Shown here: positions 1 through 64,000 of the stretch, one piece after another
Layout: the number at the start of each line of letters is the position of its first letter
How positions within the stretch are numbered: the stretch's first letter is position 1
From: an archaeon
GTDB taxonomy: Archaea; Nanobdellota; Nanobdellia; Woesearchaeales; UBA9642
Assembly: GCA_020057295.1 (NCBI GenBank)
Contig: JAGVGF010000006.1
Location: 128,001-192,000 of the forward strand
Reading direction: 5' to 3'
Length of the DNA stretch: 64,000 nucleotides
Notes under the pieces: model-generated
What the model saw: only the letters and a program-made list of their open reading frames with translations
Told to the model about the DNA's origin: nothing
Databases searched by the model: none
Made by a program: the position numbers and the translations under genes

Positions 1-320
1 ACAGCCATTCTAACACCTTTAGACTTAAATAGTTTAAGATTTCTCAAAACATGCGGGAACATCTTTATTTTAAACGTTTTAGCTAATAATCTCTTCTTTT
101 CTAAATATATTTCATGCTCTTGAGCTTCTGTGAATTTTATATTATGCCTTTTTGCAAACAACTCTATAGTCTGCTCATAACTCATTCCTTCACAAAGTGC
201 CAATTCTTCGTTTGTTATAGAAACATTATGATCCTTAAACGCCTTTCCCCAAGAGCTAATATGATACTTCATACTGTCAATAAGAACGCCGTCCATATCA
301 AAAATGATAATTTTTGTCAT
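1..320 (-). CDS. HAD-superfamily phosphatase (beta-phosphoglucomutase-like), runs off window start
   Basis: Manual minus-strand translation from ATG at 320: MTKIIIFDMDGVLIDSMKYHISSWGKAF, containing HAD motif I (DxDGxL). Not in the ORF track because truncated. Confidence 0.85.
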   Translation of the reverse strand, partial: MTKIIIFDMDGVLIDSMKYHISSWGKAFKDHNVSITNEELALCEGMSYEQTIELFAKRHNIKFTEAQEHEIYLEKKRLLAKTFKIKMFPHVLRNLKLFKSKGVRMA

Positions 321-364
321 AGAATCAAATCCTAATTAAAGTTATATTTATTAGTTAGATTTAT

Positions 365-1366
365 TTATAATTTCTTCTGTAATACTTGTCTATGATCGCG
401 CTCTGCCATCACAAAAGCTCTTGTATCTAACAATTTGGTTTTAGCCCCTAATCCAGATATTAGTGATTCTGCATTTAGCATTCCGAGTTTTAACGAGGAA
501 GATATATCTTTACCCATTATTATAGAAGCAACAAATCCTGAAGCAAATGCGTCTCCTGCTCCGGTAGTTTCTACAACTTTTACTTTGGCGGGTTTTGCGC
601 TATAAACATACTCGTCATAACTATTATAACAATGCGCACCGTTATGTCCATCCGTTATCACTATAATTTTTGGACCGAGCTTCGATACTTCAAATAATAG
701 GTTGAATATGTTATCAGTATTATCTGATACTAATGCCTGCGCTTCTTCTTTATTGAATATTAATATTTCTATATTTTTTATTATTCTTTTTATTTTGCTC
801 TTGTTAGTATTTATTAAATATATGCTTGGATTGTATGCTACGCTGATATTTTTACGTTTGGCATATTGTATAATTTTTTCTTGGGTTATTAAACTTTCCT
901 TTAGCATTGATGACGCATATATCCATTTAGAATCAATGTTTTTAAAATCTATATCGTTTCGTGACAGGTCATCATTGCATCCCTTATAAGTAAATATTGT
1001 TCTATCATCATGTACTGAATCTAATATTACTGAGTATCCTGAAATATCACCATATGCTCCTATAAAAGTTACATGTTCTTTAAATAAACATTCTAGAATT
1101 GTTTTACCATTATCATCTTTACCAATTTTTCCTAGATATGCTGTTTTTAGTCCTAATCTTGAGAATGCTACTGCAGTGTTTGTTCCGCCACCACCTATGA
1201 AAAATTTTAATTCTTTAATAAGTATTTTAGCACCTAACGGGTATGCTATATCTACATGTTTATGTATCCTTAATACTTCCGACTGTGTAGGATCTGTATG
1301 TACAAATACGTCAACAGTTGCAGAACCAATGGTTATAATATCATACTTGTTACCGAACGGAGCCAT
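365..1366 (-). CDS. PfkB/ribokinase-family carbohydrate kinase
   Basis: GGGGTNTAVAFSRLG and VVETTGAGDAFASGF PfkB signatures; GAGGTG SD precedes ATG at 1366. Confidence 0.9.
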   Translation of the reverse strand: MAPFGNKYDIITIGSATVDVFVHTDPTQSEVLRIHKHVDIAYPLGAKILIKELKFFIGGGGTNTAVAFSRLGLKTAYLGKIGKDDNGKTILECLFKEHVTFIGAYGDISGYSVILDSVHDDRTIFTYKGCNDDLSRNDIDFKNIDSKWIYASSMLKESLITQEKIIQYAKRKNISVAYNPSIYLINTNKSKIKRIIKNIEILIFNKEEAQALVSDNTDNIFNLLFEVSKLGPKIIVITDGHNGAHCYNSYDEYVYSAKPAKVKVVETTGAGDAFASGFVASIIMGKDISSSLKLGMLNAESLISGLGAKTKLLDTRAFVMAERDHRQVLQKKL

Positions 1367-1428
1367 ACACACCTCTTAATACTCAAATCATGAGTTAGAG
1401 TATTTATAAATTTTGTTTAGAACACTAT

Positions 1429-2436
1429 TTAGAATCTTATATTGTCTAGTATAGAATGTGCATTTGTACTGTTTAAGTGTTTAGAAAATTCATTCCATTC
1501 TTTCCCGAGTTTTGTGCTAAATTTTGTTTGTAACATTTTAGTTTCTTCATCACTAACTCTAACATATTGATCTATATCTATCAAGCCGTAAGGATATCCT
1601 AAAAATATAGGATCATTAGAATTTTTGTATAAAATAGAGAATATTTCTTGAATATCTCCTTCAAACTCTTTTTGTATTTCAAATCTAAAAACATAATCGG
1701 ATTTTTTGTTTAATTTTACGAAGTATAATTCTGCTAAATGTTTAGGATTGTTGTTTGTAACAATAGGGTAATAAGTCCAAGAATTTAATGAAGAAGTTTT
1801 ACCTAAATCTAATAATTTTTTTGTGATACTTAAACCGTTTTTTGTCACTAAAGTACATGTTTTGCTCAACGCACAAACTTTTTTGGTCAATAATAATTTA
1901 TCTAAATATTTATCCTCTAAAGGATATCTCGCTTCCATTGTTCCATCTAATAATATAAAATCTACATCCTTGCTGTGTATATATGCATATTCTAATTCTG
2001 CGAATCTGCGTATTATAGAAACAATTCTGCTAACACCACATTTTTCTATGCCGTTTTTTAATAATTCATCATCGGGATTAAATATCATATTATTAAATGA
2101 TTTGTCTGGATACGTTTTTACAATAAATTTTCCGTTGTCTTCACGTATAAAAATATAAAATTCTTCTTTATTGCGCGACAAACGTTTATTATTAGTATAA
2201 ATTATACTTCCTACTCGTATTATACCTATACAAAATTCTGCACTTTCAAACAAGACACTATTCCCTCCATCCACAAACATTATTTTGGAATCAGAATTAG
2301 AAGTTATGTTTCGGATTTCATGAAAATTTTCTTGACTAATTTTCAAAGGAGCATATTTAGAATTCATTAATAAATAATCATCGCCGACATCTTTTTTAGA
2401 AACTATATTTCTTAATTCTTTAACCAAATTATCCAT
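1429..2436 (-). CDS. nurA: NurA-family nuclease
   Basis: FVDGG, LLDG and C-terminal GYPYGL motifs typical of NurA. Confidence 0.7.
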   Translation of the reverse strand: MDNLVKELRNIVSKKDVGDDYLLMNSKYAPLKISQENFHEIRNITSNSDSKIMFVDGGNSVLFESAEFCIGIIRVGSIIYTNNKRLSRNKEEFYIFIREDNGKFIVKTYPDKSFNNMIFNPDDELLKNGIEKCGVSRIVSIIRRFAELEYAYIHSKDVDFILLDGTMEARYPLEDKYLDKLLLTKKVCALSKTCTLVTKNGLSITKKLLDLGKTSSLNSWTYYPIVTNNNPKHLAELYFVKLNKKSDYVFRFEIQKEFEGDIQEIFSILYKNSNDPIFLGYPYGLIDIDQYVRVSDEETKMLQTKFSTKLGKEWNEFSKHLNSTNAHSILDNIRF

Positions 2437-2509
2437 AATCTGAAGAATAAAGAATGATATAAAAATGTTATTAAAAAGAATTAGAATAAAAAAATAATTG
2501 ATAAAAAAA

Positions 2510-2623
2510 TTATATTTCCTTCTCTGGATGGAAAGGTTTGCACCTTTTTACAAAAAGCTGCACCAAAAACATAAAGGTTGCCAAAGGCAACTCTTATATC
2601 CCTTTTTCTGGATGGAATGGTTT
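2510..2623 (-). repeat. Diverged direct duplication of a gene 3' end flanking a 54-bp double-hairpin spacer
   Basis: 2510-2539 vs 2594-2623 match at 25/30 nt (KPFHPEKEI* vs KPFHPEKGI*). Spacer holds GTTGCC-aaa-GGCAAC and TGCA-c-CTTTTT-ac-AAAAAG-c-TGCA. Confidence 0.8.
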
Positions 2624-3214
2624 TGGCATTTCGTATAATGTCTTTAATTTTAAGTATTGTTTAATAGTGTTTTGTAATCTATATACAGTCTTGTATAGGT
2701 TGACTTTGTGAGTTTCAATCTGTTCCTTATATATTCTATTTCTAAATAATTTATCTACTTTTTTTAGTATTGGATGTGTAACCCATTCGCCTTTGTAATC
2801 TAACTGTAACCATGCTTCTATATCTATTATGCAATCTCCACGATCTGTCTTCATCTTATAACCTTGATGCATTATCTCTATACTTTTCATGTTAATAGTT
2901 GTGAAATCTATCTTAATAAAATATCTATAATAATCACTATTTGTCGGATCTTTAACACAACGCCATCTAATTCTATGTTCCTTAGCTCCTGTTCCTAAAA
3001 TTCTTTCTAGATAGAATACTTCAGGATTTCCGGAAGTTCCACGCTCGCCATAAATATCTCTGAATCCTTCTTCATCAAGCCAATCATGTATTAATTTGTA
3101 AAGGTTTTTCATGTGGAATGTTTCTTCATTCTCAACCATTACCTTAGCCACTAGAATATCTTTACTACCCTTATCAGGAGTGTCCCTCTTTTCAAACTTA
3201 AACAATTTACCCAT
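2594..3214 (-). CDS. Hypothetical protein (206 aa, soluble)
   Basis: Long ORF with normal composition and an upstream TATA-like box; no recognised motif. Confidence 0.7.
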   Translation of the reverse strand: MGKLFKFEKRDTPDKGSKDILVAKVMVENEETFHMKNLYKLIHDWLDEEGFRDIYGERGTSGNPEVFYLERILGTGAKEHRIRWRCVKDPTNSDYYRYFIKIDFTTINMKSIEIMHQGYKMKTDRGDCIIDIEAWLQLDYKGEWVTHPILKKVDKLFRNRIYKEQIETHKVNLYKTVYRLQNTIKQYLKLKTLYEMPKPFHPEKGI

Positions 3215-3303
3215 ACATTCACAATATAAGGTTTATTATTTAAAAATTTTTGTATTGGAATGTTTAATAATATATTAAAAAAAATTAGAGAAAAATTAAT
3301 TAA

Positions 3304-3654
3304 TTAGAATACTCCTGCCGCTAACAATGCATATAGCATAAATCCTAATGCTAATACTATCGCAACGATTATAATTGTTAGCCATGCTGTTCGAGTTGCT
3401 GAACTAACAGTTTCTACCTTAGTAGTACTCGAGATACTGCTTACAGTAGTGGTTGTATTAGTTTGAGTATTTGTAGTTTCATCAGAAAGATTGTTTAACA
3501 ATGCATCTGTTGACTGAGCATTCGTTGTATCAACGCTTGTCTCTGGTACTTGTATCGGTGCTTTTAACGTTCCAGTCTTCTTCTTCGTTGTCTTAGGAGC
3601 TTTCCTTTTGACAGTTTTAGTTACACTCTTTTTTTTAGATTTTGATTTAGCCAT
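3304..3654 (-). CDS. Small tail-anchored membrane protein (Lys-rich N-terminus, Thr/Ser-rich linker, C-terminal TM)
   Basis: MAKSKSKKK..., TTNTQTNTTTT linker, hydrophobic AWLTIIIVAIVLALGFMLYALLAAGVF. Confidence 0.7.
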   Translation of the reverse strand: MAKSKSKKKSVTKTVKRKAPKTTKKKTGTLKAPIQVPETSVDTTNAQSTDALLNNLSDETTNTQTNTTTTVSSISSTTKVETVSSATRTAWLTIIIVAIVLALGFMLYALLAAGVF

Positions 3655-3726
3655 ACACCATGAGTATAACAACCCATATTTAAAGTTTAGTCCCTACTAT
3701 AGAATAAAAAATACCGTTAAGGGTGT

Positions 3727-4953
3727 TTAATCAAGCCATTCTTTGTTTTTGATCTTTTCTGGAAGATATTTCTCAGAAATAAAACTAATACCTTTAGACG
3801 AAAGGGACTGGATTTCTACTTTGGCATCGAATTCTTTCATCATTTTGAATTGTCGTTGCCAATCTTTGTGTTTTGCGAACCACTCATAAGCCTGCATCTG
3901 CTTAATTCTTGATCTGTCCTGATCTGTTAATTTAATGAAATGTCTTTTTAAGTCGTATTTAACAATATCATCCATTGACACTCCTAAGAATCTTACATCT
4001 GGAATTGCCATCTCATCAGCCATGTGTGCAAGTGCAATACTTCCAAATTTAATTACACTATAAATATAAAATCCATATATATCTCCATCTGTAAGTACAA
4101 GTATGGGTAAATTGTGTTCTTTAGATAGTCTCTGTAATAACCTTCTTATTCCCCTGGTTGTCTGTCCTTGAGAAGACATGATTATACAATTCTGTTTTTC
4201 CCAGAATCTATCTTCATGTAAACGCTCCCAAACAGCTGCCTTTTCCATGTATATTACAAATTTTGCATCAACCTTCTTGAATTTAATATTTTCAACATTA
4301 CTTGGAATAGACCATCCTCCAGAACCAAGTTTAGACCAATCAATAGTATCACCCATATCTTCAATTACAACTTTTCCTGCAACTGAACCCATTTTGTTCG
4401 CATTTACATTTAAGTTTTCTCTTGAAAATCCCGTGATTAATTCCATATCCTCAATAACTTTATCAGTCTCTTTTTGATCATCAACAATATTTATTTTAGT
4501 ATTTGGAATAGTACGCTTTGCCATATAAAATACATCTCGCAGACTTGCGTGTTTTTGAACATCAAGAAGAGTTTTACATATTGCTGCAACTTCTATAGTT
4601 TGCAAAAATTTCTTTGAATGAGCTGCATTGAAGAAGAATCTTTGAGCAGTTTTATCTCCAAGTCCTAAAGTCTTAGATTCTTTATCATAAATAACATTAC
4701 TAAGTCCCCTGACAGCTAACTCTATTTTTGGATTTTCACCTTTCTTAATATCTGAAACTACTGACTTACCTAAATTTATTAATTCCTCTCGAGGAGTTCC
4801 AGTCTTTCCATTAGCTGCCTTACGCTCAGCATTCGATGCATTAACATTTCCAGTTTTATGAACATCTTTAGAAGTGTTTGATTGTGAGAATGTCATCTGT
4901 ACTTCTTTCTCTCCTTCAGCTTCTTTAACTGCTTTTTTTGTTTTTGGTGCCAT
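3727..4953 (-). CDS. top6A: DNA topoisomerase VI subunit A
   Basis: SLRDVFY catalytic Tyr motif, TOPRIM EK and DGD motifs; adjacent to top6B. Confidence 0.96.
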   Translation of the reverse strand: MAPKTKKAVKEAEGEKEVQMTFSQSNTSKDVHKTGNVNASNAERKAANGKTGTPREELINLGKSVVSDIKKGENPKIELAVRGLSNVIYDKESKTLGLGDKTAQRFFFNAAHSKKFLQTIEVAAICKTLLDVQKHASLRDVFYMAKRTIPNTKINIVDDQKETDKVIEDMELITGFSRENLNVNANKMGSVAGKVVIEDMGDTIDWSKLGSGGWSIPSNVENIKFKKVDAKFVIYMEKAAVWERLHEDRFWEKQNCIIMSSQGQTTRGIRRLLQRLSKEHNLPILVLTDGDIYGFYIYSVIKFGSIALAHMADEMAIPDVRFLGVSMDDIVKYDLKRHFIKLTDQDRSRIKQMQAYEWFAKHKDWQRQFKMMKEFDAKVEIQSLSSKGISFISEKYLPEKIKNKEWLD

Positions 4954-4984
4954 TTTTTATTCTAATATATTTTTTAGTAATGTT

Positions 4985-6673
4985 TTACTCGTCTGATTCC
5001 TGAAGTTCATCATCCGTATCATCATCTGATGCAGACTTTCTTGATTTATCATCCTCTTCATCTGCATCTCCTTTTAATGATTCCATCTCGAATATTTGTT
5101 GTTTTATTTCTTCTTTATTTGTCATTGCTTTTAATTGTTCCAATAACAATACCTTATTTTCTCCTGTTAATCTTGATAATGCATCAGCTACTTCTGGCAT
5201 GTATCTCTCGAATAAATTAGCCCTTTCTAACTGATTTTGTACCCTATGCTTTTTAGCTACATATAATTGTAATTTTCGTCCGGCTTCTTGTAATCCTAAC
5301 TTTATCTCTTTAATTATTTCTGGATAATGAGCAAGGGCTTCTTTAGATTCTGATGTGAATGGAACCCATACTGAACACATGTGTATTAATATCGTTAATG
5401 GACCAGACGGTATTGAACCATTACTTTGCTGTATGCCATAAGATTTCCAATTTGTGCCAACCACAGACTTTGTAAATGCACAGGCACCTTGTTGATATAA
5501 TAATGGAACCCTGTTCGCAAATCTTAATATTGTTACTTGATCTTCCTTACTTTGTGTTCCACCATATGCTAATCCTACTTCTATCTGAAAAGGATTTCCC
5601 CTATAAACAAATATAGGTCTAGTTATAGTAACATAAAATTCTGCATTAATTTCTTTTTTCAGACTTTTTTCTAATAATTCCTCTCCTATCGGACTTAGAC
5701 AATCTGTTGTAGGAGCCATAATTTTTGTATCTTTGAATGCATGCATTAACTTTTCTGCATCTTGCATACTCATATCTTCAGGTTTTTTTCTAGGATCAAT
5801 CAACGCCTTTTCACATATCTCTTTAGCTGTGCCTGGACCAATTCTTGATAAATCGTTTAGTAAGAAACTATTTAATGTTCTAGCCTCAGTATTTTTTAAT
5901 AATTTCATTAATATTCCTAATTCTAAACCGTAAGGATGAGGCTTAATTTCTAGTGGTTCTTTAGGTAGTTTATCTGTTGCCCGAGCATAAATAAACTGTT
6001 CTGCTTTAGGATTAGTATAAATTATTGTTGCATGTGGATTGACTATTGCAGTCTCTTTAAGATATTGATCTACAGATTGATCCCCCTTAATGTAGCTTCC
6101 CTCTAAATCCATCTCGATTTTTGTACCATGATCTTTAGAATCCCAAGGTTTTATTTCATCAATCATTATTTCTGGACTATTATTTTGAGTATTTAAGTGT
6201 AATTCCATGTAATGTGCAGGTTTATTTTGTTCGGTCTTTGATATAATTTTTGTAGGTCTACCAGTTGTTAATTGAGAAAACATTACAGCTGCAGAAATTC
6301 CTATACCCTGCTGTCCTCTTGATTGTCTTAATCTATGAAATTTGCTTCCGTAAAGAAGTTTTGCGAATATTTTTGGTATTTGTTCTTTTACAATTCCTGG
6401 ACCATTATCTTCAACAATAATTCTATACCTATTTTCTGCCATTTCTATTATTTCTACACTTATCTCAGGCAGTATTTTTGCCTCTTCAGAAGCATCTAAT
6501 GCATTGTCTACTGCTTCCTTTATAGCTGTAAGTAATGCTTTTCGCGGATTATCAAACCCTAATAGATGTCTATTTTTTTCAAAGAATTCCGCTACAGATA
6601 TCTCTCTTTGTTTCTTAGCCAAATCTTCAGCAGTTATCTTTTTAGTCTTATCGGACTTATCCTTTTCAGCCAT
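4985..6673 (-). CDS. top6B: DNA topoisomerase VI subunit B
   Basis: [22 protein letters not shown] motifs [24 protein letters not shown]. Confidence 0.97.
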
Positions 6674-6755
6674 TATTGAGAGAGTTCAGGAAGGGATTAA
6701 TAAATATTTCTATTGAGTAGCATATAAAGGAATAAAATAAACGTTTAACAGCGTC

Positions 6756-7250
6756 TTAGAATAGTGTTGAAAGAACCAACAATATTAGTATTAAAGTATA
6801 GCTTACGAAATTTATTAAGAAGGATAATTGTAAGGATTTAATCCAAGGATTTTTACATTTTTTTCTTAAAAATAGTCCTATTATCGGAAATTCTGTAAAT
6901 GCACTTAGTATAAATGCTGGATAAAGCATGATAATTGTAGCTCTAGGATCTTTAGAACCCCAAAGTATCAAAAAAGATAATATAAAACCAATTATTGTTG
7001 ACACAATGTTTGCACATGCAACCATTAACGCATCATAGCCAAATTTCAAATCTATCTTGTTATATTTCAGTACGAAATAAGTTACGATAGATTCTACTAA
7101 AACTATAGGTATTAATAAAATTATGCCAATCAGACCATAAATATTCATTAATGCAGGCATGTAAGTATCAGCAGCAACAAAAGGTAGAAATATTAAAGAT
7201 GCAATAATGTAAGGTAAAATGTTTTTCATGGTGTTCATTTTGAAATTCAC
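6756..7250 (-). CDS. Hypothetical multi-pass membrane protein
   Basis: About five hydrophobic segments. Confidence 0.65.
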   Translation of the reverse strand: MNFKMNTMKNILPYIIASLIFLPFVAADTYMPALMNIYGLIGIILLIPIVLVESIVTYFVLKYNKIDLKFGYDALMVACANIVSTIIGFILSFLILWGSKDPRATIIMLYPAFILSAFTEFPIIGLFLRKKCKNPWIKSLQLSFLINFVSYTLILILLVLSTLF

Positions 7251-7352
7251 AATATTTAATGATAAACTAAGTTAATAAATGTTTTTATAACTTTAATTAA
7301 ACGAGATAAAAAAATAAAATAAAAAAATAGATATGAACAAATAGTTTGATGT

Positions 7353-8882
7353 TTAATTAGTGCCGTTCTGCAATTCTATAATCTGTTTTATTATTTCTAA
7401 TAATTGATTATATAACTGCTTTAATCTCAAATCTTTATTCATTGTGTCCGTAGGCACTGTTGGCATCGGAACAGGAGTAATCACATTTTGATTACCAACA
7501 TTTACTGTTATAGTACTTTTAGCACTTTGACCATTCTCATTCATTACTGTGAACGTTACAGTGTATTTTCCAGCATTGCTGTAAGAATGTGTAAATGTTG
7601 AATCTTGTGTAACCATAGCTATATTAGTTGCTGCATCAGATGACACACCAATATATTGTGGTCTGTCTCCCCAATCAACCATATATCTCAAGTTCTGCCC
7701 ATTATCCTGAACACTTAAACTCCATGTGCCTTGCTCATTAACATTCAATTTTTGTGGCCCGCCAACACTTTCAATAACTGGTTCGTTAATTACGGGAAGT
7801 ATTAGTTTTGGTCTTACATCAACTAGTTTTGATGCAACATTGTTATTCATATTCAATTCATTGTCGGTTTTAACACTAACTTTGAAAGTGTACTGTCCAA
7901 TTGAATTATAAGTGTGTGCTGTGTGTAATGTTACAACATCTCCAGGTTTAATTGTTTGATAAGATCCTGTTGCCATTCCAGTACCTGAACCATCACCGAA
8001 TTCATAGTTTATAGAATAATAGGATGCATCTGCATTACCATAATTTTTTAGTCTGATTGTAAAATCTACTGTATCTCCTACGTATATAGGATTATTAAAT
8101 TCTACATCACTGATTGCTAAATCCGGATTAGAGATAGGAACAATTGCGTTATCAACACGAACTGTTATTGTTGATTCTGCTGTTAATCCTTTTTCATCTA
8201 TTACAGTAAATCTTACAGTATATTTTCCAGAATTAGTGTATGTGTGACTAAATGTTGAATCCTGTATTGCTATTGATTCAGCCATGGCTTTAGAACTTCC
8301 AACATTAAATATTACTTTTGGTCTATCTCCCCAATCAACTTTATATCTTAAATTCTGTCCATCATCATGTGCACTAATCTTCCAAATACCATTTTCATTA
8401 ACAGCAAGATTTTGTGGTCCAGAAACTTCATCAATAACTGGTGCAGTGTTTACATTAATTATATTTTTGCTTAAATAATATGTAAATTCGACCATTCCTG
8501 TTTGAAATAATGTTGATGGTGTTAATTTTAAAACCGTATTTGAATCTTCATTTGAGGTTATAGTAGAATATAATTTCATGTGTGTATATACTGCACAAGA
8601 ATTAACATTCTGATTTAAGGTACATACAGTGAAGTCGATTCTAGGATTTGGATCGTTGCCTTCGTACGCAATATTATTTAGTTGTACACGAAAATTTGAA
8701 CCTGGTATATCATAACTATCATGTAAACCTATTTGAAAAGAACGTTGCTGTATTGCTATCTGTGATGTTGATATAGCGTTTGCTTCTTCTATACTGGTTG
8801 CTGTTGCTAAAGGCATACTCAGTACTAATCCGATTAAAAAAATACTAAACAAAAAGTTTTTTACATTATTTTTTATATTCAT
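7353..8882 (-). CDS. Secreted/surface protein with PKD-CARDB-PKD domains
   Basis: Signal peptide; two PKD repeats (YxVDWGD...FxHxYxNxGKYTV); CARDB-like PDLAISDV...ELNMNNN; GGGGG SD before ATG at 8882. Confidence 0.85.
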   Translation of the reverse strand: MNIKNNVKNFLFSIFLIGLVLSMPLATATSIEEANAISTSQIAIQQRSFQIGLHDSYDIPGSNFRVQLNNIAYEGNDPNPRIDFTVCTLNQNVNSCAVYTHMKLYSTITSNEDSNTVLKLTPSTLFQTGMVEFTYYLSKNIINVNTAPVIDEVSGPQNLAVNENGIWKISAHDDGQNLRYKVDWGDRPKVIFNVGSSKAMAESIAIQDSTFSHTYTNSGKYTVRFTVIDEKGLTAESTITVRVDNAIVPISNPDLAISDVEFNNPIYVGDTVDFTIRLKNYGNADASYYSINYEFGDGSGTGMATGSYQTIKPGDVVTLHTAHTYNSIGQYTFKVSVKTDNELNMNNNVASKLVDVRPKLILPVINEPVIESVGGPQKLNVNEQGTWSLSVQDNGQNLRYMVDWGDRPQYIGVSSDAATNIAMVTQDSTFTHSYSNAGKYTVTFTVMNENGQSAKSTITVNVGNQNVITPVPMPTVPTDTMNKDLRLKQLYNQLLEIIKQIIELQNGTN

Positions 8883-9095
8883 TTTTCCCCCTGCGATGCA
8901 TTTTGTATCATTTGTATCGCTCAATTATTTTTTAAAATTTAATTTCTTTAATAGGGTATAAACTATCTGTTATAAATAACCTTTTTAGAATTCCAATGAA
9001 GTAGAAGTCATAAAGCAAATTGTTTATATAGAAATTTGTTGACTTTAAATAACATAGAAGTTATGCGTGAATTTATGCTAATAGAGATACAAAAT

Positions 9096-9692
9096 TTAGA
9101 ATCCTGATTCTTCTACTGATCTTTGTTTCATTATCTTCTTTTGTCTTTCTAACCATTTGTATACATTAGCATGTGGACTTCCACCAAGTAATGATTCTAC
9201 AGCTCTCTTACATGCACTTACATCCTCTACATTACCAATCATACTAATAGTTTTACCATATACGGATATTGAACAATCAGTTAATCCTTCGATGGTATTT
9301 CTTGATTTTCCATCTGCACCAATAACTCTTCCCTTTAATCTTTGCTGATGTGATTTTTCTTTAGAATAATCATTTAATGAAACTACTTCTAGAATATAAT
9401 CTTGTTTTAATAATTGTTTAGCAATTTCTGGATTAAATCCTCGGCTTATTGCCTTAATAACTTCTCTTAATGCGAATAAATTTATTGCATCCTTGCCTGT
9501 TAATGTTACATCCCCTTCTTTACTATCAATATTAATTTTACAAGAGGTCTCTTTCTCTAAATCATTCTTAGTTTCGCCTTTTGCACCGATAAGTACAGCG
9601 ATTCTGTCTTTAGTTATACGTAAATCGTAACTATACTCTTCTTTGTTTTGTTCTACAATATTGTCTGATTCCCCCATAAGAAATAGAAACAA
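9096..9692 (-). CDS. KH-domain pre-rRNA processing protein (Pno1/Dim2)
   Basis: RIAVLIGAKG and RLKGRVIGADGKSR KH GxxG motifs, GSPHANVY; near rio1. Confidence 0.92.
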   Translation of the reverse strand: MFLFLMGESDNIVEQNKEEYSYDLRITKDRIAVLIGAKGETKNDLEKETSCKINIDSKEGDVTLTGKDAINLFALREVIKAISRGFNPEIAKQLLKQDYILEVVSLNDYSKEKSHQQRLKGRVIGADGKSRNTIEGLTDCSISVYGKTISMIGNVEDVSACKRAVESLLGGSPHANVYKWLERQKKIMKQRSVEESGF

Positions 9693-9738
9693 TCAACGGT
9701 TTTTAAAGTAGATTATTTGAAGAATATATAGAACGATA

Positions 9739-10440
9739 TTATTTCTTGGCTATTTTCCATAATAAATCAAAATGTTTCTTATACATTTGAGCTACTAATT
9801 TCGATTTAATTACAACAGCAACAAGTGAAGGATCCCAAATATTGATGTTAATTTTATCTCCATAAATAAATGTAGCAACAGGACTACTGTATTCGCTTGA
9901 AATATAACGCACTTCAGTATAATATGCTGGAGGGTTTTTCTCAGTATAAATTCCAAAGTAGGGGATTTTCTTTGCTTTTGCATCTCTGACCCATTGTGCT
10001 GCAAATACTGGAAGTTTTTCTCTAAGTTGCCCTTTAATACCAAAGCCATATATCGGTTTTCCATCGCGAATCATATCTCGCCACGCAGATTTCATGCCTT
10101 CATCTCCTTTATAGACTTCTACAGAGATTTCATCACTCATAATATTATTTAATCGAAGAATTTCTGGAAATAATGAATCGAGAATATTTCTTTTTTCTTC
10201 CAGTAATTCGTAAAGATTTTTAGGGTTTGTTACTTGAAATTTAAGTGTTTTGCCTTCCTTAAAGTAAGTTATTAATCCTTTTTCTTTGAGTTGTTCAAGG
10301 ATGTCATAAATGTTTGTTCGATGAAAACCTGAGTCTTTTGAAATATCTTTTACAGTGCATAACCCTAATTTTAATACGGTAAAATAAATTGTTGCCTCAG
10401 CATCAGTAAAACCTAATTGTACAAGTTCTTTCGGGTTCAT
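9739..10440 (-). CDS. TrmB-family transcriptional regulator
   Basis: LGFTDAEATIY...HRTNIYDILEQLKEKGLI wHTH plus effector domain. Confidence 0.88.
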   Translation of the reverse strand: MNPKELVQLGFTDAEATIYFTVLKLGLCTVKDISKDSGFHRTNIYDILEQLKEKGLITYFKEGKTLKFQVTNPKNLYELLEEKRNILDSLFPEILRLNNIMSDEISVEVYKGDEGMKSAWRDMIRDGKPIYGFGIKGQLREKLPVFAAQWVRDAKAKKIPYFGIYTEKNPPAYYTEVRYISSEYSSPVATFIYGDKININIWDPSLVAVVIKSKLVAQMYKKHFDLLWKIAKK

Positions 10441-10472
10441 TGAATCTACTTGGATGTCTGTTTATTTAAAGT

Positions 10473-10525
10473 TGTCTATTTATAGACACACATTGTTTAT
10501 ATATTAGTATTACTACACAGTAGTA
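10473..10525. promoter_or_regulatory. Palindromic operators in the TrmB/binding-protein divergent promoter
   Basis: TGTCTA-ttta-TAGACA (10473-10488) and TACTA-cacag-TAGTA (10511-10525), each next to a TATA-like box. Confidence 0.55.
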
Positions 10526-10560
10526 TATTAATTAATTTTATTCGATAAGGGGATGATACA

Positions 10561-11757
10561 ATGAAAAACAAAAATATGATAACAACAACCAGTGTTTGCA
10601 TATTAATATTAGCAATAATAGTAATTTCAGGTTGTGAGAATCAACCAATCACAGGACAAGTAATAAAAAATAATCAAAATGCTATTAATCAAAATCAAAT
10701 AGTAGAGAAGAATCCTGTGAAAGTTGGTGCGACATTAGCGCTCAGTGGAAATCTAGCATATATAGGAGTCAACGAACTTAATGGATTACAAATGGCCATT
10801 GACGAAATAAATAATAATATGTCAGACAAAGTAAAATTCAAATTAATAGTAGAAGACAATAAAGGAGATGCGAAAGAGGCAGTTACAACAGTTCATAAAT
10901 TAATAAATACAGATGAAGTAAATGTAATGTTTTCAGCATTTACGCAAGTAACAAACTCTGTTAAGGGAATAGTTTTCGACAGCGGAAAAATATTCATGTA
11001 CGCGTCAACATATCCGAACATTGCTAGAGAAAATAACAACACATTCAGAGATTATTTTGATGCAGGAGATCACGGATTAACAATGGCGAGAGTAGTTAAG
11101 AATAATAGATATACTAATGTTTATTTTTTAACAGAAAAATCTGATCAGTGTGCACTGTACGAGAAATCATTTAATGAAGAGGCAAAAAAGCTAGGAATAA
11201 AAATCATAGCAAGAGAAGAATATCAAGTTTCAGATCAGGACTTGAAAACAAATATAATAAAGTTAGATATGAAAAAAGGCAACGCGTTAGTAACATGTGC
11301 ATGGAGGCATCAGACAATACTGATGAAACAATTAAAAGAATTAGATATGCTGCAAATCCAAACATTTCATATGATAGCACCTTATTTTCCAGCAGCTAAC
11401 ACGCCAGAGATGAGAAAAATATATCAGGAAAATAATGCGATCACATCATGGTATGGTTTTGGAGAGACAAAAAATACGCAAAGACAACAAGAGTTCATAG
11501 ATAAATATAAATCAAAATATGGAATAGAGCCCACACCAGATGCAGCATATGCTTACGATGACATTTATGTTTTAGCAAATGCAATTAATGCTTGCAATTC
11601 AGATATTCAGAACAAAAAGTGTGTTGTAGAGCAACTAAAATTCACAAATTATGATGGAGTAGGAGGACACTTAGCATTTAACGACGAAAGATTATCAAAT
11701 AGAGAAGTTATATTCATGAAAATTGTTGAAGACAAGTGGCAAGTTATTACAGAATAA
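10561..11757 (+). CDS. LivJ/LivK-type substrate-binding lipoprotein
   Basis: Lipobox-like ISGC; VKVGATLALSG, VEDNKG and AAYAYD motifs of type I periplasmic binding proteins. Confidence 0.88.
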   Translation: MKNKNMITTTSVCILILAIIVISGCENQPITGQVIKNNQNAINQNQIVEKNPVKVGATLALSGNLAYIGVNELNGLQMAIDEINNNMSDKVKFKLIVEDNKGDAKEAVTTVHKLINTDEVNVMFSAFTQVTNSVKGIVFDSGKIFMYASTYPNIARENNNTFRDYFDAGDHGLTMARVVKNNRYTNVYFLTEKSDQCALYEKSFNEEAKKLGIKIIAREEYQVSDQDLKTNIIKLDMKKGNALVTCAWRHQTILMKQLKELDMLQIQTFHMIAPYFPAANTPEMRKIYQENNAITSWYGFGETKNTQRQQEFIDKYKSKYGIEPTPDAAYAYDDIYVLANAINACNSDIQNKKCVVEQLKFTNYDGVGGHLAFNDERLSNREVIFMKIVEDKWQVITE

Positions 11758-11768
11758 TCTTCTCATTC

Positions 11769-11817
11769 GATGCGTCTAGAAATATATGCTATCCCAAGAA
11801 ATATGCCTAGGCGCATC
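11769..11817. terminator. Inverted repeat between convergent genes
   Basis: GATGCGTCTAG...CTAGGCGCATC, 11-bp stem with one G-U on the + strand. Confidence 0.5.
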
Positions 11818-12529
11818 ATTTATTTTTCTTTCCGACTATCTTATTATAAATTTTTAATTCATCAGCTTCTGTTATTTCAAAGAATTTTCTAAAATATATG
11901 GAGATATTTTTTACATCACGCATTATTAATTCTTTAGCATTCTGTGCACTTGTTGTTGTTCCTTGTGAAAAATCTATGAATATTGGTTCTTCATTATGGT
12001 TTAGAATGTTGAATGGACTTAAATCTCCATGTATTAATCCTTTTTTGAATAATTTATGCATGTTATCCATAACTTTTTTATAGAATTTTTTAGGATCTTT
12101 AGGAGGAGAACTCTTTAATTCTTGTGCAGGATCAGTATCTCCAATAAATTCCATTAATAAAATATTATCTTTAAATGCTAAAGGTTGTGGAACTTTAATA
12201 ACTTCTCTTGCGAGCATTAAATTTCTATATTCTCGCTGTGTCCAAGAGAATATTATTAGTCTAGTGCGATTTTTAACATCAGAATATCTCGGATCATCTT
12301 TCAAATATTCGTACATTTTGCCGAAATTACAATTTTCTAAACGATAAATTTTAACAATAATTCTGTCATTACGCTTATTTACAGCGGTAAATATGTTGGC
12401 TTCTTTTCCTACAGATATTGTGCTCTCTAATCTTTCGAAATATCCTTGTGATTGCATCTGAAATAATAATTCCATAGAATGCTTACTAAACACATTTCCA
12501 TACACTTTCCATTCTTCCTTATTCTTCAC
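11816..12529 (-). CDS. rio1: RIO1 serine kinase
   Basis: ISVGKEANIF, VKIYR, IHGDLSPFNIL, IDFSQG. Confidence 0.95.
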   Translation of the reverse strand: MKNKEEWKVYGNVFSKHSMELLFQMQSQGYFERLESTISVGKEANIFTAVNKRNDRIIVKIYRLENCNFGKMYEYLKDDPRYSDVKNRTRLIIFSWTQREYRNLMLAREVIKVPQPLAFKDNILLMEFIGDTDPAQELKSSPPKDPKKFYKKVMDNMHKLFKKGLIHGDLSPFNILNHNEEPIFIDFSQGTTTSAQNAKELIMRDVKNISIYFRKFFEITEADELKIYNKIVGKKNK

Positions 12530-12598
12530 AAAATCATAGAATGAGACGATGTTTATAAAGTTAAAGAAAAAGATAATAAAAAAATAATTAAAAATAAT

Positions 12599-13966
12599 TT
12601 ACAAGTCGTCAGTTGTTAATACAGATAATCTTTCTGACTTAACACGTGTATCCATTCCTACTAAGAATTGAATATTAGCTCTTTCTGCAGCAGCTAACAA
12701 ATCTTTATCAACTATGTCATCTAATACTACTGCATATATTCCGCCGTTTAGGCTTTTTATTGTGCTAATCAATTCTGATACAGGTATTTTTCCTAAGATT
12801 GTTAACTTGTCATCAAGCATAAATGCTGCTCGTGTTCCAATCAAGTCTTCCATCATGTCGCCAAAGCTTTCAATCTCGTTTTGATTTGCCTGTCTTCTTA
12901 CTGCAGATGGTTGTACAGGTGCAGGTCTTGGAGGCATTGGAGCACTTGTTGGTGCTGACATTGGCCTTGGTGGTTGACTCGGACCATTTTGTGGTGGTCT
13001 TGGAGGCATTCCTTGCTGTGGTGGCCTTTGTGTTGGCATCATTGGCTTACTAGATTTCTTAACGCTGAATGTGTCTCCAGTTAAGTGATCTGGTTTTGCC
13101 TGATCTAATGCATTTTCTGGTGCATCACTTTTAACACCAATTTCTAGTTTAACTTGTTCAGCAGCAATTCTTGCTCTTAAACATTTATGAATTTCTTTCT
13201 TAGTTAATTCTTCTAACTCTTTACCATCTGGTGCTCTTGTTACGAAGTCTATGTCAGTAACCGATAATAATTCTTGTACTATCAAATTACCTCCTCTGTC
13301 TCCATCTACGAATACTGTAACAGTTTTCTGTTTACATAATTCTACGATGGTTGCAGGGATACTTGTTCCGTTGATTGCTATCGCATTCTTGAAACCGTTC
13401 TTTAACAAGTTAATAACATCTGCTCTTCCTTCTACCACAATTATTTCTGCTGCATCTGCTACTTCTGGACCTGCTGGTAATCTATCTCTACCGTATTCCG
13501 TTATTTCCATAACTCGAACTGATGCTGCTACTTCTTCTGCAATTTCTTGCGAGTTAGGAAGCACATTGTCTGTTAATGATCTTAACAATTCCTTTGCTCT
13601 CTCGATTACGAATTGTCTCTTGCTGATTCTGACATCTTCAATACTTTCAACACGTACTTTTGCATTACATGGACCTATTCTCTGAATTATTTCTAAAGCT
13701 GCTCCTATGATTGCTGTCTCTGCTTTATCCATTGAACTTGGTAGAACTATCTCTCCTTTGGTCTTACCGCCTCTAGTATCTAAATTTACTTCTATACGAC
13801 CAATTTTTCCGCTTCTTTGAAGCTCTCTTAACTCTAAATCTGCTCCAAGCAGACCTTCTGTCTGTCCAAATATTGCTCCTATAACATCTGGTTTATCTAC
13901 AACACCTTCAATTAAGATGGATGTATGTACGATATATTTTGAACTTACTGGATTAATTTTTCCCAT
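12599..13966 (-). CDS. dnaG: Archaeal DnaG (primase-like exosome-associated protein)
   Basis: GVVDKPDVIGAIFGQTEGLLG, TOPRIM VVEGRADV and DGDRGG; Pro/Gln-rich linker. Confidence 0.96.
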   Translation of the reverse strand: MGKINPVSSKYIVHTSILIEGVVDKPDVIGAIFGQTEGLLGADLELRELQRSGKIGRIEVNLDTRGGKTKGEIVLPSSMDKAETAIIGAALEIIQRIGPCNAKVRVESIEDVRISKRQFVIERAKELLRSLTDNVLPNSQEIAEEVAASVRVMEITEYGRDRLPAGPEVADAAEIIVVEGRADVINLLKNGFKNAIAINGTSIPATIVELCKQKTVTVFVDGDRGGNLIVQELLSVTDIDFVTRAPDGKELEELTKKEIHKCLRARIAAEQVKLEIGVKSDAPENALDQAKPDHLTGDTFSVKKSSKPMMPTQRPPQQGMPPRPPQNGPSQPPRPMSAPTSAPMPPRPAPVQPSAVRRQANQNEIESFGDMMEDLIGTRAAFMLDDKLTILGKIPVSELISTIKSLNGGIYAVVLDDIVDKDLLAAAERANIQFLVGMDTRVKSERLSVLTTDDL

Positions 13967-14283
13967 TTAAATCACTCTCATATTATTACTAATCATTTAT
14001 TATCCAGTCAAAAACTTTTAGAACAAGTTGTAATACTATCCAGAGCTTTAATAAATTCTACTACTTTGAAATGCTCTGATGTCGCCCATTTTTTTGCCAT
14101 AAATGAATCGAATGAGTATGAAACTTGTTCAATTATTGACTGATCACAAATCCTTATAAAAAAGATTTGTTGCCCGCACCACTAACTCCCATGTTCAAAG
14201 CTTGGCTTTCGCCGTTTGCTCCCACAGGTACTCTCTGTGTCGGGCTGAACGTATAAGCTTGATTAGGGCCTATACCTAATCGC
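13967..14283 (-). ncRNA. Putative ~300-nt structured 5' leader/ncRNA upstream of dnaG
   Basis: TATA TTTAAATA at 14300-14307 (minus). Stems: GATTAGG/CCTAATC, GTTCA/TGAAC, CACAG/CTGTG, GGC-GAAA-GCC, ACAAATC/GATTTGT, CAGTCAA/TTGACTG, GAACAAGTT/AACTTGTTC, CAGAGC/GCTCTG. GC-rich against background. Confidence 0.65.
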
Positions 14284-14310
14284 AGGAAAGGAAAGGCCAT
14301 ATTTAAATGT

Positions 14311-14362
14311 TGTGGAAAACGAGATTTTGTTTTCCACAGCTCAGAAATCTTGAGATTTTTGA
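14311..14362. repeat. Twin palindromes (REP-like or operator)
   Basis: TGTGGAAAAC-N8-GTTTTCCACA (perfect 10 bp) followed by TCAGAAATCT-tg-AGATTTTTGA. Confidence 0.65.
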
Positions 14363-14430
14363 TGTTGTAGAAGTTTAGGATATTATTTTATCTAGGAGAA
14401 TTTCTAGATTTTAAAATTTGAGAATAGTAT

Positions 14431-14528
14431 GTTGAGTCCAGTTCAGAGAGATAGTGCGATGGGTTGGTTTTAAAGGTATGCGGTTAACATACGTGGGCAA
14501 AATCGTGATACTGAACCTGGACCCCAAC
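14431..14528 (-). ncRNA. Putative 98-nt small RNA with paired ends
   Basis: 5' GUUGGGGUCCAGGUUCAG pairs with 3' CUGAACUGGACUCAAC; inner CGAU/AUCG and GUAUG/CAUAC stems; TTATAAAT box about 30 nt upstream (14553-14560). Confidence 0.6.
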
Positions 14529-14668
14529 AATAGTATAATCTAGAATGAACTTATTTATAAGTCTTATTAAGGATGCTTCTGTATTACTTCTACCCAATCT
14601 ATTAATAAATGTCTTCCTATGAAATACTATTAGGTTGTTAAAAACCTAAGCATATTGAGGTGATTTAG

Positions 14669-14812
14669 ATGAGAACGAGAGAACAAATTACTGAAGAACT
14701 TTTAAGGAAAGAAGAGCGAGTCAGGGCATGGGAACAAAAAAACATAGATCATTATGTTTATGATGAACCAAGATTAGAATATTTAGACATGTCTGATGAG
14801 GTGAGAATATGA
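14669..14812 (+). CDS. Micro-ORF, 47 aa (MRTREQITEELLRKEERVRAWEQKNIDHYVYDEPRLEYLDMSDEVRI)
   Basis: GAGGTGA SD 5 nt upstream; ATGA overlap with the next ORF; below the ORF-track cutoff. Confidence 0.6.
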   Translation: MRTREQITEELLRKEERVRAWEQKNIDHYVYDEPRLEYLDMSDEVRI

Positions 14813-14880
14813 TTTCACTAGAAGACTTATATTATGTGCCTATAAAAGATGATGATAGCTATTACATCACACAAGATTAA
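14809..14880 (+). CDS. Micro-ORF, 23 aa (MISLEDLYYVPIKDDDSYYITQD)
   Basis: Own GAGGTGA SD inside the upstream ORF; ATGA translational coupling. Confidence 0.45.
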   Translation: MISLEDLYYVPIKDDDSYYITQD

Positions 14881-15662
14881 TTAATTTTTCTTACTATTGT
14901 TATGAATCCTGAATGTATATTTGAGAGTGATCTCGGTCTAACAATTTGACCTTCAATTTTCCAGTCTCTTTCGATTATCTCTATAGATTTTATGTGTGAA
15001 TATTCGTGCGTTTTCACAAGTTCATTAAGAAAGGATTGTGCTTGAGTAACTTGGGGACAGTAGACTGCTATTAATCCCCCGATTTTTAATATCTTATCTA
15101 CTGAATGTATGGCTCTCCAAGGCTCAGGTAAATCTAACAAAACAACATCAACATTTTCTACAGGCAATACATCATATGCATCAGCTTTCTGTACAATAAC
15201 ATTTTTTAAATTAAAATACTCAACATTTTTTCGTACTTGTTCAAGATTCTTTTCTTCAACATCAAAGGTATATACTTCTTTAGCATATTGTGCTAAAAAA
15301 CATGCGCTTCCACCAGAACCTGCTCCCATATCTACAACAACACTATCTTTGTTTATGCCAGTTTCTGCAAGTATAAATCCTAAATCTTTTAGTGGAATTG
15401 TTTGAGCAAGTTTTCTTATGCCTTTGTATGAGTCCATAAAATTTGCATCAAATATGAAGAATTCTTTACCTTTACTAGATTTTATTACGGTTTCTTTTTT
15501 CTGTAAATCTTCCGTACTTATTACTCCTTCTGATGAATGGAAATCTTTAGAAATATCCTCAATAAAATATGTTTTACCTTCAGAAATAACTACAGATTTT
15601 TGTAGCTCATCAATATATTCTCTATGCTCTTTACGTACTAGAACTTTCTTAATCATAAACAA
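14877..15662 (-). CDS. trmI: tRNA m1A57/58 methyltransferase (TrmI/Gcd14 family)
   Basis: AQTIPLKD, VVDMGAGSGG SAM motif, LLDLPEPW, HSGFI. Confidence 0.9.
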   Translation of the reverse strand: MFMIKKVLVRKEHREYIDELQKSVVISEGKTYFIEDISKDFHSSEGVISTEDLQKKETVIKSSKGKEFFIFDANFMDSYKGIRKLAQTIPLKDLGFILAETGINKDSVVVDMGAGSGGSACFLAQYAKEVYTFDVEEKNLEQVRKNVEYFNLKNVIVQKADAYDVLPVENVDVVLLDLPEPWRAIHSVDKILKIGGLIAVYCPQVTQAQSFLNELVKTHEYSHIKSIEIIERDWKIEGQIVRPRSLSNIHSGFITIVRKIN

Positions 15663-15703
15663 GAGAATCGAATCCGAATATATAAAGATTTAGAAAAAAA
15701 GGA

Positions 15704-15786
15704 TCAGGTAGTAGTTCCGTCGTGGTTCTTTTTAATTGTTGGGGGTTTAAAAAGAATAATGGCCACTTCGGAACCACCCCACCTGA
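15704..15786 (-). ncRNA. 83-nt long hairpin with C-rich loop followed by a U-tract (3'UTR element, small RNA or terminator)
   Basis: UCAGGU/ACCUGA, UGGUUCCG/CGGAACUA, GUGG/CCAC, UUCUUUUUAA/UUAAAAAGAA; loop ACCCCCAACAA; T7 at 15694-15700 on minus. Confidence 0.6.
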
Positions 15787-15802
15787 ATGGGATTTATGTG
15801 AT

Positions 15803-16096
15803 TTATGTTACGTTTTCGAAATTTCCTTTCGACCTCTTTTTGTAATTATCAACACTTTTGTCGATGTTTTGTTTTTTTACGTTAATCTTGTCAGCATTGA
15901 CTTCTATCTCGCGTATGATATGACTATGATCTGAGAGATCTTTTGATGGAATAATCTTTAGGAGAATTCCTTCATTTTCAACAGTATACAAGTAGAATCC
16001 TGTACCTTCATCAATATTTAACTCACGCCGTACATCTTTTGGAATCACAATCTGTCCACGCTTGTCGCTTTGAATTATCTTGGCAAATCTTCTCAT
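15803..16096 (-). CDS. AbrB/MazE/SpoVT-family DNA-binding protein
   Basis: DKRGQIVIPKDVRRELNIDEG swapped-hairpin signature. Confidence 0.9.
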   Translation of the reverse strand: MRRFAKIIQSDKRGQIVIPKDVRRELNIDEGTGFYLYTVENEGILLKIIPSKDLSDHSHIIREIEVNADKINVKKQNIDKSVDNYKKRSKGNFENVT

Positions 16097-16100
16097 TTTG

Positions 16101-16194
16101 TCTGAATATCAGATATTTATTCTGAAAGTATTAAAATAATCTATTTTTTCTGACTAAAATACCAAATTACTAAGTATTCTTCTGATTATCAGAA
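16101..16194. promoter_or_regulatory. Repeated TCTGA-N3-TCAGA operators upstream of the AbrB-family gene
   Basis: TCTGAataTCAGA (16101-16113) and TTCTGAttaTCAGAA (16180-16194), plus TCTGA half-sites at 16121 and 16149. Confidence 0.6.
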
Positions 16195-16308
16195 CAAAAG
16201 TTATATTTAAAACTTTCGAATTTGCAAATAAAGAAAAAATGGACGATGAATGGACGAGAAAGTAGAAAGTTAAAAAACAATAACTAAAAACATTTGCTTA
16301 AGAAATTA

Positions 16309-17196
16309 TTAATTTATTTTCATTACGACAAAACAATGTCCTAGACCTTCACTGTTACCAGTAGGATGTTGTACATTCTCAATTTTTCCCAAGCTAGGCA
16401 AATCTTCATCCTTAACTAATGCCCCACTCATAAACTGTGTTATAGAATCAGATATTATCTTATGAAATGCTTCTTCTGACAATCCGTAATCTAAAACCCC
16501 TTTCATTCGATTTAATTCATCATATTCTCTTTTTATTAACTTTAATTTATTCACATCAACAGATCCTGGCGTAGATTTGATATATTTGCCATCGACAAGG
16601 ATACATTTCTCTCCATCATAATCATATAACTCGCGCATTTTTATTGCTTTACTAACTATGTCTAAAGGCAAACTTCGCAAATTTGCTATCCCGTCAATTT
16701 GATACACATTTTTTTTCACACGCATCGAATGTCCAATCAAAGGTATTATATGATCATCAACTTTTGTGGTAATATACCATTGTGCATTACTTAATGATGC
16801 TGGTACTCCATGTTCTTTTAATTTTGATTCTAATATGTGTGTAAATCCCCTATACAAATGAGTGGTATCTTTTTTCAAATCTAAAGCATCTGTATTCAAC
16901 ACTATACTGTAGCACAATGTGTGTAATGGCGAAACATATACTGCAGCACCGCCTGTAGGTCTTACAGTAATATCTAGATTATGTGTTTTACAAAATGTTA
17001 GATCCAAATCATTAAGACTTTGATGTTGTGCAAGAATTATTCCTGGACTATGACTATATATTCTGGCTACTGCATGAAATGTTCCATCCTGAACTAAGTT
17101 AAGATATCTCTCATTAATCTGCATATTATAGGCAGGATTTAATGGTTGCTTCTGAACAAAACATATTTTAGATTCCAAATTCACACCTTCACCCAC
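16309..17196 (-). CDS. Lipoate-protein ligase/octanoyltransferase family (BPL/LplA/LipB fold)
   Basis: PAYNMQINE, VRPTGGAAVY, LCYSI; PDH operon nearby. Confidence 0.8.
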   Translation of the reverse strand: MGEGVNLESKICFVQKQPLNPAYNMQINERYLNLVQDGTFHAVARIYSHSPGIILAQHQSLNDLDLTFCKTHNLDITVRPTGGAAVYVSPLHTLCYSIVLNTDALDLKKDTTHLYRGFTHILESKLKEHGVPASLSNAQWYITTKVDDHIIPLIGHSMRVKKNVYQIDGIANLRSLPLDIVSKAIKMRELYDYDGEKCILVDGKYIKSTPGSVDVNKLKLIKREYDELNRMKGVLDYGLSEEAFHKIISDSITQFMSGALVKDEDLPSLGKIENVQHPTGNSEGLGHCFVVMKIN

Positions 17197-17266
17197 ATGT
17201 AAAGATAGAAAGGTATTTTATATAGTTTCCTAATAATATTTTATAAGTCTAATTCAAAATCTAATT

Positions 17267-17623
17267 CTAGAACGTACAACTCTTACAGTCTTGATTTTTG
17301 CATCTCTTGAAATCTTTATATTTTAATGTCCATAATTTTATTTGTTTGATTATGTCTATGAATTCTTCGCCACGTTTTGTTAATGAGTACTCTGATTTTA
17401 TTGGAATGGTTGTCGAATCTACTCTTTTTTGTATTACTCCTTCCCTTTCTAGTTCTTTTAATCTTGTAGACAACATTTTCGGCGTTAAAGTTGGCATCTT
17501 ACTCTTTATTTGATTATAACGCTTCCATTTTTCTTCGCCCTTATATAATTCTAGAAGTATTACTAAAGTCCATTTTTTACCGACCAAATTTGATGCATTG
17601 TATACAGCACATCCCGAATCCAT
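17267..17623 (-). CDS. HxlR-family winged-helix regulator
   Basis: GCAV...GKKWTLVIL...TPKMLSTRLKELEREG...EYSLT; N-terminal Cys and C-terminal Cys cluster. Confidence 0.9.
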   Translation of the reverse strand: MDSGCAVYNASNLVGKKWTLVILLELYKGEEKWKRYNQIKSKMPTLTPKMLSTRLKELEREGVIQKRVDSTTIPIKSEYSLTKRGEEFIDIIKQIKLWTLKYKDFKRCKNQDCKSCTF

Positions 17624-17786
17624 TTCTAACCTCTAATTTATGAATGCCAATAATATTAAAAAAACATAACTTATTTATATATCTAATGAATTTTATACCT
17701 AATATAATAAATATACCATAAATATATAATAAAAGCAAATTACAATAAATATACTTATTAAATAAATTATTTGAAAGAGGTGTGTA

Positions 17787-18800
17787 ATGTTTTTTCAGAA
17801 GAAGGCAGCGTTCTTTGAGTTAGAAGAATGGGAAAAAGATTATATTAAAAAAAATGTTAAAGGTATTAATGCAACATTTTTTGATAAGCCTTTAACTCTT
17901 GAAAATTTTTCAAAGGTAAAAAATATCGAAATTCTAGGAGTATTCATTTATTCTAAAATCGATAAAAATATTTTAGATCAATTACCTAAACTAAAATTTA
18001 TTGCAACAATGAGTACAGGTTTTGATCACATCGATATTACAGAATGTAAGCTTAGAAATATTACAGTTTCTAACGTGCCTTTTTATGGTGAAAATACTGT
18101 TGCTGAACATACATTTGCATTAATATTAAATCTTTCCAGAAAAATCACTGAATCTGTTCATCGTACACATAAAGGAGATTTTAATGTTGATGGATTAAGA
18201 GGATTTGACCTTAAAGGAAAAACATTAGGATTAGTTGGAACAGGTCATATTGCTGCACATGTTGCTAGAATGGCTCACGGCTTTGAAATGAATATTATAG
18301 GATATGATGTCACACAACATGAAGAACTGACCAGAGATTTCGGACTGAAATATGTTGATTTAAACACATTACTAAAAACTTCTGATATAATATCATTACA
18401 CTTACCATTAAATGATAAGACTAAATATATTATTAATAAAAAAAACATTTCATTAATAAAATCATCAGCAATAATTATTAATACTGCACGTGGAGGATTA
18501 TTAGAAACTGACGCATTATTCCGAGCATTACAAAATAAAAAAATTGCTGGTGCAGGCCTTGACGTTCTAGAAGAAGAAACCATAATCAAAGAAGAAAAAC
18601 AATTGCTTTCTAGAGAATTCCAAACTACTTACAATTCTAAAACTGTTTTACAAGACCACATGTTACTGAGATTTGACAATGTAATTATTACTCCACACAA
18701 TGCATTTAATAGTGTTGAAGCATTAAAAAGAATTCTAGATACGAGTATAGAAAATGTTCAGAACTATCTTAAGAATAATCCTTTAAATATTGTTAAGTAA
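17787..18800 (+). CDS. D-2-hydroxyacid dehydrogenase (D-lactate dehydrogenase-like)
   Basis: STGFDHID, NVPFYG, VAEHT, GTGHIA, INTARG, GLDVLEEE, ITPHNAF. Confidence 0.9.
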   Translation: MFFQKKAAFFELEEWEKDYIKKNVKGINATFFDKPLTLENFSKVKNIEILGVFIYSKIDKNILDQLPKLKFIATMSTGFDHIDITECKLRNITVSNVPFYGENTVAEHTFALILNLSRKITESVHRTHKGDFNVDGLRGFDLKGKTLGLVGTGHIAAHVARMAHGFEMNIIGYDVTQHEELTRDFGLKYVDLNTLLKTSDIISLHLPLNDKTKYIINKKNISLIKSSAIIINTARGGLLETDALFRALQNKKIAGAGLDVLEEETIIKEEKQLLSREFQTTYNSKTVLQDHMLLRFDNVIITPHNAFNSVEALKRILDTSIENVQNYLKNNPLNIVK

Positions 18801-18830
18801 ATTTATAAAGATTAAGGGCAATGTCATTCT

Positions 18831-19154
18831 ATGCATGAAACAGTATTTGCTAAAAAAATTATTGATGAGGCATCAAAGCAAGGCAATGTCAAGGCCATAA
18901 CGCTTGAAATTGGTGAGTTGGCTCCAGTTCCAGCCAATGAATTGGTGGAATGTTTAGAACAATTAGTCGAATGGGATATACAATACACTGAAACTCTTAG
19001 CAAAATAAAATGCGAATGCGGATTTATAGGACATCCAACTATCGTAGAGAGAGGTCATGATTATTTTTTTATTGAATGTCCAAAATGTAAAGAGATACCT
19101 GAAGTGTTAGAAGGACAAGAGATAAAAATTGTTAGTGTATTCGTACAACAATAA
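18831..19154 (+). CDS. hypA: Hydrogenase nickel chaperone HypA
   Basis: N-terminal MHE, CECG and CPKC Zn ligands. Confidence 0.92.
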   Translation: MHETVFAKKIIDEASKQGNVKAITLEIGELAPVPANELVECLEQLVEWDIQYTETLSKIKCECGFIGHPTIVERGHDYFFIECPKCKEIPEVLEGQEIKIVSVFVQQ

Positions 19155-19193
19155 AAGTGTAAAAATAATATTATAATAACATAAGGTGCCTAT

Positions 19194-19415
19194 ATGTGTT
19201 TAGCCGTTCCAGGAAAAATAATTGAAATAAAAGAAGATAAGGCAACTGTAGATTTTTCTGGTGTTAAGAGATCTGTTGATATTTCTCTATTAGCGAATTG
19301 TGTAATAGGAGAATATGTTCTAGTTCACGTTGGTTTTGCAATACAAAAACTTGACGAAAAAATCGCTAGAGAAACATATAGGCTGCTTGATGAAATGGAC
19401 AAAGTGGAATTATAA
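19194..19415 (+). CDS. hypC: Hydrogenase chaperone HypC
   Basis: MCLAVPG, YVLVHVGFAI. Confidence 0.96.
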   Translation: MCLAVPGKIIEIKEDKATVDFSGVKRSVDISLLANCVIGEYVLVHVGFAIQKLDEKIARETYRLLDEMDKVEL

Positions 19416-19456
19416 GTTAGTATATGAACTATAATTTAACAACGAGATGATTTTTA

Positions 19457-20467
19457 ATGGAATATGTTGATAAAATCCGTGAAATAGCAAAAGATATGGG
19501 CGAAGTCCGCATCATGGAAGTTTGCGGAGGACACACTAATACTATAATGAAATACGGTATTAGAGATATTCTACCATCTAACATTAAACTTATTTCTGGA
19601 CCAGGATGTCCTGTTTGTGTAACTTCGCAATATGATATAGATTGCATGATTGAACTCGCATTAAATGGTGTAAAAGTATCAACGTATGGAGATATGATTA
19701 ATGTTCCAGGCACAAAGATGAGTTTAAGAGATGCACAAGCAAAAGGTGCTGATATTAAAACAATATATTCCATAGATCAAATATTAAAAGAACCAGACAG
19801 AGTTTTTTTCGCAGTAGGATTTGAAACAACAACTCCGATGACTGCAAAATTATTAAATCATAATATAAAAGTTTTTTCTGCACACAAACTTATTCCTCCT
19901 GCAATGAGGGTCCTAATTAGCGAGATGCATATTGACGGGTTTATCGATCCTGGACATGTGTCAACTATAATTGGTAGCGATATATGGAATGAATTAAATA
20001 TTCCTGTTCCGCAAGTTATTGCTGGATTTAAACCAGAATCATTAGTTAAATCAATTTATGTGCTTTTAGAACTAATTAAGAATAAAGAAGTTAAAATAAT
20101 TAATGAATATCCTGAAGTAGTTTTACCTCAAGGAAATATGATTGCAAGAAAATTAATAGATAAAAATATGAAATCTTATGATGCTGATTGGAGAGGTATC
20201 GGAATAATAAAAGATTCTGGACTAATACCTAGAAATCCTGAGTTAGATGCTAGAATCATATACAAAGATATGCTTAAAAAAGTAGTTACTAAAGAAAATA
20301 TCGAATGTAGATGCGGAGAAATTGTTCGCGGATTACTAGAGCCGAAGCAATGTAAATTATTCGGGAAAAAATGTACTCCTGATAATCCATTAGGAGCATG
20401 TATGGTTAGTGAGTCAGAAGGCGCATGTGCTATAGCTTACAAGTATGGTAGGAGTTTATCAGAATGA
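19457..20467 (+). CDS. hypD: Hydrogenase maturation protein HypD
   Basis: MEVCGGHT, GPGCPVC, GFETT, PGHVS, GACMVS. Confidence 0.97.
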   Translation: MEYVDKIREIAKDMGEVRIMEVCGGHTNTIMKYGIRDILPSNIKLISGPGCPVCVTSQYDIDCMIELALNGVKVSTYGDMINVPGTKMSLRDAQAKGADIKTIYSIDQILKEPDRVFFAVGFETTTPMTAKLLNHNIKVFSAHKLIPPAMRVLISEMHIDGFIDPGHVSTIIGSDIWNELNIPVPQVIAGFKPESLVKSIYVLLELIKNKEVKIINEYPEVVLPQGNMIARKLIDKNMKSYDADWRGIGIIKDSGLIPRNPELDARIIYKDMLKKVVTKENIECRCGEIVRGLLEPKQCKLFGKKCTPDNPLGACMVSESEGACAIAYKYGRSLSE

Positions 20468-21519
20468 GCTTATTAGACAAAAATAATAATGATAAAAATG
20501 CTGATAATAATTGTCCAACAGGAACTTGTCCGCCAATAAAAGAATCGGATGAACACATTATAAAACTAAGCGAAGGAAGTGGCGGAAAAGAGATGCATAG
20601 ATTAATATCTGAAATTAGAAAAAGATTAGATGTTAAAACTGAATGGACTAATTCGGATGATGATTCTGCTGTTACAAAAATAGGCGATAAATATTTTTTC
20701 TTCACGACTGACTCTTATATAGTCACCCCGATATTTTTTCCTGGAGGAGATATTGGAAAGATATCTTTTTGTGGAACAGTTAATGATTTAGTTGTTCAAG
20801 GTGCAAAACCTTTAGGGATTTCATTGAGTATTGTTCTAGAGGAAGGTTTTAAGAAAAATGATCTCTTTAAGATAATAGATTCTATTAACGAAATGTCAAA
20901 AATGACTAACATACCTATTGTGACAGGCGATACTAAGGTAATGGAAAATAAATCTGTTGATGGAATAATAATAAATACGAGTGGAATAGGTATAGGAGAT
21001 TTCGTATTAGATAAAAAATTAGAGGAAACTGATGTGATAATTGTTTCTGGAGGAATCGGAGAACACGGGGCAGCATTACTTGCGAAGAGATTTGAAATAG
21101 AAACAGAATTAATAACTGATAGTAAACCTCTTGTTGATGAATTGCATTCAGTAAATACATTGATTAAACAAGCAAAAGATATTACAAGAGGCGGATTAGC
21201 TTCAGTGCTTAACGAAATTGCATCAAAAAATGAAGTTCAATTTCACATTATAGAAGAAAATGTTCCTCTGCTTCAAGAAGTTAGAGCATTAACAAACGTA
21301 TTGGGAATAGATGCATATAATATTGCATGTGAAGGAAGATTTGTTTGCATATCTAGTAAGCAAAACGCTGCTACTGTTCTATCTAAATTAAAAAAATTTA
21401 ATGCACTGAGCGCAGTAATAGGAGAAGTTAAAAATGGTAAAGGAGTTATAGTACAAACACGTTTTGGAACAAAAGTATTAAGTACACCTTCCGGAAGTAT
21501 AGTTCCAAGAATTTGTTAA
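20464..21519 (+). CDS. hypE: Carbamoyl dehydratase HypE
   Basis: TTDSY, FPGGDIG, TGDTKV, C-terminal PRIC. Confidence 0.96.
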   Translation: MSLLDKNNNDKNADNNCPTGTCPPIKESDEHIIKLSEGSGGKEMHRLISEIRKRLDVKTEWTNSDDDSAVTKIGDKYFFFTTDSYIVTPIFFPGGDIGKISFCGTVNDLVVQGAKPLGISLSIVLEEGFKKNDLFKIIDSINEMSKMTNIPIVTGDTKVMENKSVDGIIINTSGIGIGDFVLDKKLEETDVIIVSGGIGEHGAALLAKRFEIETELITDSKPLVDELHSVNTLIKQAKDITRGGLASVLNEIASKNEVQFHIIEENVPLLQEVRALTNVLGIDAYNIACEGRFVCISSKQNAATVLSKLKKFNALSAVIGEVKNGKGVIVQTRFGTKVLSTPSGSIVPRIC

Positions 21520-21562
21520 ATCTTTATTAATAATTATTTGATTTTCAATTACTATACAATTT

Positions 21563-23713
21563 TTAGTTATCGTGTGATAAATAATAACTTATCTGTCCAA
21601 AACTTATTCCCCCATCTCCAGAAGGAACTTTAGTGTTTATGAATACATTTCTTTCTATCATAAATTTAGTAATAATATTATTGTAAGCACATCCGCCACT
21701 AAATATTATACTTTTAGAATATTTACTAGCTATAGCGTACATACCTTGAGCAATATAATGCTGCACCGTGGCTGCAAGTCTAGATTTATCTTTATGTATA
21801 TTTTCTACTAAATATTTGAATAGCGGAGTAGTCATGAGAATATCATTTTCAATTACCGGTTCAAAATCATATGGTTCTGAAGAATGAGCTTCTAATACCA
21901 TAGCAGGTCTACCATCATATGTTCTGCTATTACATAAATCTAACAACGATGCAGCAGCATCGAGTATTCTTCCACAACTAGTAGTTATAGGACAATTAAA
22001 TTTCTCAGCAAATTGTTTATGCATTATTTGCAATTCTTTTGCAGTGTGATATTTTAACAAAAGTGTTTCTATTTCCGAATCATCTAAAAATTTCTTCAGT
22101 ATACTGAATAACATTTTAGAAGGAGTAATTGTTGCGCTATCTCCGCCTAATTGATATTGCTCCTCAAGATGCCCTACACGCTTATTATTATGAAATATTT
22201 CTCCACCCCAAATATTTCCATCATCTCCATATCCTAATCCATCACATATTATCGCTGCAAAATCTGTAAGTCCATACTCTGCAGCTACGGAGTATGCATG
22301 TGCTTTGTGATGTTGAATCTTTACTAAGGGAATGTTTATTTTTTTTGAAAGTTCAAAAGCGTATTTGTTTGTATTATATTCTGGATGTGCATCACATAAA
22401 ATAACATCTGGAATTGTATGCGTAAATTTCAAGAATTTATCTAGAGCAGTTTTATAATTATTTAACGTATCATTATTGGATGTGTTTCCTATGTATTGAG
22501 AAAGTGTTACACTTTCATTATTATATATTGCAAAAGTGTTATTTAGTTCTGCTCCCATAGATAATATTTTTATATTTTTTTTATCTTTAATAACTATATT
22601 TTCATTCAAAGTTATACTGCCTGGCACATATCCTCTGCTTCTTCTCAAAAATAAGGGTTTAGAGTTTATTACTTTAATCACCGAATCATCAATAGGGTTT
22701 TCTATAATCCTATCATGTGTAAGTATATTTTCTGTAAGTTGTTTTGAGTCGTCTATTGTTATAGGTTGATCAGGATAATTTGATGACGTCATAACTAATG
22801 GTTCATCTATATAATCAAATAAGAGATAATGTAAAGCAGTATAAGGTAACATCACACCTATTGTATCTAGTTCCGTGACGTCAGGATAAGATTTTTTACT
22901 TTTCAAAACAACTATAGGTCGTTGTTCAGATAGTAATAGTTCTCTCTCGATATTATTTAATTGTGCAATATCCTCAACCATAGAGATATCTTTACACATT
23001 ACAGCGTAAGGTTTATTTGATCTACCTGTTATATCTCTTAATTTTTTTACAGCTTCAGGAACAGTTCTACATACAAGATGAAATCCTCCTATTCCTTTTA
23101 CTGCAACAACAGCGTTATCTTTTAACAATTTTGAAGTTTTGAAAACAACTTCTTCTGTTTGTGTTGTGTCTTTCTGTTTCAAAAACAATTTTGGTCCGCA
23201 TTCATGGCATGCAATTGTTTGAGCATGATATCTTCTGTTTTTAGGATTAGTATATTCTTCTTTGCATTTATCGCACATTTCATATTCTTGCATCGAGGTA
23301 TTTATTCTGTCATAAGGATTTTTGTTTGTGATTGAAAATCTCGGGCCACAATTTGTACATGTTATAAAGAAATATTTGTATCTTCGATTATCTTTATCGT
23401 TCAACTCTTTCAAGCAATCTTTACACATGTATATATCTGCAGGTATTTCCGAGTATCCTTCTCCTGAACTTTCTAAGATTTTGAAATCAGAAAATTTTTG
23501 GTCATCAAAAGTCACAGAGTAACTATCTATTCTAGCTTGTGGTGGTATTTGCGATAATATTTGTAGAAACTTTTCTTTATCATCTACATCCACAACAACT
23601 CCCGTGCCTATATTTTTTACATAACCAGTGATATTTTGTCTAATACAAGAATTATATATAAATGGTCTGAATCCGACGCCTTGAACAATTCCTCTTATAT
23701 AAAATTTATACAT
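21563..23713 (-). CDS. hypF: Carbamoyltransferase HypF
   Basis: GIVQGVGFRP, zinc fingers CTNCGPR and CHECGP, QHHKAH, GDGGISFGQ. Confidence 0.97.
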   Translation of the reverse strand: MYKFYIRGIVQGVGFRPFIYNSCIRQNITGYVKNIGTGVVVDVDDKEKFLQILSQIPPQARIDSYSVTFDDQKFSDFKILESSGEGYSEIPADIYMCKDCLKELNDKDNRRYKYFFITCTNCGPRFSITNKNPYDRINTSMQEYEMCDKCKEEYTNPKNRRYHAQTIACHECGPKLFLKQKDTTQTEEVVFKTSKLLKDNAVVAVKGIGGFHLVCRTVPEAVKKLRDITGRSNKPYAVMCKDISMVEDIAQLNNIERELLLSEQRPIVVLKSKKSYPDVTELDTIGVMLPYTALHYLLFDYIDEPLVMTSSNYPDQPITIDDSKQLTENILTHDRIIENPIDDSVIKVINSKPLFLRRSRGYVPGSITLNENIVIKDKKNIKILSMGAELNNTFAIYNNESVTLSQYIGNTSNNDTLNNYKTALDKFLKFTHTIPDVILCDAHPEYNTNKYAFELSKKINIPLVKIQHHKAHAYSVAAEYGLTDFAAIICDGLGYGDDGNIWGGEIFHNNKRVGHLEEQYQLGGDSATITPSKMLFSILKKFLDDSEIETLLLKYHTAKELQIMHKQFAEKFNCPITTSCGRILDAAASLLDLCNSRTYDGRPAMVLEAHSSEPYDFEPVIENDILMTTPLFKYLVENIHKDKSRLAATVQHYIAQGMYAIASKYSKSIIFSGGCAYNNIITKFMIERNVFINTKVPSGDGGISFGQISYYLSHDN

Positions 23714-23747
23714 AAAAATCCATATATGTTTGTACTTAAATTGTTTG

Positions 23748-24281
23748 TTATTGATTACTGTTATTTAAATAAAATAATATCTTTTCTAAATATAGTTCCA
23801 ACAACTTTTTTTGTTCATTGGTTAAATCAACTATCAAGGTGCCCCAATGAATAGCTATATCAGAATCTATTACCGGATCTGATATTTTTATGTCATAAAC
23901 TACTGTACGAATATCTTCCTCTAAAGAGTATTTATTATTTGAATATGTAATTTTTACTGTTGATACTATTAAATGTAATTTATCTACTATTTCAAGTATT
24001 TTTGCTGGAAGTACTAAACAATTAAAATCGCGTTTATATTTTAGTACAGTATAATTATGATAAGGAAGATTTTTAATATCAAAATTTTCTAATAAATCAT
24101 TGCCAATCCAATAAGCCTCTACACATTGTTGATTAATAGAACCCTGGTGAGCAGAATTATATCTTTCTGAAATCGTATTTAGCGATGATGAAATTTCTTG
24201 TTCGTTAACGGTGTTTTTAGAAATTTGAAAATTATTGACTCCAAAAGTCATGAATTTTTTTGTTAATTCATCACTAGACAT
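23748..24281 (-). CDS. Hydrogenase-associated protein (DUF6390-like)
   Basis: VEAYWIGNDLL motif and HypC-like C-terminal IAIHWG; located in the hydrogenase operon. Confidence 0.6.
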   Translation of the reverse strand: MSSDELTKKFMTFGVNNFQISKNTVNEQEISSSLNTISERYNSAHQGSINQQCVEAYWIGNDLLENFDIKNLPYHNYTVLKYKRDFNCLVLPAKILEIVDKLHLIVSTVKITYSNNKYSLEEDIRTVVYDIKISDPVIDSDIAIHWGTLIVDLTNEQKKLLELYLEKILFYLNNSNQ

Positions 24282-24628
24282 TGTTCCACTTCCAAAGCAA
24301 TAATTTTAGAATCTCCAATCATCGGTATTCCGATTATTTTTATTGTTTTTTTCTCTCCTATAGATTCCATAAGTTTTAAGAAAAATCCTAAATCAAAATC
24401 GTGTAGACTTATAATATTTCTAGTTTTTAGTTGATTAACATCTGTTATTATAATTGTTTTTGTTATTCCTTTGACAACATCTAATATTACTATTTCCCCA
24501 TCTACATCTAGAAGATCTTCCGGACTTCTACAATGTACAAGTTCTACATTATGTAAATGATTAGAAACAATTCTAGCTAAACTATCTTCTTGTAAATATT
24601 CATTTCCAAAAACGTATAATTTTTTCAT
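24263..24628 (-). CDS. Minimal hydrogenase maturation protease (HycI/HybD-like)
   Basis: VFGNEYLQEDS, VILDVV, SLHDF, IIGIP; directly after the large subunit. Confidence 0.75.
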   Translation of the reverse strand: MKKLYVFGNEYLQEDSLARIVSNHLHNVELVHCRSPEDLLDVDGEIVILDVVKGITKTIIITDVNQLKTRNIISLHDFDLGFFLKLMESIGEKKTIKIIGIPMIGDSKIIALEVEQCLVMN

Positions 24629-24655
24629 CTATTTGTATAAACTAATGTATAATTA

Positions 24656-25987
24656 TTATTTTTCTTCCCAATTTACTTCTAAGAAGTGTGCACTACATGA
24701 GAAACATGGATCGTAGCTTCTAATTAATTTTTCTACATCCATAACAATATCTTCTTTAGTTTTAGAGTTTAATATTGCCGGCACAAGTGTTTTTATATCT
24801 TCCTGCATGTTTAGTAAATTTTGTGCTGTTGGAGTTATTATATTTGCATAAGTTATTACTCCTTTATCATCTAAAATATATTCGTGCCATAATGTTCCTC
24901 TTGGAACTTCTAGACATCCTACTCCTCGTCCTGCTTTTAGTGGAACTTTATCTACTGGCTCATTCTTTATTTTTAGTTCTTGACATATTTTTATTGCATG
25001 ATCTATACAGTGTACAATTTCTATTGCTTGCATAATATTATTATGGAATGGATTCTTCGAAGGTAATTTTATTCCTGACTGTTCAAGTAATTTTTTTGCA
25101 TCTGAACTTAATTGTGCATGATTATTATTGAATCTTGCAAGTGCTCCTACAAAATATCTATGATCACTCTTTACAACAAAATTTGCTGTGGATCTAGGTT
25201 CATGATACTCTTTGATGAAATCTTTATAATCTGTTCTCTTAAAACAACTTTTGGATGAGCAGAATTCTCCGCCAAATAATGCGTATTCATTATGATCTTT
25301 TAATGAAAACCATTCACCTTCAGTTTCTATATCTGGACATTTTAACGTAAAAAATAATTCACAAGTCTTTACAGCTTCTTCTTTTACATTTAACAACTCT
25401 GTTTTTAATTGTTCTAAATCTTCCTGTGTTGGTAATTTTAACCACCCACCCACTGTGGCTGATACTGGATGTAAATCTCTTCCAGATAAAATTCTTACAA
25501 TATTATTTCCTGCTTTTACTAAAGCTAAAGCTCGTTTTAATTCTGATTTATATTTTGGAGCCATCGCTAATGCTGATTCGTATCCTAGATAATCTGGTAA
25601 TGCTAAAAAATATAAATGCGTAGAATGACTTCTTATCCTTTCTCCTATTGTTAATAATTTTCTTAATTCTGTTGTTTGTTTTGATGGAGTGTATCCTAAT
25701 GCATCTTCTATTGCAGAAATTGCCGCTATTACATGTGCTGAACTGCATATTCCGCATATTCTTGAGGTTATTTCATGTGCTTCAAAATATTGTCTTCCTA
25801 GAACTAAACCTTCAAAATATCTTGATCCTTCTACTGATGATAATTCACATTTAGTAATTTTACCTTCTTTTATAGATAAATCTAATTTTGCGTGTCCTTC
25901 AATTTTTGTAATATGATTTAATGTGATTTCTTTGTTCGCATTGTCATTATTTTCTTTATTAACAAGATTATGCGATTCTTTACTCAT
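24656..25987 (-). CDS. hydA: Group 3b [NiFe] hydrogenase large (alpha) subunit
   Basis: TKIEGH, L1 SRICGICSSAH, EVPRG, L2 RSYDPCFSCSAH plus cleavable tail. Confidence 0.95.
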   Translation of the reverse strand: MSKESHNLVNKENNDNANKEITLNHITKIEGHAKLDLSIKEGKITKCELSSVEGSRYFEGLVLGRQYFEAHEITSRICGICSSAHVIAAISAIEDALGYTPSKQTTELRKLLTIGERIRSHSTHLYFLALPDYLGYESALAMAPKYKSELKRALALVKAGNNIVRILSGRDLHPVSATVGGWLKLPTQEDLEQLKTELLNVKEEAVKTCELFFTLKCPDIETEGEWFSLKDHNEYALFGGEFCSSKSCFKRTDYKDFIKEYHEPRSTANFVVKSDHRYFVGALARFNNNHAQLSSDAKKLLEQSGIKLPSKNPFHNNIMQAIEIVHCIDHAIKICQELKIKNEPVDKVPLKAGRGVGCLEVPRGTLWHEYILDDKGVITYANIITPTAQNLLNMQEDIKTLVPAILNSKTKEDIVMDVEKLIRSYDPCFSCSAHFLEVNWEEK

Positions 25988-26804
25988 TTTTTGCTCCGAC
26001 CTTTTCTTTTGTATGTTTTATTACCTCGTCTAACATAGGTAATTTTAATCCTGCAAATGTTCTCATTCTGTCCTGTATAAATTTATCGTCAAATCCTTTT
26101 TCTCTTAATATTTTTATCATTAATTCTAGATTCATATCTTTGCTTGGTCCGCGACATCCCCAACATTCTAAACCACCATTAATACATACACTATTGCATC
26201 CGCCTGCAGTTATTGGTCCAAGACAAGGTTTTCCAACATCAAGTAAACATTCGTTACCATTTTGTCTACATTCAACACAAACCGGACTGCTATAAGGGAT
26301 TGGAATTTTTCCTCGTAGTACTGATCTTATGAATGTTAATATCTCTTTTTTATTTGGAGGACATCCTGGAATGTAATGATCGACTTTAATATGCATATCT
26401 ACTGGTGTTGGTTGTACATCTTCTAAATCTTCAACTTTTTTGTATAGTAAATGTTCATAATTTTCTTTTAACGTAAAATTTCTATATGCAGGAATACATC
26501 CAGTACATGCACATGCCCCTAATGATACTACAAATGTTGCATTTTCTCTTAATCTTTTTACTTCTTCTAAATCTTCCTTTGACGCAACTAATCCTTCAAT
26601 AAATACGTAATCATATTTTTCTTCAACATTAACTTCTTTAATGAATGGAAACGCTTTCAAATCTATTAACTCTATTAAATCTAATATTTCATCTTCGTTA
26701 AATAAAACCGATAATAAACATCCTGCACATCCTGTTATCCCATAGAATGCTACTTTAGGTTTTATTTTCGGAGCGTTTTTTATTATTGTTTTTGCTTTTA
26801 CCAT
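25980..26804 (-). CDS. hydD: Group 3b hydrogenase small (delta) subunit
   Basis: GCAGC, GACA, IPGCPP, VCVEC, CLGPIT, CWGCRG. Confidence 0.93.
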   Translation of the reverse strand: MVKAKTIIKNAPKIKPKVAFYGITGCAGCLLSVLFNEDEILDLIELIDLKAFPFIKEVNVEEKYDYVFIEGLVASKEDLEEVKRLRENATFVVSLGACACTGCIPAYRNFTLKENYEHLLYKKVEDLEDVQPTPVDMHIKVDHYIPGCPPNKKEILTFIRSVLRGKIPIPYSSPVCVECRQNGNECLLDVGKPCLGPITAGGCNSVCINGGLECWGCRGPSKDMNLELMIKILREKGFDDKFIQDRMRTFAGLKLPMLDEVIKHTKEKVGAKNE

Positions 26805-26833
26805 TTTAATTTTATTTTTTTGATATTAATATT

Positions 26834-27700
26834 TCAATCATTCTTTAAATCTTTTATCTCATCATATCTGAATACAGGACCGTCGATACATGTAAATTTT
26901 CCTCGAATCATGCAATGACAACAAACTCCTAAAGCACAATACATTAATCTTTCAGCACTTATAAATATTTGATCATCATTGAATCCTTTCTGTTTTAGTA
27001 TTTCTATTACAAATTTCATCATTACAGGCGGACCGCATATAAATACTACTTTATTTTCATTATTCATATTTGATGCTTTTAATGCTTCTGTCACAAATCC
27101 TGTTTTTGCATCATAACAGAAATCGTGTTTCTCATTTTGATCTACTGTAACGCTAAGATTATATTGTTTTCTCCATTCCTCAATTTCTCTCGAAAATAAT
27201 ATATCTTTTGGAGATCTATATCCTAAAAATAAATGTACATCTTTGTAGTCTTCTCTATTTTTTTCTACATAATCTATTATTCCACGTAACGGTGCTACTC
27301 CACATCCCCCTCCTATGATTATTAGATTATTTCCTTTTAATAATTTCATAGGGTAGCCGTGCCCATATGGTCCTCTTACTAATAATGTATCTCCTTTTTT
27401 TATATTTGCAAGAGCTTTTGTTACATTTCCTACTTCTCTAATATTTAATCGTACATATTTATTTGAGTATGAGCATATTGATATTGGACTCTCTCCAATT
27501 CCTGGCAGTGTTACTTGAACAAATTGACCTGGATCATGCTCTATTTGCATATCTAAAGTTATTGTAAATGTATCTGGTGTTTCTCTAAAATATTCTAATA
27601 CTTTGTATGGTTTTGGAATGTACGGATTTTCCTTCTTCGCTAAATTCTTTTTTACTGAAGATTTTTTACTCGTTTTTTCCGTTGTCTCTTTTTCTTTCAT
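26834..27700 (-). CDS. hydG: Group 3b hydrogenase gamma subunit (FAD/NAD(P)-binding, 2Fe-2S)
   Basis: PGQF, RGPYGHGY, GGGCGVAPLR, ICGPPVM, MYCALGVCCHC...CIDGPVF. Confidence 0.93.
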   Translation of the reverse strand: MKEKETTEKTSKKSSVKKNLAKKENPYIPKPYKVLEYFRETPDTFTITLDMQIEHDPGQFVQVTLPGIGESPISICSYSNKYVRLNIREVGNVTKALANIKKGDTLLVRGPYGHGYPMKLLKGNNLIIIGGGCGVAPLRGIIDYVEKNREDYKDVHLFLGYRSPKDILFSREIEEWRKQYNLSVTVDQNEKHDFCYDAKTGFVTEALKASNMNNENKVVFICGPPVMMKFVIEILKQKGFNDDQIFISAERLMYCALGVCCHCMIRGKFTCIDGPVFRYDEIKDLKND

Positions 27701-28668
27701 TTCATCTCATTGATTATTTGAACAAAATCTATCCTTGTAGGACATCCTTGTATACATCGTCCGCATCCTACACACATATTTACACCATATCGCTCTTTGA
27801 AATATTCTAATTGATGATATATCCTGTGTTTGAATCTTTCCTCACGTTTTTGTCTAAACACATGTTCCCCTGCAACTCTACTAAAGTCTAAAACTTGACA
27901 TGAACTCCAATTTCTTACTCTTTTTCCTTCTTGTATATTACTAGTTTTTGTCTCATCATGTAGTTCAAAACAATAGCATGTTGGACAAAGATTTGTACAA
28001 GCAGCACATGATAAACATTGATTTACTCCTTTCTGCCAGTCTGGATGATCATATAATCCTTTAATATCATCTTTTAGTAATCTGTCTGCTCCTTTAATCT
28101 TTTTTTCTTCTTTTGTGATTGTGATATCTATATCCTCAAATAACGTTTTAAATTCTTTTATGAGTTCTTTACCTTTATCTGATCCTACTTCCACCAAGAA
28201 ATAATCTTTCTTATCATAGAACATTAAATCGTAATAATCTGCTAAATTTAGTGTTCCACAAAAACAATATTTTGATGGAGCTTCCCAGCAATGAAATCCT
28301 AACAAGTAACTGTTTTCTCTTGCTGCCATATAATATGGATCTTTAATTTGTTCCATGAATACTTTATCTTGATGTTTTACTGCATTAAGGTCACATCTTC
28401 TCAGGCCGAAGAATATTCTTTTTGGTGTTTCTAGCTTTGGTTCCTGAATTTTGTTATCTTTAAATGTAAATACTGTTTCATTCTTTTTAAAGAAAAACTC
28501 TTTGGCTGGAAAATAAGTATTTTTTTCTAGATAAATATCCTTAACTTGTTCCTCTTTTACTAACTCAAACTTTGCAAGTTTACCTTTTAATGGAGCTACC
28601 AATTGGTTCTTCCTTGCAAATCCTTCTAAGAATATATTTAACTCATCCCTCTTTATTCTATAAACCAT
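27697..28668 (-). CDS. hydB: Group 3b hydrogenase beta subunit (4Fe-4S)
   Basis: RRCD, CLSCAACTNLCPTCYC, CVGCGRCIQGCP. Confidence 0.93.
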   Translation of the reverse strand: MVYRIKRDELNIFLEGFARKNQLVAPLKGKLAKFELVKEEQVKDIYLEKNTYFPAKEFFFKKNETVFTFKDNKIQEPKLETPKRIFFGLRRCDLNAVKHQDKVFMEQIKDPYYMAARENSYLLGFHCWEAPSKYCFCGTLNLADYYDLMFYDKKDYFLVEVGSDKGKELIKEFKTLFEDIDITITKEEKKIKGADRLLKDDIKGLYDHPDWQKGVNQCLSCAACTNLCPTCYCFELHDETKTSNIQEGKRVRNWSSCQVLDFSRVAGEHVFRQKREERFKHRIYHQLEYFKERYGVNMCVGCGRCIQGCPTRIDFVQIINEMK

Positions 28669-28717
28669 AGCTCACCTAGTGTAATCTTAGATATTGAATT
28701 TATAAAGTTTGTTCAAA

Positions 28718-28762
28718 CCTCTAGAGGCATAAATCATAATATTAAATCATAATCTTTATATA
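28718..28762. promoter_or_regulatory. Hydrogenase/PDH divergent promoter with direct repeat and palindrome
   Basis: CCTCTAGAGG palindrome (28718-28727); TAAATCATAAT twice (28730-28740, 28743-28753) abutting TTTATATA. Confidence 0.5.
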
Positions 28763-28791
28763 TTCCAATCTCAAAATTATAGTGGAAAGAG

Positions 28792-29871
28792 GTGTGTATG
28801 AAGTCTACAGTTAAATCTTTTAGTGTGGAATATTTTCAAGTTCTAGATTCTGAAGGTAATGTAGATAATTCTTTAATGCCGAATATTCCTGAATCTAAGA
28901 TTAAAGAGATATATCATTTGATGGTCCTTGTTAGAACTTTTGATGAAAAATTATTCAAATTACAACGTTCAGGTAAAATTGGAACTTATGCTGAAGTGCG
29001 AGGAGAAGAAGCTTCTGAAGTTGGTTCTGCAATGGCTCTTGAGAAAGAAGATTGGATGTGTCCAAGTTTTAGGGAAACAGGAGTTTTTATCACAAGAGGT
29101 GCTCCTAGAGATAAAATTGTTCAAGCATGGCGTGGAGACGTAAGAGCATTTAAGGGAGATAAAAAAAATTTACCAGTTGCTATTCCAGTTGGTTCTCAAA
29201 CATTATACGCTACAGGAATTGCGTGGGCTTCAAAACTAAAAAATGAGAAAGATATTACGATAGTATATTTTGGAGATGGTGCAACATCTGAAGGAGATTT
29301 CTATGAAGCAATGAATTTTGCTGGCGAATTTAAGTTACCAATAATATTTTTCTGTCAAAATAATCAATGGGCAATTAGTACTCCAAGAAAGAGTCAATCT
29401 GCATCAGAAACTATTGCCCAAAAGGGAATAGCAAGTGGAGTATACAGTGTGCAAGTTGATGGTAATGATGCAGTAGGAGTTTACAAGATTACAAAGGAAG
29501 CAGTTGATAGAGCTAGGAATGGTGAAGGTCCTACATTAATAGAATCTATAACTTATAGAATGGGTGATCATACAACTAGCGATGACTCTTCAAGATATAG
29601 GACTGAAGAAGAAGTGAAATACTGGTTGGCAAGAGATCCATTATTAAGATTAGAAAAGTATTTCAGAAACATCAACACATGGAATGATGAGTATGGAAGA
29701 TGGGTTAAGGAAACTTGCGAAAAAGAAGTTGATGAAGCTATCGCTAAAGCTTTAGCAATTGAAAAACCAGGTCCAGATGAATTATTCGATTACGTTTATG
29801 CAGTTATGCCAAAAGAATTACAGGAACAGAAAAAAGAATTAGAAGAAGAAGTAAAACAGAGAGGATTATAG
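28792..29871 (+). CDS. pdhA: Pyruvate/2-oxoacid dehydrogenase E1 alpha
   Basis: TPP motif GDGATSEG...NNQWAIS, YRMGDHTTSDD. Confidence 0.94.
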   Translation: MCMKSTVKSFSVEYFQVLDSEGNVDNSLMPNIPESKIKEIYHLMVLVRTFDEKLFKLQRSGKIGTYAEVRGEEASEVGSAMALEKEDWMCPSFRETGVFITRGAPRDKIVQAWRGDVRAFKGDKKNLPVAIPVGSQTLYATGIAWASKLKNEKDITIVYFGDGATSEGDFYEAMNFAGEFKLPIIFFCQNNQWAISTPRKSQSASETIAQKGIASGVYSVQVDGNDAVGVYKITKEAVDRARNGEGPTLIESITYRMGDHTTSDDSSRYRTEEEVKYWLARDPLLRLEKYFRNINTWNDEYGRWVKETCEKEVDEAIAKALAIEKPGPDELFDYVYAVMPKELQEQKKELEEEVKQRGL

Positions 29872-29875
29872 ACGC

Positions 29876-30850
29876 ATGGCAAAAATAAATATGGTTCAAG
29901 CCATTAACCAAGCATTGAAACAAGAGATGGAAAAAGACAAGAGAGTTCTTGTTATGGGTGAAGATGTTGGTGTAGATGGTGGAGTGTTTAGAGTTACAGA
30001 TGGTCTAATTCAACAATTTGGTAAGGATAGAGTTATTGATACACCACTTGCTGAAGCTGGAATTATTGGTACGGCACTTGGAATGGCAATTAATGGATTA
30101 AAACCTGTTGTAGAAATGCAATTCATAGGATTCTCGTATGAAGGATTCCATCATATTAATCATCACATGGCAAGATTCAGACAACGAAGCGAAGGAACAG
30201 TTAATGCATCAATAGTTCTAAGAGGTCCAACTGGTGGCGGAATCAAAGCTTTAGAATTACATAGTGAAAGTCCTGAAACATTTTTTGCACATTGTCAAGG
30301 ATTAAAAGTTGTTATACCAAGCAATCCTTATGATGCTAAAGGTTTAATGATTAGTTCGATAAGAGATCCTGATCCTGTCGTATTTTTGGAACCAGAAAAA
30401 TTATATCGTGCGTTTAAAGATGAAGTTCCAGAAGAATCATACACCGTACCACTTGGTGAAGCGAAGGTTGCAAGACAAGGTAAAGATATAACAATAGTCA
30501 CATGGGGTGCAATGGTAAGATTATGTTTAGATGTTGCTGAACAATTAAAAGGTAAAATTGATGTAGAGGTTATTGATTTGAGAACAATTTGGCCTCTTGA
30601 TGAAAATGCTATTTTAGAATCAGTAAAGAAGACAGGAAGAGCTGTTGTTGTTCATGAAGCTCCTAAAACTTCAGGTTTTGGTGGAGAGGTTGCTGCAAGA
30701 ATTCAAGAAAAGGCAATATTATACTTGAACAGTCCTATAGTTAGGGTTACAGGTTTTGATGTCCCATATCCACAATTTGCACTTGAAGAATATTACATGC
30801 CTAATGCAGAACGAATTATTAAAGGCATAAATTCTGTAATGAACTTCTAA
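29876..30850 (+). CDS. pdhB: Pyruvate/2-oxoacid dehydrogenase E1 beta
   Basis: GEDVG, DTPLAE, ELHSES, EVIDLRT. Confidence 0.94.
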   Translation: MAKINMVQAINQALKQEMEKDKRVLVMGEDVGVDGGVFRVTDGLIQQFGKDRVIDTPLAEAGIIGTALGMAINGLKPVVEMQFIGFSYEGFHHINHHMARFRQRSEGTVNASIVLRGPTGGGIKALELHSESPETFFAHCQGLKVVIPSNPYDAKGLMISSIRDPDPVVFLEPEKLYRAFKDEVPEESYTVPLGEAKVARQGKDITIVTWGAMVRLCLDVAEQLKGKIDVEVIDLRTIWPLDENAILESVKKTGRAVVVHEAPKTSGFGGEVAARIQEKAILYLNSPIVRVTGFDVPYPQFALEEYYMPNAERIIKGINSVMNF

Positions 30851-30893
30851 TATTAAAAAAACATACAAAAGTATAAGCAGAAAAATTAGGTGA

Positions 30894-32444
30894 ATGATGG
30901 ATTTTAAATTTCCAGATGTTGGAGAGGGAATAACTGAAGGCAAGTTAGTAAAATGGCATGTCAAGGAAGGAGATTCTATAAAGTCAGAACAAACTGTTGC
31001 AAGCATAGAAACAGATAAAGCTGTTGTTGATATTCCATCACCAACAAGCGGTGTTGTAGAAAAATTATTCTTTAAATCAGGGGATGTTGTTGAAGTTGGA
31101 AAAGTATTGATGAGCATAAATAATGGTGGAGCGCCAACACCAGTTAGCAATTCAGTAAAACAAGAACCTGTAAGAAATGTAGTTATTGAAAAAAAGATTG
31201 AACCTGTTTCTAATCCAGTGATCGTACAAACACAATCATACATTCCACAAAATAATTATCCAAACACAAATAATGTTTCGAACAATAATCCTAATTCAGG
31301 AACAATTTTAGCAATGCCACAAATTCGAAAATTTGCGCATGAAAAAAATATTGATTTATCAAACATTCATGGTTCTGGAGCACATGGACAGATTCTATTA
31401 AACGATATTGGAAATACAACAGGAACAGTTCAAGCAATCCAGAGACAAACTACAACATTCTCGCAAACTGTTCAAACGTCAAGACCTATTATCACATCAA
31501 CTGCTAACGGACCTATTCAAAGTTTTAATGAAGTTCTAGCTACACCATCAACAAGGATGCTTGCTAGAAAAATGGGAATTGATCTAACAAAAATTAAAGG
31601 TAGTGGCGATAATGGAATGATAATAAAAGGAGATTTGACAAGATCAAACTCTTCACAAGAAAATGTTGTAACATCAATATTGCCAGTCAACGTTGCTACT
31701 AGAATATCTGCACCGATTAATTTCACAAATACGCAAACTACTCCTATCGAAATTGTTCCTATGAGCACGATTCGTCAAATTATTTCTAAAAGAATGTTCG
31801 ATTCAATTCAAAGTACAGCGCAATATACTGTTATGGATGAAGTTGATGTTACAGAACTTGTTAAGGCTAGAGAAAAATATAAGGAAGCTTATGAGAAACA
31901 AGGCATTAAATTAACTTATCTTGCTTTTATTACTAAAGCAGTTGTTCTAGCATTACAAAAACATCCATATGTCAATGCGACTATGGATGAAGCAAATAAA
32001 CAATTACTAATCAAACATTACTACAATATCGGCATAGCTACTGATACGCCTGATGGTTTGAAAGTTCCCGTAGTTAAGAGTTCTGAGCATAAAAATATTT
32101 TACAGATAGCTATAGAAATTGCTGACTTAGCATCAAGAGCTAAGAATAAAACTATCAAGTTAGATGAAATGAATGATGGAACATTCACAATCTCAAGTTT
32201 AGGTAATAGTTTTGGTCAAGGTTTTACTCCAATCATAAATTATCCTGAAGTAGCCATAATGGGTGTCGGCAGAATAATTGAAAAACCAGTAATATTTAAT
32301 GGACAAATTGTTCCAAGAAAGATTATAACATTATCACTTACGGCAGATCATAGACTCGTTGATGGTGCTGAAGCATCAAGATTCATGAATGACGTTAAAA
32401 ATTATCTTGAAGATTTAAACGCATTGTTATTGGAGTTGAGCTGA
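30894..32444 (+). CDS. pdhC: Dihydrolipoamide acyltransferase E2
   Basis: Lipoyl ETDKA, two peripheral-subunit-binding repeats, catalytic DHRLVDG. Confidence 0.95.
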   Translation: MMDFKFPDVGEGITEGKLVKWHVKEGDSIKSEQTVASIETDKAVVDIPSPTSGVVEKLFFKSGDVVEVGKVLMSINNGGAPTPVSNSVKQEPVRNVVIEKKIEPVSNPVIVQTQSYIPQNNYPNTNNVSNNNPNSGTILAMPQIRKFAHEKNIDLSNIHGSGAHGQILLNDIGNTTGTVQAIQRQTTTFSQTVQTSRPIITSTANGPIQSFNEVLATPSTRMLARKMGIDLTKIKGSGDNGMIIKGDLTRSNSSQENVVTSILPVNVATRISAPINFTNTQTTPIEIVPMSTIRQIISKRMFDSIQSTAQYTVMDEVDVTELVKAREKYKEAYEKQGIKLTYLAFITKAVVLALQKHPYVNATMDEANKQLLIKHYYNIGIATDTPDGLKVPVVKSSEHKNILQIAIEIADLASRAKNKTIKLDEMNDGTFTISSLGNSFGQGFTPIINYPEVAIMGVGRIIEKPVIFNGQIVPRKIITLSLTADHRLVDGAEASRFMNDVKNYLEDLNALLLELS

Positions 32445-33874
32445 TGGTTGTCGGTTCTTTAGATATTCAAACTGATGTTCTAATTATTGGTGCAGGTCCA
32501 GGAGGGTATGTTGCAGCAATACGTGCCGCACAGCTTGGGAAGGAAGTAATGGTTGTTGAAGATAGTTCTAAACTTGGCGGAGTTTGTTTGAATACTGGAT
32601 GTATTCCAACTAAGGCAGTCATTCATGCTTCTAATTTTCATCAGACAATTAAAGATATGGCTTGGGCAGGAATAACTGTTAAGGATTATACAGTAGACTT
32701 GTCAAAAATGCATGCGTGGAAACAAGAAATTGTAGATAAGCTGGGAAATGGTATTAAAAGTTTGTTTAAGAATTATGGGATAGAAGTTGTTCCTGGAAGG
32801 GCTGTGTTTAAGAATGATCATGAAGTGCATATTGAAGGAAAAACCGATATTACAAGTATAAAATTTAAGAATTGTATTATCGCAACCGGTTCATCAATCA
32901 TTGAAATTCAAGGGTTTAGGTTTGATGGAAAATATATTATTGGAAGTGATGAAGCTTTAGAATTACGCGATATTCCGAAAAAGATGATAATTATTGGTGG
33001 AGGTTATATTGGTACAGAAATGGGCACAGTTTATGCTAAACTTGGAACGGAAGTAAGCATAGTAGAATTCACCGACAGGTTGATTTCAGTATTAGAACCT
33101 GATGTTGTTGATGTTGTATCAAGAAAACTTGACGAGTTCAATGTTAAAAAATATTTGAAAAGTAAAGCTTTAAACTGTGAAATTCGCGATAATAAAGTTT
33201 ATGTTAAGATAGAACATGATGGAAAGGAAGAAATATTAGATGCGGATAAAGTTTTGGTTGTTGTTGGTAGAAAACCTAATAGTAATAATATCGGTTTAGA
33301 AAATACTGGAATTAAAATTGATTCTAAAGGTTTTATTAGTGTAGATAAGCAAATGCGTACATCGGTTTCGCACATTTTTGCTATTGGTGATGTTGTTGGT
33401 CAGCCTATGCTTGCACATAAAGCAAGTCGTGAAGCTAAAGTTGCTGCTGAAGTAATTTCTGGATTGCCATCTGCATTTGATAATAAAGTAATTCCATTCG
33501 TTGTATTTAATGATCCTGAGATTGCATCAGTTGGATTGAGAGAAGATGAAGCAAAAGCTAAAGGTATAAAATACATTGTTGGAAAGTTTCCTTTTAGCGC
33601 AAGTGGTAGAGCAATGACTCTAAATCAGACTGAAGGATTTGTAAAATATATTGCTGAAGAAAGTACGGGAATAATTCTCGGGGTACATGCTGTTGGTCCA
33701 AGTGCTTCAGACATAATTAGTGAAGCAACACTCGGCATTGAAATGGGTGCGACACTTGAAGATATCGCATTAACAATTCATCCGCATCCAACACTTCCAG
33801 AAACAATGATGGAAGCAGCAGAAGTAACATTAGGACAAGGGATACACATTTTTAATCCTAAATTTAAGAAATAA
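32444..33874 (+). CDS. lpdA: Dihydrolipoamide dehydrogenase E3
   Basis: GAGPGG, GGVCLNTGCIPTK, HPHPTLPE. Confidence 0.97.
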   Translation: MVVGSLDIQTDVLIIGAGPGGYVAAIRAAQLGKEVMVVEDSSKLGGVCLNTGCIPTKAVIHASNFHQTIKDMAWAGITVKDYTVDLSKMHAWKQEIVDKLGNGIKSLFKNYGIEVVPGRAVFKNDHEVHIEGKTDITSIKFKNCIIATGSSIIEIQGFRFDGKYIIGSDEALELRDIPKKMIIIGGGYIGTEMGTVYAKLGTEVSIVEFTDRLISVLEPDVVDVVSRKLDEFNVKKYLKSKALNCEIRDNKVYVKIEHDGKEEILDADKVLVVVGRKPNSNNIGLENTGIKIDSKGFISVDKQMRTSVSHIFAIGDVVGQPMLAHKASREAKVAAEVISGLPSAFDNKVIPFVVFNDPEIASVGLREDEAKAKGIKYIVGKFPFSASGRAMTLNQTEGFVKYIAEESTGIILGVHAVGPSASDIISEATLGIEMGATLEDIALTIHPHPTLPETMMEAAEVTLGQGIHIFNPKFKK

Positions 33875-33999
33875 TATTATACTTTTATACAAAATATTCT
33901 AGACACGAATTTTCCCATTTTCCGAAATCTATTTAAAGACAGTATATTTAGTATACTTGTACTCTTTTTAGAGTAAATGATGGTTTAGGAGGGATTTTA

Positions 34000-34404
34000 A
34001 TGAAACACGAAGGCATGTTTGGAAAATGTAAAATATTTACGGAAGGATACGCATACTTTTTTTTTAGATTAGTGATAGGTTTATTGTTCATACTACACGG
34101 ATCTGCTAAGTTTGGATCAGGAATTCCAGGCAATTGGATGATGCTGGTTGCTGGATTAATTGAAGTTGTAGGAGGATTATTCTTAGTACTTGGATTATGG
34201 ACTAGATTAGCAGCTATAATCTCTGCATTAGAGATGTTGTACGCATTCGTTGTTGTACATGCAATTGGAAAAGGAACAATTAATCCTTTAGCAAATGGCG
34301 GCGAAGCAGCACTGTTGTTCTTACTAGCATTCCTTGTACTTGTAACGTATGGTGCAGGAATTTGGGCTTTAGAAAGATCATGGAGCAAAAACGAGTGCTT
34401 CTAA
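34000..34404 (+). CDS. DoxX-family membrane protein
   Basis: RLVIGLLFILHGSAKF, EVVGG, GLWTRLAA, GAGIWAL. Confidence 0.88.
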   Translation: MKHEGMFGKCKIFTEGYAYFFFRLVIGLLFILHGSAKFGSGIPGNWMMLVAGLIEVVGGLFLVLGLWTRLAAIISALEMLYAFVVVHAIGKGTINPLANGGEAALLFLLAFLVLVTYGAGIWALERSWSKNECF

Positions 34405-34493
34405 GCACTTTATTTTAATTTTTTTATTTATTTTATCTTTCACAATTTTTTTAAACAGATGTTTATTCTTCGATTGTGTGTTGAGGTGAATTT

Positions 34494-35141
34494 TTGAGTA
34501 ATAGAACATTAGTAATTTATGCACATCCTGATCATGAATCTCATGCTAAATATACGCTTGAACTTGTTGAACAGGAATTAAAAAGAAAAAATTCTAACTA
34601 TGAAGTTTTAGATTTATACAAAATAGGTTATAACCCTGTAGTATCTGAAAAGGAACTTTATGGTTCAAAAGAAGAACGTCTTGATGAACAGACTCAACTG
34701 TTTCAAAAAAAAGTTTCTGATAGCAAATTGTTAATATTTATCTATCCCGTATGGTGGAACACTATGCCAGCTATATTAAAAGGATTTATTGATCGTGTTT
34801 TCTCAGCTGGTTTTGCATTCAAATATGAACCAGTCATTCCTGCCGGAATAAAAGGATTTGTTGATAAATTTTTAAGATTATTTAAGTACAGATTCAATTA
34901 CGGCATGCCTGTAGGATTATTAAAAGGTAAAAGGGCAATAATACTTACAAGTACTGGAGGTCCTAAGATTTTATCATATCCGTTCACCGGAATGAGATTT
35001 AAGAAAATAATACAGAAAGATATGTTAGGATTTTTTGGCATAAAATCAAGATTGTATTATGTAAGTGGCGCGTATAAGCTTGATGATTATCAGAAAGAAA
35101 AAGTAAAGAAGAATATAAGGAGAGCATCAAAACATTTCTAA
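34494..35141 (+). CDS. Flavodoxin-fold NAD(P)H:quinone oxidoreductase (MdaB/KefF-like)
   Basis: IYAHP, YPVWWNTMPAILKGFIDRVF. Confidence 0.9.
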   Translation: MSNRTLVIYAHPDHESHAKYTLELVEQELKRKNSNYEVLDLYKIGYNPVVSEKELYGSKEERLDEQTQLFQKKVSDSKLLIFIYPVWWNTMPAILKGFIDRVFSAGFAFKYEPVIPAGIKGFVDKFLRLFKYRFNYGMPVGLLKGKRAIILTSTGGPKILSYPFTGMRFKKIIQKDMLGFFGIKSRLYYVSGAYKLDDYQKEKVKKNIRRASKHF

Positions 35142-35146
35142 TAAAC

Positions 35147-35680
35147 ATGAAACTAATAATTATCTATGGTCCACCTGCAATCGGAAAATTTACCGTAGCT
35201 AAAGAATTGGCAAAGCTAACAAGCTACAAAGTATTTCACAACCATATAGCATTAGATGCAGTCGAATCTGTTTTTACTTCTGATAAAAAAATATTCTGGA
35301 GTCTTGTTTCTGAATTTAGATTAAGAATTATTGAAGAAGCCGCAAAAGAGAACATACCAGGAGTAATATTCACTTCAGGATATCATGGACAACCTCTGGA
35401 TCCTACTTTAAAAAAGATAATTACAAAGGTTAAAAAACATAAAGGAAAAGTATACTTTGTTCATCTTATAGCAGATAGAAAAGAATTATTCAAGAGAGTA
35501 ACATCTGCCGAGAGAAGGAGATATCTAAAAACTAGAACTGCCTCTGATTTAAAGAGAAGATTAGCAAACTGGGATATGACCAAAGATGTTCCATTCAAAG
35601 AACCTAATCTTACAATCGATAATACCAAACTTTCTGCACGAACAGTTTCTAGAATGATAAAGAAATATTATAAGTTATAA
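35147..35680 (+). CDS. P-loop nucleotide-kinase-like protein
   Basis: IIIYGPPAIGKFTVA Walker A; kinase-fold length. Confidence 0.75.
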   Translation: MKLIIIYGPPAIGKFTVAKELAKLTSYKVFHNHIALDAVESVFTSDKKIFWSLVSEFRLRIIEEAAKENIPGVIFTSGYHGQPLDPTLKKIITKVKKHKGKVYFVHLIADRKELFKRVTSAERRRYLKTRTASDLKRRLANWDMTKDVPFKEPNLTIDNTKLSARTVSRMIKKYYKL

Positions 35681-35696
35681 AAAAATTCTAATTTAT

Positions 35697-36710
35697 TTAT
35701 TGTAAACTTTGTACAACTGTTATTGCTGTTAGTTCTACAACATCTTTAACGCTTGCTCCGCGTGATAGATCGTTTACTGGTTTGTTTAAACCTTGCATTA
35801 TGGGGCCTATAGCATTATATCCGGCCATTCTCTGAACTAACTTGTAACCGATATTTCCGGCGTTCAGATCAGGAAATATTAATACATTAGCCTGTCCTTC
35901 AAGCATAGAATCTGGACACTTCTTCTTGTACACATCTGGAACTATTGCCGCATCAACTTGTATCTCTCCATCTACAGATAATTCAGGATTTTTTTGTTTA
36001 ATAATCTTAGTAGCATTTTGAACTGTATCTACAAGTTCATGTTTTGCACTTCCTCTTGTGGAAAATGATAACATTGCAATTTTTGGCTTTATTCCAAAAT
36101 TTATCACTGTTTCTGCACTTGTTAATGCAATACTTGCTAACTCTTCAGATGTCGGATCAATAGTTAAGGCTATGTCTGCAAAAAAATATACTTTTTGTCC
36201 TTTTTCCATAATCATTAATCCACTTGCTCTCTTAACATTCTCTTTAGTCTTTATTATCTGAAATGCCGGGAGATATGGTTTTGTTGAAGAATTTATTCCT
36301 GATATCATCCCATCAACAGTACCCTTATGTACTAGCATTCCTGCATAGAAATGCGACTGTCTCATTAATTTGCCTGATTCTTCTAAAGTTATTGCCTTGC
36401 CATCATGTATTCTCATTTCACGGAATTCTTTTGTAAATAGTTCTAATTCCGCTTTGCGAGTTTCATCTAATGGATCTATAATATTTTGTTCAGTAATATT
36501 TTTTATCCCTTCAGAATTTAATATTGCACGTATATCGTCCTTGTTTCCTATAATTATTGGTGTAGCAATTCCCTTTTTTAATATAATAGAACATGCCCTA
36601 ATAATTGTTTTGTCAACTTCTGGAAATACTATTGTCTTCTTTGATTTATTATTTGCAGCTATAGCCTTTATAGTTACTTGTTCAATAAATGTTTTCTTAA
36701 ACCACAACAT
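35697..36710 (-). CDS. pta: Phosphate acetyltransferase
   Basis: IVFPE, AMLSFST, DGEIQVDAA, FPDLNAGNIGYK, PVNDLSRG. Confidence 0.95.
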   Translation of the reverse strand: MLWFKKTFIEQVTIKAIAANNKSKKTIVFPEVDKTIIRACSIILKKGIATPIIIGNKDDIRAILNSEGIKNITEQNIIDPLDETRKAELELFTKEFREMRIHDGKAITLEESGKLMRQSHFYAGMLVHKGTVDGMISGINSSTKPYLPAFQIIKTKENVKRASGLMIMEKGQKVYFFADIALTIDPTSEELASIALTSAETVINFGIKPKIAMLSFSTRGSAKHELVDTVQNATKIIKQKNPELSVDGEIQVDAAIVPDVYKKKCPDSMLEGQANVLIFPDLNAGNIGYKLVQRMAGYNAIGPIMQGLNKPVNDLSRGASVKDVVELTAITVVQSLQ

Positions 36711-36749
36711 AAACTCACCCTATTTTTTAATTTTATATAGACTATTTGA

Positions 36750-37331
36750 CTACTTCTTTTTTCTAGATTTGGATTTAGATAATATCTTTTTTGAATTTTC
36801 CTTACTTCCTATCTTTTTATATCCTATCCACATTATAATCAATAATTCTGCTAGTACAACTAATGCTCTTAAGACTTTACTCATGTCACTAAAATATCTT
36901 ATGGTTGCATAAAACATCGTTATTAATCCTGCAAACATCAATCCTGCTCCAAGATAATCAATCATCAAATATATTCCTAGAATTACTATTATTAATCCTA
37001 CAGGTAATAATATGAAAAATATGTTTCGATTATATTCTTGTTGTGCATCATTAAATTGTTTGTTGCAGAAATCGCACGTGTCATACACTTGACATCCTTT
37101 CTCTGTATAATTGTATACCGGCATTCCACCATCTCTACTACATTGGTTTTCTGCTGGAACAGGTTGATATGTACAATTCTGATCAACCTTTGCAGGATAT
37201 GGTCTATAATTATTGTATCCGCAATATTTGTCGTATGTCGGTTCTTGATATACAGCATCAACAAATAATCCTAAGAATAATGGCAAGAGAACCGTTATCC
37301 CAATAACCATTGCAACTCTTTTAGCATCCAT
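36750..37331 (-). CDS. Membrane protein with a Cys-containing extracellular loop
   Basis: N-terminal TM, loop with six Cys, three C-terminal TMs. Confidence 0.7.
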   Translation of the reverse strand: MDAKRVAMVIGITVLLPLFLGLFVDAVYQEPTYDKYCGYNNYRPYPAKVDQNCTYQPVPAENQCSRDGGMPVYNYTEKGCQVYDTCDFCNKQFNDAQQEYNRNIFFILLPVGLIIVILGIYLMIDYLGAGLMFAGLITMFYATIRYFSDMSKVLRALVVLAELLIIMWIGYKKIGSKENSKKILSKSKSRKKK

Positions 37332-37435
37332 AAAAACACCTCAAATTAACATAAAGTTGAATATGAGGTTATACTTGTTTTGGTATTTATAATTTTTGTG
37401 AATAAATTTTTAAACAGTCTTTCGTTCTATATATC

Positions 37436-39193
37436 ATGTCACGTATAGCTGTAATCGATAAGCATAAATGTCATCCGGACAGGTGCGGGAATTATCTTTG
37501 CATTAGAGTGTGCCCTGTCAATAGAATGGGTGAAGAATGTATTACACAAAATGCAGGCAAGGCACAGATAGATGAAAAACTCTGTACGGGATGTGGTATC
37601 TGTCCAAAAAAATGTCCTTTTGGAGCAATTACGATAATTAATTTACCAGAAGAACTTGATAGAGAACCAATAAATAGGTACGGAATTAACGGTTTCGCAT
37701 TATATAATCTTCCTACACCAATATTTGGGAAAGTTGTTGGAGTAATTGGAAGAAACGGGATTGGTAAAAGTACTGCATTAAAGATTCTGTCTAAACAGAT
37801 TATGCCAAATCTTGGAAGAATAGATAAAACTCCAGAGAGTGTTACAATTAGGGATGTCATAGATTATTTCAAGGGTACAGAGGCACAAGCATATTTTGAA
37901 AAGTTAAGAGATGGAAAGATAAAGATATCATATAAACCTCAACAAGTTGATCAAATACCAAAACAGTATCAAGGAATGGTTTATGATCTATTAAAAAAAG
38001 TTGATGAGAAAGGAAAAATTGATGAAATTATTGAAATGCTTGAATTGAAAAATATTTTACAGAGTAACGTTACCGAATTATCAGGTGGAGAATTACAACG
38101 TGTTGCAATTGCTGCGACAGTCTTAAAAGATGCTAATGTTTATTTCTTTGATGAGCCAACATCATATTTAGATATAAAACAGAGAATGAAAGTTGCAAAA
38201 TTCATTAAAGGACTTGCAAATGAAAATACTGCTGTAATGGTTATCGAACACGATTTAATTATTTTAGATTATATGACTGATATGATTCATTTAATGTATG
38301 GTCATGAAGGTGTTTACGGTGTTGTCTCAGGAGTAAAGACTACAAAGAACGGTATTAATGTATATTTATCAGGATTCTTAAAAGAGGAAAATGTTAGATT
38401 TAGAGATCATGCTATAAAATTCAATCCTTCAGCTGTAAGTGTTGAAAAGAAAGATTTATTGCTTACAGAATGGAATGCTTTAGAACATCAACAAGGAAGA
38501 TTTAATTTAAAGGTTGATAATGGAAAAATATATCGTGGAGATGTAATGGGTGTGTTAGGACAGAACGGTATTGGAAAGACCACATTCGTAAAAATTTTAG
38601 CAGGAGTAATAAAAACTAAAGAAGATAATCAGTTGAAATTAACAGTATCATATAAACCACAATATTTGGAGCCTAGCGATGAACTTGTAATGTCTGCATT
38701 GCATAGAGCGATACAAAGATATGAAATACAAATAATCAGGCCATTAAATCTTAAAGAGTTATACACGAGAAAATTAAATGAATTATCTGGTGGAGAATTA
38801 CAAAAAGTTGCAATTGCACAAGCATTGTCACAAGATGCGGATATTGTTTTAATGGATGAACCATCAGCATATCTTGATGTAGAGCAGCGTCTTGTTGTTT
38901 CCAAAGTTATCAAGGAAGTAATGTTTACTACAGGAAGAAGTGCAATAATTGTAGATCATGATTTATTATTCATAGATTATCTTTCTGATAAAATATTAGT
39001 ATTTGATGGTGAACCAGCAATTAGCGGAATTGCAAATGCTCCGATGAACATGAGCGATGGAATGAATAAATTCTTATCAGACTTAAATATAACATTTAGA
39101 AGAGATGATGAGAATTATCGTCCAAGAATTAATAAAGAAGAATCTGTAAAAGATAGAGAACAAAAATCTTCTGGAAAATTATATTATCATTAA
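37436..39193 (+). CDS. Ribosome recycling ATPase ABCE1/RLI
   Basis: N-terminal Fe-S cysteines, two ABC domains (GRNGIGKS, GQNGIGKT, LSGGELQ), FRRD...RPRINK. Confidence 0.97.
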   Translation: MSRIAVIDKHKCHPDRCGNYLCIRVCPVNRMGEECITQNAGKAQIDEKLCTGCGICPKKCPFGAITIINLPEELDREPINRYGINGFALYNLPTPIFGKVVGVIGRNGIGKSTALKILSKQIMPNLGRIDKTPESVTIRDVIDYFKGTEAQAYFEKLRDGKIKISYKPQQVDQIPKQYQGMVYDLLKKVDEKGKIDEIIEMLELKNILQSNVTELSGGELQRVAIAATVLKDANVYFFDEPTSYLDIKQRMKVAKFIKGLANENTAVMVIEHDLIILDYMTDMIHLMYGHEGVYGVVSGVKTTKNGINVYLSGFLKEENVRFRDHAIKFNPSAVSVEKKDLLLTEWNALEHQQGRFNLKVDNGKIYRGDVMGVLGQNGIGKTTFVKILAGVIKTKEDNQLKLTVSYKPQYLEPSDELVMSALHRAIQRYEIQIIRPLNLKELYTRKLNELSGGELQKVAIAQALSQDADIVLMDEPSAYLDVEQRLVVSKVIKEVMFTTGRSAIIVDHDLLFIDYLSDKILVFDGEPAISGIANAPMNMSDGMNKFLSDLNITFRRDDENYRPRINKEESVKDREQKSSGKLYYH

Positions 39194-39206
39194 AATGTGA
39201 ATAAAT

Positions 39207-39908
39207 ATGAATAAATCAAAAATTCATAATAATACAATAATAACTCTATTCTCTATAACTCTTGCTATAATTATATTATTTGGATCGATGAATATCATAA
39301 TTTTTGATAAAGATTTCTATTATAGAGAGTATACAAAAAATGATGTTTACAGTAAAATTTCTACAAACAATCAAAATAATAATACAGCAGTAGACATAGC
39401 TCATAATGCTACGATTAATATTATGGATTATTTTCATGGAGATGCTGAACTAAAATATTTTACCAATGATGAAAAAAAACACATGGCAGATGTTAAGGTT
39501 CTAATTAATTTAATGACGACAATATATTATGCAGCAGTATTTTTATCTATAATACTTTTTGTTTATTGTTATGTCGCATTTAAGAAAGATAAATTCATGT
39601 TCGTTAAAATAATTACTCGCGCAATATTATATTCGTCTATATTTTTGATAATATCTTTGCTAATAATATTTTTATTGAGTGTATTTTATTTTGAATTATT
39701 ATTTGTGTTGTTTCATCTAATATTATTTCCTCAAGGAAATTGGACTTTTGACAGCACATCATTTTTGATAACTTTATTTCCACAACAGTTTTTCTTCGAT
39801 ATAACATTAAGAATTTTTGTGTATGCATTGTTTCAAGCAGCCTTATTCTTTGGCATCGGATGGTGGATTAATAAACATTTAAAGATTCATGAGAAACATC
39901 ACATCTAA
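39207..39908 (+). CDS. DUF1461/TIGR01906 (Lit-like) membrane protein
   Basis: EKKHMADVK, FHLILF...NWTFD...LITLFPQQFF. Confidence 0.8.
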   Translation: MNKSKIHNNTIITLFSITLAIIILFGSMNIIIFDKDFYYREYTKNDVYSKISTNNQNNNTAVDIAHNATINIMDYFHGDAELKYFTNDEKKHMADVKVLINLMTTIYYAAVFLSIILFVYCYVAFKKDKFMFVKIITRAILYSSIFLIISLLIIFLLSVFYFELLFVLFHLILFPQGNWTFDSTSFLITLFPQQFFFDITLRIFVYALFQAALFFGIGWWINKHLKIHEKHHI

Positions 39909-39955
39909 GTAAGTCAACACAACCTATTTAAACCCTTAATATTTCTGAAAGTATA

Positions 39956-40714
39956 ATGGATTGGACAATATTATACATACTGGTTAGCGTATTGCTTGTT
40001 AGCATAGTTTCTCTAATAGGGATATTCACATTTATTATAAGATCAAAAAATTTAGAAAAAATATTGTTATATATGATAAGTTTCTCCGTCGGAGCATTAT
40101 TTGGAGATGTATTCATCCATTTGCTTCCAGAAGCATTTAATGGAACAACAAACATGACAGTGATTGGAATATATATTCTCATCGGAATATTATTCTCATT
40201 TGCTGTAGAGAAATTTATTCATTGGAGACATTGTCACGTTCCAGATCAGAAAGGACATCATCACTCTTTTGCTTATATGAGCCTTGTTGGAGATAGTGTC
40301 CATAATTTCATTGATGGATTAATAATTGCTGGAGCATATATTGTTAGTATTCCCGTTGGAATTGCCACAACCATCGCTGTTGTTCTTCACGAAATACCTC
40401 AAGAAATAGGAGATTTTGGTGTGCTTTTACATGGAGGATTTTCAAAGTCTAGAGCATTGTTTTTCAATTTCTTAACAGCACTGACTGCAATCGTAGGAGC
40501 ATTAATTGGATTTTTAATGAGTGGAAGTGCAGAGTTGTTAGTATTTATTGTACCATTCGCAGCTGGAAATCTTATCTATATTGCTGGAACGGATTTAATA
40601 CCTCAATTACACGGAGATAGTTGTGAAAATATTACATTTGGAAAAAGCGTTGGACAACTATTATGTGTTATACTAGGAATTCTTGTAATGATGAGTATGT
40701 TACTTCTAGAATAA
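39956..40714 (+). CDS. ZIP-family metal transporter
   Basis: HNFIDG, LHEIPQEIGDF, His-rich loop. Confidence 0.93.
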   Translation: MDWTILYILVSVLLVSIVSLIGIFTFIIRSKNLEKILLYMISFSVGALFGDVFIHLLPEAFNGTTNMTVIGIYILIGILFSFAVEKFIHWRHCHVPDQKGHHHSFAYMSLVGDSVHNFIDGLIIAGAYIVSIPVGIATTIAVVLHEIPQEIGDFGVLLHGGFSKSRALFFNFLTALTAIVGALIGFLMSGSAELLVFIVPFAAGNLIYIAGTDLIPQLHGDSCENITFGKSVGQLLCVILGILVMMSMLLLE

Positions 40715-40752
40715 AGATTTAGAAAACATTGAAAATAAAAAAATAAAGGATC

Positions 40753-41304
40753 TTATAATCCACCGTATTTCTTCTTCGAATGTTTTTTCAAAGAGCTCAT
40801 GAGCATATCTCTCAACACTTTAGAATTTTGTGCATTCACACCATCTATATGCGCTACCACTCCTGAAGCTCCTCCAGCAGTTTCTAAATGTACATCATAT
40901 AATCCAAACATTCTATCTAAGAAATCCTGATCAACGTAAACATTCTGTATCTTCTCATACGGTAAAGATATTTCTATTCTTGAGATTACACCTTTCTTTA
41001 TTATTACTTCATCATGTGTCAAGTTGTAAAAATAGTATTTATAGTATAAAGACTGCCAAAGCACTGAAAGTCCAAACACTATGACTGCAAGAAGTATGAA
41101 TATTAGGAATATCACTCCTATCGCCGTGCCCACCCCGCCATAACTGGAATTGAATATCACATTTATCCCGAAAAAAAATGCGAAGAATACCAAGAATATC
41201 AGCCATCCAAACGCTGCACCTAGACTCTTCTTTAGTATCTTTATTTTTTCTAAAGGTATCTTACTACATGTTGTTCCTGGAGTACAATATATTTGATTGA
41301 CCAT
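40753..41304 (-). CDS. bPH_2 (bacterial PH domain) membrane protein
   Basis: Two TMs, then IKKGVI...PYEKIQNVYVDQ...RMFGLYDVHLETAG. Confidence 0.85.
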   Translation of the reverse strand: MVNQIYCTPGTTCSKIPLEKIKILKKSLGAAFGWLIFLVFFAFFFGINVIFNSSYGGVGTAIGVIFLIFILLAVIVFGLSVLWQSLYYKYYFYNLTHDEVIIKKGVISRIEISLPYEKIQNVYVDQDFLDRMFGLYDVHLETAGGASGVVAHIDGVNAQNSKVLRDMLMSSLKKHSKKKYGGL

Positions 41305-41369
41305 TATATCACCAACCGATATAAGTGCTGAAGTATTTATAAAAGTATTCCTTACCTTTTGCTATAGAA

Positions 41370-41855
41370 TTACTCTTTCCTAAACTCAGTAATTACTGGA
41401 TTTACAATATCGACATAAGATTCTGGATTCATTTCTATAGAATCTGTATGTGTTCCTGCACTGAATACTATCGATTCTCGCGTTAATAAACCTTCGTCAA
41501 AATATACTTGAATATTAAATAAAATTCCAAATGGTGGAACACTTCCAATAGTACATCCAGTCTCTCTTAGAACTTCATCTGGACTTGCAAGTGCAACATT
41601 TTTACTGTCTAGAAGAATCTTCAATTTTTTTAGATCTATTCTCTTGCTTGCTTGTATTACCGCTTGTATAAATACATAAGTTCCATCTTTTCTCTGTAAT
41701 TTACATATGATGGCTTTTGCTGCATCATCAAGATTTGTGTTTCTTATTGCAGCAGCATCCTGGCTTGTATGTACATGTTCATGAGTATAATGAACATATT
41801 TAGCATTATGTTTGTCTAATAATTCTTTTATTTGAAGAAATGTTGATGTAGCCAT
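41370..41855 (-). CDS. YbaK/ProX-family aminoacyl-tRNA deacylase
   Basis: AKAIICK, TGCTIGSVPPFG, FSAG. Confidence 0.9.
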   Translation of the reverse strand: MATSTFLQIKELLDKHNAKYVHYTHEHVHTSQDAAAIRNTNLDDAAKAIICKLQRKDGTYVFIQAVIQASKRIDLKKLKILLDSKNVALASPDEVLRETGCTIGSVPPFGILFNIQVYFDEGLLTRESIVFSAGTHTDSIEMNPESYVDIVNPVITEFRKE

Positions 41856-41901
41856 TTTAGAATTGTAATCGGTTAATTATTTTTGATTAATTATTTTATG
41901 T

Positions 41902-43662
41902 TTATTTCTCAACTTTCAGATGTAATTCTCGTCTTACTTTCTCGTCTATATCTGATGGACATCCATCCATTGGGCATTCGCCTTGTTTATTTTTTGGGAA
42001 TGCTATTACTTCTCTGATATCATTTGTTCCGCACATTAATGCTACTAGCCTATCCATTCCTGGCGCAAATCCTCCGTGCGGTGGAGCTCCGTACTTGAAT
42101 GCTTCTAATAAAAATCCGAATTTCTTCTCTGCATCTTCGATTGTTAATCCTATAACATTCATTACTCTTTCTTGAATATCTCTTCTATTGATTCTTATAC
42201 TTCCTGATGCTACTTCTACACCATTTAGTACTAAGTCATAGCATAATGCTCTTACTTTTCCTGGATCTGCATCTTTGCCATCTAAGTATTGTAGATGTTC
42301 TTCTTTTGGCATCGTGAATATATGATGTGCTGCATCCCATTTTTGGTCTTCAGAATTCCATTCGAATGATGGGAAATCATAAATCCATGCAAATGCAAAT
42401 GCTGATTCATCGTATAATTTTAGTTTCTTTGCAACTTCTTTTCTTATATTTGCAAGGGCATCATTACATGTTTTGAATTGATCAGCAACTATTAATATTG
42501 TAGATTTTTCTTTTGCATCTAATTCTCTTATCAGATTCATTTGTATTTCTGTTGATAAGTATTTTGCTGCGCTTCCTTCAAGTCTTAATTGTTTAGATGC
42601 TTCATCTGTTATTACTTTTAATACAACTAAACCTTTTGCTTTGTAGACTTTAGCAAGTTCTGTAAATTCATCAGTATCTTTCCGTGCAAATTCATGGTCT
42701 ATAGATAATGCTTTGATTATTCCAGAATCTTCAATTACATTTTTGAATACTGAAAATTCTGAATCTTTAACAACTTCTGTAACATCTTGTAAGAATAATT
42801 CATAACGTATGTCTGGTTTGTCACAACCGTATTTTAGCATTGAATCATCATATGCTATTCTAGGGAATGGTGTTTTTAGTTCGTAATTAATTGTCTTTTT
42901 GAAAATATTTTTCATTAATCCTTCGCCAACTGTAAATACATCTTCTTGGTGGCAGAATGACATTTCCACATCTATTTGTGTAAATTCTGGTTGTCTATCA
43001 GCTCTTAAATCTTCATCTCTTAAACATCTTGCAATTTGATAGTATCTATCAAATCCTGAAACCATTAAAATTTGTTTGTAAATTTGTGGACTTTGTGGAA
43101 GAGAATATGCTTTTCCAGGATTTACTCTTGATGGTACAATATAATCTCTAGCACCTTCTGGAGTACTTCGAATTAAAAGTGGTGTTTCTATTTCATAAAA
43201 TCCTTGACTATTCATGAATTCTCTAGTTGCTTGCATTGCTAAATGCTTCATTTTAATATTATGTTGCATTTGTGGCCTTCGTAAATCTAGATATCTATAT
43301 TTTAGTCTAGTTTCATCAGTATTATTTAAGGGATTATCTAAATCTAATGGAATAACTTCACAAGTATTTAGAACAGTTAATTCTTCTACAAACACTTCTA
43401 TAGTTCCTGTTTCTAATTTCTTATTTGCTTCAGGTTTTTTTCTTACTATTCCTTTTACTTGTATAACAAATTCTCTTCTTAGAGTTTTAACTTCAGGAAT
43501 ATCTTCAGTATTAACTGTTAATTGTGTAATACCATAACGATCTCTTAAGTCTAAGAATGCTAATCCGCCATGTAATCTTATAGAATGTACCCATCCCGAT
43601 AATGTTACATTCTTTCCAGAATCTGTTTCTCTTAGTTCATTACATGTATGTGTTCTATACAT
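41902..43662 (-). CDS. aspS: Aspartyl-tRNA synthetase, bacterial type with GAD insertion
   Basis: MYRTHTC, FLDLRD, PEGARDY, LPQSPQIYKQ, RDEDLRADRQPEFTQID, GAPPHGG; 586 aa. Confidence 0.96.
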   Translation of the reverse strand: MYRTHTCNELRETDSGKNVTLSGWVHSIRLHGGLAFLDLRDRYGITQLTVNTEDIPEVKTLRREFVIQVKGIVRKKPEANKKLETGTIEVFVEELTVLNTCEVIPLDLDNPLNNTDETRLKYRYLDLRRPQMQHNIKMKHLAMQATREFMNSQGFYEIETPLLIRSTPEGARDYIVPSRVNPGKAYSLPQSPQIYKQILMVSGFDRYYQIARCLRDEDLRADRQPEFTQIDVEMSFCHQEDVFTVGEGLMKNIFKKTINYELKTPFPRIAYDDSMLKYGCDKPDIRYELFLQDVTEVVKDSEFSVFKNVIEDSGIIKALSIDHEFARKDTDEFTELAKVYKAKGLVVLKVITDEASKQLRLEGSAAKYLSTEIQMNLIRELDAKEKSTILIVADQFKTCNDALANIRKEVAKKLKLYDESAFAFAWIYDFPSFEWNSEDQKWDAAHHIFTMPKEEHLQYLDGKDADPGKVRALCYDLVLNGVEVASGSIRINRRDIQERVMNVIGLTIEDAEKKFGFLLEAFKYGAPPHGGFAPGMDRLVALMCGTNDIREVIAFPKNKQGECPMDGCPSDIDEKVRRELHLKVEK

Positions 43663-43820
43663 ATTAATGAATATTTTACTCTGATTTTTAAAGTTTGTTG
43701 AAAAACATTAAATGAAAATACTAAGGGTACAACTATATAATAACAATATTTATTAATCCTTAGCATCAGATTACACGTTAAGGTATATTTTAATATACTA
43801 AGAAAATTTGGAGGGATAAA

Positions 43821-44420
43821 ATGGCTGGTGAAACATTACCAATTGACGCTGTAGGAGCTACTGCTGGTGGACAAGGTCTTGAAGCAATTATTTTAGTGAT
43901 AGCAGCACTGATATTTGTTGCAATAGTTGTAGGTGTAGCATTATATGTATATACTGCAATGGCATGGATGCGTATTGCAAAAAAAACAAATACTGAACCT
44001 GCATGGCTTGCATGGATACCAATAGCTAATATTGTATTGATTAGCAGGGTCGCTAGAATGCATTGGTGGCCAATATTATTATTAATACCAGGAATGATAT
44101 TTTCAATATTTAATACAATATATCCTGAGACAATAATATTCTTAATATTGTATGTAGTAAGTGTATTGCTTTATGGAATATTCCACGCTATTTGGATGTG
44201 GAAAACATTCGAAAGAGTTGGTAGACCTGGATGGTGGGCAATAATAACATTTGCATTTGCAGCACTATCTACACCATTTTTAGCAATGGAAATTCCTGGA
44301 CTAACTATGCTTTTAGGTATAACATTAGCAGTTATTGGAACTGCATTATCGCTTGTATTCTTAGGCTTCGCTGCCTGGGGAGATAAGGGCGTAACTAAAG
44401 CAAAAAAATCTAGAAAGTAG
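43821..44420 (+). CDS. Multi-pass membrane protein (DUF5684-like)
   Basis: IAKK...AWLAWIPIAN and FERVGRPGWWA repeats. Confidence 0.65.
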   Translation: MAGETLPIDAVGATAGGQGLEAIILVIAALIFVAIVVGVALYVYTAMAWMRIAKKTNTEPAWLAWIPIANIVLISRVARMHWWPILLLIPGMIFSIFNTIYPETIIFLILYVVSVLLYGIFHAIWMWKTFERVGRPGWWAIITFAFAALSTPFLAMEIPGLTMLLGITLAVIGTALSLVFLGFAAWGDKGVTKAKKSRK

Positions 44421-44477
44421 AAAAAGATTATTTTTTATTTTTTTATAATTTTTAATTTCTCAGAAAATTTTACTAAA

Positions 44478-45044
44478 TTATTTCTTCATTATGTCATGTA
44501 ATAATTCTTCAACTTTTTGTAAATTCCATTTTATTGCATCGCCTTTCTTTCGTAACTCTCCATTTCGTAAATCCAGTCTTGCAAATGCACCGTATATTTC
44601 GTCAACTAATTCTCTTATAGCTTTAACTTCATTCTTGTTTTTTGCTATCGCTTCAAGTACTGATCTTCTTCCTAACTCGCCTGTTAAATCGCTTAATCCT
44701 GCAAGATAAATGTAGGGATCTAAATCTAGTTCTTTGTATGTGGGTAATTTTTTGTCTTTGATGAATCCATAGAAACAGCATGCTTCACAATATTCTTCCA
44801 ACGCATTATCCATGCTTCCTTTAAGTGTTGAATGTTTGTCAACAATTCTTTTTAGAGTGATTATAAGTTTTTTTGCTTCATCTAACAATTTTTTGGCTTG
44901 ATCTAATTCTTTACGATGTAAAGAGTATATAGCTGACTTACTATTTTTTAATATTATCCTTGATGTAGCAATGATTATTTCTCTCTGTGCATCTTCTTCT
45001 TTCATATACGCTTCTATTTCCTTGAATGATTTTTGGTCTAACAT
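44478..45044 (-). CDS. Translin/TRAX (C3PO) family protein
   Basis: EEYCEA, YLAGLSDLTGELGR, LRKKGD. Confidence 0.9.
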   Translation of the reverse strand: MLDQKSFKEIEAYMKEEDAQREIIIATSRIILKNSKSAIYSLHRKELDQAKKLLDEAKKLIITLKRIVDKHSTLKGSMDNALEEYCEACCFYGFIKDKKLPTYKELDLDPYIYLAGLSDLTGELGRRSVLEAIAKNKNEVKAIRELVDEIYGAFARLDLRNGELRKKGDAIKWNLQKVEELLHDIMKK

Positions 45045-45107
45045 AGTATTTGTTAATTAATTATTTTAGAAATGATATGTATATTTAAATTTATCTTCTA
45101 CTCATCA

Positions 45108-45509
45108 TCAGTTTGCAAGTACTTCGTTCGGAGTAGTTTGATTAAAATATTCGCATCCTGTGACACAAGTCACATCTCCTGTTTGTCCGCTAATCTTTAA
45201 TAGTACTTGTGTAAATTTTCCTGTGTCAGGGTTCGTGAATAACACATTAGAATACCATGTAGAATTTTTACTGTACATGTTTACACGCGTATAACTATTA
45301 TGTTTAGCTATGGCTACAGCATTTCCGAAATTATCTGTAGCTCTTCCAGCAGTATCTTCTTGAACCACTAATGAAGGCAATACAGGACATTTACTTGAAT
45401 CCTTCTGTACACTTCCTTCGTAACATACATACTTAGTACATCCTGTAATTATTATTAAAGTCAGAATAATCGATAGAATTAATGGTAATTTCGACATGTG
45501 TTTATTCAT
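45108..45509 (-). CDS. Hypothetical lipoprotein
   Basis: Hydrophobic signal ending ITGC; Cys pairs. Confidence 0.65.
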   Translation of the reverse strand: MNKHMSKLPLILSIILTLIIITGCTKYVCYEGSVQKDSSKCPVLPSLVVQEDTAGRATDNFGNAVAIAKHNSYTRVNMYSKNSTWYSNVLFTNPDTGKFTQVLLKISGQTGDVTCVTGCEYFNQTTPNEVLAN

Positions 45510-45630
45510 AATATCATCACTTAATCATTAAGGTAAGAGTTTTTTATAAATTTATTGGAATTAGTAATTCTTTGATAGTATTTAGTCCTCTGTAATAATC
45601 AAAAGATTTATATATAAATTCTTTACTAAA

Positions 45631-46218
45631 TTGAGTATCATGACAGTATTCGGTGATAGTATAAACTTTTTAGTAAAGCTTGGCATCTACGATATAGTCT
45701 TGCCGTTCCTCTTAGTTTTTGTACTTGTTTTTGCACTTTTAGAGAAAACTAAAGCACTAGGAACTGAAAGAGCTCGTGACGACAAAGGCGAATATCAAGA
45801 ATATACTAAGAAGAACCTTAATGCTATGGTAGCGTTTGTTACTGGATTCTTTGTAGTAGCAAGTTCTCAACTTGTTTCCGTAATCAATAGAAGTTTATCA
45901 CAAATATTCTTATTATTATTACTTGTTATATGTTTCTTGATGGTTGCAGGAGCATTACATCAACAGACTAAGGAAGGATTCTTCCTTGATCCTAAGAAAC
46001 ACGGATTTTATTACGGTGCATTTATGGTTATAGTATTTGGAGGCATCATTGCTATATTCCTTAATTCTTTAGGTTGGCTTGATCTTGTGTATAACTTTTT
46101 AAAGGATAACTGGAATACAGATTATATTGCGTCAGTAATATTTATAATTATTATAGTAGGATTTATGGCTTGGATTATGAGTGATCCTAAACCTAAACCC
46201 GAAGAGAAAAAAGATTAA
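45631..46218 (+). CDS. Membrane protein, paralog 1 of a tandem triplet
   Basis: LPFLLVFVLVFALLEKTK...NAMVAFV; about five TMs. Confidence 0.8.
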   Translation: MSIMTVFGDSINFLVKLGIYDIVLPFLLVFVLVFALLEKTKALGTERARDDKGEYQEYTKKNLNAMVAFVTGFFVVASSQLVSVINRSLSQIFLLLLLVICFLMVAGALHQQTKEGFFLDPKKHGFYYGAFMVIVFGGIIAIFLNSLGWLDLVYNFLKDNWNTDYIASVIFIIIIVGFMAWIMSDPKPKPEEKKD

Positions 46219-46229
46219 AAGGTGAAATT

Positions 46230-46880
46230 ATGGCATACTACGGTACTGGTTATTATGGTAGTGGTTCTGGAGGAATTTTTGCTCAAGGAATCTTTAAATT
46301 ACAAGAGATGGGTATTGCAGATGTCATTCTACCATTCATTCTAGTATTCACAATCGTTTTTGCTGTAATGCAGAAGACTAAAATTTTAGGCACAGAGAAA
46401 GTTGGTACTGAGGATAAACCTCGAAAGAATTTTAACGCAGTTATTGCTTTAGTTATGGCTCTTGCTGTAATCATACCTCACGTTACTGGAACATATCCTA
46501 GTCCTGAATCTGATGTTGTAAACATTATGAATCAGGCTTTGCCTAATGTTTCTGTTGTATTAATTGCTGTAATTATGATGTTACTTATCATAGGAGTATT
46601 TGGTGGCGATGTGAGTATTGCTAAGACTTCACTTGCTGGATGGGCTGTTGTGTTCTCTGTACTCGCTACAATATTTATCTTCGGTAGTGCTGCTAATTGG
46701 TACAACTTGCCGAATTGGCTTTACTTCCTAAACGATTCAGACACTCAAGCACTTATAGTGATTATACTCGTATTTGCAATACTGATATGGTTCATTACTA
46801 AAGAAGATAAACCTAAAGATCCTAAAAAATACGGTGGTATTGAAGATCTTGGTAGAATCATGGGTTACAAAAAGGATTAA
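46230..46880 (+). CDS. Membrane protein, paralog 2
   Basis: LPFILVFTIVFAVMQKTK...NAVIALV. Confidence 0.8.
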   Translation: MAYYGTGYYGSGSGGIFAQGIFKLQEMGIADVILPFILVFTIVFAVMQKTKILGTEKVGTEDKPRKNFNAVIALVMALAVIIPHVTGTYPSPESDVVNIMNQALPNVSVVLIAVIMMLLIIGVFGGDVSIAKTSLAGWAVVFSVLATIFIFGSAANWYNLPNWLYFLNDSDTQALIVIILVFAILIWFITKEDKPKDPKKYGGIEDLGRIMGYKKD

Positions 46881-46882
46881 TC

Positions 46883-47464
46883 ATGGCAACATTTATTGAT
46901 ATAAGCATTATTAAGAACTTCACAACAATATTTACGTTCTTATTAGTGTTTGTTATAATCTACGGCTTATTAGAAATGTTTAACGTATTTGGTGAAGGCC
47001 GTAAGAGTATTCATGCAATTATTGCTATGGTTATCGCATTCTTAGTCAGTGTATCTAGTGGTGTATTGACTGTTATTCAAACATTCACACCGTGGTTTGT
47101 AATATTAATTTTATTTATATTTTTTATACTTTTTGCTGTTAGAATGTTTGGTGTTAGTGGTGAGAGTATTACTAAGGCATTTCATAACAAGAGCGCAATA
47201 CTTACATGGGTAATAATAATTACTGTACTAATATTATTATTCTCTTTAGGAGCAGGTTTTGGTCAACAAACTTTAGACCAAGGTCAAACAGGCGGTAAAG
47301 TTACTAGTGTTGCTACTGGTAATCAGACTGCGCCAACTGATAGTGGTGATTTTAGTCAGAATTTATATAATACTATCTATCATCCTAAAGTTTTAGGATT
47401 AATATTGGTAATGTTGATAGTTGTTGTTTCTATGTTATTATTGACGGATGCTGAAGGACCATAA
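46883..47464 (+). CDS. Membrane protein, paralog 3
   Basis: FTFLLVFVIIYGLL...HAIIAMV. Confidence 0.8.
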   Translation: MATFIDISIIKNFTTIFTFLLVFVIIYGLLEMFNVFGEGRKSIHAIIAMVIAFLVSVSSGVLTVIQTFTPWFVILILFIFFILFAVRMFGVSGESITKAFHNKSAILTWVIIITVLILLFSLGAGFGQQTLDQGQTGGKVTSVATGNQTAPTDSGDFSQNLYNTIYHPKVLGLILVMLIVVVSMLLLTDAEGP

Positions 47465-47468
47465 GAAT

Positions 47469-49571
47469 TTATTTTTGTAAAATCATTTTTATTGTTTTTA
47501 CGTATGGTTTTTCTGTTCCTGTTGTTGGATTTACTGTCATTCTTAATAAATATAATCCGCTGCTTAATCCATTCCCATTTATTTGTTCTGTATAAGTTCC
47601 ACTTGATTGTATTCCTTCATCTATTTCTCTAACTAATTGTCCTAATGTATTATATAATCCTAATTTTACATGAGCATTCTGCTTTAGAGAGTATTGAATA
47701 TTTGTTGTTGGATTAAATGGATTAGGATAATTTTGTAATAATTCATAATTTTTAGGAACTGACTCGTCTATTCTAACACTTGTTAATGTTTTTGCTGTTA
47801 CTATCTTGCTAGTGTTTGATGCTACAACAGTATCTATGCCATCAGTAACTTTTCCAGTAAAAATATATGTTGTATTAGGTTCCAAAATATTTGATGGAAT
47901 TGTTAATTTTGTATTTTTTGTAATTATTACTGAATCTATTTTTCCACCCTTCATATTAATAATATATCTTAGCGTATCTGTATCTACTGAAGGATTCCAA
48001 TCTCTAACAACATCTACATTTGCATACTTTACAGTATCTGATACTTCCTTGAAACTCCAAGCAGATGGAGGAATATTTGCTGTTGTGAATGTTACAACGT
48101 TGGTTGCGTTTACTGTATCTATTCCATCTGTAACTTTTCCTTCGAGAGTGTATGAAGTGTTTGGTTTTAATAATGTTGAATCTATTAATACATTTCCAGA
48201 ATTATTTTTTACTTTGAAAATGAGATCTAAATCCGGACCAAAAACTCTTATTAGTCCTTTTAATGAATCACCGTCTGCATCTAAGGAAAAATTTGGTGTA
48301 TATATCACAGGTAGTTTCCCATTGGTAAATGTTGCTTTTGAATTATTTAATGGACTTATAATTGTAATAGGTTCTGGTGAAGTGTTCTTTGTTGTAAATT
48401 TTACAAATGGCGACCATGCACCTGCTCCTTTTGATCCAATGGTTCTTGTTCTTGTATAATATGTTGTATGTGCGTTACCGTTGAATGTTTTTGTTGTTCT
48501 GTCCATTGTTGAATCTTCTAATAATGGAACTGTTGTCGTATCCTTGAAGATTTGTAAATGATATCTTACTGCATTACTGTCTTTACTAGCAATAATATCT
48601 ACTAATTTATCTACAGTAGAATTATTAGATGGACTTGTTATAAGTCCAGAATTTGGAATTACAGGTTCGACAAAATCAGTCATATTGCCCATGAATAAAT
48701 CTTGTTGTTTGTCTCTCTTACGGAAATGTTGATCTAATGTTAAAGCAAGATAACTTCCATCAATTGGTTGCCATCCAGGATTAGACTGAACCGAAGGATC
48801 TGAATTAGATGGAACGGGTAAAGGAGGTATAGCAGGCCATCCATTATATGCCTTAACTATTTCGTGATTTATTCTCCAAATTTGAGAAGCTCCAATTTGA
48901 GAAGAGCCTTTGAATACTATACGATTTATATTATAATTTATACTACTAAAATTAGTTCCGGCATTCATAAATATCGTAAATGTTGTATCAGGGCTAGAAT
49001 TACTTGAAACAAAATTATACAAAGAATATCCTGTACTTCTCTCCATCGTATCTTTTGCAGCAATAATAGCCAAACTGTCTAGTCTTACTAATGTACTATC
49101 ACTTGAAAAATTTTCTATTCTTGTATTTACAGGATTTATTTGAGACCAGTGCGGAGGATCTTTATTTTTTGATACGTCATAAAGTCTCATCCACCATTCT
49201 GACACTAATGAATCTTTTCCCCACGGTCCCTCTCTTATTGTTTTTGGTGTTGCAAGCCATATTGTTGTATCGTTTGTAATATTCATATTTTGTTCAAATG
49301 TTTTATAATCTTGATGAGATAGTTTTACTGAATGTGTTCCTCCAGGTATTTTTGTAAAAGAAGAGTTACCATTCACGTCAGAAGATCTTGTATATTGTCC
49401 CTTATCTAAAGAAACAACGGCACCAGAAATAGGATTTCCTGCTCCATGTTTTAACTCTGTAACTTTAAAATTTACGTTAAATGTTTGTGCGAGAACGTTT
49501 GTTGTAAACATAGCTCCAGCTAATAAAGATAATCCTAATATCTTCGTCTTACGAACAATATTTTCAAGCAT
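47469..49571 (-). CDS. Secreted protein: carboxypeptidase-regulatory-like domain, metzincin-like domain, Fn3/Ig repeats, T9SS type A C-terminal sorting domain
   Basis: Signal peptide ending VLA-Q; CTD YELLQNYPNPFNPTTNIQY...YNTLGQLV...LSSGLYLLRM...KMILQK. Confidence 0.85.
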   Translation of the reverse strand: MLENIVRKTKILGLSLLAGAMFTTNVLAQTFNVNFKVTELKHGAGNPISGAVVSLDKGQYTRSSDVNGNSSFTKIPGGTHSVKLSHQDYKTFEQNMNITNDTTIWLATPKTIREGPWGKDSLVSEWWMRLYDVSKNKDPPHWSQINPVNTRIENFSSDSTLVRLDSLAIIAAKDTMERSTGYSLYNFVSSNSSPDTTFTIFMNAGTNFSSINYNINRIVFKGSSQIGASQIWRINHEIVKAYNGWPAIPPLPVPSNSDPSVQSNPGWQPIDGSYLALTLDQHFRKRDKQQDLFMGNMTDFVEPVIPNSGLITSPSNNSTVDKLVDIIASKDSNAVRYHLQIFKDTTTVPLLEDSTMDRTTKTFNGNAHTTYYTRTRTIGSKGAGAWSPFVKFTTKNTSPEPITIISPLNNSKATFTNGKLPVIYTPNFSLDADGDSLKGLIRVFGPDLDLIFKVKNNSGNVLIDSTLLKPNTSYTLEGKVTDGIDTVNATNVVTFTTANIPPSAWSFKEVSDTVKYANVDVVRDWNPSVDTDTLRYIINMKGGKIDSVIITKNTKLTIPSNILEPNTTYIFTGKVTDGIDTVVASNTSKIVTAKTLTSVRIDESVPKNYELLQNYPNPFNPTTNIQYSLKQNAHVKLGLYNTLGQLVREIDEGIQSSGTYTEQINGNGLSSGLYLLRMTVNPTTGTEKPYVKTIKMILQK

Positions 49572-49633
49572 AATATACCATAGAATAATAGGTTTATAAA
49601 TTTTACGCTTGTTACCACCTAACAGTTACTAAT

Positions 49634-52600
49634 TTACTTAACACTTAAGTTAAATTGATCATCATATATTTCGTAATTATTATACCAACTATTTAGACCA
49701 CAATAATTAGTAAATTTACTCTTACAAAGAGCATTAGTTCCACATAATTGAGTGGCAATTGATGGAAAATTTTGAAGAGGATATAAACAATCCGTCTTAA
49801 ATTGCCATTTATTAGTTGTTTTATTAAAAATTGCAGGTTGATCGCATTTCTTAGTCAAATTATTAGATGCAACAAGATTATTCATAATAGACCTATAACC
49901 TTCATCGCACTTCACAGGAGAAGGTTTGCATGAATCGGAAGACGAATAATAATCATATTTTTTATCAGGACACGCAGGGTAAATACCGCCTTTATCGCCT
50001 TGACCTTTCAAAGTTAATACTTCCTTAATTTTTTTGAATTCTCCTCCAGATATCGCAACGTACTTGTTTACACCTAAATCATAAGTCATTGTCTGTCCCT
50101 CTTTCAAACAAACAGGACATCCTGTAACATTATCTTGAACAATAGTTCCATTGACACATTCCGCATGCAATTTCATTTTAGAAGACACACCATGTTCAAT
50201 ATTACATAAAGCAGCATTAATTTTGTTTGGATCTAAAATAACGGAGTCAGTCGTAGTTCTCTCACGATCAATACCATCTGCATCTATTATTTTGGTAGTA
50301 TCAGGGAATTGATGTATTCCACAATCTGGATCCGCTGATGTTCCATTAACCTTTGCACATATAGGTGTACTCGAGAAATCATCAGGACAGAAACCATCCA
50401 TATTAATACTACAAGCTCTATCTTCAACTGTAGCATCAGGATAAACTATAGCCAAATCAGAAGGAGGACTACAAGTAACTTGTAAAACAAAAGATCTTTC
50501 TGATGATGCTTTTATCCATTCTTTACCATTCCATCTTGCACAATATCCATACTCTCCCTCAACAGAATACTTTACATTTGCGACACCTGTGGATTTACAG
50601 TATTTTAATAATGATTTTTGATCGGCACAAATATTTAATTGTGCTGTAGATCTAGTAGTTTTGTTGTCAATAGCAGACACCTTAGGGCTTACAGCAGTTA
50701 CAGCTCCAGAACCAACACAAGTAACAGAATTAATATCAGCACCGTATTTTAGATTTTGTCCTCCGACATAACTCAAACAAGGAGTTCCTACACCAATTTT
50801 TACTCCAACAATTGCATCACCATAACCTAAATAACTACAGAATTGTTTTAACGTGAAAGAATCACCACAAACAGGATATCTATTATTATCACCATTATAC
50901 AATTTAAGTAAATCGTTGCTCGTAGAATAAGTTTGTTTACTATTAGATAAAGGTCTTCCAATTTTATAATTATTACATATAACTCCTCCTGCACCTAACT
51001 GATTAACTAGGAGAGAAGGCCATTCTGTAAATCCTTTAAGAACAGCACCATATTGATTGTATGTAGTAGCTGCATTATTACAAGTATCAATTATTATTTT
51101 ATAATTTCCTGAACTACCATACCATATATTACTTCTAAAAACACCCGATCCTGGTAATCCATCACGGAATGCAGCCTGCATAGCATATAATCTGTTGGCA
51201 ACAAAATGTTCTGTAGTCTCTCCAGGACTTAATGAAACGGAATAAGTTATCGAACCTCTCTGATTACCATCAACAGTTGCTCCATCTTTTACTCTGTGAT
51301 TACCACCAGCAAACATTTCACCATCATAACTAATTTTGAAATCTGGATCATCAACGCTACCAATATCAACTTGTAAATTCGATACAAGATCTTGACATGT
51401 TGTTGCTGGACCATGATAATCGACAGTTATTCCAATTGCACCATTAGTATCACAAGAATATACAGCTCCATATGCACTGTTAGTAACACCAGGTATTATA
51501 TTACATCTATTACCACCAGTTAATGTTACACCTTCAATTTTACAATCAATTTTTTTACATGCATTACTACACGCATCAGCAAAATCTTCACTATTACCAT
51601 CATCACATTCTTCTGCACCTTGTACTCTTCCATCACCACAACTCTGACAAGTTCCTTGTCCAGTAATACTATTACAATCAGAACTACATGTTGGTACACC
51701 TATGTAAGCACCATAATAATTAGTACCAGCAGCACTCTTTCCACCATAAAATTCTGAACAAGTGTGTGATCCAGGATTTGTTCCGTCACAAGTCTCTGTT
51801 CCTTCAACAGCATTATTACCACAATAAGAACATGTTCCTCGAGTAATTGCACAAGTACTACTACAAGAAGGAGTTCCATGATTCATATCACGATCAACAT
51901 TATTATACACGATACTATATTCAGAGCAAGTATGCGAACCAATATTTGTTTTATCACATTCTTCAGTACCTTCAATAATATTATTCATACATAAAGAACA
52001 AGTTCCTTTCGTTAAAGCACAATTAGTACACGATGGAGTTCCATGATTCAAATTCCAGTAAGCATTGTTAAACAATGTAGTGAATTCATCACAACTATAA
52101 CCACCAAGATTTGAACCATCACACTGCTCACTTCCTTCAACAATATTATTCATACACAAAGAACATGATCCTAAAGTTATTTGACAATTACCATTACATC
52201 CTGGAGTTCCATGATTCAAATTCCAGTCAGCATTGTTAAACAATGTAGTAAAATAGTCACATGAATATCCTTCATCTAAATTAATCACTGAACCATCGCA
52301 TTGTTCATAAACTCCATAAGCATTAGGCCATTGAAGAGAACCATCGCCGCATCGTGTACAGTCTGGATCAGATATCCCGTGACTTGCACATATTCCTGAC
52401 GATATTCCGCAACTTGATCCATAATTATTCGGACATATTCCATCACTGGCTCCGCAAGTATAAATATTATAATTTCCAGAAGAAACATCATATAATTTTA
52501 CACCATAACCGTGTGTTCCAGAATAACATGTTCCAGAACATATTGGAGATATTGATCCTGAGCAAACATAAGATGTAGTCCAGCTACCACATTCATATAC

Positions 52601-53497
52601 ACATCCAGTTCCAGAGCCGTTCCATAATGCAAATTGTTCTAAAGAGTTTAAAGGTTTTGCATCGAAAGATTCTCCATTAATAAATTCGCGATTATTCACC
52701 GAAATATCAGATAAAGTTATTTTTGGACAAATCCAGGAACTGCAATATTGTGAAGTCTGACAGACACCGGTACAATAATAATTATCTGGAGCATCGCAAG
52801 TCATTTCTGCATTTGTGTTACATGAACCTTCACAATAACAATTTCTATTATTTAATTCTCCTCCTTGTTTACTATCACACATAGTTGTTGGTGAACTATA
52901 TGTTACAGCGTAAACTTTATTATTGCCTGGAGTGTTATCACAAATGTAGTTGTAACATCCACCATTAGCTACGACATACATTCCGTCTTTGTAAGACACT
53001 GTACCATAAGAACTACATGCAATGTTTTGGCATTGACCATTTACACAATTCTGATTTGCTCCACACACATTTCCACACGATCCACAATTAGTAACAGTAT
53101 TTATTGGAGTCTCACACCCATCAGATGCTATTTGATTACAATTTTTTTGTGTATTACGCGCACAAGGTTCGCATCCGCTAGAATCATCACAGTAAGAATT
53201 TATGCCACAATTTTGACTAAAATAACACGATACGCCACCAGTCCACCTAGCAGTGTTATATCCTGTACTCGTACAACCAAGAAAATCAATAGGATTACAA
53301 CTAGGATAAGAAACGGGATTTTTAAACACACATGCTCCACCAGTCCATGTACACAAACTATTCATTAAACATCCTGAATATGATTCGTGTGGACAAGGTG
53401 GACGCGCATAAACAATGTTTGATAATATTATTACTAAAAATATTAGTAGAACAATGGTGATTCCTTTCCAAATATAACTTCGCCTACTCATCCTCAT
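49634..53497 (-). CDS. Large Cys-rich secreted protein (1287 aa) with Myxococcus-type Cys-rich repeats
   Basis: Signal peptide; repeated CG(D/N)xxx(E/Q)GxExCD units, CDDGN, DGxCP...DPDC. Confidence 0.85.
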   Translation of the reverse strand: MRMSRRSYIWKGITIVLLIFLVIILSNIVYARPPCPHESYSGCLMNSLCTWTGGACVFKNPVSYPSCNPIDFLGCTSTGYNTARWTGGVSCYFSQNCGINSYCDDSSGCEPCARNTQKNCNQIASDGCETPINTVTNCGSCGNVCGANQNCVNGQCQNIACSSYGTVSYKDGMYVVANGGCYNYICDNTPGNNKVYAVTYSSPTTMCDSKQGGELNNRNCYCEGSCNTNAEMTCDAPDNYYCTGVCQTSQYCSSWICPKITLSDISVNNREFINGESFDAKPLNSLEQFALWNGSGTGCVYECGSWTTSYVCSGSISPICSGTCYSGTHGYGVKLYDVSSGNYNIYTCGASDGICPNNYGSSCGISSGICASHGISDPDCTRCGDGSLQWPNAYGVYEQCDGSVINLDEGYSCDYFTTLFNNADWNLNHGTPGCNGNCQITLGSCSLCMNNIVEGSEQCDGSNLGGYSCDEFTTLFNNAYWNLNHGTPSCTNCALTKGTCSLCMNNIIEGTEECDKTNIGSHTCSEYSIVYNNVDRDMNHGTPSCSSTCAITRGTCSYCGNNAVEGTETCDGTNPGSHTCSEFYGGKSAAGTNYYGAYIGVPTCSSDCNSITGQGTCQSCGDGRVQGAEECDDGNSEDFADACSNACKKIDCKIEGVTLTGGNRCNIIPGVTNSAYGAVYSCDTNGAIGITVDYHGPATTCQDLVSNLQVDIGSVDDPDFKISYDGEMFAGGNHRVKDGATVDGNQRGSITYSVSLSPGETTEHFVANRLYAMQAAFRDGLPGSGVFRSNIWYGSSGNYKIIIDTCNNAATTYNQYGAVLKGFTEWPSLLVNQLGAGGVICNNYKIGRPLSNSKQTYSTSNDLLKLYNGDNNRYPVCGDSFTLKQFCSYLGYGDAIVGVKIGVGTPCLSYVGGQNLKYGADINSVTCVGSGAVTAVSPKVSAIDNKTTRSTAQLNICADQKSLLKYCKSTGVANVKYSVEGEYGYCARWNGKEWIKASSERSFVLQVTCSPPSDLAIVYPDATVEDRACSINMDGFCPDDFSSTPICAKVNGTSADPDCGIHQFPDTTKIIDADGIDRERTTTDSVILDPNKINAALCNIEHGVSSKMKLHAECVNGTIVQDNVTGCPVCLKEGQTMTYDLGVNKYVAISGGEFKKIKEVLTLKGQGDKGGIYPACPDKKYDYYSSSDSCKPSPVKCDEGYRSIMNNLVASNNLTKKCDQPAIFNKTTNKWQFKTDCLYPLQNFPSIATQLCGTNALCKSKFTNYCGLNSWYNNYEIYDDQFNLSVK

Positions 53498-53641
53498 TTT
53501 TTACCTTTTAACTCACCTTTTAGTAATACACGACAATGTTATTTAAATATATTGCGTTTTTTAAACTTAAATTTAGATAATATAAAAACTAAGAATAGTA
53601 TCTGTTAATATATCTATTATGAAAATATATAATAAGAAAAA

Positions 53642-55441
53642 TTATTTTTTCAAAATCATCTTTATGGTTTTCATGTATGGTTTTTCTGTTCCTGTTGTCG
53701 GATTTGCAATCATTCTCAATAAATATACACCGCTACTTAATCCGTTTCCATCTACTTGTTCTGTATACATTCCAGAATTTTGTATTCCTTTATCTACTTC
53801 TCTGACTAATTGTCCTAATGTGTTATATAATCCTAATGTTACATGAGCATTCTGCTTTAATGAATATCTAACATTTGTCGTCGGATTAAAAGGATTAGGA
53901 GAGTTTTGTGAAAGTTCGAACGATTTAGTATTATTTTTTAATATTAATTCTATATTGTTTGAATATTTAAATTGTCCATCATTATCTATTTGTTTTAATC
54001 TATATTCTACTGTATCAGAAATATTTGTTTCTACAAATTCATATGTTCTTGATACGGATGAACTTCCTGAACCTTGAACAAATCCTACTCTTTTCCAATC
54101 TTTAATTTTTCTATCAACATTTTTTTCTACATCAAAGCCATAATTATTTACTTCTGTTGCAGTAGTCCATTTAAGACGAGCAATATTATCAATATATGAT
54201 CCTATAAACGATACTAATTCTACTGGAAGAGGAGTTGAATTAGTAGTATTTGACCATTCACTAACTCCTGCTTCGTTTTTTGCTCTAACTCTTACAAAAT
54301 ATTTTGTATTTGGAGAAGCAGTAAAATTTTTATCTGTTCTTCTAAGTAAAGAATCATTTACTGAAAAAGTTGTGAATGATGAATCTGTGGATATTTGTAA
54401 ATGATATGTTTCCGTACCAAATGAATTTGTCCATTTAACAAGCATTTCTAAAGGGACTCCTGTTGAATTATTAACTGGTTGTGTTATAGATACTGAAGAT
54501 GGAATTGTTGGACTAACATAATCTTCTATATTTAATAAGAATGCGTTTTGTTCTCCTCTAACTTTTGCCTTATGATGTCTCTCAGCAGTTTTTGTTAATA
54601 TATTATCATCTAATGTAAATTCTGGAGGATGTCCGTTCGGATCCATATTACTTGAAAATGTTGTTACATAACTTTTATCATCTCCAAATCCTGCAACTTC
54701 GTGTTGTAAGATAGGAATTGTTGGACCAGGAGAAACATTTGCACTGATAATATTTATTAAACCATTTCCATCATCGAATATAGTAGTTTGATTGTTATAT
54801 GGACTGTTAAAAGTTATTAGCACTCCACCATTATCTACTACATCCGCTGAATCTGTTGTTAATATATATCTTTTTTCTTTCAATATAAATTCTATGCTTG
54901 ATGTGTCGGAATCTTGCCATTGCGTTAATCCATTTCCTAATGCTTTTCTAAATATTAACGAATCGTATGATGTTGCGTTGCTTAAGAATGTTTTTTTAGG
55001 GTAATCTGCAAATAGAGGGTCTTTATTTTTTGGAGCACTACTTGAATATAGATCTATCATTTTCTCAGCTGTAATTATTCCTGTTCCTTTAGTTACAGTT
55101 TGTGTTGTTTCTGGAAGCGTAAAATTTAATGTCTTATTGCTTGTAATATTTACTGCAGTTTCAAAAAAATCCATATATCCTTTTTTACTGATTCTTACAT
55201 TATGTGTTCCTGATTGTATTCCTGCAATGGAGTAATTTCCGTTAACATCTGTTTCTGCAGTAATGGCACTTGAATCCACATATAATTTTACATTTTCTAT
55301 TGGAACTCCTGTTGAATCTTTTAATGAAGTAATTTTTCCTTGTAAAGTGTAGTTTTGAGCTGAAGCTAATCCTGATACAAATAAAACAGGTAAAACTATT
55401 TTACGGAATAATCTACCTACAATATTATCGAGTTTTAGCAT
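53642..55441 (-). CDS. Secreted protein with T9SS type A C-terminal sorting domain (paralog of 47469-49571)
   Basis: Signal peptide ending ASA-Q; PLPVELVSF...WTTATEVNNYGF...YRLKQIDNDG Ig-like module; CTD FELSQNSPNPFNPTT...KMILKK. Confidence 0.87.
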   Translation of the reverse strand: MLKLDNIVGRLFRKIVLPVLFVSGLASAQNYTLQGKITSLKDSTGVPIENVKLYVDSSAITAETDVNGNYSIAGIQSGTHNVRISKKGYMDFFETAVNITSNKTLNFTLPETTQTVTKGTGIITAEKMIDLYSSSAPKNKDPLFADYPKKTFLSNATSYDSLIFRKALGNGLTQWQDSDTSSIEFILKEKRYILTTDSADVVDNGGVLITFNSPYNNQTTIFDDGNGLINIISANVSPGPTIPILQHEVAGFGDDKSYVTTFSSNMDPNGHPPEFTLDDNILTKTAERHHKAKVRGEQNAFLLNIEDYVSPTIPSSVSITQPVNNSTGVPLEMLVKWTNSFGTETYHLQISTDSSFTTFSVNDSLLRRTDKNFTASPNTKYFVRVRAKNEAGVSEWSNTTNSTPLPVELVSFIGSYIDNIARLKWTTATEVNNYGFDVEKNVDRKIKDWKRVGFVQGSGSSSVSRTYEFVETNISDTVEYRLKQIDNDGQFKYSNNIELILKNNTKSFELSQNSPNPFNPTTNVRYSLKQNAHVTLGLYNTLGQLVREVDKGIQNSGMYTEQVDGNGLSSGVYLLRMIANPTTGTEKPYMKTIKMILKK

Positions 55442-55469
55442 AGTATATTATGATAAGCAGTATTTATAA

Positions 55470-55502
55470 AGTTTTTGGTTGTAGTCACTCAATAGTGACT
55501 AT
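55470..55502 (-). promoter_or_regulatory. Promoter-proximal palindrome upstream of the T9SS-CTD gene
   Basis: TAGTCACT-caat-AGTGACTA just upstream of the TTTATAAA box; a degenerate equivalent lies upstream of the paralog (~49610-49633). Confidence 0.5.
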
Positions 55503-55529
55503 TATTAAGAATTTTTTCTAATAAAATAA

Positions 55530-58500
55530 CTAGTTTACAACAATATTTTTCTTTCCATAAATAAGATATTTTCCACTCGTACTATTAAACAAATTAGAAA
55601 TTCCACAATAATAACCTATTTTATCAGTCACAACAATATCAGGGAATGTACAATTAGTAATAATACTATTTACAATAAGATCATATTTCGGATCTTCAAC
55701 AATGTTACCAGGAATTACAGCTGCAGTAGGATTTATTAAACAATTGCGTACACATTCATTAGATAAAGTAACTTTTTTCTTATCTAAACCACATTTTTTA
55801 GCACATTTTTTAACAGTATCAGCACTAGAACCATTAACTCTCTCATCACCAGTTATATTCACAAATAAAGGTAACTTAAATAACGCGTTAAGCAATTTAG
55901 AACAATTATTTCCTGTATTGAAATCCGTACCTACATCACAACTATTTAAAGCCGGAAAACAATATCCGTCTGTCAAACCATATCTGAATCCTTGAGGACA
56001 AAGAGTTTTATTAGCTGAACATATAACTGTATTTCCATCGTAATTAGTTACAGCAGGATTATCCAAATTTAAACTTGCTACTAGACATGCAGCTTGACCA
56101 CTAGAATTTTTATACACACAATTAGACGCGCCAGCGCATATCTTATGAACAGGAGGAACTGGTAATGCACATGATTGACCTAAAACAGTTAGTCCAAGTT
56201 TATCACGAACTTCTGCGCATGTCATCCACGTATGATGTGCAGAATCTATAGTGAAATTTACACCAGAGTTTGCAACAGGAATATTTTGTGTATGTGGATA
56301 GAATTTATCATCAACAGTATTCAAAGTTTTTGCCGCGTTTGTAAAGAATGCTGCTCCGCCAGGAGGAATTACACCCATTAATTTTCCTGCACATTTAGCA
56401 GGAATTGTACCATTTAAAGTATAATTAAATTCTATAGAAGTACTTCCTGCGCCAATACTTAAATCTCCCATTTCGCTACTATTTAATCCAATCACAGCTC
56501 CTTGACCGCCAATGTTACATGCACCATCAGTACTATTAATATCAACTTGTGCAAATCTTGCAGCAGAACAATCACCTGTAAAATTAATTACTACACGAAC
56601 TTTATCTTTTGGAGCACACACTCCCCTATCACAACCAGTACCAGGATACACTGCAACATTTGTAATAGAACATAATTGACAATATACACATCCAGGATTA
56701 CTACTATCACAACTCTCACCATATTGAGGTTGAGTAATTCCATCACCACATCGTGCAGCATCTTGAGTCCATTTCGGCCAATCTATAGTGCATGTATCAA
56801 GACATGGTGCATGACCAGGATAAGGCTGTCCAGCTTTTACGACATGAGTTACACCGAGTGTATCGCATATTTCTCGACCATTATTATTATGATCTCCGTA
56901 TATTTTATAATAATTAGTTCCGCCAGCATTAAGTCCTCGTTGAAAATCATTTTCGGTTAAATCATAAAATGTCCTATCAAGATTAGAAATATCATATGTT
57001 TGAGTTTCATCATTACACCAACTATCATATTTAAAATCACAATGTAACGTAGCCATAAAATAATTAGGATCAGTATCACTAAGAGGAACAACATAAAAAT
57101 CAGGATAATCTGGAACCCACCATCTATTAGACCAAAATTTTGAATGGTTTAAATATCCCCAAAAGCCAGTAAACTGTCTCCATTCTATGTGTGCTTGATA
57201 CCCGCTTTCACAATACGTTTCAGTGCCATCACAAAGAGTTCCATTTTGTGCAAGCCAAGGAAAAGGACCTCCATTAAGATTAGTAGCTCCTTCAGAAATA
57301 GTCTGTGCAATAGCATCTCCACATCTAGTCCTAAGAGTACAATTAGGCGAGCATCCACTACCATCTTGACCAATCATGTTGTCAGGATCATACTCGTCAT
57401 AAGGATCATTTGCTCTTCTTGAGCATGTTACTGATGTTGTAATATTCTTACTATTATTTGTTATCCATTGTAATCCATTCCATAATTTACATGATGCTAC
57501 AGAACCTGAATGAGTCGCAGCAGCTTCATTTGAAGTTGCATAATTATTATCTATACAATATTTTACTCTGCTTGGTTTATCATCACATATAACAACGCGA
57601 GATCCGTCTGTTGCATTTGGAGAAGGATATGTTTTACTTCCACTAGTAGTATTATAATCGCATTGTTCGCCTGCATCTAATTTTCCATCACCACATATTG
57701 GACCAATAATAGTTATATTTGAACATGTAGTATTACAATAGGAACAAACAGTATTAGGTGCAGCAACACATGCTGTGTTAGTATTAAATCCTCCTAAATC
57801 ACATTGTTCTGTAATACTATTATGATTAGGAGTTTGTTTCATACCATCACCACAGATTGACCAATGACATTTGTAACAATCAGCAGTATCAGTAGGACCA
57901 ACATCACATTGTTCTCCATATATTGTATCTACAAAATAATTTCCACAAGAGCCATTAGTTAAAGTTATACCTTTAGTTAGTGTTGTAGAATAATAATTAG
58001 ATTGTTTGTTTAAAGGAATTGGTAAACCACTATAAGCTTCTGAAGCGACTAGTGTTAAAGTTTGTCCATTACATCCAACGGGTATTGAAGGAATTTTATC
58101 GCTAAGTAAATTTGTAGGAGAAGTAAAACTACTAAGATTAGGATTGAAGATTAATAATATCATTTTAGAAATAACATTAGTAGAATCTGGAGTGTTATAA
58201 TTCATAACACAAGAACCGTATGCAGATGCGAAATCTATCTGTACACTTTTTGCTTTAGAACAATCTCCAGTATAATTTACAGTAATATTTAATTTATTAT
58301 CAGAATTACATGCACTATTAACAATATCACATCCATTACCTGGTTTAATATCTATACCAGTAATTTTGCAAGTTCCACACGCTCCATCGCCCATACAGAA
58401 TGTATTTGCTGGACATTGTGCATCACTAGTACACGCAACACATTGCCGGAATATGCATGTAGGCTTCAAAGAATTTTTAACTACACAATCAGTATTAGTA

Positions 58501-61500
58501 TCACACTCTATATTATATAAGTATATAGGATTTATCTGTGTACCAGCATAATACGCAAGAATGGTTGGAGGAAGAGTTGCTCCAATACCAAAATATTCCG
58601 TGTCTATTTTTTCAGAAACATCTTTAGAAGCTAGAACTTTTTTGGAAGGATATGAACCAAGTAAATCATCTTCAGTAATGTCTAATAATCTTTTTGATAA
58701 GTCATTAACAGGTAAAGATTTTACAACAACTCCACCATCATATCTAAATGATATTCCTGTAATATTATTTATTACTTTATTACCACAAATCAAAGGAAGT
58801 GTTGGTACTGTATAAGTAAAAGACGTAGTAGTTATAAGAGGAGTATTTAATAATGTATTAGATCCTGTCATGCCTTTCATCGAGCCACTACTAAATTGTA
58901 TCTTACAAGAATTATCAGAACTTGCAGCATCCACTTGTATTGCTTCTGTTAATGCACAATTGCCAGTATATCTAACATTAACAGTCCAAGTAGTACCAAC
59001 ATTACATGCATTAGCACTACTGCTACCACATGATGAAGGAGTAATTGATGCACTTAATATTGTACAATCTTTAATTTGACAAGTATTAGTACATCCGACA
59101 CTAGTATCTGGAATATTATTGGAGCAAGTAACAGGATATACATAAGCGGCAATCAGAGTATTCCATCCCCCAACATATTTGATACATGGCGTTCCAAAAG
59201 TTATTGGTGTTGCGCCAACAGTTGCAGTATTAAATCCATTCTCCAAACAGAATCTTGTCAATGAAGTAGTATCTCCACATACACCATAATAGTTAGCACC
59301 ATTATTATTTGAACGTTGCATAGATGCAGTAGTACTAAACGTAACAGATGATGGAGGTATATAATCACATTGCTCGCCAGAATCTGTAATAGTATTACCA
59401 CATGTTGTACATCGTGAAACATCATATCCACTACAACCAGTATTACATCCTAATGTTCCTATCCATGTTCTACCATCATTCTTTACGCCCGTACAAGTCA
59501 TAGAATTCAGCGTTGTACCATCACATGTTTCTGAAAATTCTTTAACATTATTTCCACAATATCCACATTTACTATAATCAAAATTACAAGAATTAGTACA
59601 TGAAACAACTCCATTATTGCAGTTCACAGCATTTCCGTTAGCATTAGAACATGAATTGTATTGACTGCAAACTTTTCCATTAATATCAGAACCGTCACAT
59701 ATTTCAGCAGGTTCTCTTATACCATTACTACAATAACCACAACCAGCAGAATTTAGTTTACATCCACCACAAATTAAATTTCCGTTGTTGGCCGGAACAT
59801 CAGCACCATTTCCTTGTGGATCGCTATACACATTATAGTTTGCACAAGTTTTTCCATAAGCAGTTGAACCGTCACATTCATCTCCTCTATTTGGATCGAT
59901 TATATTATCACCACAAATACTCGGAACCCATGAACATCCTAAAGTAGTACATTTAGCTCCACGATACGCGCTACAATCAATTGTACCATCACAATAATTT
60001 GGATTAATAGCAGGTTCAACAGTGTAGCAATTGAGAGGTGCATCTGCACTACAATCATATCCGGACCATGAAAGAGAAGGTATTTCAAATTCGCCACAAC
60101 TTCTAGTTGATGGACCTTTACATATATATTCTAATTTACAAGAACTACATCCATCACCGACAACAGAATTTCCATCATCACATTCTTCTCCATCTAAAAC
60201 GTTAACTACACCATCACCACAAACATTTGGTTGCCAACCACAACCAGCAGCAGTACAAGCAGAATTAGACTGCAAAGAAGAATCTTTACACTCAATTATA
60301 CCGCCACAACTATGATAACATTCACTCCAAAACTGATCAGCATAGCAACCAGCAGGAGCAGTATCACATTCAGTCTCACAATTATCAACAAAATAACCAT
60401 TACAACTTTGAGTTGATGAACCTTTACAAACGTACGTCTTTAAACAACTACTTGAACATCCATCGTAATTGTTTAGATTACCATCATCACACTGTTCTCC
60501 AGCAGCAACATTCATCACACTATCACCACAAACATTTGGTTGCCAAGTACAACCAGCAGCAGTACAAGCAGAATTAGACTGCAAAGAAGAATCCTTACAA
60601 TTAATTGTGCCACCACAAATATTTGGATCATTGCCTGATTCAACAGTAGAGCAATCAGTAGGAGCATTTGCACCACAATCATAACCAGACCATGAAAGAG
60701 AAGGTATTGCAAAAATATCACAACTTCCAGTTGATGAACCTTTACAGACATAATCTAATGCTATACGACAAGTTCCTTGTACAAAAGCTGAACAGTCAGT
60801 TCTACATCCAGGAGTGCCTATATATTCTGCACCATAAATATTAGCACAAGTGGAACCACTAGTACCATCACAAATTTCAAAACCATTTCGTATATTATCA
60901 CCACAATGTTGTGTAGTAGTACATGCATTTAAAGTACAAGAAGCAGAACAACTTTTAGAACCGATGTATCCATTAGTAATACAAATAGTTCCACTACCAT
61001 CACATTGCTCATTACCATTTCTTACGTTATCACCACAAGATTCAGAAGGAACACAAGTTCCTGACCAAGAACAAGATCCAGTACATGATTCAGTTCCCGC
61101 ATAACCTGCTGCAGTAGTACATGCTCGAGTATTGCCATCGCATTGCTCAGGACCAATCGTTATTGAATCTCCGCAATAATATGGAGTAACACAATTATTC
61201 CAGCTACACCAAAGGTCGCAAGATTTAGAGCCAGGATAACCGTTAACAAAACATGTTTCAGTATTACTATCACATTGTTCATTACCATTTCTTACGTTAT
61301 CTCCACAAGATTCATAAGAATAACATTGATCATACCCGTTACACAAACCACCACATCGTTGAGTTCCAGAATAACCTGCTACGGTTGAACAAGATACAGT
61401 ATCACCATCACATAATTCACGACCATTCCTCCAGCCGTCACCGCACATTTCTGTAGAATAACAATTAGAATAGCCTGTGCACAAGAAACAACTTTGAGTG

Positions 61501-61811
61501 CCAGTATAGCCGTTAAAATCTGTACAAGATTGAGAACCGCCATCGCAAGTTTCATAACCATTCTTTTTACCATCACCACAAGATTCACAAAATCCACAAC
61601 CAGCCCACCGACAACTAGAACAATAATTTAGGCCATTATATCCCCCACCACAGGAACAAGAATTAGGCCAATTTTGATCACACTGCTCTCCAGGATCCAA
61701 AATAGTATCACCACAATATGCGGAAACATTAGAAGAAATAATAATTAATAGAAAAGTGCTTAATATAAAAAATATTGTTAGTGAAAATAACGTTTTATTC
61801 TTCATCATCAT
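55530..61811 (-). CDS. Giant Cys-rich secreted protein (2093 aa) with multiple repeat families
   Basis: Signal peptide; many CGDxxxNGxExCD repeats, GEQCDDGN repeats, three copies of an Ig-like module (C.I...I.PG.GC...VNYTGDCS...QVD). Confidence 0.87.
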   Translation of the reverse strand: MMMKNKTLFSLTIFFILSTFLLIIISSNVSAYCGDTILDPGEQCDQNWPNSCSCGGGYNGLNYCSSCRWAGCGFCESCGDGKKNGYETCDGGSQSCTDFNGYTGTQSCFLCTGYSNCYSTEMCGDGWRNGRELCDGDTVSCSTVAGYSGTQRCGGLCNGYDQCYSYESCGDNVRNGNEQCDSNTETCFVNGYPGSKSCDLWCSWNNCVTPYYCGDSITIGPEQCDGNTRACTTAAGYAGTESCTGSCSWSGTCVPSESCGDNVRNGNEQCDGSGTICITNGYIGSKSCSASCTLNACTTTQHCGDNIRNGFEICDGTSGSTCANIYGAEYIGTPGCRTDCSAFVQGTCRIALDYVCKGSSTGSCDIFAIPSLSWSGYDCGANAPTDCSTVESGNDPNICGGTINCKDSSLQSNSACTAAGCTWQPNVCGDSVMNVAAGEQCDDGNLNNYDGCSSSCLKTYVCKGSSTQSCNGYFVDNCETECDTAPAGCYADQFWSECYHSCGGIIECKDSSLQSNSACTAAGCGWQPNVCGDGVVNVLDGEECDDGNSVVGDGCSSCKLEYICKGPSTRSCGEFEIPSLSWSGYDCSADAPLNCYTVEPAINPNYCDGTIDCSAYRGAKCTTLGCSWVPSICGDNIIDPNRGDECDGSTAYGKTCANYNVYSDPQGNGADVPANNGNLICGGCKLNSAGCGYCSNGIREPAEICDGSDINGKVCSQYNSCSNANGNAVNCNNGVVSCTNSCNFDYSKCGYCGNNVKEFSETCDGTTLNSMTCTGVKNDGRTWIGTLGCNTGCSGYDVSRCTTCGNTITDSGEQCDYIPPSSVTFSTTASMQRSNNNGANYYGVCGDTTSLTRFCLENGFNTATVGATPITFGTPCIKYVGGWNTLIAAYVYPVTCSNNIPDTSVGCTNTCQIKDCTILSASITPSSCGSSSANACNVGTTWTVNVRYTGNCALTEAIQVDAASSDNSCKIQFSSGSMKGMTGSNTLLNTPLITTTSFTYTVPTLPLICGNKVINNITGISFRYDGGVVVKSLPVNDLSKRLLDITEDDLLGSYPSKKVLASKDVSEKIDTEYFGIGATLPPTILAYYAGTQINPIYLYNIECDTNTDCVVKNSLKPTCIFRQCVACTSDAQCPANTFCMGDGACGTCKITGIDIKPGNGCDIVNSACNSDNKLNITVNYTGDCSKAKSVQIDFASAYGSCVMNYNTPDSTNVISKMILLIFNPNLSSFTSPTNLLSDKIPSIPVGCNGQTLTLVASEAYSGLPIPLNKQSNYYSTTLTKGITLTNGSCGNYFVDTIYGEQCDVGPTDTADCYKCHWSICGDGMKQTPNHNSITEQCDLGGFNTNTACVAAPNTVCSYCNTTCSNITIIGPICGDGKLDAGEQCDYNTTSGSKTYPSPNATDGSRVVICDDKPSRVKYCIDNNYATSNEAAATHSGSVASCKLWNGLQWITNNSKNITTSVTCSRRANDPYDEYDPDNMIGQDGSGCSPNCTLRTRCGDAIAQTISEGATNLNGGPFPWLAQNGTLCDGTETYCESGYQAHIEWRQFTGFWGYLNHSKFWSNRWWVPDYPDFYVVPLSDTDPNYFMATLHCDFKYDSWCNDETQTYDISNLDRTFYDLTENDFQRGLNAGGTNYYKIYGDHNNNGREICDTLGVTHVVKAGQPYPGHAPCLDTCTIDWPKWTQDAARCGDGITQPQYGESCDSSNPGCVYCQLCSITNVAVYPGTGCDRGVCAPKDKVRVVINFTGDCSAARFAQVDINSTDGACNIGGQGAVIGLNSSEMGDLSIGAGSTSIEFNYTLNGTIPAKCAGKLMGVIPPGGAAFFTNAAKTLNTVDDKFYPHTQNIPVANSGVNFTIDSAHHTWMTCAEVRDKLGLTVLGQSCALPVPPVHKICAGASNCVYKNSSGQAACLVASLNLDNPAVTNYDGNTVICSANKTLCPQGFRYGLTDGYCFPALNSCDVGTDFNTGNNCSKLLNALFKLPLFVNITGDERVNGSSADTVKKCAKKCGLDKKKVTLSNECVRNCLINPTAAVIPGNIVEDPKYDLIVNSIITNCTFPDIVVTDKIGYYCGISNLFNSTSGKYLIYGKKNIVVN
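60213..60593 (-). repeat. Near-identical internal DNA repeat in the giant Cys-rich gene
   Basis: CAACCAGCAGCAGTACAAGCAGAATTAGACTGCAAAGAAGAATC exact at 60241 and 60550, with matching flank ATCACCACAAACATTTGGTTGCCAA. Confidence 0.85.
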
Positions 61812-62469
61812 TACTCTTGACGACTTTTGATTTTGTCGTAGAAGATTTTTTCTCAGATTTAAATTTTTGTGTAATAGAATTTAATTCATTTACATTATCA
61901 ATGAATGTTGGTAAAACTTTTCCAAATACTTTTTCCATTGCTTGCAATTGTGCACCGACGTCAATCATATGTTTATCATAATCTCCAATCTTTCCAATAA
62001 TTGCATTGTGTAATTTATCGAATTGTGCTTGTAAGTCTGTCATCTGTTGTTCCATTGATGCTAACTTATTATCTGCTTTTTGTTTCCATTCAATTACTTT
62101 ATTTATGTCTTTTACAAGTTCATTCCATTTCTCGTCTATGATTGCTTCTACTAATTCTTCGGGCGATCCTTGTAATGAACTCATTGAAACCCCTTGTGAA
62201 GGCATAGATTGTATTGGTGGTAATTGATTACCAAGTTGTTGCATTTGTGGACTTAATTGAGAATTTGATTGTTCGCCTGCTGCTTGTGGTGAACCCATTT
62301 CTGATTGTGATATTGCATCAAATATCTGGCTAGAAGTATAACCATCTCTTTGTAATGTTTGTATAATCTGATTATTAGTGTAGCCTTGCTGCTTCATTGC
62401 AGAAACTTGTCCAATCGGAATATCTGGACCAGCAGCGAGGTCAGATTTGTTAGACTTAAATATACCCAT
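61795..62469 (-). CDS. Coiled-coil protein with Gln-rich linker, overlapping the start of the giant Cys-rich gene
   Basis: N-terminal GYTNNQIIQTLQRDGY, then EELVEAIIDEKW and heptad-rich C-terminal half. Confidence 0.8.
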   Translation of the reverse strand: MGIFKSNKSDLAAGPDIPIGQVSAMKQQGYTNNQIIQTLQRDGYTSSQIFDAISQSEMGSPQAAGEQSNSQLSPQMQQLGNQLPPIQSMPSQGVSMSSLQGSPEELVEAIIDEKWNELVKDINKVIEWKQKADNKLASMEQQMTDLQAQFDKLHNAIIGKIGDYDKHMIDVGAQLQAMEKVFGKVLPTFIDNVNELNSITQKFKSEKKSSTTKSKVVKSNDDEE

Positions 62470-62649
62470 AACACCCTCTTTATATTATTAACGCACAATT
62501 ACTATATATAATATGCATTTATACCAATAACATGTTTATAAACTTTACGCTCAACTATATATAGTATATTATTACAACATTATCCGAGTTCATCGTAACA
62601 TTTTTAAACAATATATGTTTTCGTGAAATATTATTGTGGGGTAAATTTT

Positions 62650-64000
62650 ATGGGTTTGTTTGATAACATTATCAATAATCTGCCAGAAGTATCACGTCCA
62701 AGTCAGAAGAAGTTGCCTTTTAAGGACAAGCTTAAATGGACTCTGATTATATTGATGATATTCTTTGTACTTGGAATGATTCCATTATTTGGTCTTGGTT
62801 CTAATGCATTACAACAGTTTGAATTCTTATCTATTATATTAGGTGCAAGTTTCGGATCCATAATATCACTTGGTATCGGTCCAATAGTTACTGCATCTAT
62901 CGTATTACAATTATTGAATGGTTCTGGACTTTGGAAATTTGATATGACCACACATGAAGGTAAGCAAAGATTTCAAGGATTTCAGAAATTATTCTCTATA
63001 TTTTTCATCATATTAGAAGCTGGCGTATATGTATTCATGGGAGGTCTTTCACCTAATGCAGCATACATCGGTACTTCATTATATTTCCAGTTAGAATTAG
63101 TTTTAGTATTCCAATTAATCCTTGGCGGAATAATGATTATGTTTATGGACGAGATTGTTACTAAATGGGGTTTTGGTTCTGGTATCTCATTATTTATTGC
63201 GGCAGGTGTTGCTCAACAAGTATTTATCAGAGCATTTTCATTTCTTCCGAATCCATCTAGTCCAGGAACGGTTACTGGAGCGATTCCTAACTTATTTATT
63301 AGTTTAGCAGGAGGAGATCCTACTACTGCGATGTTAATGATTGCATCCATTGTAGCAACTATAGTTGTATTCCTACTTGCAGTTTATGTTCAAGCAATGA
63401 AAGTAGAAATACCACTTAGTTTTGGTAGAGTAAGAGGACATGGAATAAGATGGCCATTAAATTTCTTATACACATCTAACATTCCAGTAATTTTAGTCGC
63501 TGCATTAATGGCTAATGTACAATTATTTGCAACATTATTACAAAAATGGGGTCATCCAATACTTGGAACATTTAGTGGTAGCTCTCCAACATCAGGATTC
63601 GTATTATGGATTTATGGTGGAGATGTTGTCGGAAAACTTATTAAAGGATCATTTGTACCAGCAGATTTATTTCATGCATTAGTATATATATTATTCATGG
63701 TTATTGGTTCAGTAGTATTCAGTATATTCTGGGTTCAGTCAGCAGGTATGGATTCTAGAAGTCAAGCTAAACAGATAATGTCTTCAGGATTACAAATTCC
63801 AGGATTTAGACGAGATGAAAGAGTATTAGAAAGAGTTCTAGATAGATATATTTGGCCATTGACAATAATGGGTGCAATTAGTGTAGGATTTTTAGCAGCT
63901 CTTGCAGATTTAAGCGGAGCATTATCTAGAGGAACAGGAATATTATTAACAGTAATGATTATATACCAATTATATGAGAATATTGCTCGTGAACACATGA
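62650..64000 (+). CDS. secY: Preprotein translocase SecY, runs off window end
   Basis: Manual translation from ATG 62650: KLKWTLIIL...SLGIGPIVTASIVLQLL...KWGFGSGISLFIAAG...FLYTSNIPVIL...QIPGFRRD; open to the window end. Confidence 0.96.
   Translation, partial: MGLFDNIINNLPEVSRPSQKKLPFKDKLKWTLIILMIFFVLGMIPLFGLGSNALQQFEFLSIILGASFGSIISLGIGPIVTASIVLQLLNGSGLWKFDMTTHEGKQRFQGFQKLFSIFFIILEAGVYVFMGGLSPNAAYIGTSLYFQLELVLVFQLILGGIMIMFMDEIVTKWGFGSGISLFIAAGVAQQVFIRAFSFLPNPSSPGTVTGAIPNLFISLAGGDPTTAMLMIASIVATIVVFLLAVYVQAMKVEIPLSFGRVRGHGIRWPLNFLYTSNIPVILVAALMANVQLFATLLQKWGHPILGTFSGSSPTSGFVLWIYGGDVVGKLIKGSFVPADLFHALVYILFMVIGSVVFSIFWVQSAGMDSRSQAKQIMSSGLQIPGFRRDERVLERVLDRYIWPLTIMGAISVGFLAALADLSGALSRGTGILLTVMIIYQLYENIAREHM

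What the first reader, a model, noticed from the sequence alone, without database searches (positions are those of the whole stretch)
47469..62469. Archaeal surface locus alternating giant Cys-rich proteins with bacterial T9SS-cargo-like proteins
Seen: minus-strand order is coiled-coil (224 aa), Cys-rich 2093 aa, T9SS-CTD 599 aa, Cys-rich 1287 aa, T9SS-CTD 700 aa, divergent from secY and converging on three paralogous membrane genes. Both CTD proteins have a Sec signal cleaved before Gln and a QNxPNPFNPTT...LGQLV...LSSGxY...KMIL tail, and each has a TTTATAAA box ~29 nt before the ATG like other leaderless genes here. Established: this tail is the type A CTD (TIGR04183-type) recognised by the T9SS of FCB-group bacteria, and archaea have no T9SS. 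Inference: the archaeon expresses T9SS-cargo-like proteins, possibly to dock on or exploit a bacterial host's T9SS (PorV/SprA) together with disulfide-rich adhesins. That would be a host-recognition system and would hint at an FCB bacterial partner.
Basis: partly seen in the sequence, partly recalled or inferred. Interest (0 to 1): 0.88.

Follow-up and report, generated by a model that had tools for sequence, protein, structure and literature searches.

The report
Orphan T9SS cargo genes in Woesearchaeota
A tiny archaeon that has no type IX secretion system carries bacterial-type cargo proteins of that system, and their bacterial sorting tail is the best-conserved part, which suggests the tail still binds something, possibly a bacterial partner's surface.

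Summary
The minus strand carries, in order, a 224-aa protein, Cys-rich proteins of 2093 and 1287 aa (8.5% and 7.6% Cys), and, alternating with them, 599-aa and 700-aa proteins. The tails of these two score above the curated cut-offs of TIGR04183 and PF18962.

The genome is a 1.2-Mb Woesearchaeota-like archaeon. It has five such proteins on four contigs. SprA, PorV, PorU, GldK/L/M and Omp85 were not found. The locus recurs in relatives' assemblies, so it is not chimeric.

New here:
- The 599-aa protein is a full-length homologue of an Ignavibacteriota T9SS cargo (36% over 589 aa). The genes are therefore whole-gene imports, and they now sit behind native leaderless TATA promoters.
- The tail is the most constrained part of the protein (dN/dS 0.04, against 0.24-0.54 for the other domains).
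- A fold model docks the tail on an Ignavibacteriota PorV (score 0.91, best control 0.35). This shows likeness, not binding.

I read the genes as domesticated bacterial cargo whose tail is kept as a binding module, not as a secretion signal for the archaeon's own cell. Docking on a bacterial partner's T9SS is the boldest reading still open (about 0.3). No evidence of a partner was obtained.

The parts
47469..49571 (-). 700-aa T9SS-cargo-like protein (P0001): Sec signal ending A|Q, CarboxypepD_reg-like domain, 'HE' alpha/beta domain, Ig/FN3-like repeats, type A CTD
47472..47756 (-). type A CTD of P0001 (residues 606-700)
   Evidence: PF18962 37.4 bits, TIGR04183 32.6 bits. dN/dS 0.038 against its orthologue. 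Docked on PorV in the model.
48606..49250 (-). 'HE' passenger domain of P0001 (about residues 108-322), with an invariant His-Glu; no known family
49593..49600 (-). TTTATAAA box starting 29 nt before the ATG of P0001
49634..53497 (-). 1287-aa secreted Cys-rich protein (P0003; 98 Cys, 7.6%) with myxo_disulf_rpt-type repeats
   Evidence: orthologue next to P0006 in L138
53642..55441 (-). 599-aa T9SS-cargo-like protein (P0002), a full-length homologue of an Ignavibacteriota cargo
53645..53929 (-). type A CTD of P0002 (residues 505-599); 82.5% DNA identity to the CTD of P0001, with a sharp boundary
54482..55129 (-). 'HE' passenger domain of P0002 (residues 105-320); modelled with pLDDT above 90
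55463..55470 (-). TTTATAAA box starting 29 nt before the ATG of P0002
55530..61811 (-). 2093-aa secreted Cys-rich protein (P0004; 178 Cys, 8.5%) with myxo_disulf_rpt repeats
   Evidence: TIGR02232 42.2 bits, cut-off 20.8
61795..62469 (-). 224-aa protein without signal peptide or family; overlaps the start of P0004 by 17 nt (probable operon)
45631..47464 (+). three paralogous membrane genes that bound the locus; same neighbours in relatives
62623..63999 (+). secY (archaeal/Sec61 type), divergent boundary gene

Best explanation
The locus is a fast-evolving island of secreted or surface proteins that is conserved across one Woesearchaeota (DPANN) genus. It consists of a two-gene module, a giant disulfide-rich protein followed by a T9SS-cargo-like protein, present here as a tandem duplicate.

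The cargo-like genes were imported whole from Ignavibacteriota-like FCB bacteria. The imported unit comprises a signal peptide with Gln at +1, a CarboxypepD_reg domain, a rare 'HE' alpha/beta domain, an FN3 domain and a type A CTD. The genes now have the host genome's base composition and its leaderless TATA promoters.

The archaeal Sec system exports them (inferred). The cell has no outer membrane machinery and no T9SS, so the CTD cannot act as a sorting signal for the cell's own secretion. It is nevertheless the most strongly conserved part of the protein and keeps the motifs that contact PorV. It is therefore retained as a working binding module (inferred). Its partner is not identified. 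The candidates are a PorV-type barrel on a T9SS-bearing bacterium, or a component encoded by the archaeon itself.

Shown: domain identity, no T9SS parts found, the horizontal origin, native promoters, synteny, and the selection pattern. Inferred: export, binding, and the partner.
For: Archaeal host:
- TopoVI-B, ABCE1/RLI and Sec61-type SecY lie in the window.
- The closest named TopoVI-B relatives are 'Candidatus Woesearchaeota' at 85-87% identity.
- The genome has 6 contigs, all 30.6-31.6% GC, and is 100% complete with 0.46% contamination.

CTD proteins in the genome and its relatives:
- CTD HMMs score over their cut-offs.
- There are 5 CTD proteins on 4 of 6 contigs.
- 29 of 201 sampled genomes of the phylum score over the cut-off, including 6 of the 7 other sampled genomes of the genus at E <= 0.001.

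T9SS parts:
- In G000 no match at E <= 0.1 for SprA, PorV, GldM, GldK or Omp85; GldL gave one 12-bit match.
- PorU matches only through the CTDs themselves.
- SprA and PorV each score over the cut-off in 0 of 201 sampled genomes of the phylum.
- Controls: SprA matched in 3 of 3 Ignavibacteriota genomes over the cut-off; PorV matched in 3 of 3, over the cut-off in 2; Omp85 in 7 control diderms.

Horizontal origin:
- P0002 is 36% identical (210/589, E 6e-100) to a 595-aa Ignavibacteriota protein of the same architecture.
- 21 of 22 scanned members of the HE-domain family carry PF18962.
- 73 of the 80 best CTD loci bear FCB-group names.
- A|Q signal peptides fit the Q-rule: Bacteroidetes mean 71%, Ignavibacterium album 77% (PMC5837995, passages).

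Native expression signals: TATA box at -29.

Synteny: the same locus next to AspRS and the three membrane paralogues is seen in G208, G189 and contig L138.

Constraint: CTD dN/dS 0.038 (12 synonymous and 2 non-synonymous differences; dS 0.23), against 0.24-0.54 in the four other regions.

Interface: 13 of the 20 columns invariant in the five CTDs lie among the 36 predicted PorV-contact residues (Fisher p 0.008).
Against: - No expression or protein data exist; no RNA holder was listed.
- Signal peptides were judged by eye.
- The searches for GldK, GldL and GldM had no positive control genome.
- The low dN of the CTD may partly reflect gene conversion between the paralogues. The two CTDs are 82.5% identical in DNA with a sharp boundary, and dS in the CTD (0.23) is lower than in the other regions (0.35-0.62).
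- Conserved motifs could serve the fold alone.
- The CTD tree is unresolved: 7 of 104 branches are supported, and one origin is not excluded. The number and direction of transfers therefore rest on parsimony.
- The HE domain was found in only 1 of 401 sampled archaeal genomes (G000 itself) and 2 of 201 Ignavibacteriota genomes, so the donor lineage is only roughly known.
- The dN/dS result rests on one orthologue pair.
Confidence: 0.6

Rival explanations
1. Docking in trans. The exported proteins use their CTD to bind the extracellular loops of PorV, or the PorU/V/Q/Z attachment complex, of a T9SS-bearing FCB bacterium such as an Ignavibacteriota. This tethers the archaeon or its proteins to that cell. 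The disulfide-rich giants act as co-adhesins.
For: - Complex model of the P0001 CTD with an Ignavibacteriota PorV: ipSAE 0.91 in 3 of 3 runs, best of 3 controls 0.35. The mark was reached by 58 of 80 solved complexes and 2 of 110 mismatched pairs. Partner pLDDT was 89 and the runs agreed in at least 96% of contacts.
- The contacts fall on motifs B, D and E. A review says an AlphaFold PorV/RgpB-CTD model places these motifs against PorV's extracellular loops, and that PorU and PorZ keep their CTDs to stay bound to PorV and PorQ at the surface (PMC10202324, passages).
- CTDs are not interchangeable between two Bacteroidota species (PMC11285876, abstract). That would explain the tight constraint.
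- No PorV-family gene was found in G000.
- Gene exchange with Ignavibacteriota is documented.
Against: - The pass may come from likeness to known PorV-CTD complexes, and the PorV used is a stand-in.
- My own alignments were used, so the calibration counts hold only roughly.
- There is no evidence of co-occurrence, contact or a host.
- In the known pathway PorV is thought to meet the CTD inside the translocon (PMC10202324). Binding of a CTD from outside the cell has not been reported in what I read.
- Retention of the motifs follows from homology alone.
Confidence: 0.28
2. Partner in the same cell. The CTD binds something the archaeon itself encodes and so holds the proteins on the archaeal surface. 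Candidates are the neighbouring Cys-rich giants, an S-layer component, or one of the bacterial-OMP-like proteins with A|Q signal peptides.
For: - The CTD gene and Cys-rich giants are neighbours in G000, in G189 and in contig L138, three assemblies of this genus or a close relative.
- G000 has four OMP-like genes with A|Q signals and aromatic C-termini. One lies 22 nt downstream of the C4 CTD gene.
- One of them (P0042) resembles TorF/MipA-type barrel clusters by language-model features, with scores of 0.97-0.98.
- A closed relative (G009) has a PorV/PorQ-like gene (NF033709, 51.8 bits, below the cut-off of 90) next to a Tat-signal caspase-like gene.
Against: - No Omp85/BamA was found that could insert barrels.
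- The OMP-like proteins show no likeness to PorV (hhalign probability 0.2-0.3).
- A PorV/PorQ-family match occurred in only 1 of 201 sampled genomes and not in G000.
- The barrel fold is unconfirmed, because the model failed at pLDDT 37.5.
- Neighbouring genes alone are weak evidence of binding.
Confidence: 0.2
3. Generic cap. The CTD is merely a stable Ig-like beta-sandwich carried along with the imported gene. It has no specific partner, and its conservation reflects folding needs and gene conversion.
For: - The tail also matches FlgD_ig weakly. By sequence, the nearest solved chains are the PorU CTD (E 0.023) and FlgD.
- DNA of the two CTDs is 82.5% identical with a sharp edge, as gene conversion would leave.
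- Some archaeal CTDs elsewhere in the phylum have degraded motifs.
Against: - dN/dS of 0.038 with 12 synonymous changes is about six to fourteen times lower than in the four other regions of the same protein, which include the folded CarboxypepD_reg, HE and FN3 domains.
- Invariant residues are enriched at the predicted interface.
- 21 of 22 scanned family members keep the CTD.
Confidence: 0.18
4. Artefact. Bacterial sequence was mis-assembled or mis-binned into an archaeal genome.
For: None found. Junctions near 53600 and 55500 were not bridged by any independent record that I saw.
Against: - Five CTD genes lie on four long contigs (124-268 kb) of uniform GC.
- They carry native -29 TATA boxes.
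- The same junctions appear in L138, G208 and G189.
- A 552-nt contig of another run bridges 47180-47731.
Confidence: 0.02

Closest known systems
Type A CTD cargo proteins of the T9SS in Bacteroidota and Ignavibacteriota (TIGR04183 / PF18962)
   Same: Sec signal with Gln at +1. A C-terminal tail of about 90 aa that scores over both curated cut-offs. Motifs B, D and E are present. One protein is a full-length homologue of an Ignavibacteriota cargo.
   Different: The host is an archaeon. SprA, PorV, PorU, GldK/L/M and Omp85 were not found, so the tail cannot direct secretion in the same cell. The genes sit behind archaeal leaderless promoters.
PorU and PorZ, which keep their CTD to stay bound to PorV and PorQ on the cell surface (PMC10202324, passages)
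   Same: An uncleaved CTD used as a non-covalent anchor. That is the role I infer for the archaeal tails.
   Different: In those cases the CTD and the barrel are made by the same bacterium. Here no PorV-family gene was found in the genome.
[quoted passage not shown]
   Same: A T9SS-type tail annotated on an archaeal extracellular protein, with transcript counts.
   Different: Another phylum and another passenger domain. It appears only as an annotation in a table, with no analysis of origin, selection or missing machinery in the passage I saw.
Myxococcal cysteine-rich acidic repeat proteins (TIGR02232, DUF4215)
   Same: P0004 (42.2 bits) and P0003 (21.2 bits) pass the TIGR02232 cut-off of 20.8.
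   Different: The repeats cover only part of the giants. The large C-terminal regions have no family and are shared only with relatives in the genus.

Membership tests
T9SS type A C-terminal sorting domain (TIGR04183 / PF18962) | HMM score over the curated cut-off | tested here: met
   P0001: 32.6 bits (cut-off 23) and 37.4 bits (cut-off 27). P0002: 28.7 and 30.6 bits.
T9SS type A C-terminal sorting domain (TIGR04183 / PF18962) | Domain lies at the extreme C-terminus of a protein with an N-terminal Sec signal | tested here: met
   The domain ends 12-14 residues before the stop codon. Signal peptides were read by eye; no predictor was run.
T9SS type A C-terminal sorting domain (TIGR04183 / PF18962) | Conserved motifs B (PNPF), D (SGxY) and E (K-x-hydrophobic..K at the end); motif names from PMC10202324 | tested here: met
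   Invariant in all five CTDs of the genome.
T9SS type A C-terminal sorting domain (TIGR04183 / PF18962) | Seven-stranded Ig-like beta-sandwich (PMC11285876, abstract) | tested here: inconclusive
   The model has seven strands between residues 509 and 597, with block-mean pLDDT 59-89. The topology was not compared with a solved CTD, because the fold search was swamped by FN3 hits.
T9SS cargo secreted by the cell's own T9SS | SprA/Sov translocon in the same genome | tested here: not met
   No match at E <= 0.1. Over the cut-off in 0 of 201 sampled genomes of the phylum. Control: 3 of 3 Ignavibacteriota genomes.
T9SS cargo secreted by the cell's own T9SS | PorV shuttle and PorU sortase in the same genome | tested here: not met
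   PorV and the PorV/PorQ family: none. PorU matches only over the CTDs. PorV control: matched in 3 of 3 genomes, over the cut-off in 2.
T9SS cargo secreted by the cell's own T9SS | PorK/L/M (GldK/L/M) motor and ring | tested here: not met
   GldM and GldK: none. GldL: one 12-bit match at E 0.07. No positive control genome was searched for these three. GldN was not searched.
T9SS cargo secreted by the cell's own T9SS | Outer membrane with BAM (Omp85) | tested here: not met
   PF01103: none in G000; the control matched in 7 diderm genomes.
Zincin metalloprotease (considered for the 'HE' domain) | HExxH zinc-binding motif and a family HMM hit | tested here: not met
   The motif reads HEVAG or HEIVK, and only H and E are invariant. 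No Pfam, NCBIfam or PDB sequence hit.
Cysteine-rich acidic repeat (TIGR02232) | HMM score over the curated cut-off | tested here: met
   P0004 42.2 bits and P0003 21.2 bits, cut-off 20.8. Pfam DUF4215 scores below its cut-off.

The most novel reading that the evidence does not exclude
Woesearchaeota of this genus use imported T9SS sorting tails as grappling hooks. The Sec-exported proteins dock through their CTD onto PorV or the PorU/V/Q/Z attachment complex on the outside of an Ignavibacteriota-like bacterium. PorU might even attach them covalently. The tail's tight conservation tracks the partner's PorV. This would be the first molecular handle on a bacterial host or partner for a DPANN archaeon, and the first use of a secretion signal as an inter-domain adhesin.
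Probability: 0.28. Interest if true: 0.92.

Novelty: new variant of a known kind. Interest (0 to 1): 0.74.

Why it matters
The hosts and the attachment molecules of most DPANN archaea are unknown. Here a bacterial sorting tail, which should be useless in a cell without the matching secretion system, is kept under stronger selection than the rest of its protein. It also still fits a bacterial PorV in a model. This turns a vague question (whom do Woesearchaeota touch, and how?) into bench tests with a 95-residue domain. It also shows that a hit to the T9SS tail HMM does not imply a T9SS. Such hits occur over the cut-off in 29 of 201 sampled genomes of this archaeal phylum, while SprA and PorV score over the cut-off in 0 of 201. 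I found no paper treating this. My searches were: 'type IX secretion' with 'DPANN' (0 papers); T9SS, archaea and DPANN terms; 'C-terminal sorting domain' with Woesearchaeota, Pacearchaeota and Nanoarchaeota; 'Por secretion system' with 'archaea' (63 papers, 15 listed, one relevant table row); and TIGR04183, PF18962 or Por_Secre_tail with archaea. Supplements were closed and might hold such annotations.

Tried and rejected
- Structure of the OMP-like protein P0042 from a 4-row alignment: mean pLDDT 37.5, unusable.
- Fold search of the full P0002 model against the PDB: dominated by tandem FN3 hits, so nothing was learned about the HE domain.
- PDB sequence search with the HE-domain profile: 0 hits at E <= 10.
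- ESM Atlas on the HE domain: no usable hit.
- CTD tree of 107 rows. Eighteen of the 40 fetched archaeal CTD loci were dropped because tblastn with my five CTDs did not find them. The 80 bacterial rows were preselected as best matches. The tree is unresolved and was used only to say that origins cannot be counted.
- P0042 family: found in 2 of 151 genomes of the order (G000 and G626) and 0 of 151 Ignavibacteriota genomes, the latter without a positive control.
- hhalign of PorV against the 436-aa and 447-aa OMP-like proteins: probability 0.2-0.3.
- Metagenome scan with the HE profile: 1 locus only.
- The look-up of sequencing runs: one DNA run with a share of 0.06; no RNA holder listed.
- Read laying on that run gave relatives' contigs. 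No listed piece bridges 49600, 53600 or 55500, and two bins had no cover.
- Chimeric assembly was rejected (see rivals).
- A zincin protease reading of the HE domain was rejected because there is no HExxH motif.
- The listing of cluster members gave no organism names.


Full report
What is there. The 700-aa protein (P0001) and the 599-aa protein (P0002) each begin with a basic and hydrophobic leader ending ..VLA|QT or ..ASA|QN. Each ends with QN(Y/S)PNPFNPTTN...LGQLVRE...LSSG(L/V)YLLRM...KTIKMIL(Q/K)K. Both tails pass the curated cut-offs of PF18962 (37.4 and 30.6 bits, cut-off 27) and TIGR04183 (32.6 and 28.7 bits, cut-off 23). Both N-termini match CarboxypepD_reg-type domains, over the cut-off only in P0002. 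The 1287-aa and 2093-aa proteins have signal peptides, 98 and 178 cysteines (7.6% and 8.5%, against a genome median of 0.9% over 418 ORFs of 300 aa or more), and repeats that pass TIGR02232. P0001 and P0002 are paralogues, and so are the two giants. The 'alternation' is therefore a tandem duplicate of a two-gene module.

Whose genome it is. The window holds TopoVI-B, ABCE1/RLI and a Sec61-type SecY. The nearest named TopoVI-B relatives, at 85-87% identity, are 'Candidatus Woesearchaeota'. The assembly (G000) has 1.20 Mb in 6 contigs of 30.6-31.6% GC, with 100% completeness and 0.46% contamination. It encodes five TIGR04183 tails on four contigs, all over the cut-off. Four of the five follow an A|Q leader and one follows A|D.

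Not an artefact. TTTATAAA starts 29 nt before both ATGs. This box starts at -29 or -30 in 39 of 701 long ORFs, against 0-4 at every other position from -80 to -8. The genes therefore sit behind the genome's own leaderless promoter type. The same neighbourhood (AspRS, three paralogous membrane genes, the CTD protein, and where the contig reaches far enough the Cys-rich giants) appears in two further genomes of the genus. In G208 the CTD gene is inverted, an extra gene is inserted and the contig ends inside the gene. In G189 a 1037-aa CTD protein is followed by giants of 1067 and 1453 aa. The neighbourhood also appears in an independent metagenome contig, L138. There an orthologue of the 1287-aa giant, a 62-nt spacer, a 75%-identical orthologue of P0001 and the three membrane genes follow in the window's order. 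A 552-nt contig of another run bridges 47180-47731. The junctions near 53600 and 55500 were not independently bridged.

No T9SS. In G000 there was no match at E <= 0.1 to SprA, PorV, GldM, GldK or Omp85, and GldL gave one 12-bit match. PorU matched only over the CTDs themselves. The PorV/PorQ family model also found nothing at E <= 1. The method works. SprA was found in 3 of 3 Ignavibacteriota genomes, all over the cut-off. PorV was matched in 3 of 3, over the cut-off in 2. Omp85 was found in 7 control diderms. GldK/L/M had no positive control. Across 201 sampled genomes of the phylum, the CTD model matched 37 (29 over the cut-off). SprA and PorV were over the cut-off in 0 of 201.

Where the genes came from. 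The CTD profile found 592 confirmed loci in the species-representative genomes. Of the best 80, 73 bear FCB-group names (Ignavibacteriota, Calditrichota, Bacteroidota, Balneolota, Chlorobiota, KSB1, Zixibacteria, Marinimicrobia, Kryptoniota). Five are unnamed bacteria, one is labelled Bacillota and one Heimdallarchaeota. Identities are 36-56%. That these phyla form the FCB group is recalled knowledge.

The region between the CarboxypepD_reg and FN3 domains, the 'HE' domain of about 195 residues, has no Pfam, NCBIfam or PDB relative. It is rare: 26 representatives among 1.84 billion proteins. Of the 22 members I scanned, leaving out five short ones, 21 carry PF18962. It was found in 1 of 401 sampled archaeal genomes (G000 only; G208 was not in that sample) and in 2 of 201 Ignavibacteriota genomes. 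One of the latter encodes a 595-aa protein with the same architecture from signal peptide (..FG|QN) to CTD. It is 36% identical to P0002 over 589 residues (E 6e-100). That is closer than P0002 is to its own neighbour P0001 outside the tail (29%).

Gln at +1 fits the 'Q-rule' reported for Bacteroidetes (mean 71%) and Ignavibacterium album (77%) (PMC5837995, passages). I conclude that whole genes were transferred from Ignavibacteriota-like bacteria and then ameliorated to the host's composition. The CTD tree cannot say how many transfers occurred. It has 7 of 104 supported branches, and the archaeal label needs 13 changes against 24 when shuffled, but a single origin is not excluded.

Is the tail still doing something? 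Between the two paralogues the tails are 81% identical in protein and 82.5% in DNA (235/285). The similarity ends sharply at the tail's start, which points to module exchange or gene conversion. Between the orthologues P0001 and P0006, Nei-Gojobori estimates by region give dN/dS of 0.24 (leader plus CarboxypepD_reg), 0.31 (HE), 0.26 (FN3), 0.54 (middle repeats) and 0.038 for the CTD. The CTD has 93 of 95 residues identical, with 12 synonymous and 2 non-synonymous differences and a dS of 0.23. The tail is thus the most constrained part of the protein in a lineage without a T9SS. The caveats are that this is one pair, and that the somewhat lower dS in the tail may reflect conversion.

The model of P0002 is confident for residues 30-320 (pLDDT above 90 in most blocks). 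It gives a seven-strand C-terminal domain with block-mean pLDDT of 59-89, and it is poor for residues 408-508.

PorV docking. The score was 0.91 in three runs and the best of three controls was 0.35. The mark was reached by 58 of 80 solved complexes and 2 of 110 mismatched pairs. Partner pLDDT was 89 and the runs agreed in at least 96% of contacts. Contacts fall on tail residues 7-15 (LQNYPNPF), 35-44, 62-68 (GNGLSSG) and 88-95. Of the 20 columns invariant in the genome's five tails, 13 are among the 36 contact residues (p 0.008). This agrees with a review's account that motifs B, D and E face PorV's extracellular loops in an AlphaFold model, and that PorU and PorZ keep their CTDs to stay bound to PorV and PorQ (PMC10202324, passages). 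The pass shows that the tail still looks like a PorV ligand. It may come from memory of like complexes. It says nothing about what happens in nature.

Reading. The shown facts are a true type A CTD, no T9SS parts found, horizontal origin, native promoters, conserved synteny and strong constraint on the tail. From these I infer that the proteins are exported by Sec and that the tail is retained as a binding module rather than as a secretion signal for the same cell (confidence 0.6). The partner is open. Docking on a T9SS-bearing bacterium gets about 0.28, an archaeon-encoded partner about 0.2, and a purely structural cap about 0.18. An artefact is nearly excluded.

Results that bear on the second option:
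- G000 encodes four small proteins with A|Q leaders and aromatic, OMP-like C-termini, and one lies directly downstream of the C4 CTD gene.
- One of these proteins resembles TorF/MipA-type barrels by language-model features, but its fold model failed.
- None of the four resembles PorV.
- A closed relative, G009, which has four CTD hits, carries a sub-threshold PorV/PorQ-family gene in an apparent operon with a Tat-signal, weakly caspase-like gene. This arrangement recalls porU-porV, but it is the only such case in the 201 sampled genomes.

Novelty. Type A CTDs and their machinery are well known. A Por-tail annotation on an archaeal peptidase appears in one table of an MBG-D paper. I found no paper that treats T9SS tails in DPANN archaea, their origin or their constraint; supplements were closed.

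Noticed in passing
G000:C1:51199-51936 (+), C1:154159-155007 (-), C2:72364-73707 (-), C4:170910-172220 (-); all outside the window: Four proteins of 245-447 aa with Bacteroidetes-style A|Q signal peptides and bacterial OMP-like aromatic C-termini (..SKQF, ..YTFK, ..IYKF, ..GYIF), in an archaeon in which Omp85 was not found. The C4 gene lies 22 nt downstream of a CTD gene. The 245-aa protein resembles TorF/MipA-type barrel clusters by language-model features (0.97-0.98). Its fold model failed, and it has only three close relatives.
   Followed up: partly
L144:4850-5758 (-) and L144:5758-6855 (-), that is G009:C1 around 237850-239855: A closed 1.3-Mb relative with four CTD hits encodes a 303-aa PorV/PorQ-family-like protein (NF033709, 51.8 bits, cut-off 90). 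Its start overlaps the end of a 366-aa gene with a Tat signal and a weak caspase-domain match (E 0.0047). The arrangement recalls porU-porV. It is the only such match in the 201 sampled genomes.
   Followed up: partly
window 41902-43662 (-): The aspartyl-tRNA synthetase carries a GAD domain (PF02938, 1.3e-12). From memory this is typical of the bacterial type, so it may be another bacterial import. It is conserved next to the locus in G208, G189 and L138.
   Followed up: no
G000:C5:14508-18401 (-), next to the CTD gene C5:13771-14499: A 1297-aa lipobox protein with a HELGGHGFGANH zinc-protease-like motif lies directly upstream of another small CTD protein.
   Followed up: no
window 47521-48041 and 53773-54293 (run X1): Depth spikes (135 and 44, against 0-11 elsewhere) with many loose ends at 47697-47736. 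Many unrelated contigs of that run share the short stretch encoding QNYPNPFNP, so T9SS-type tails of this motif are abundant in that community.
   Followed up: no
L010:10815-11657 (-), G208: In G208 a 280-aa gene is inserted between the third membrane paralogue and the CTD gene, and the CTD gene is inverted relative to the window. The locus is rearranged within the genus.
   Followed up: no
window 21563-23713 (-), 28792-33874 (+): A HypF carbamoyltransferase and a 2-oxoacid dehydrogenase E2 (with neighbouring ORFs that may be E1 and E3) lie in a 1.2-Mb DPANN genome.
   Followed up: no
window 7353-8924 (-): A 523-aa PKD/CARDB/DUF11 surface protein, another secreted adhesin-like gene in the window.
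   Followed up: no
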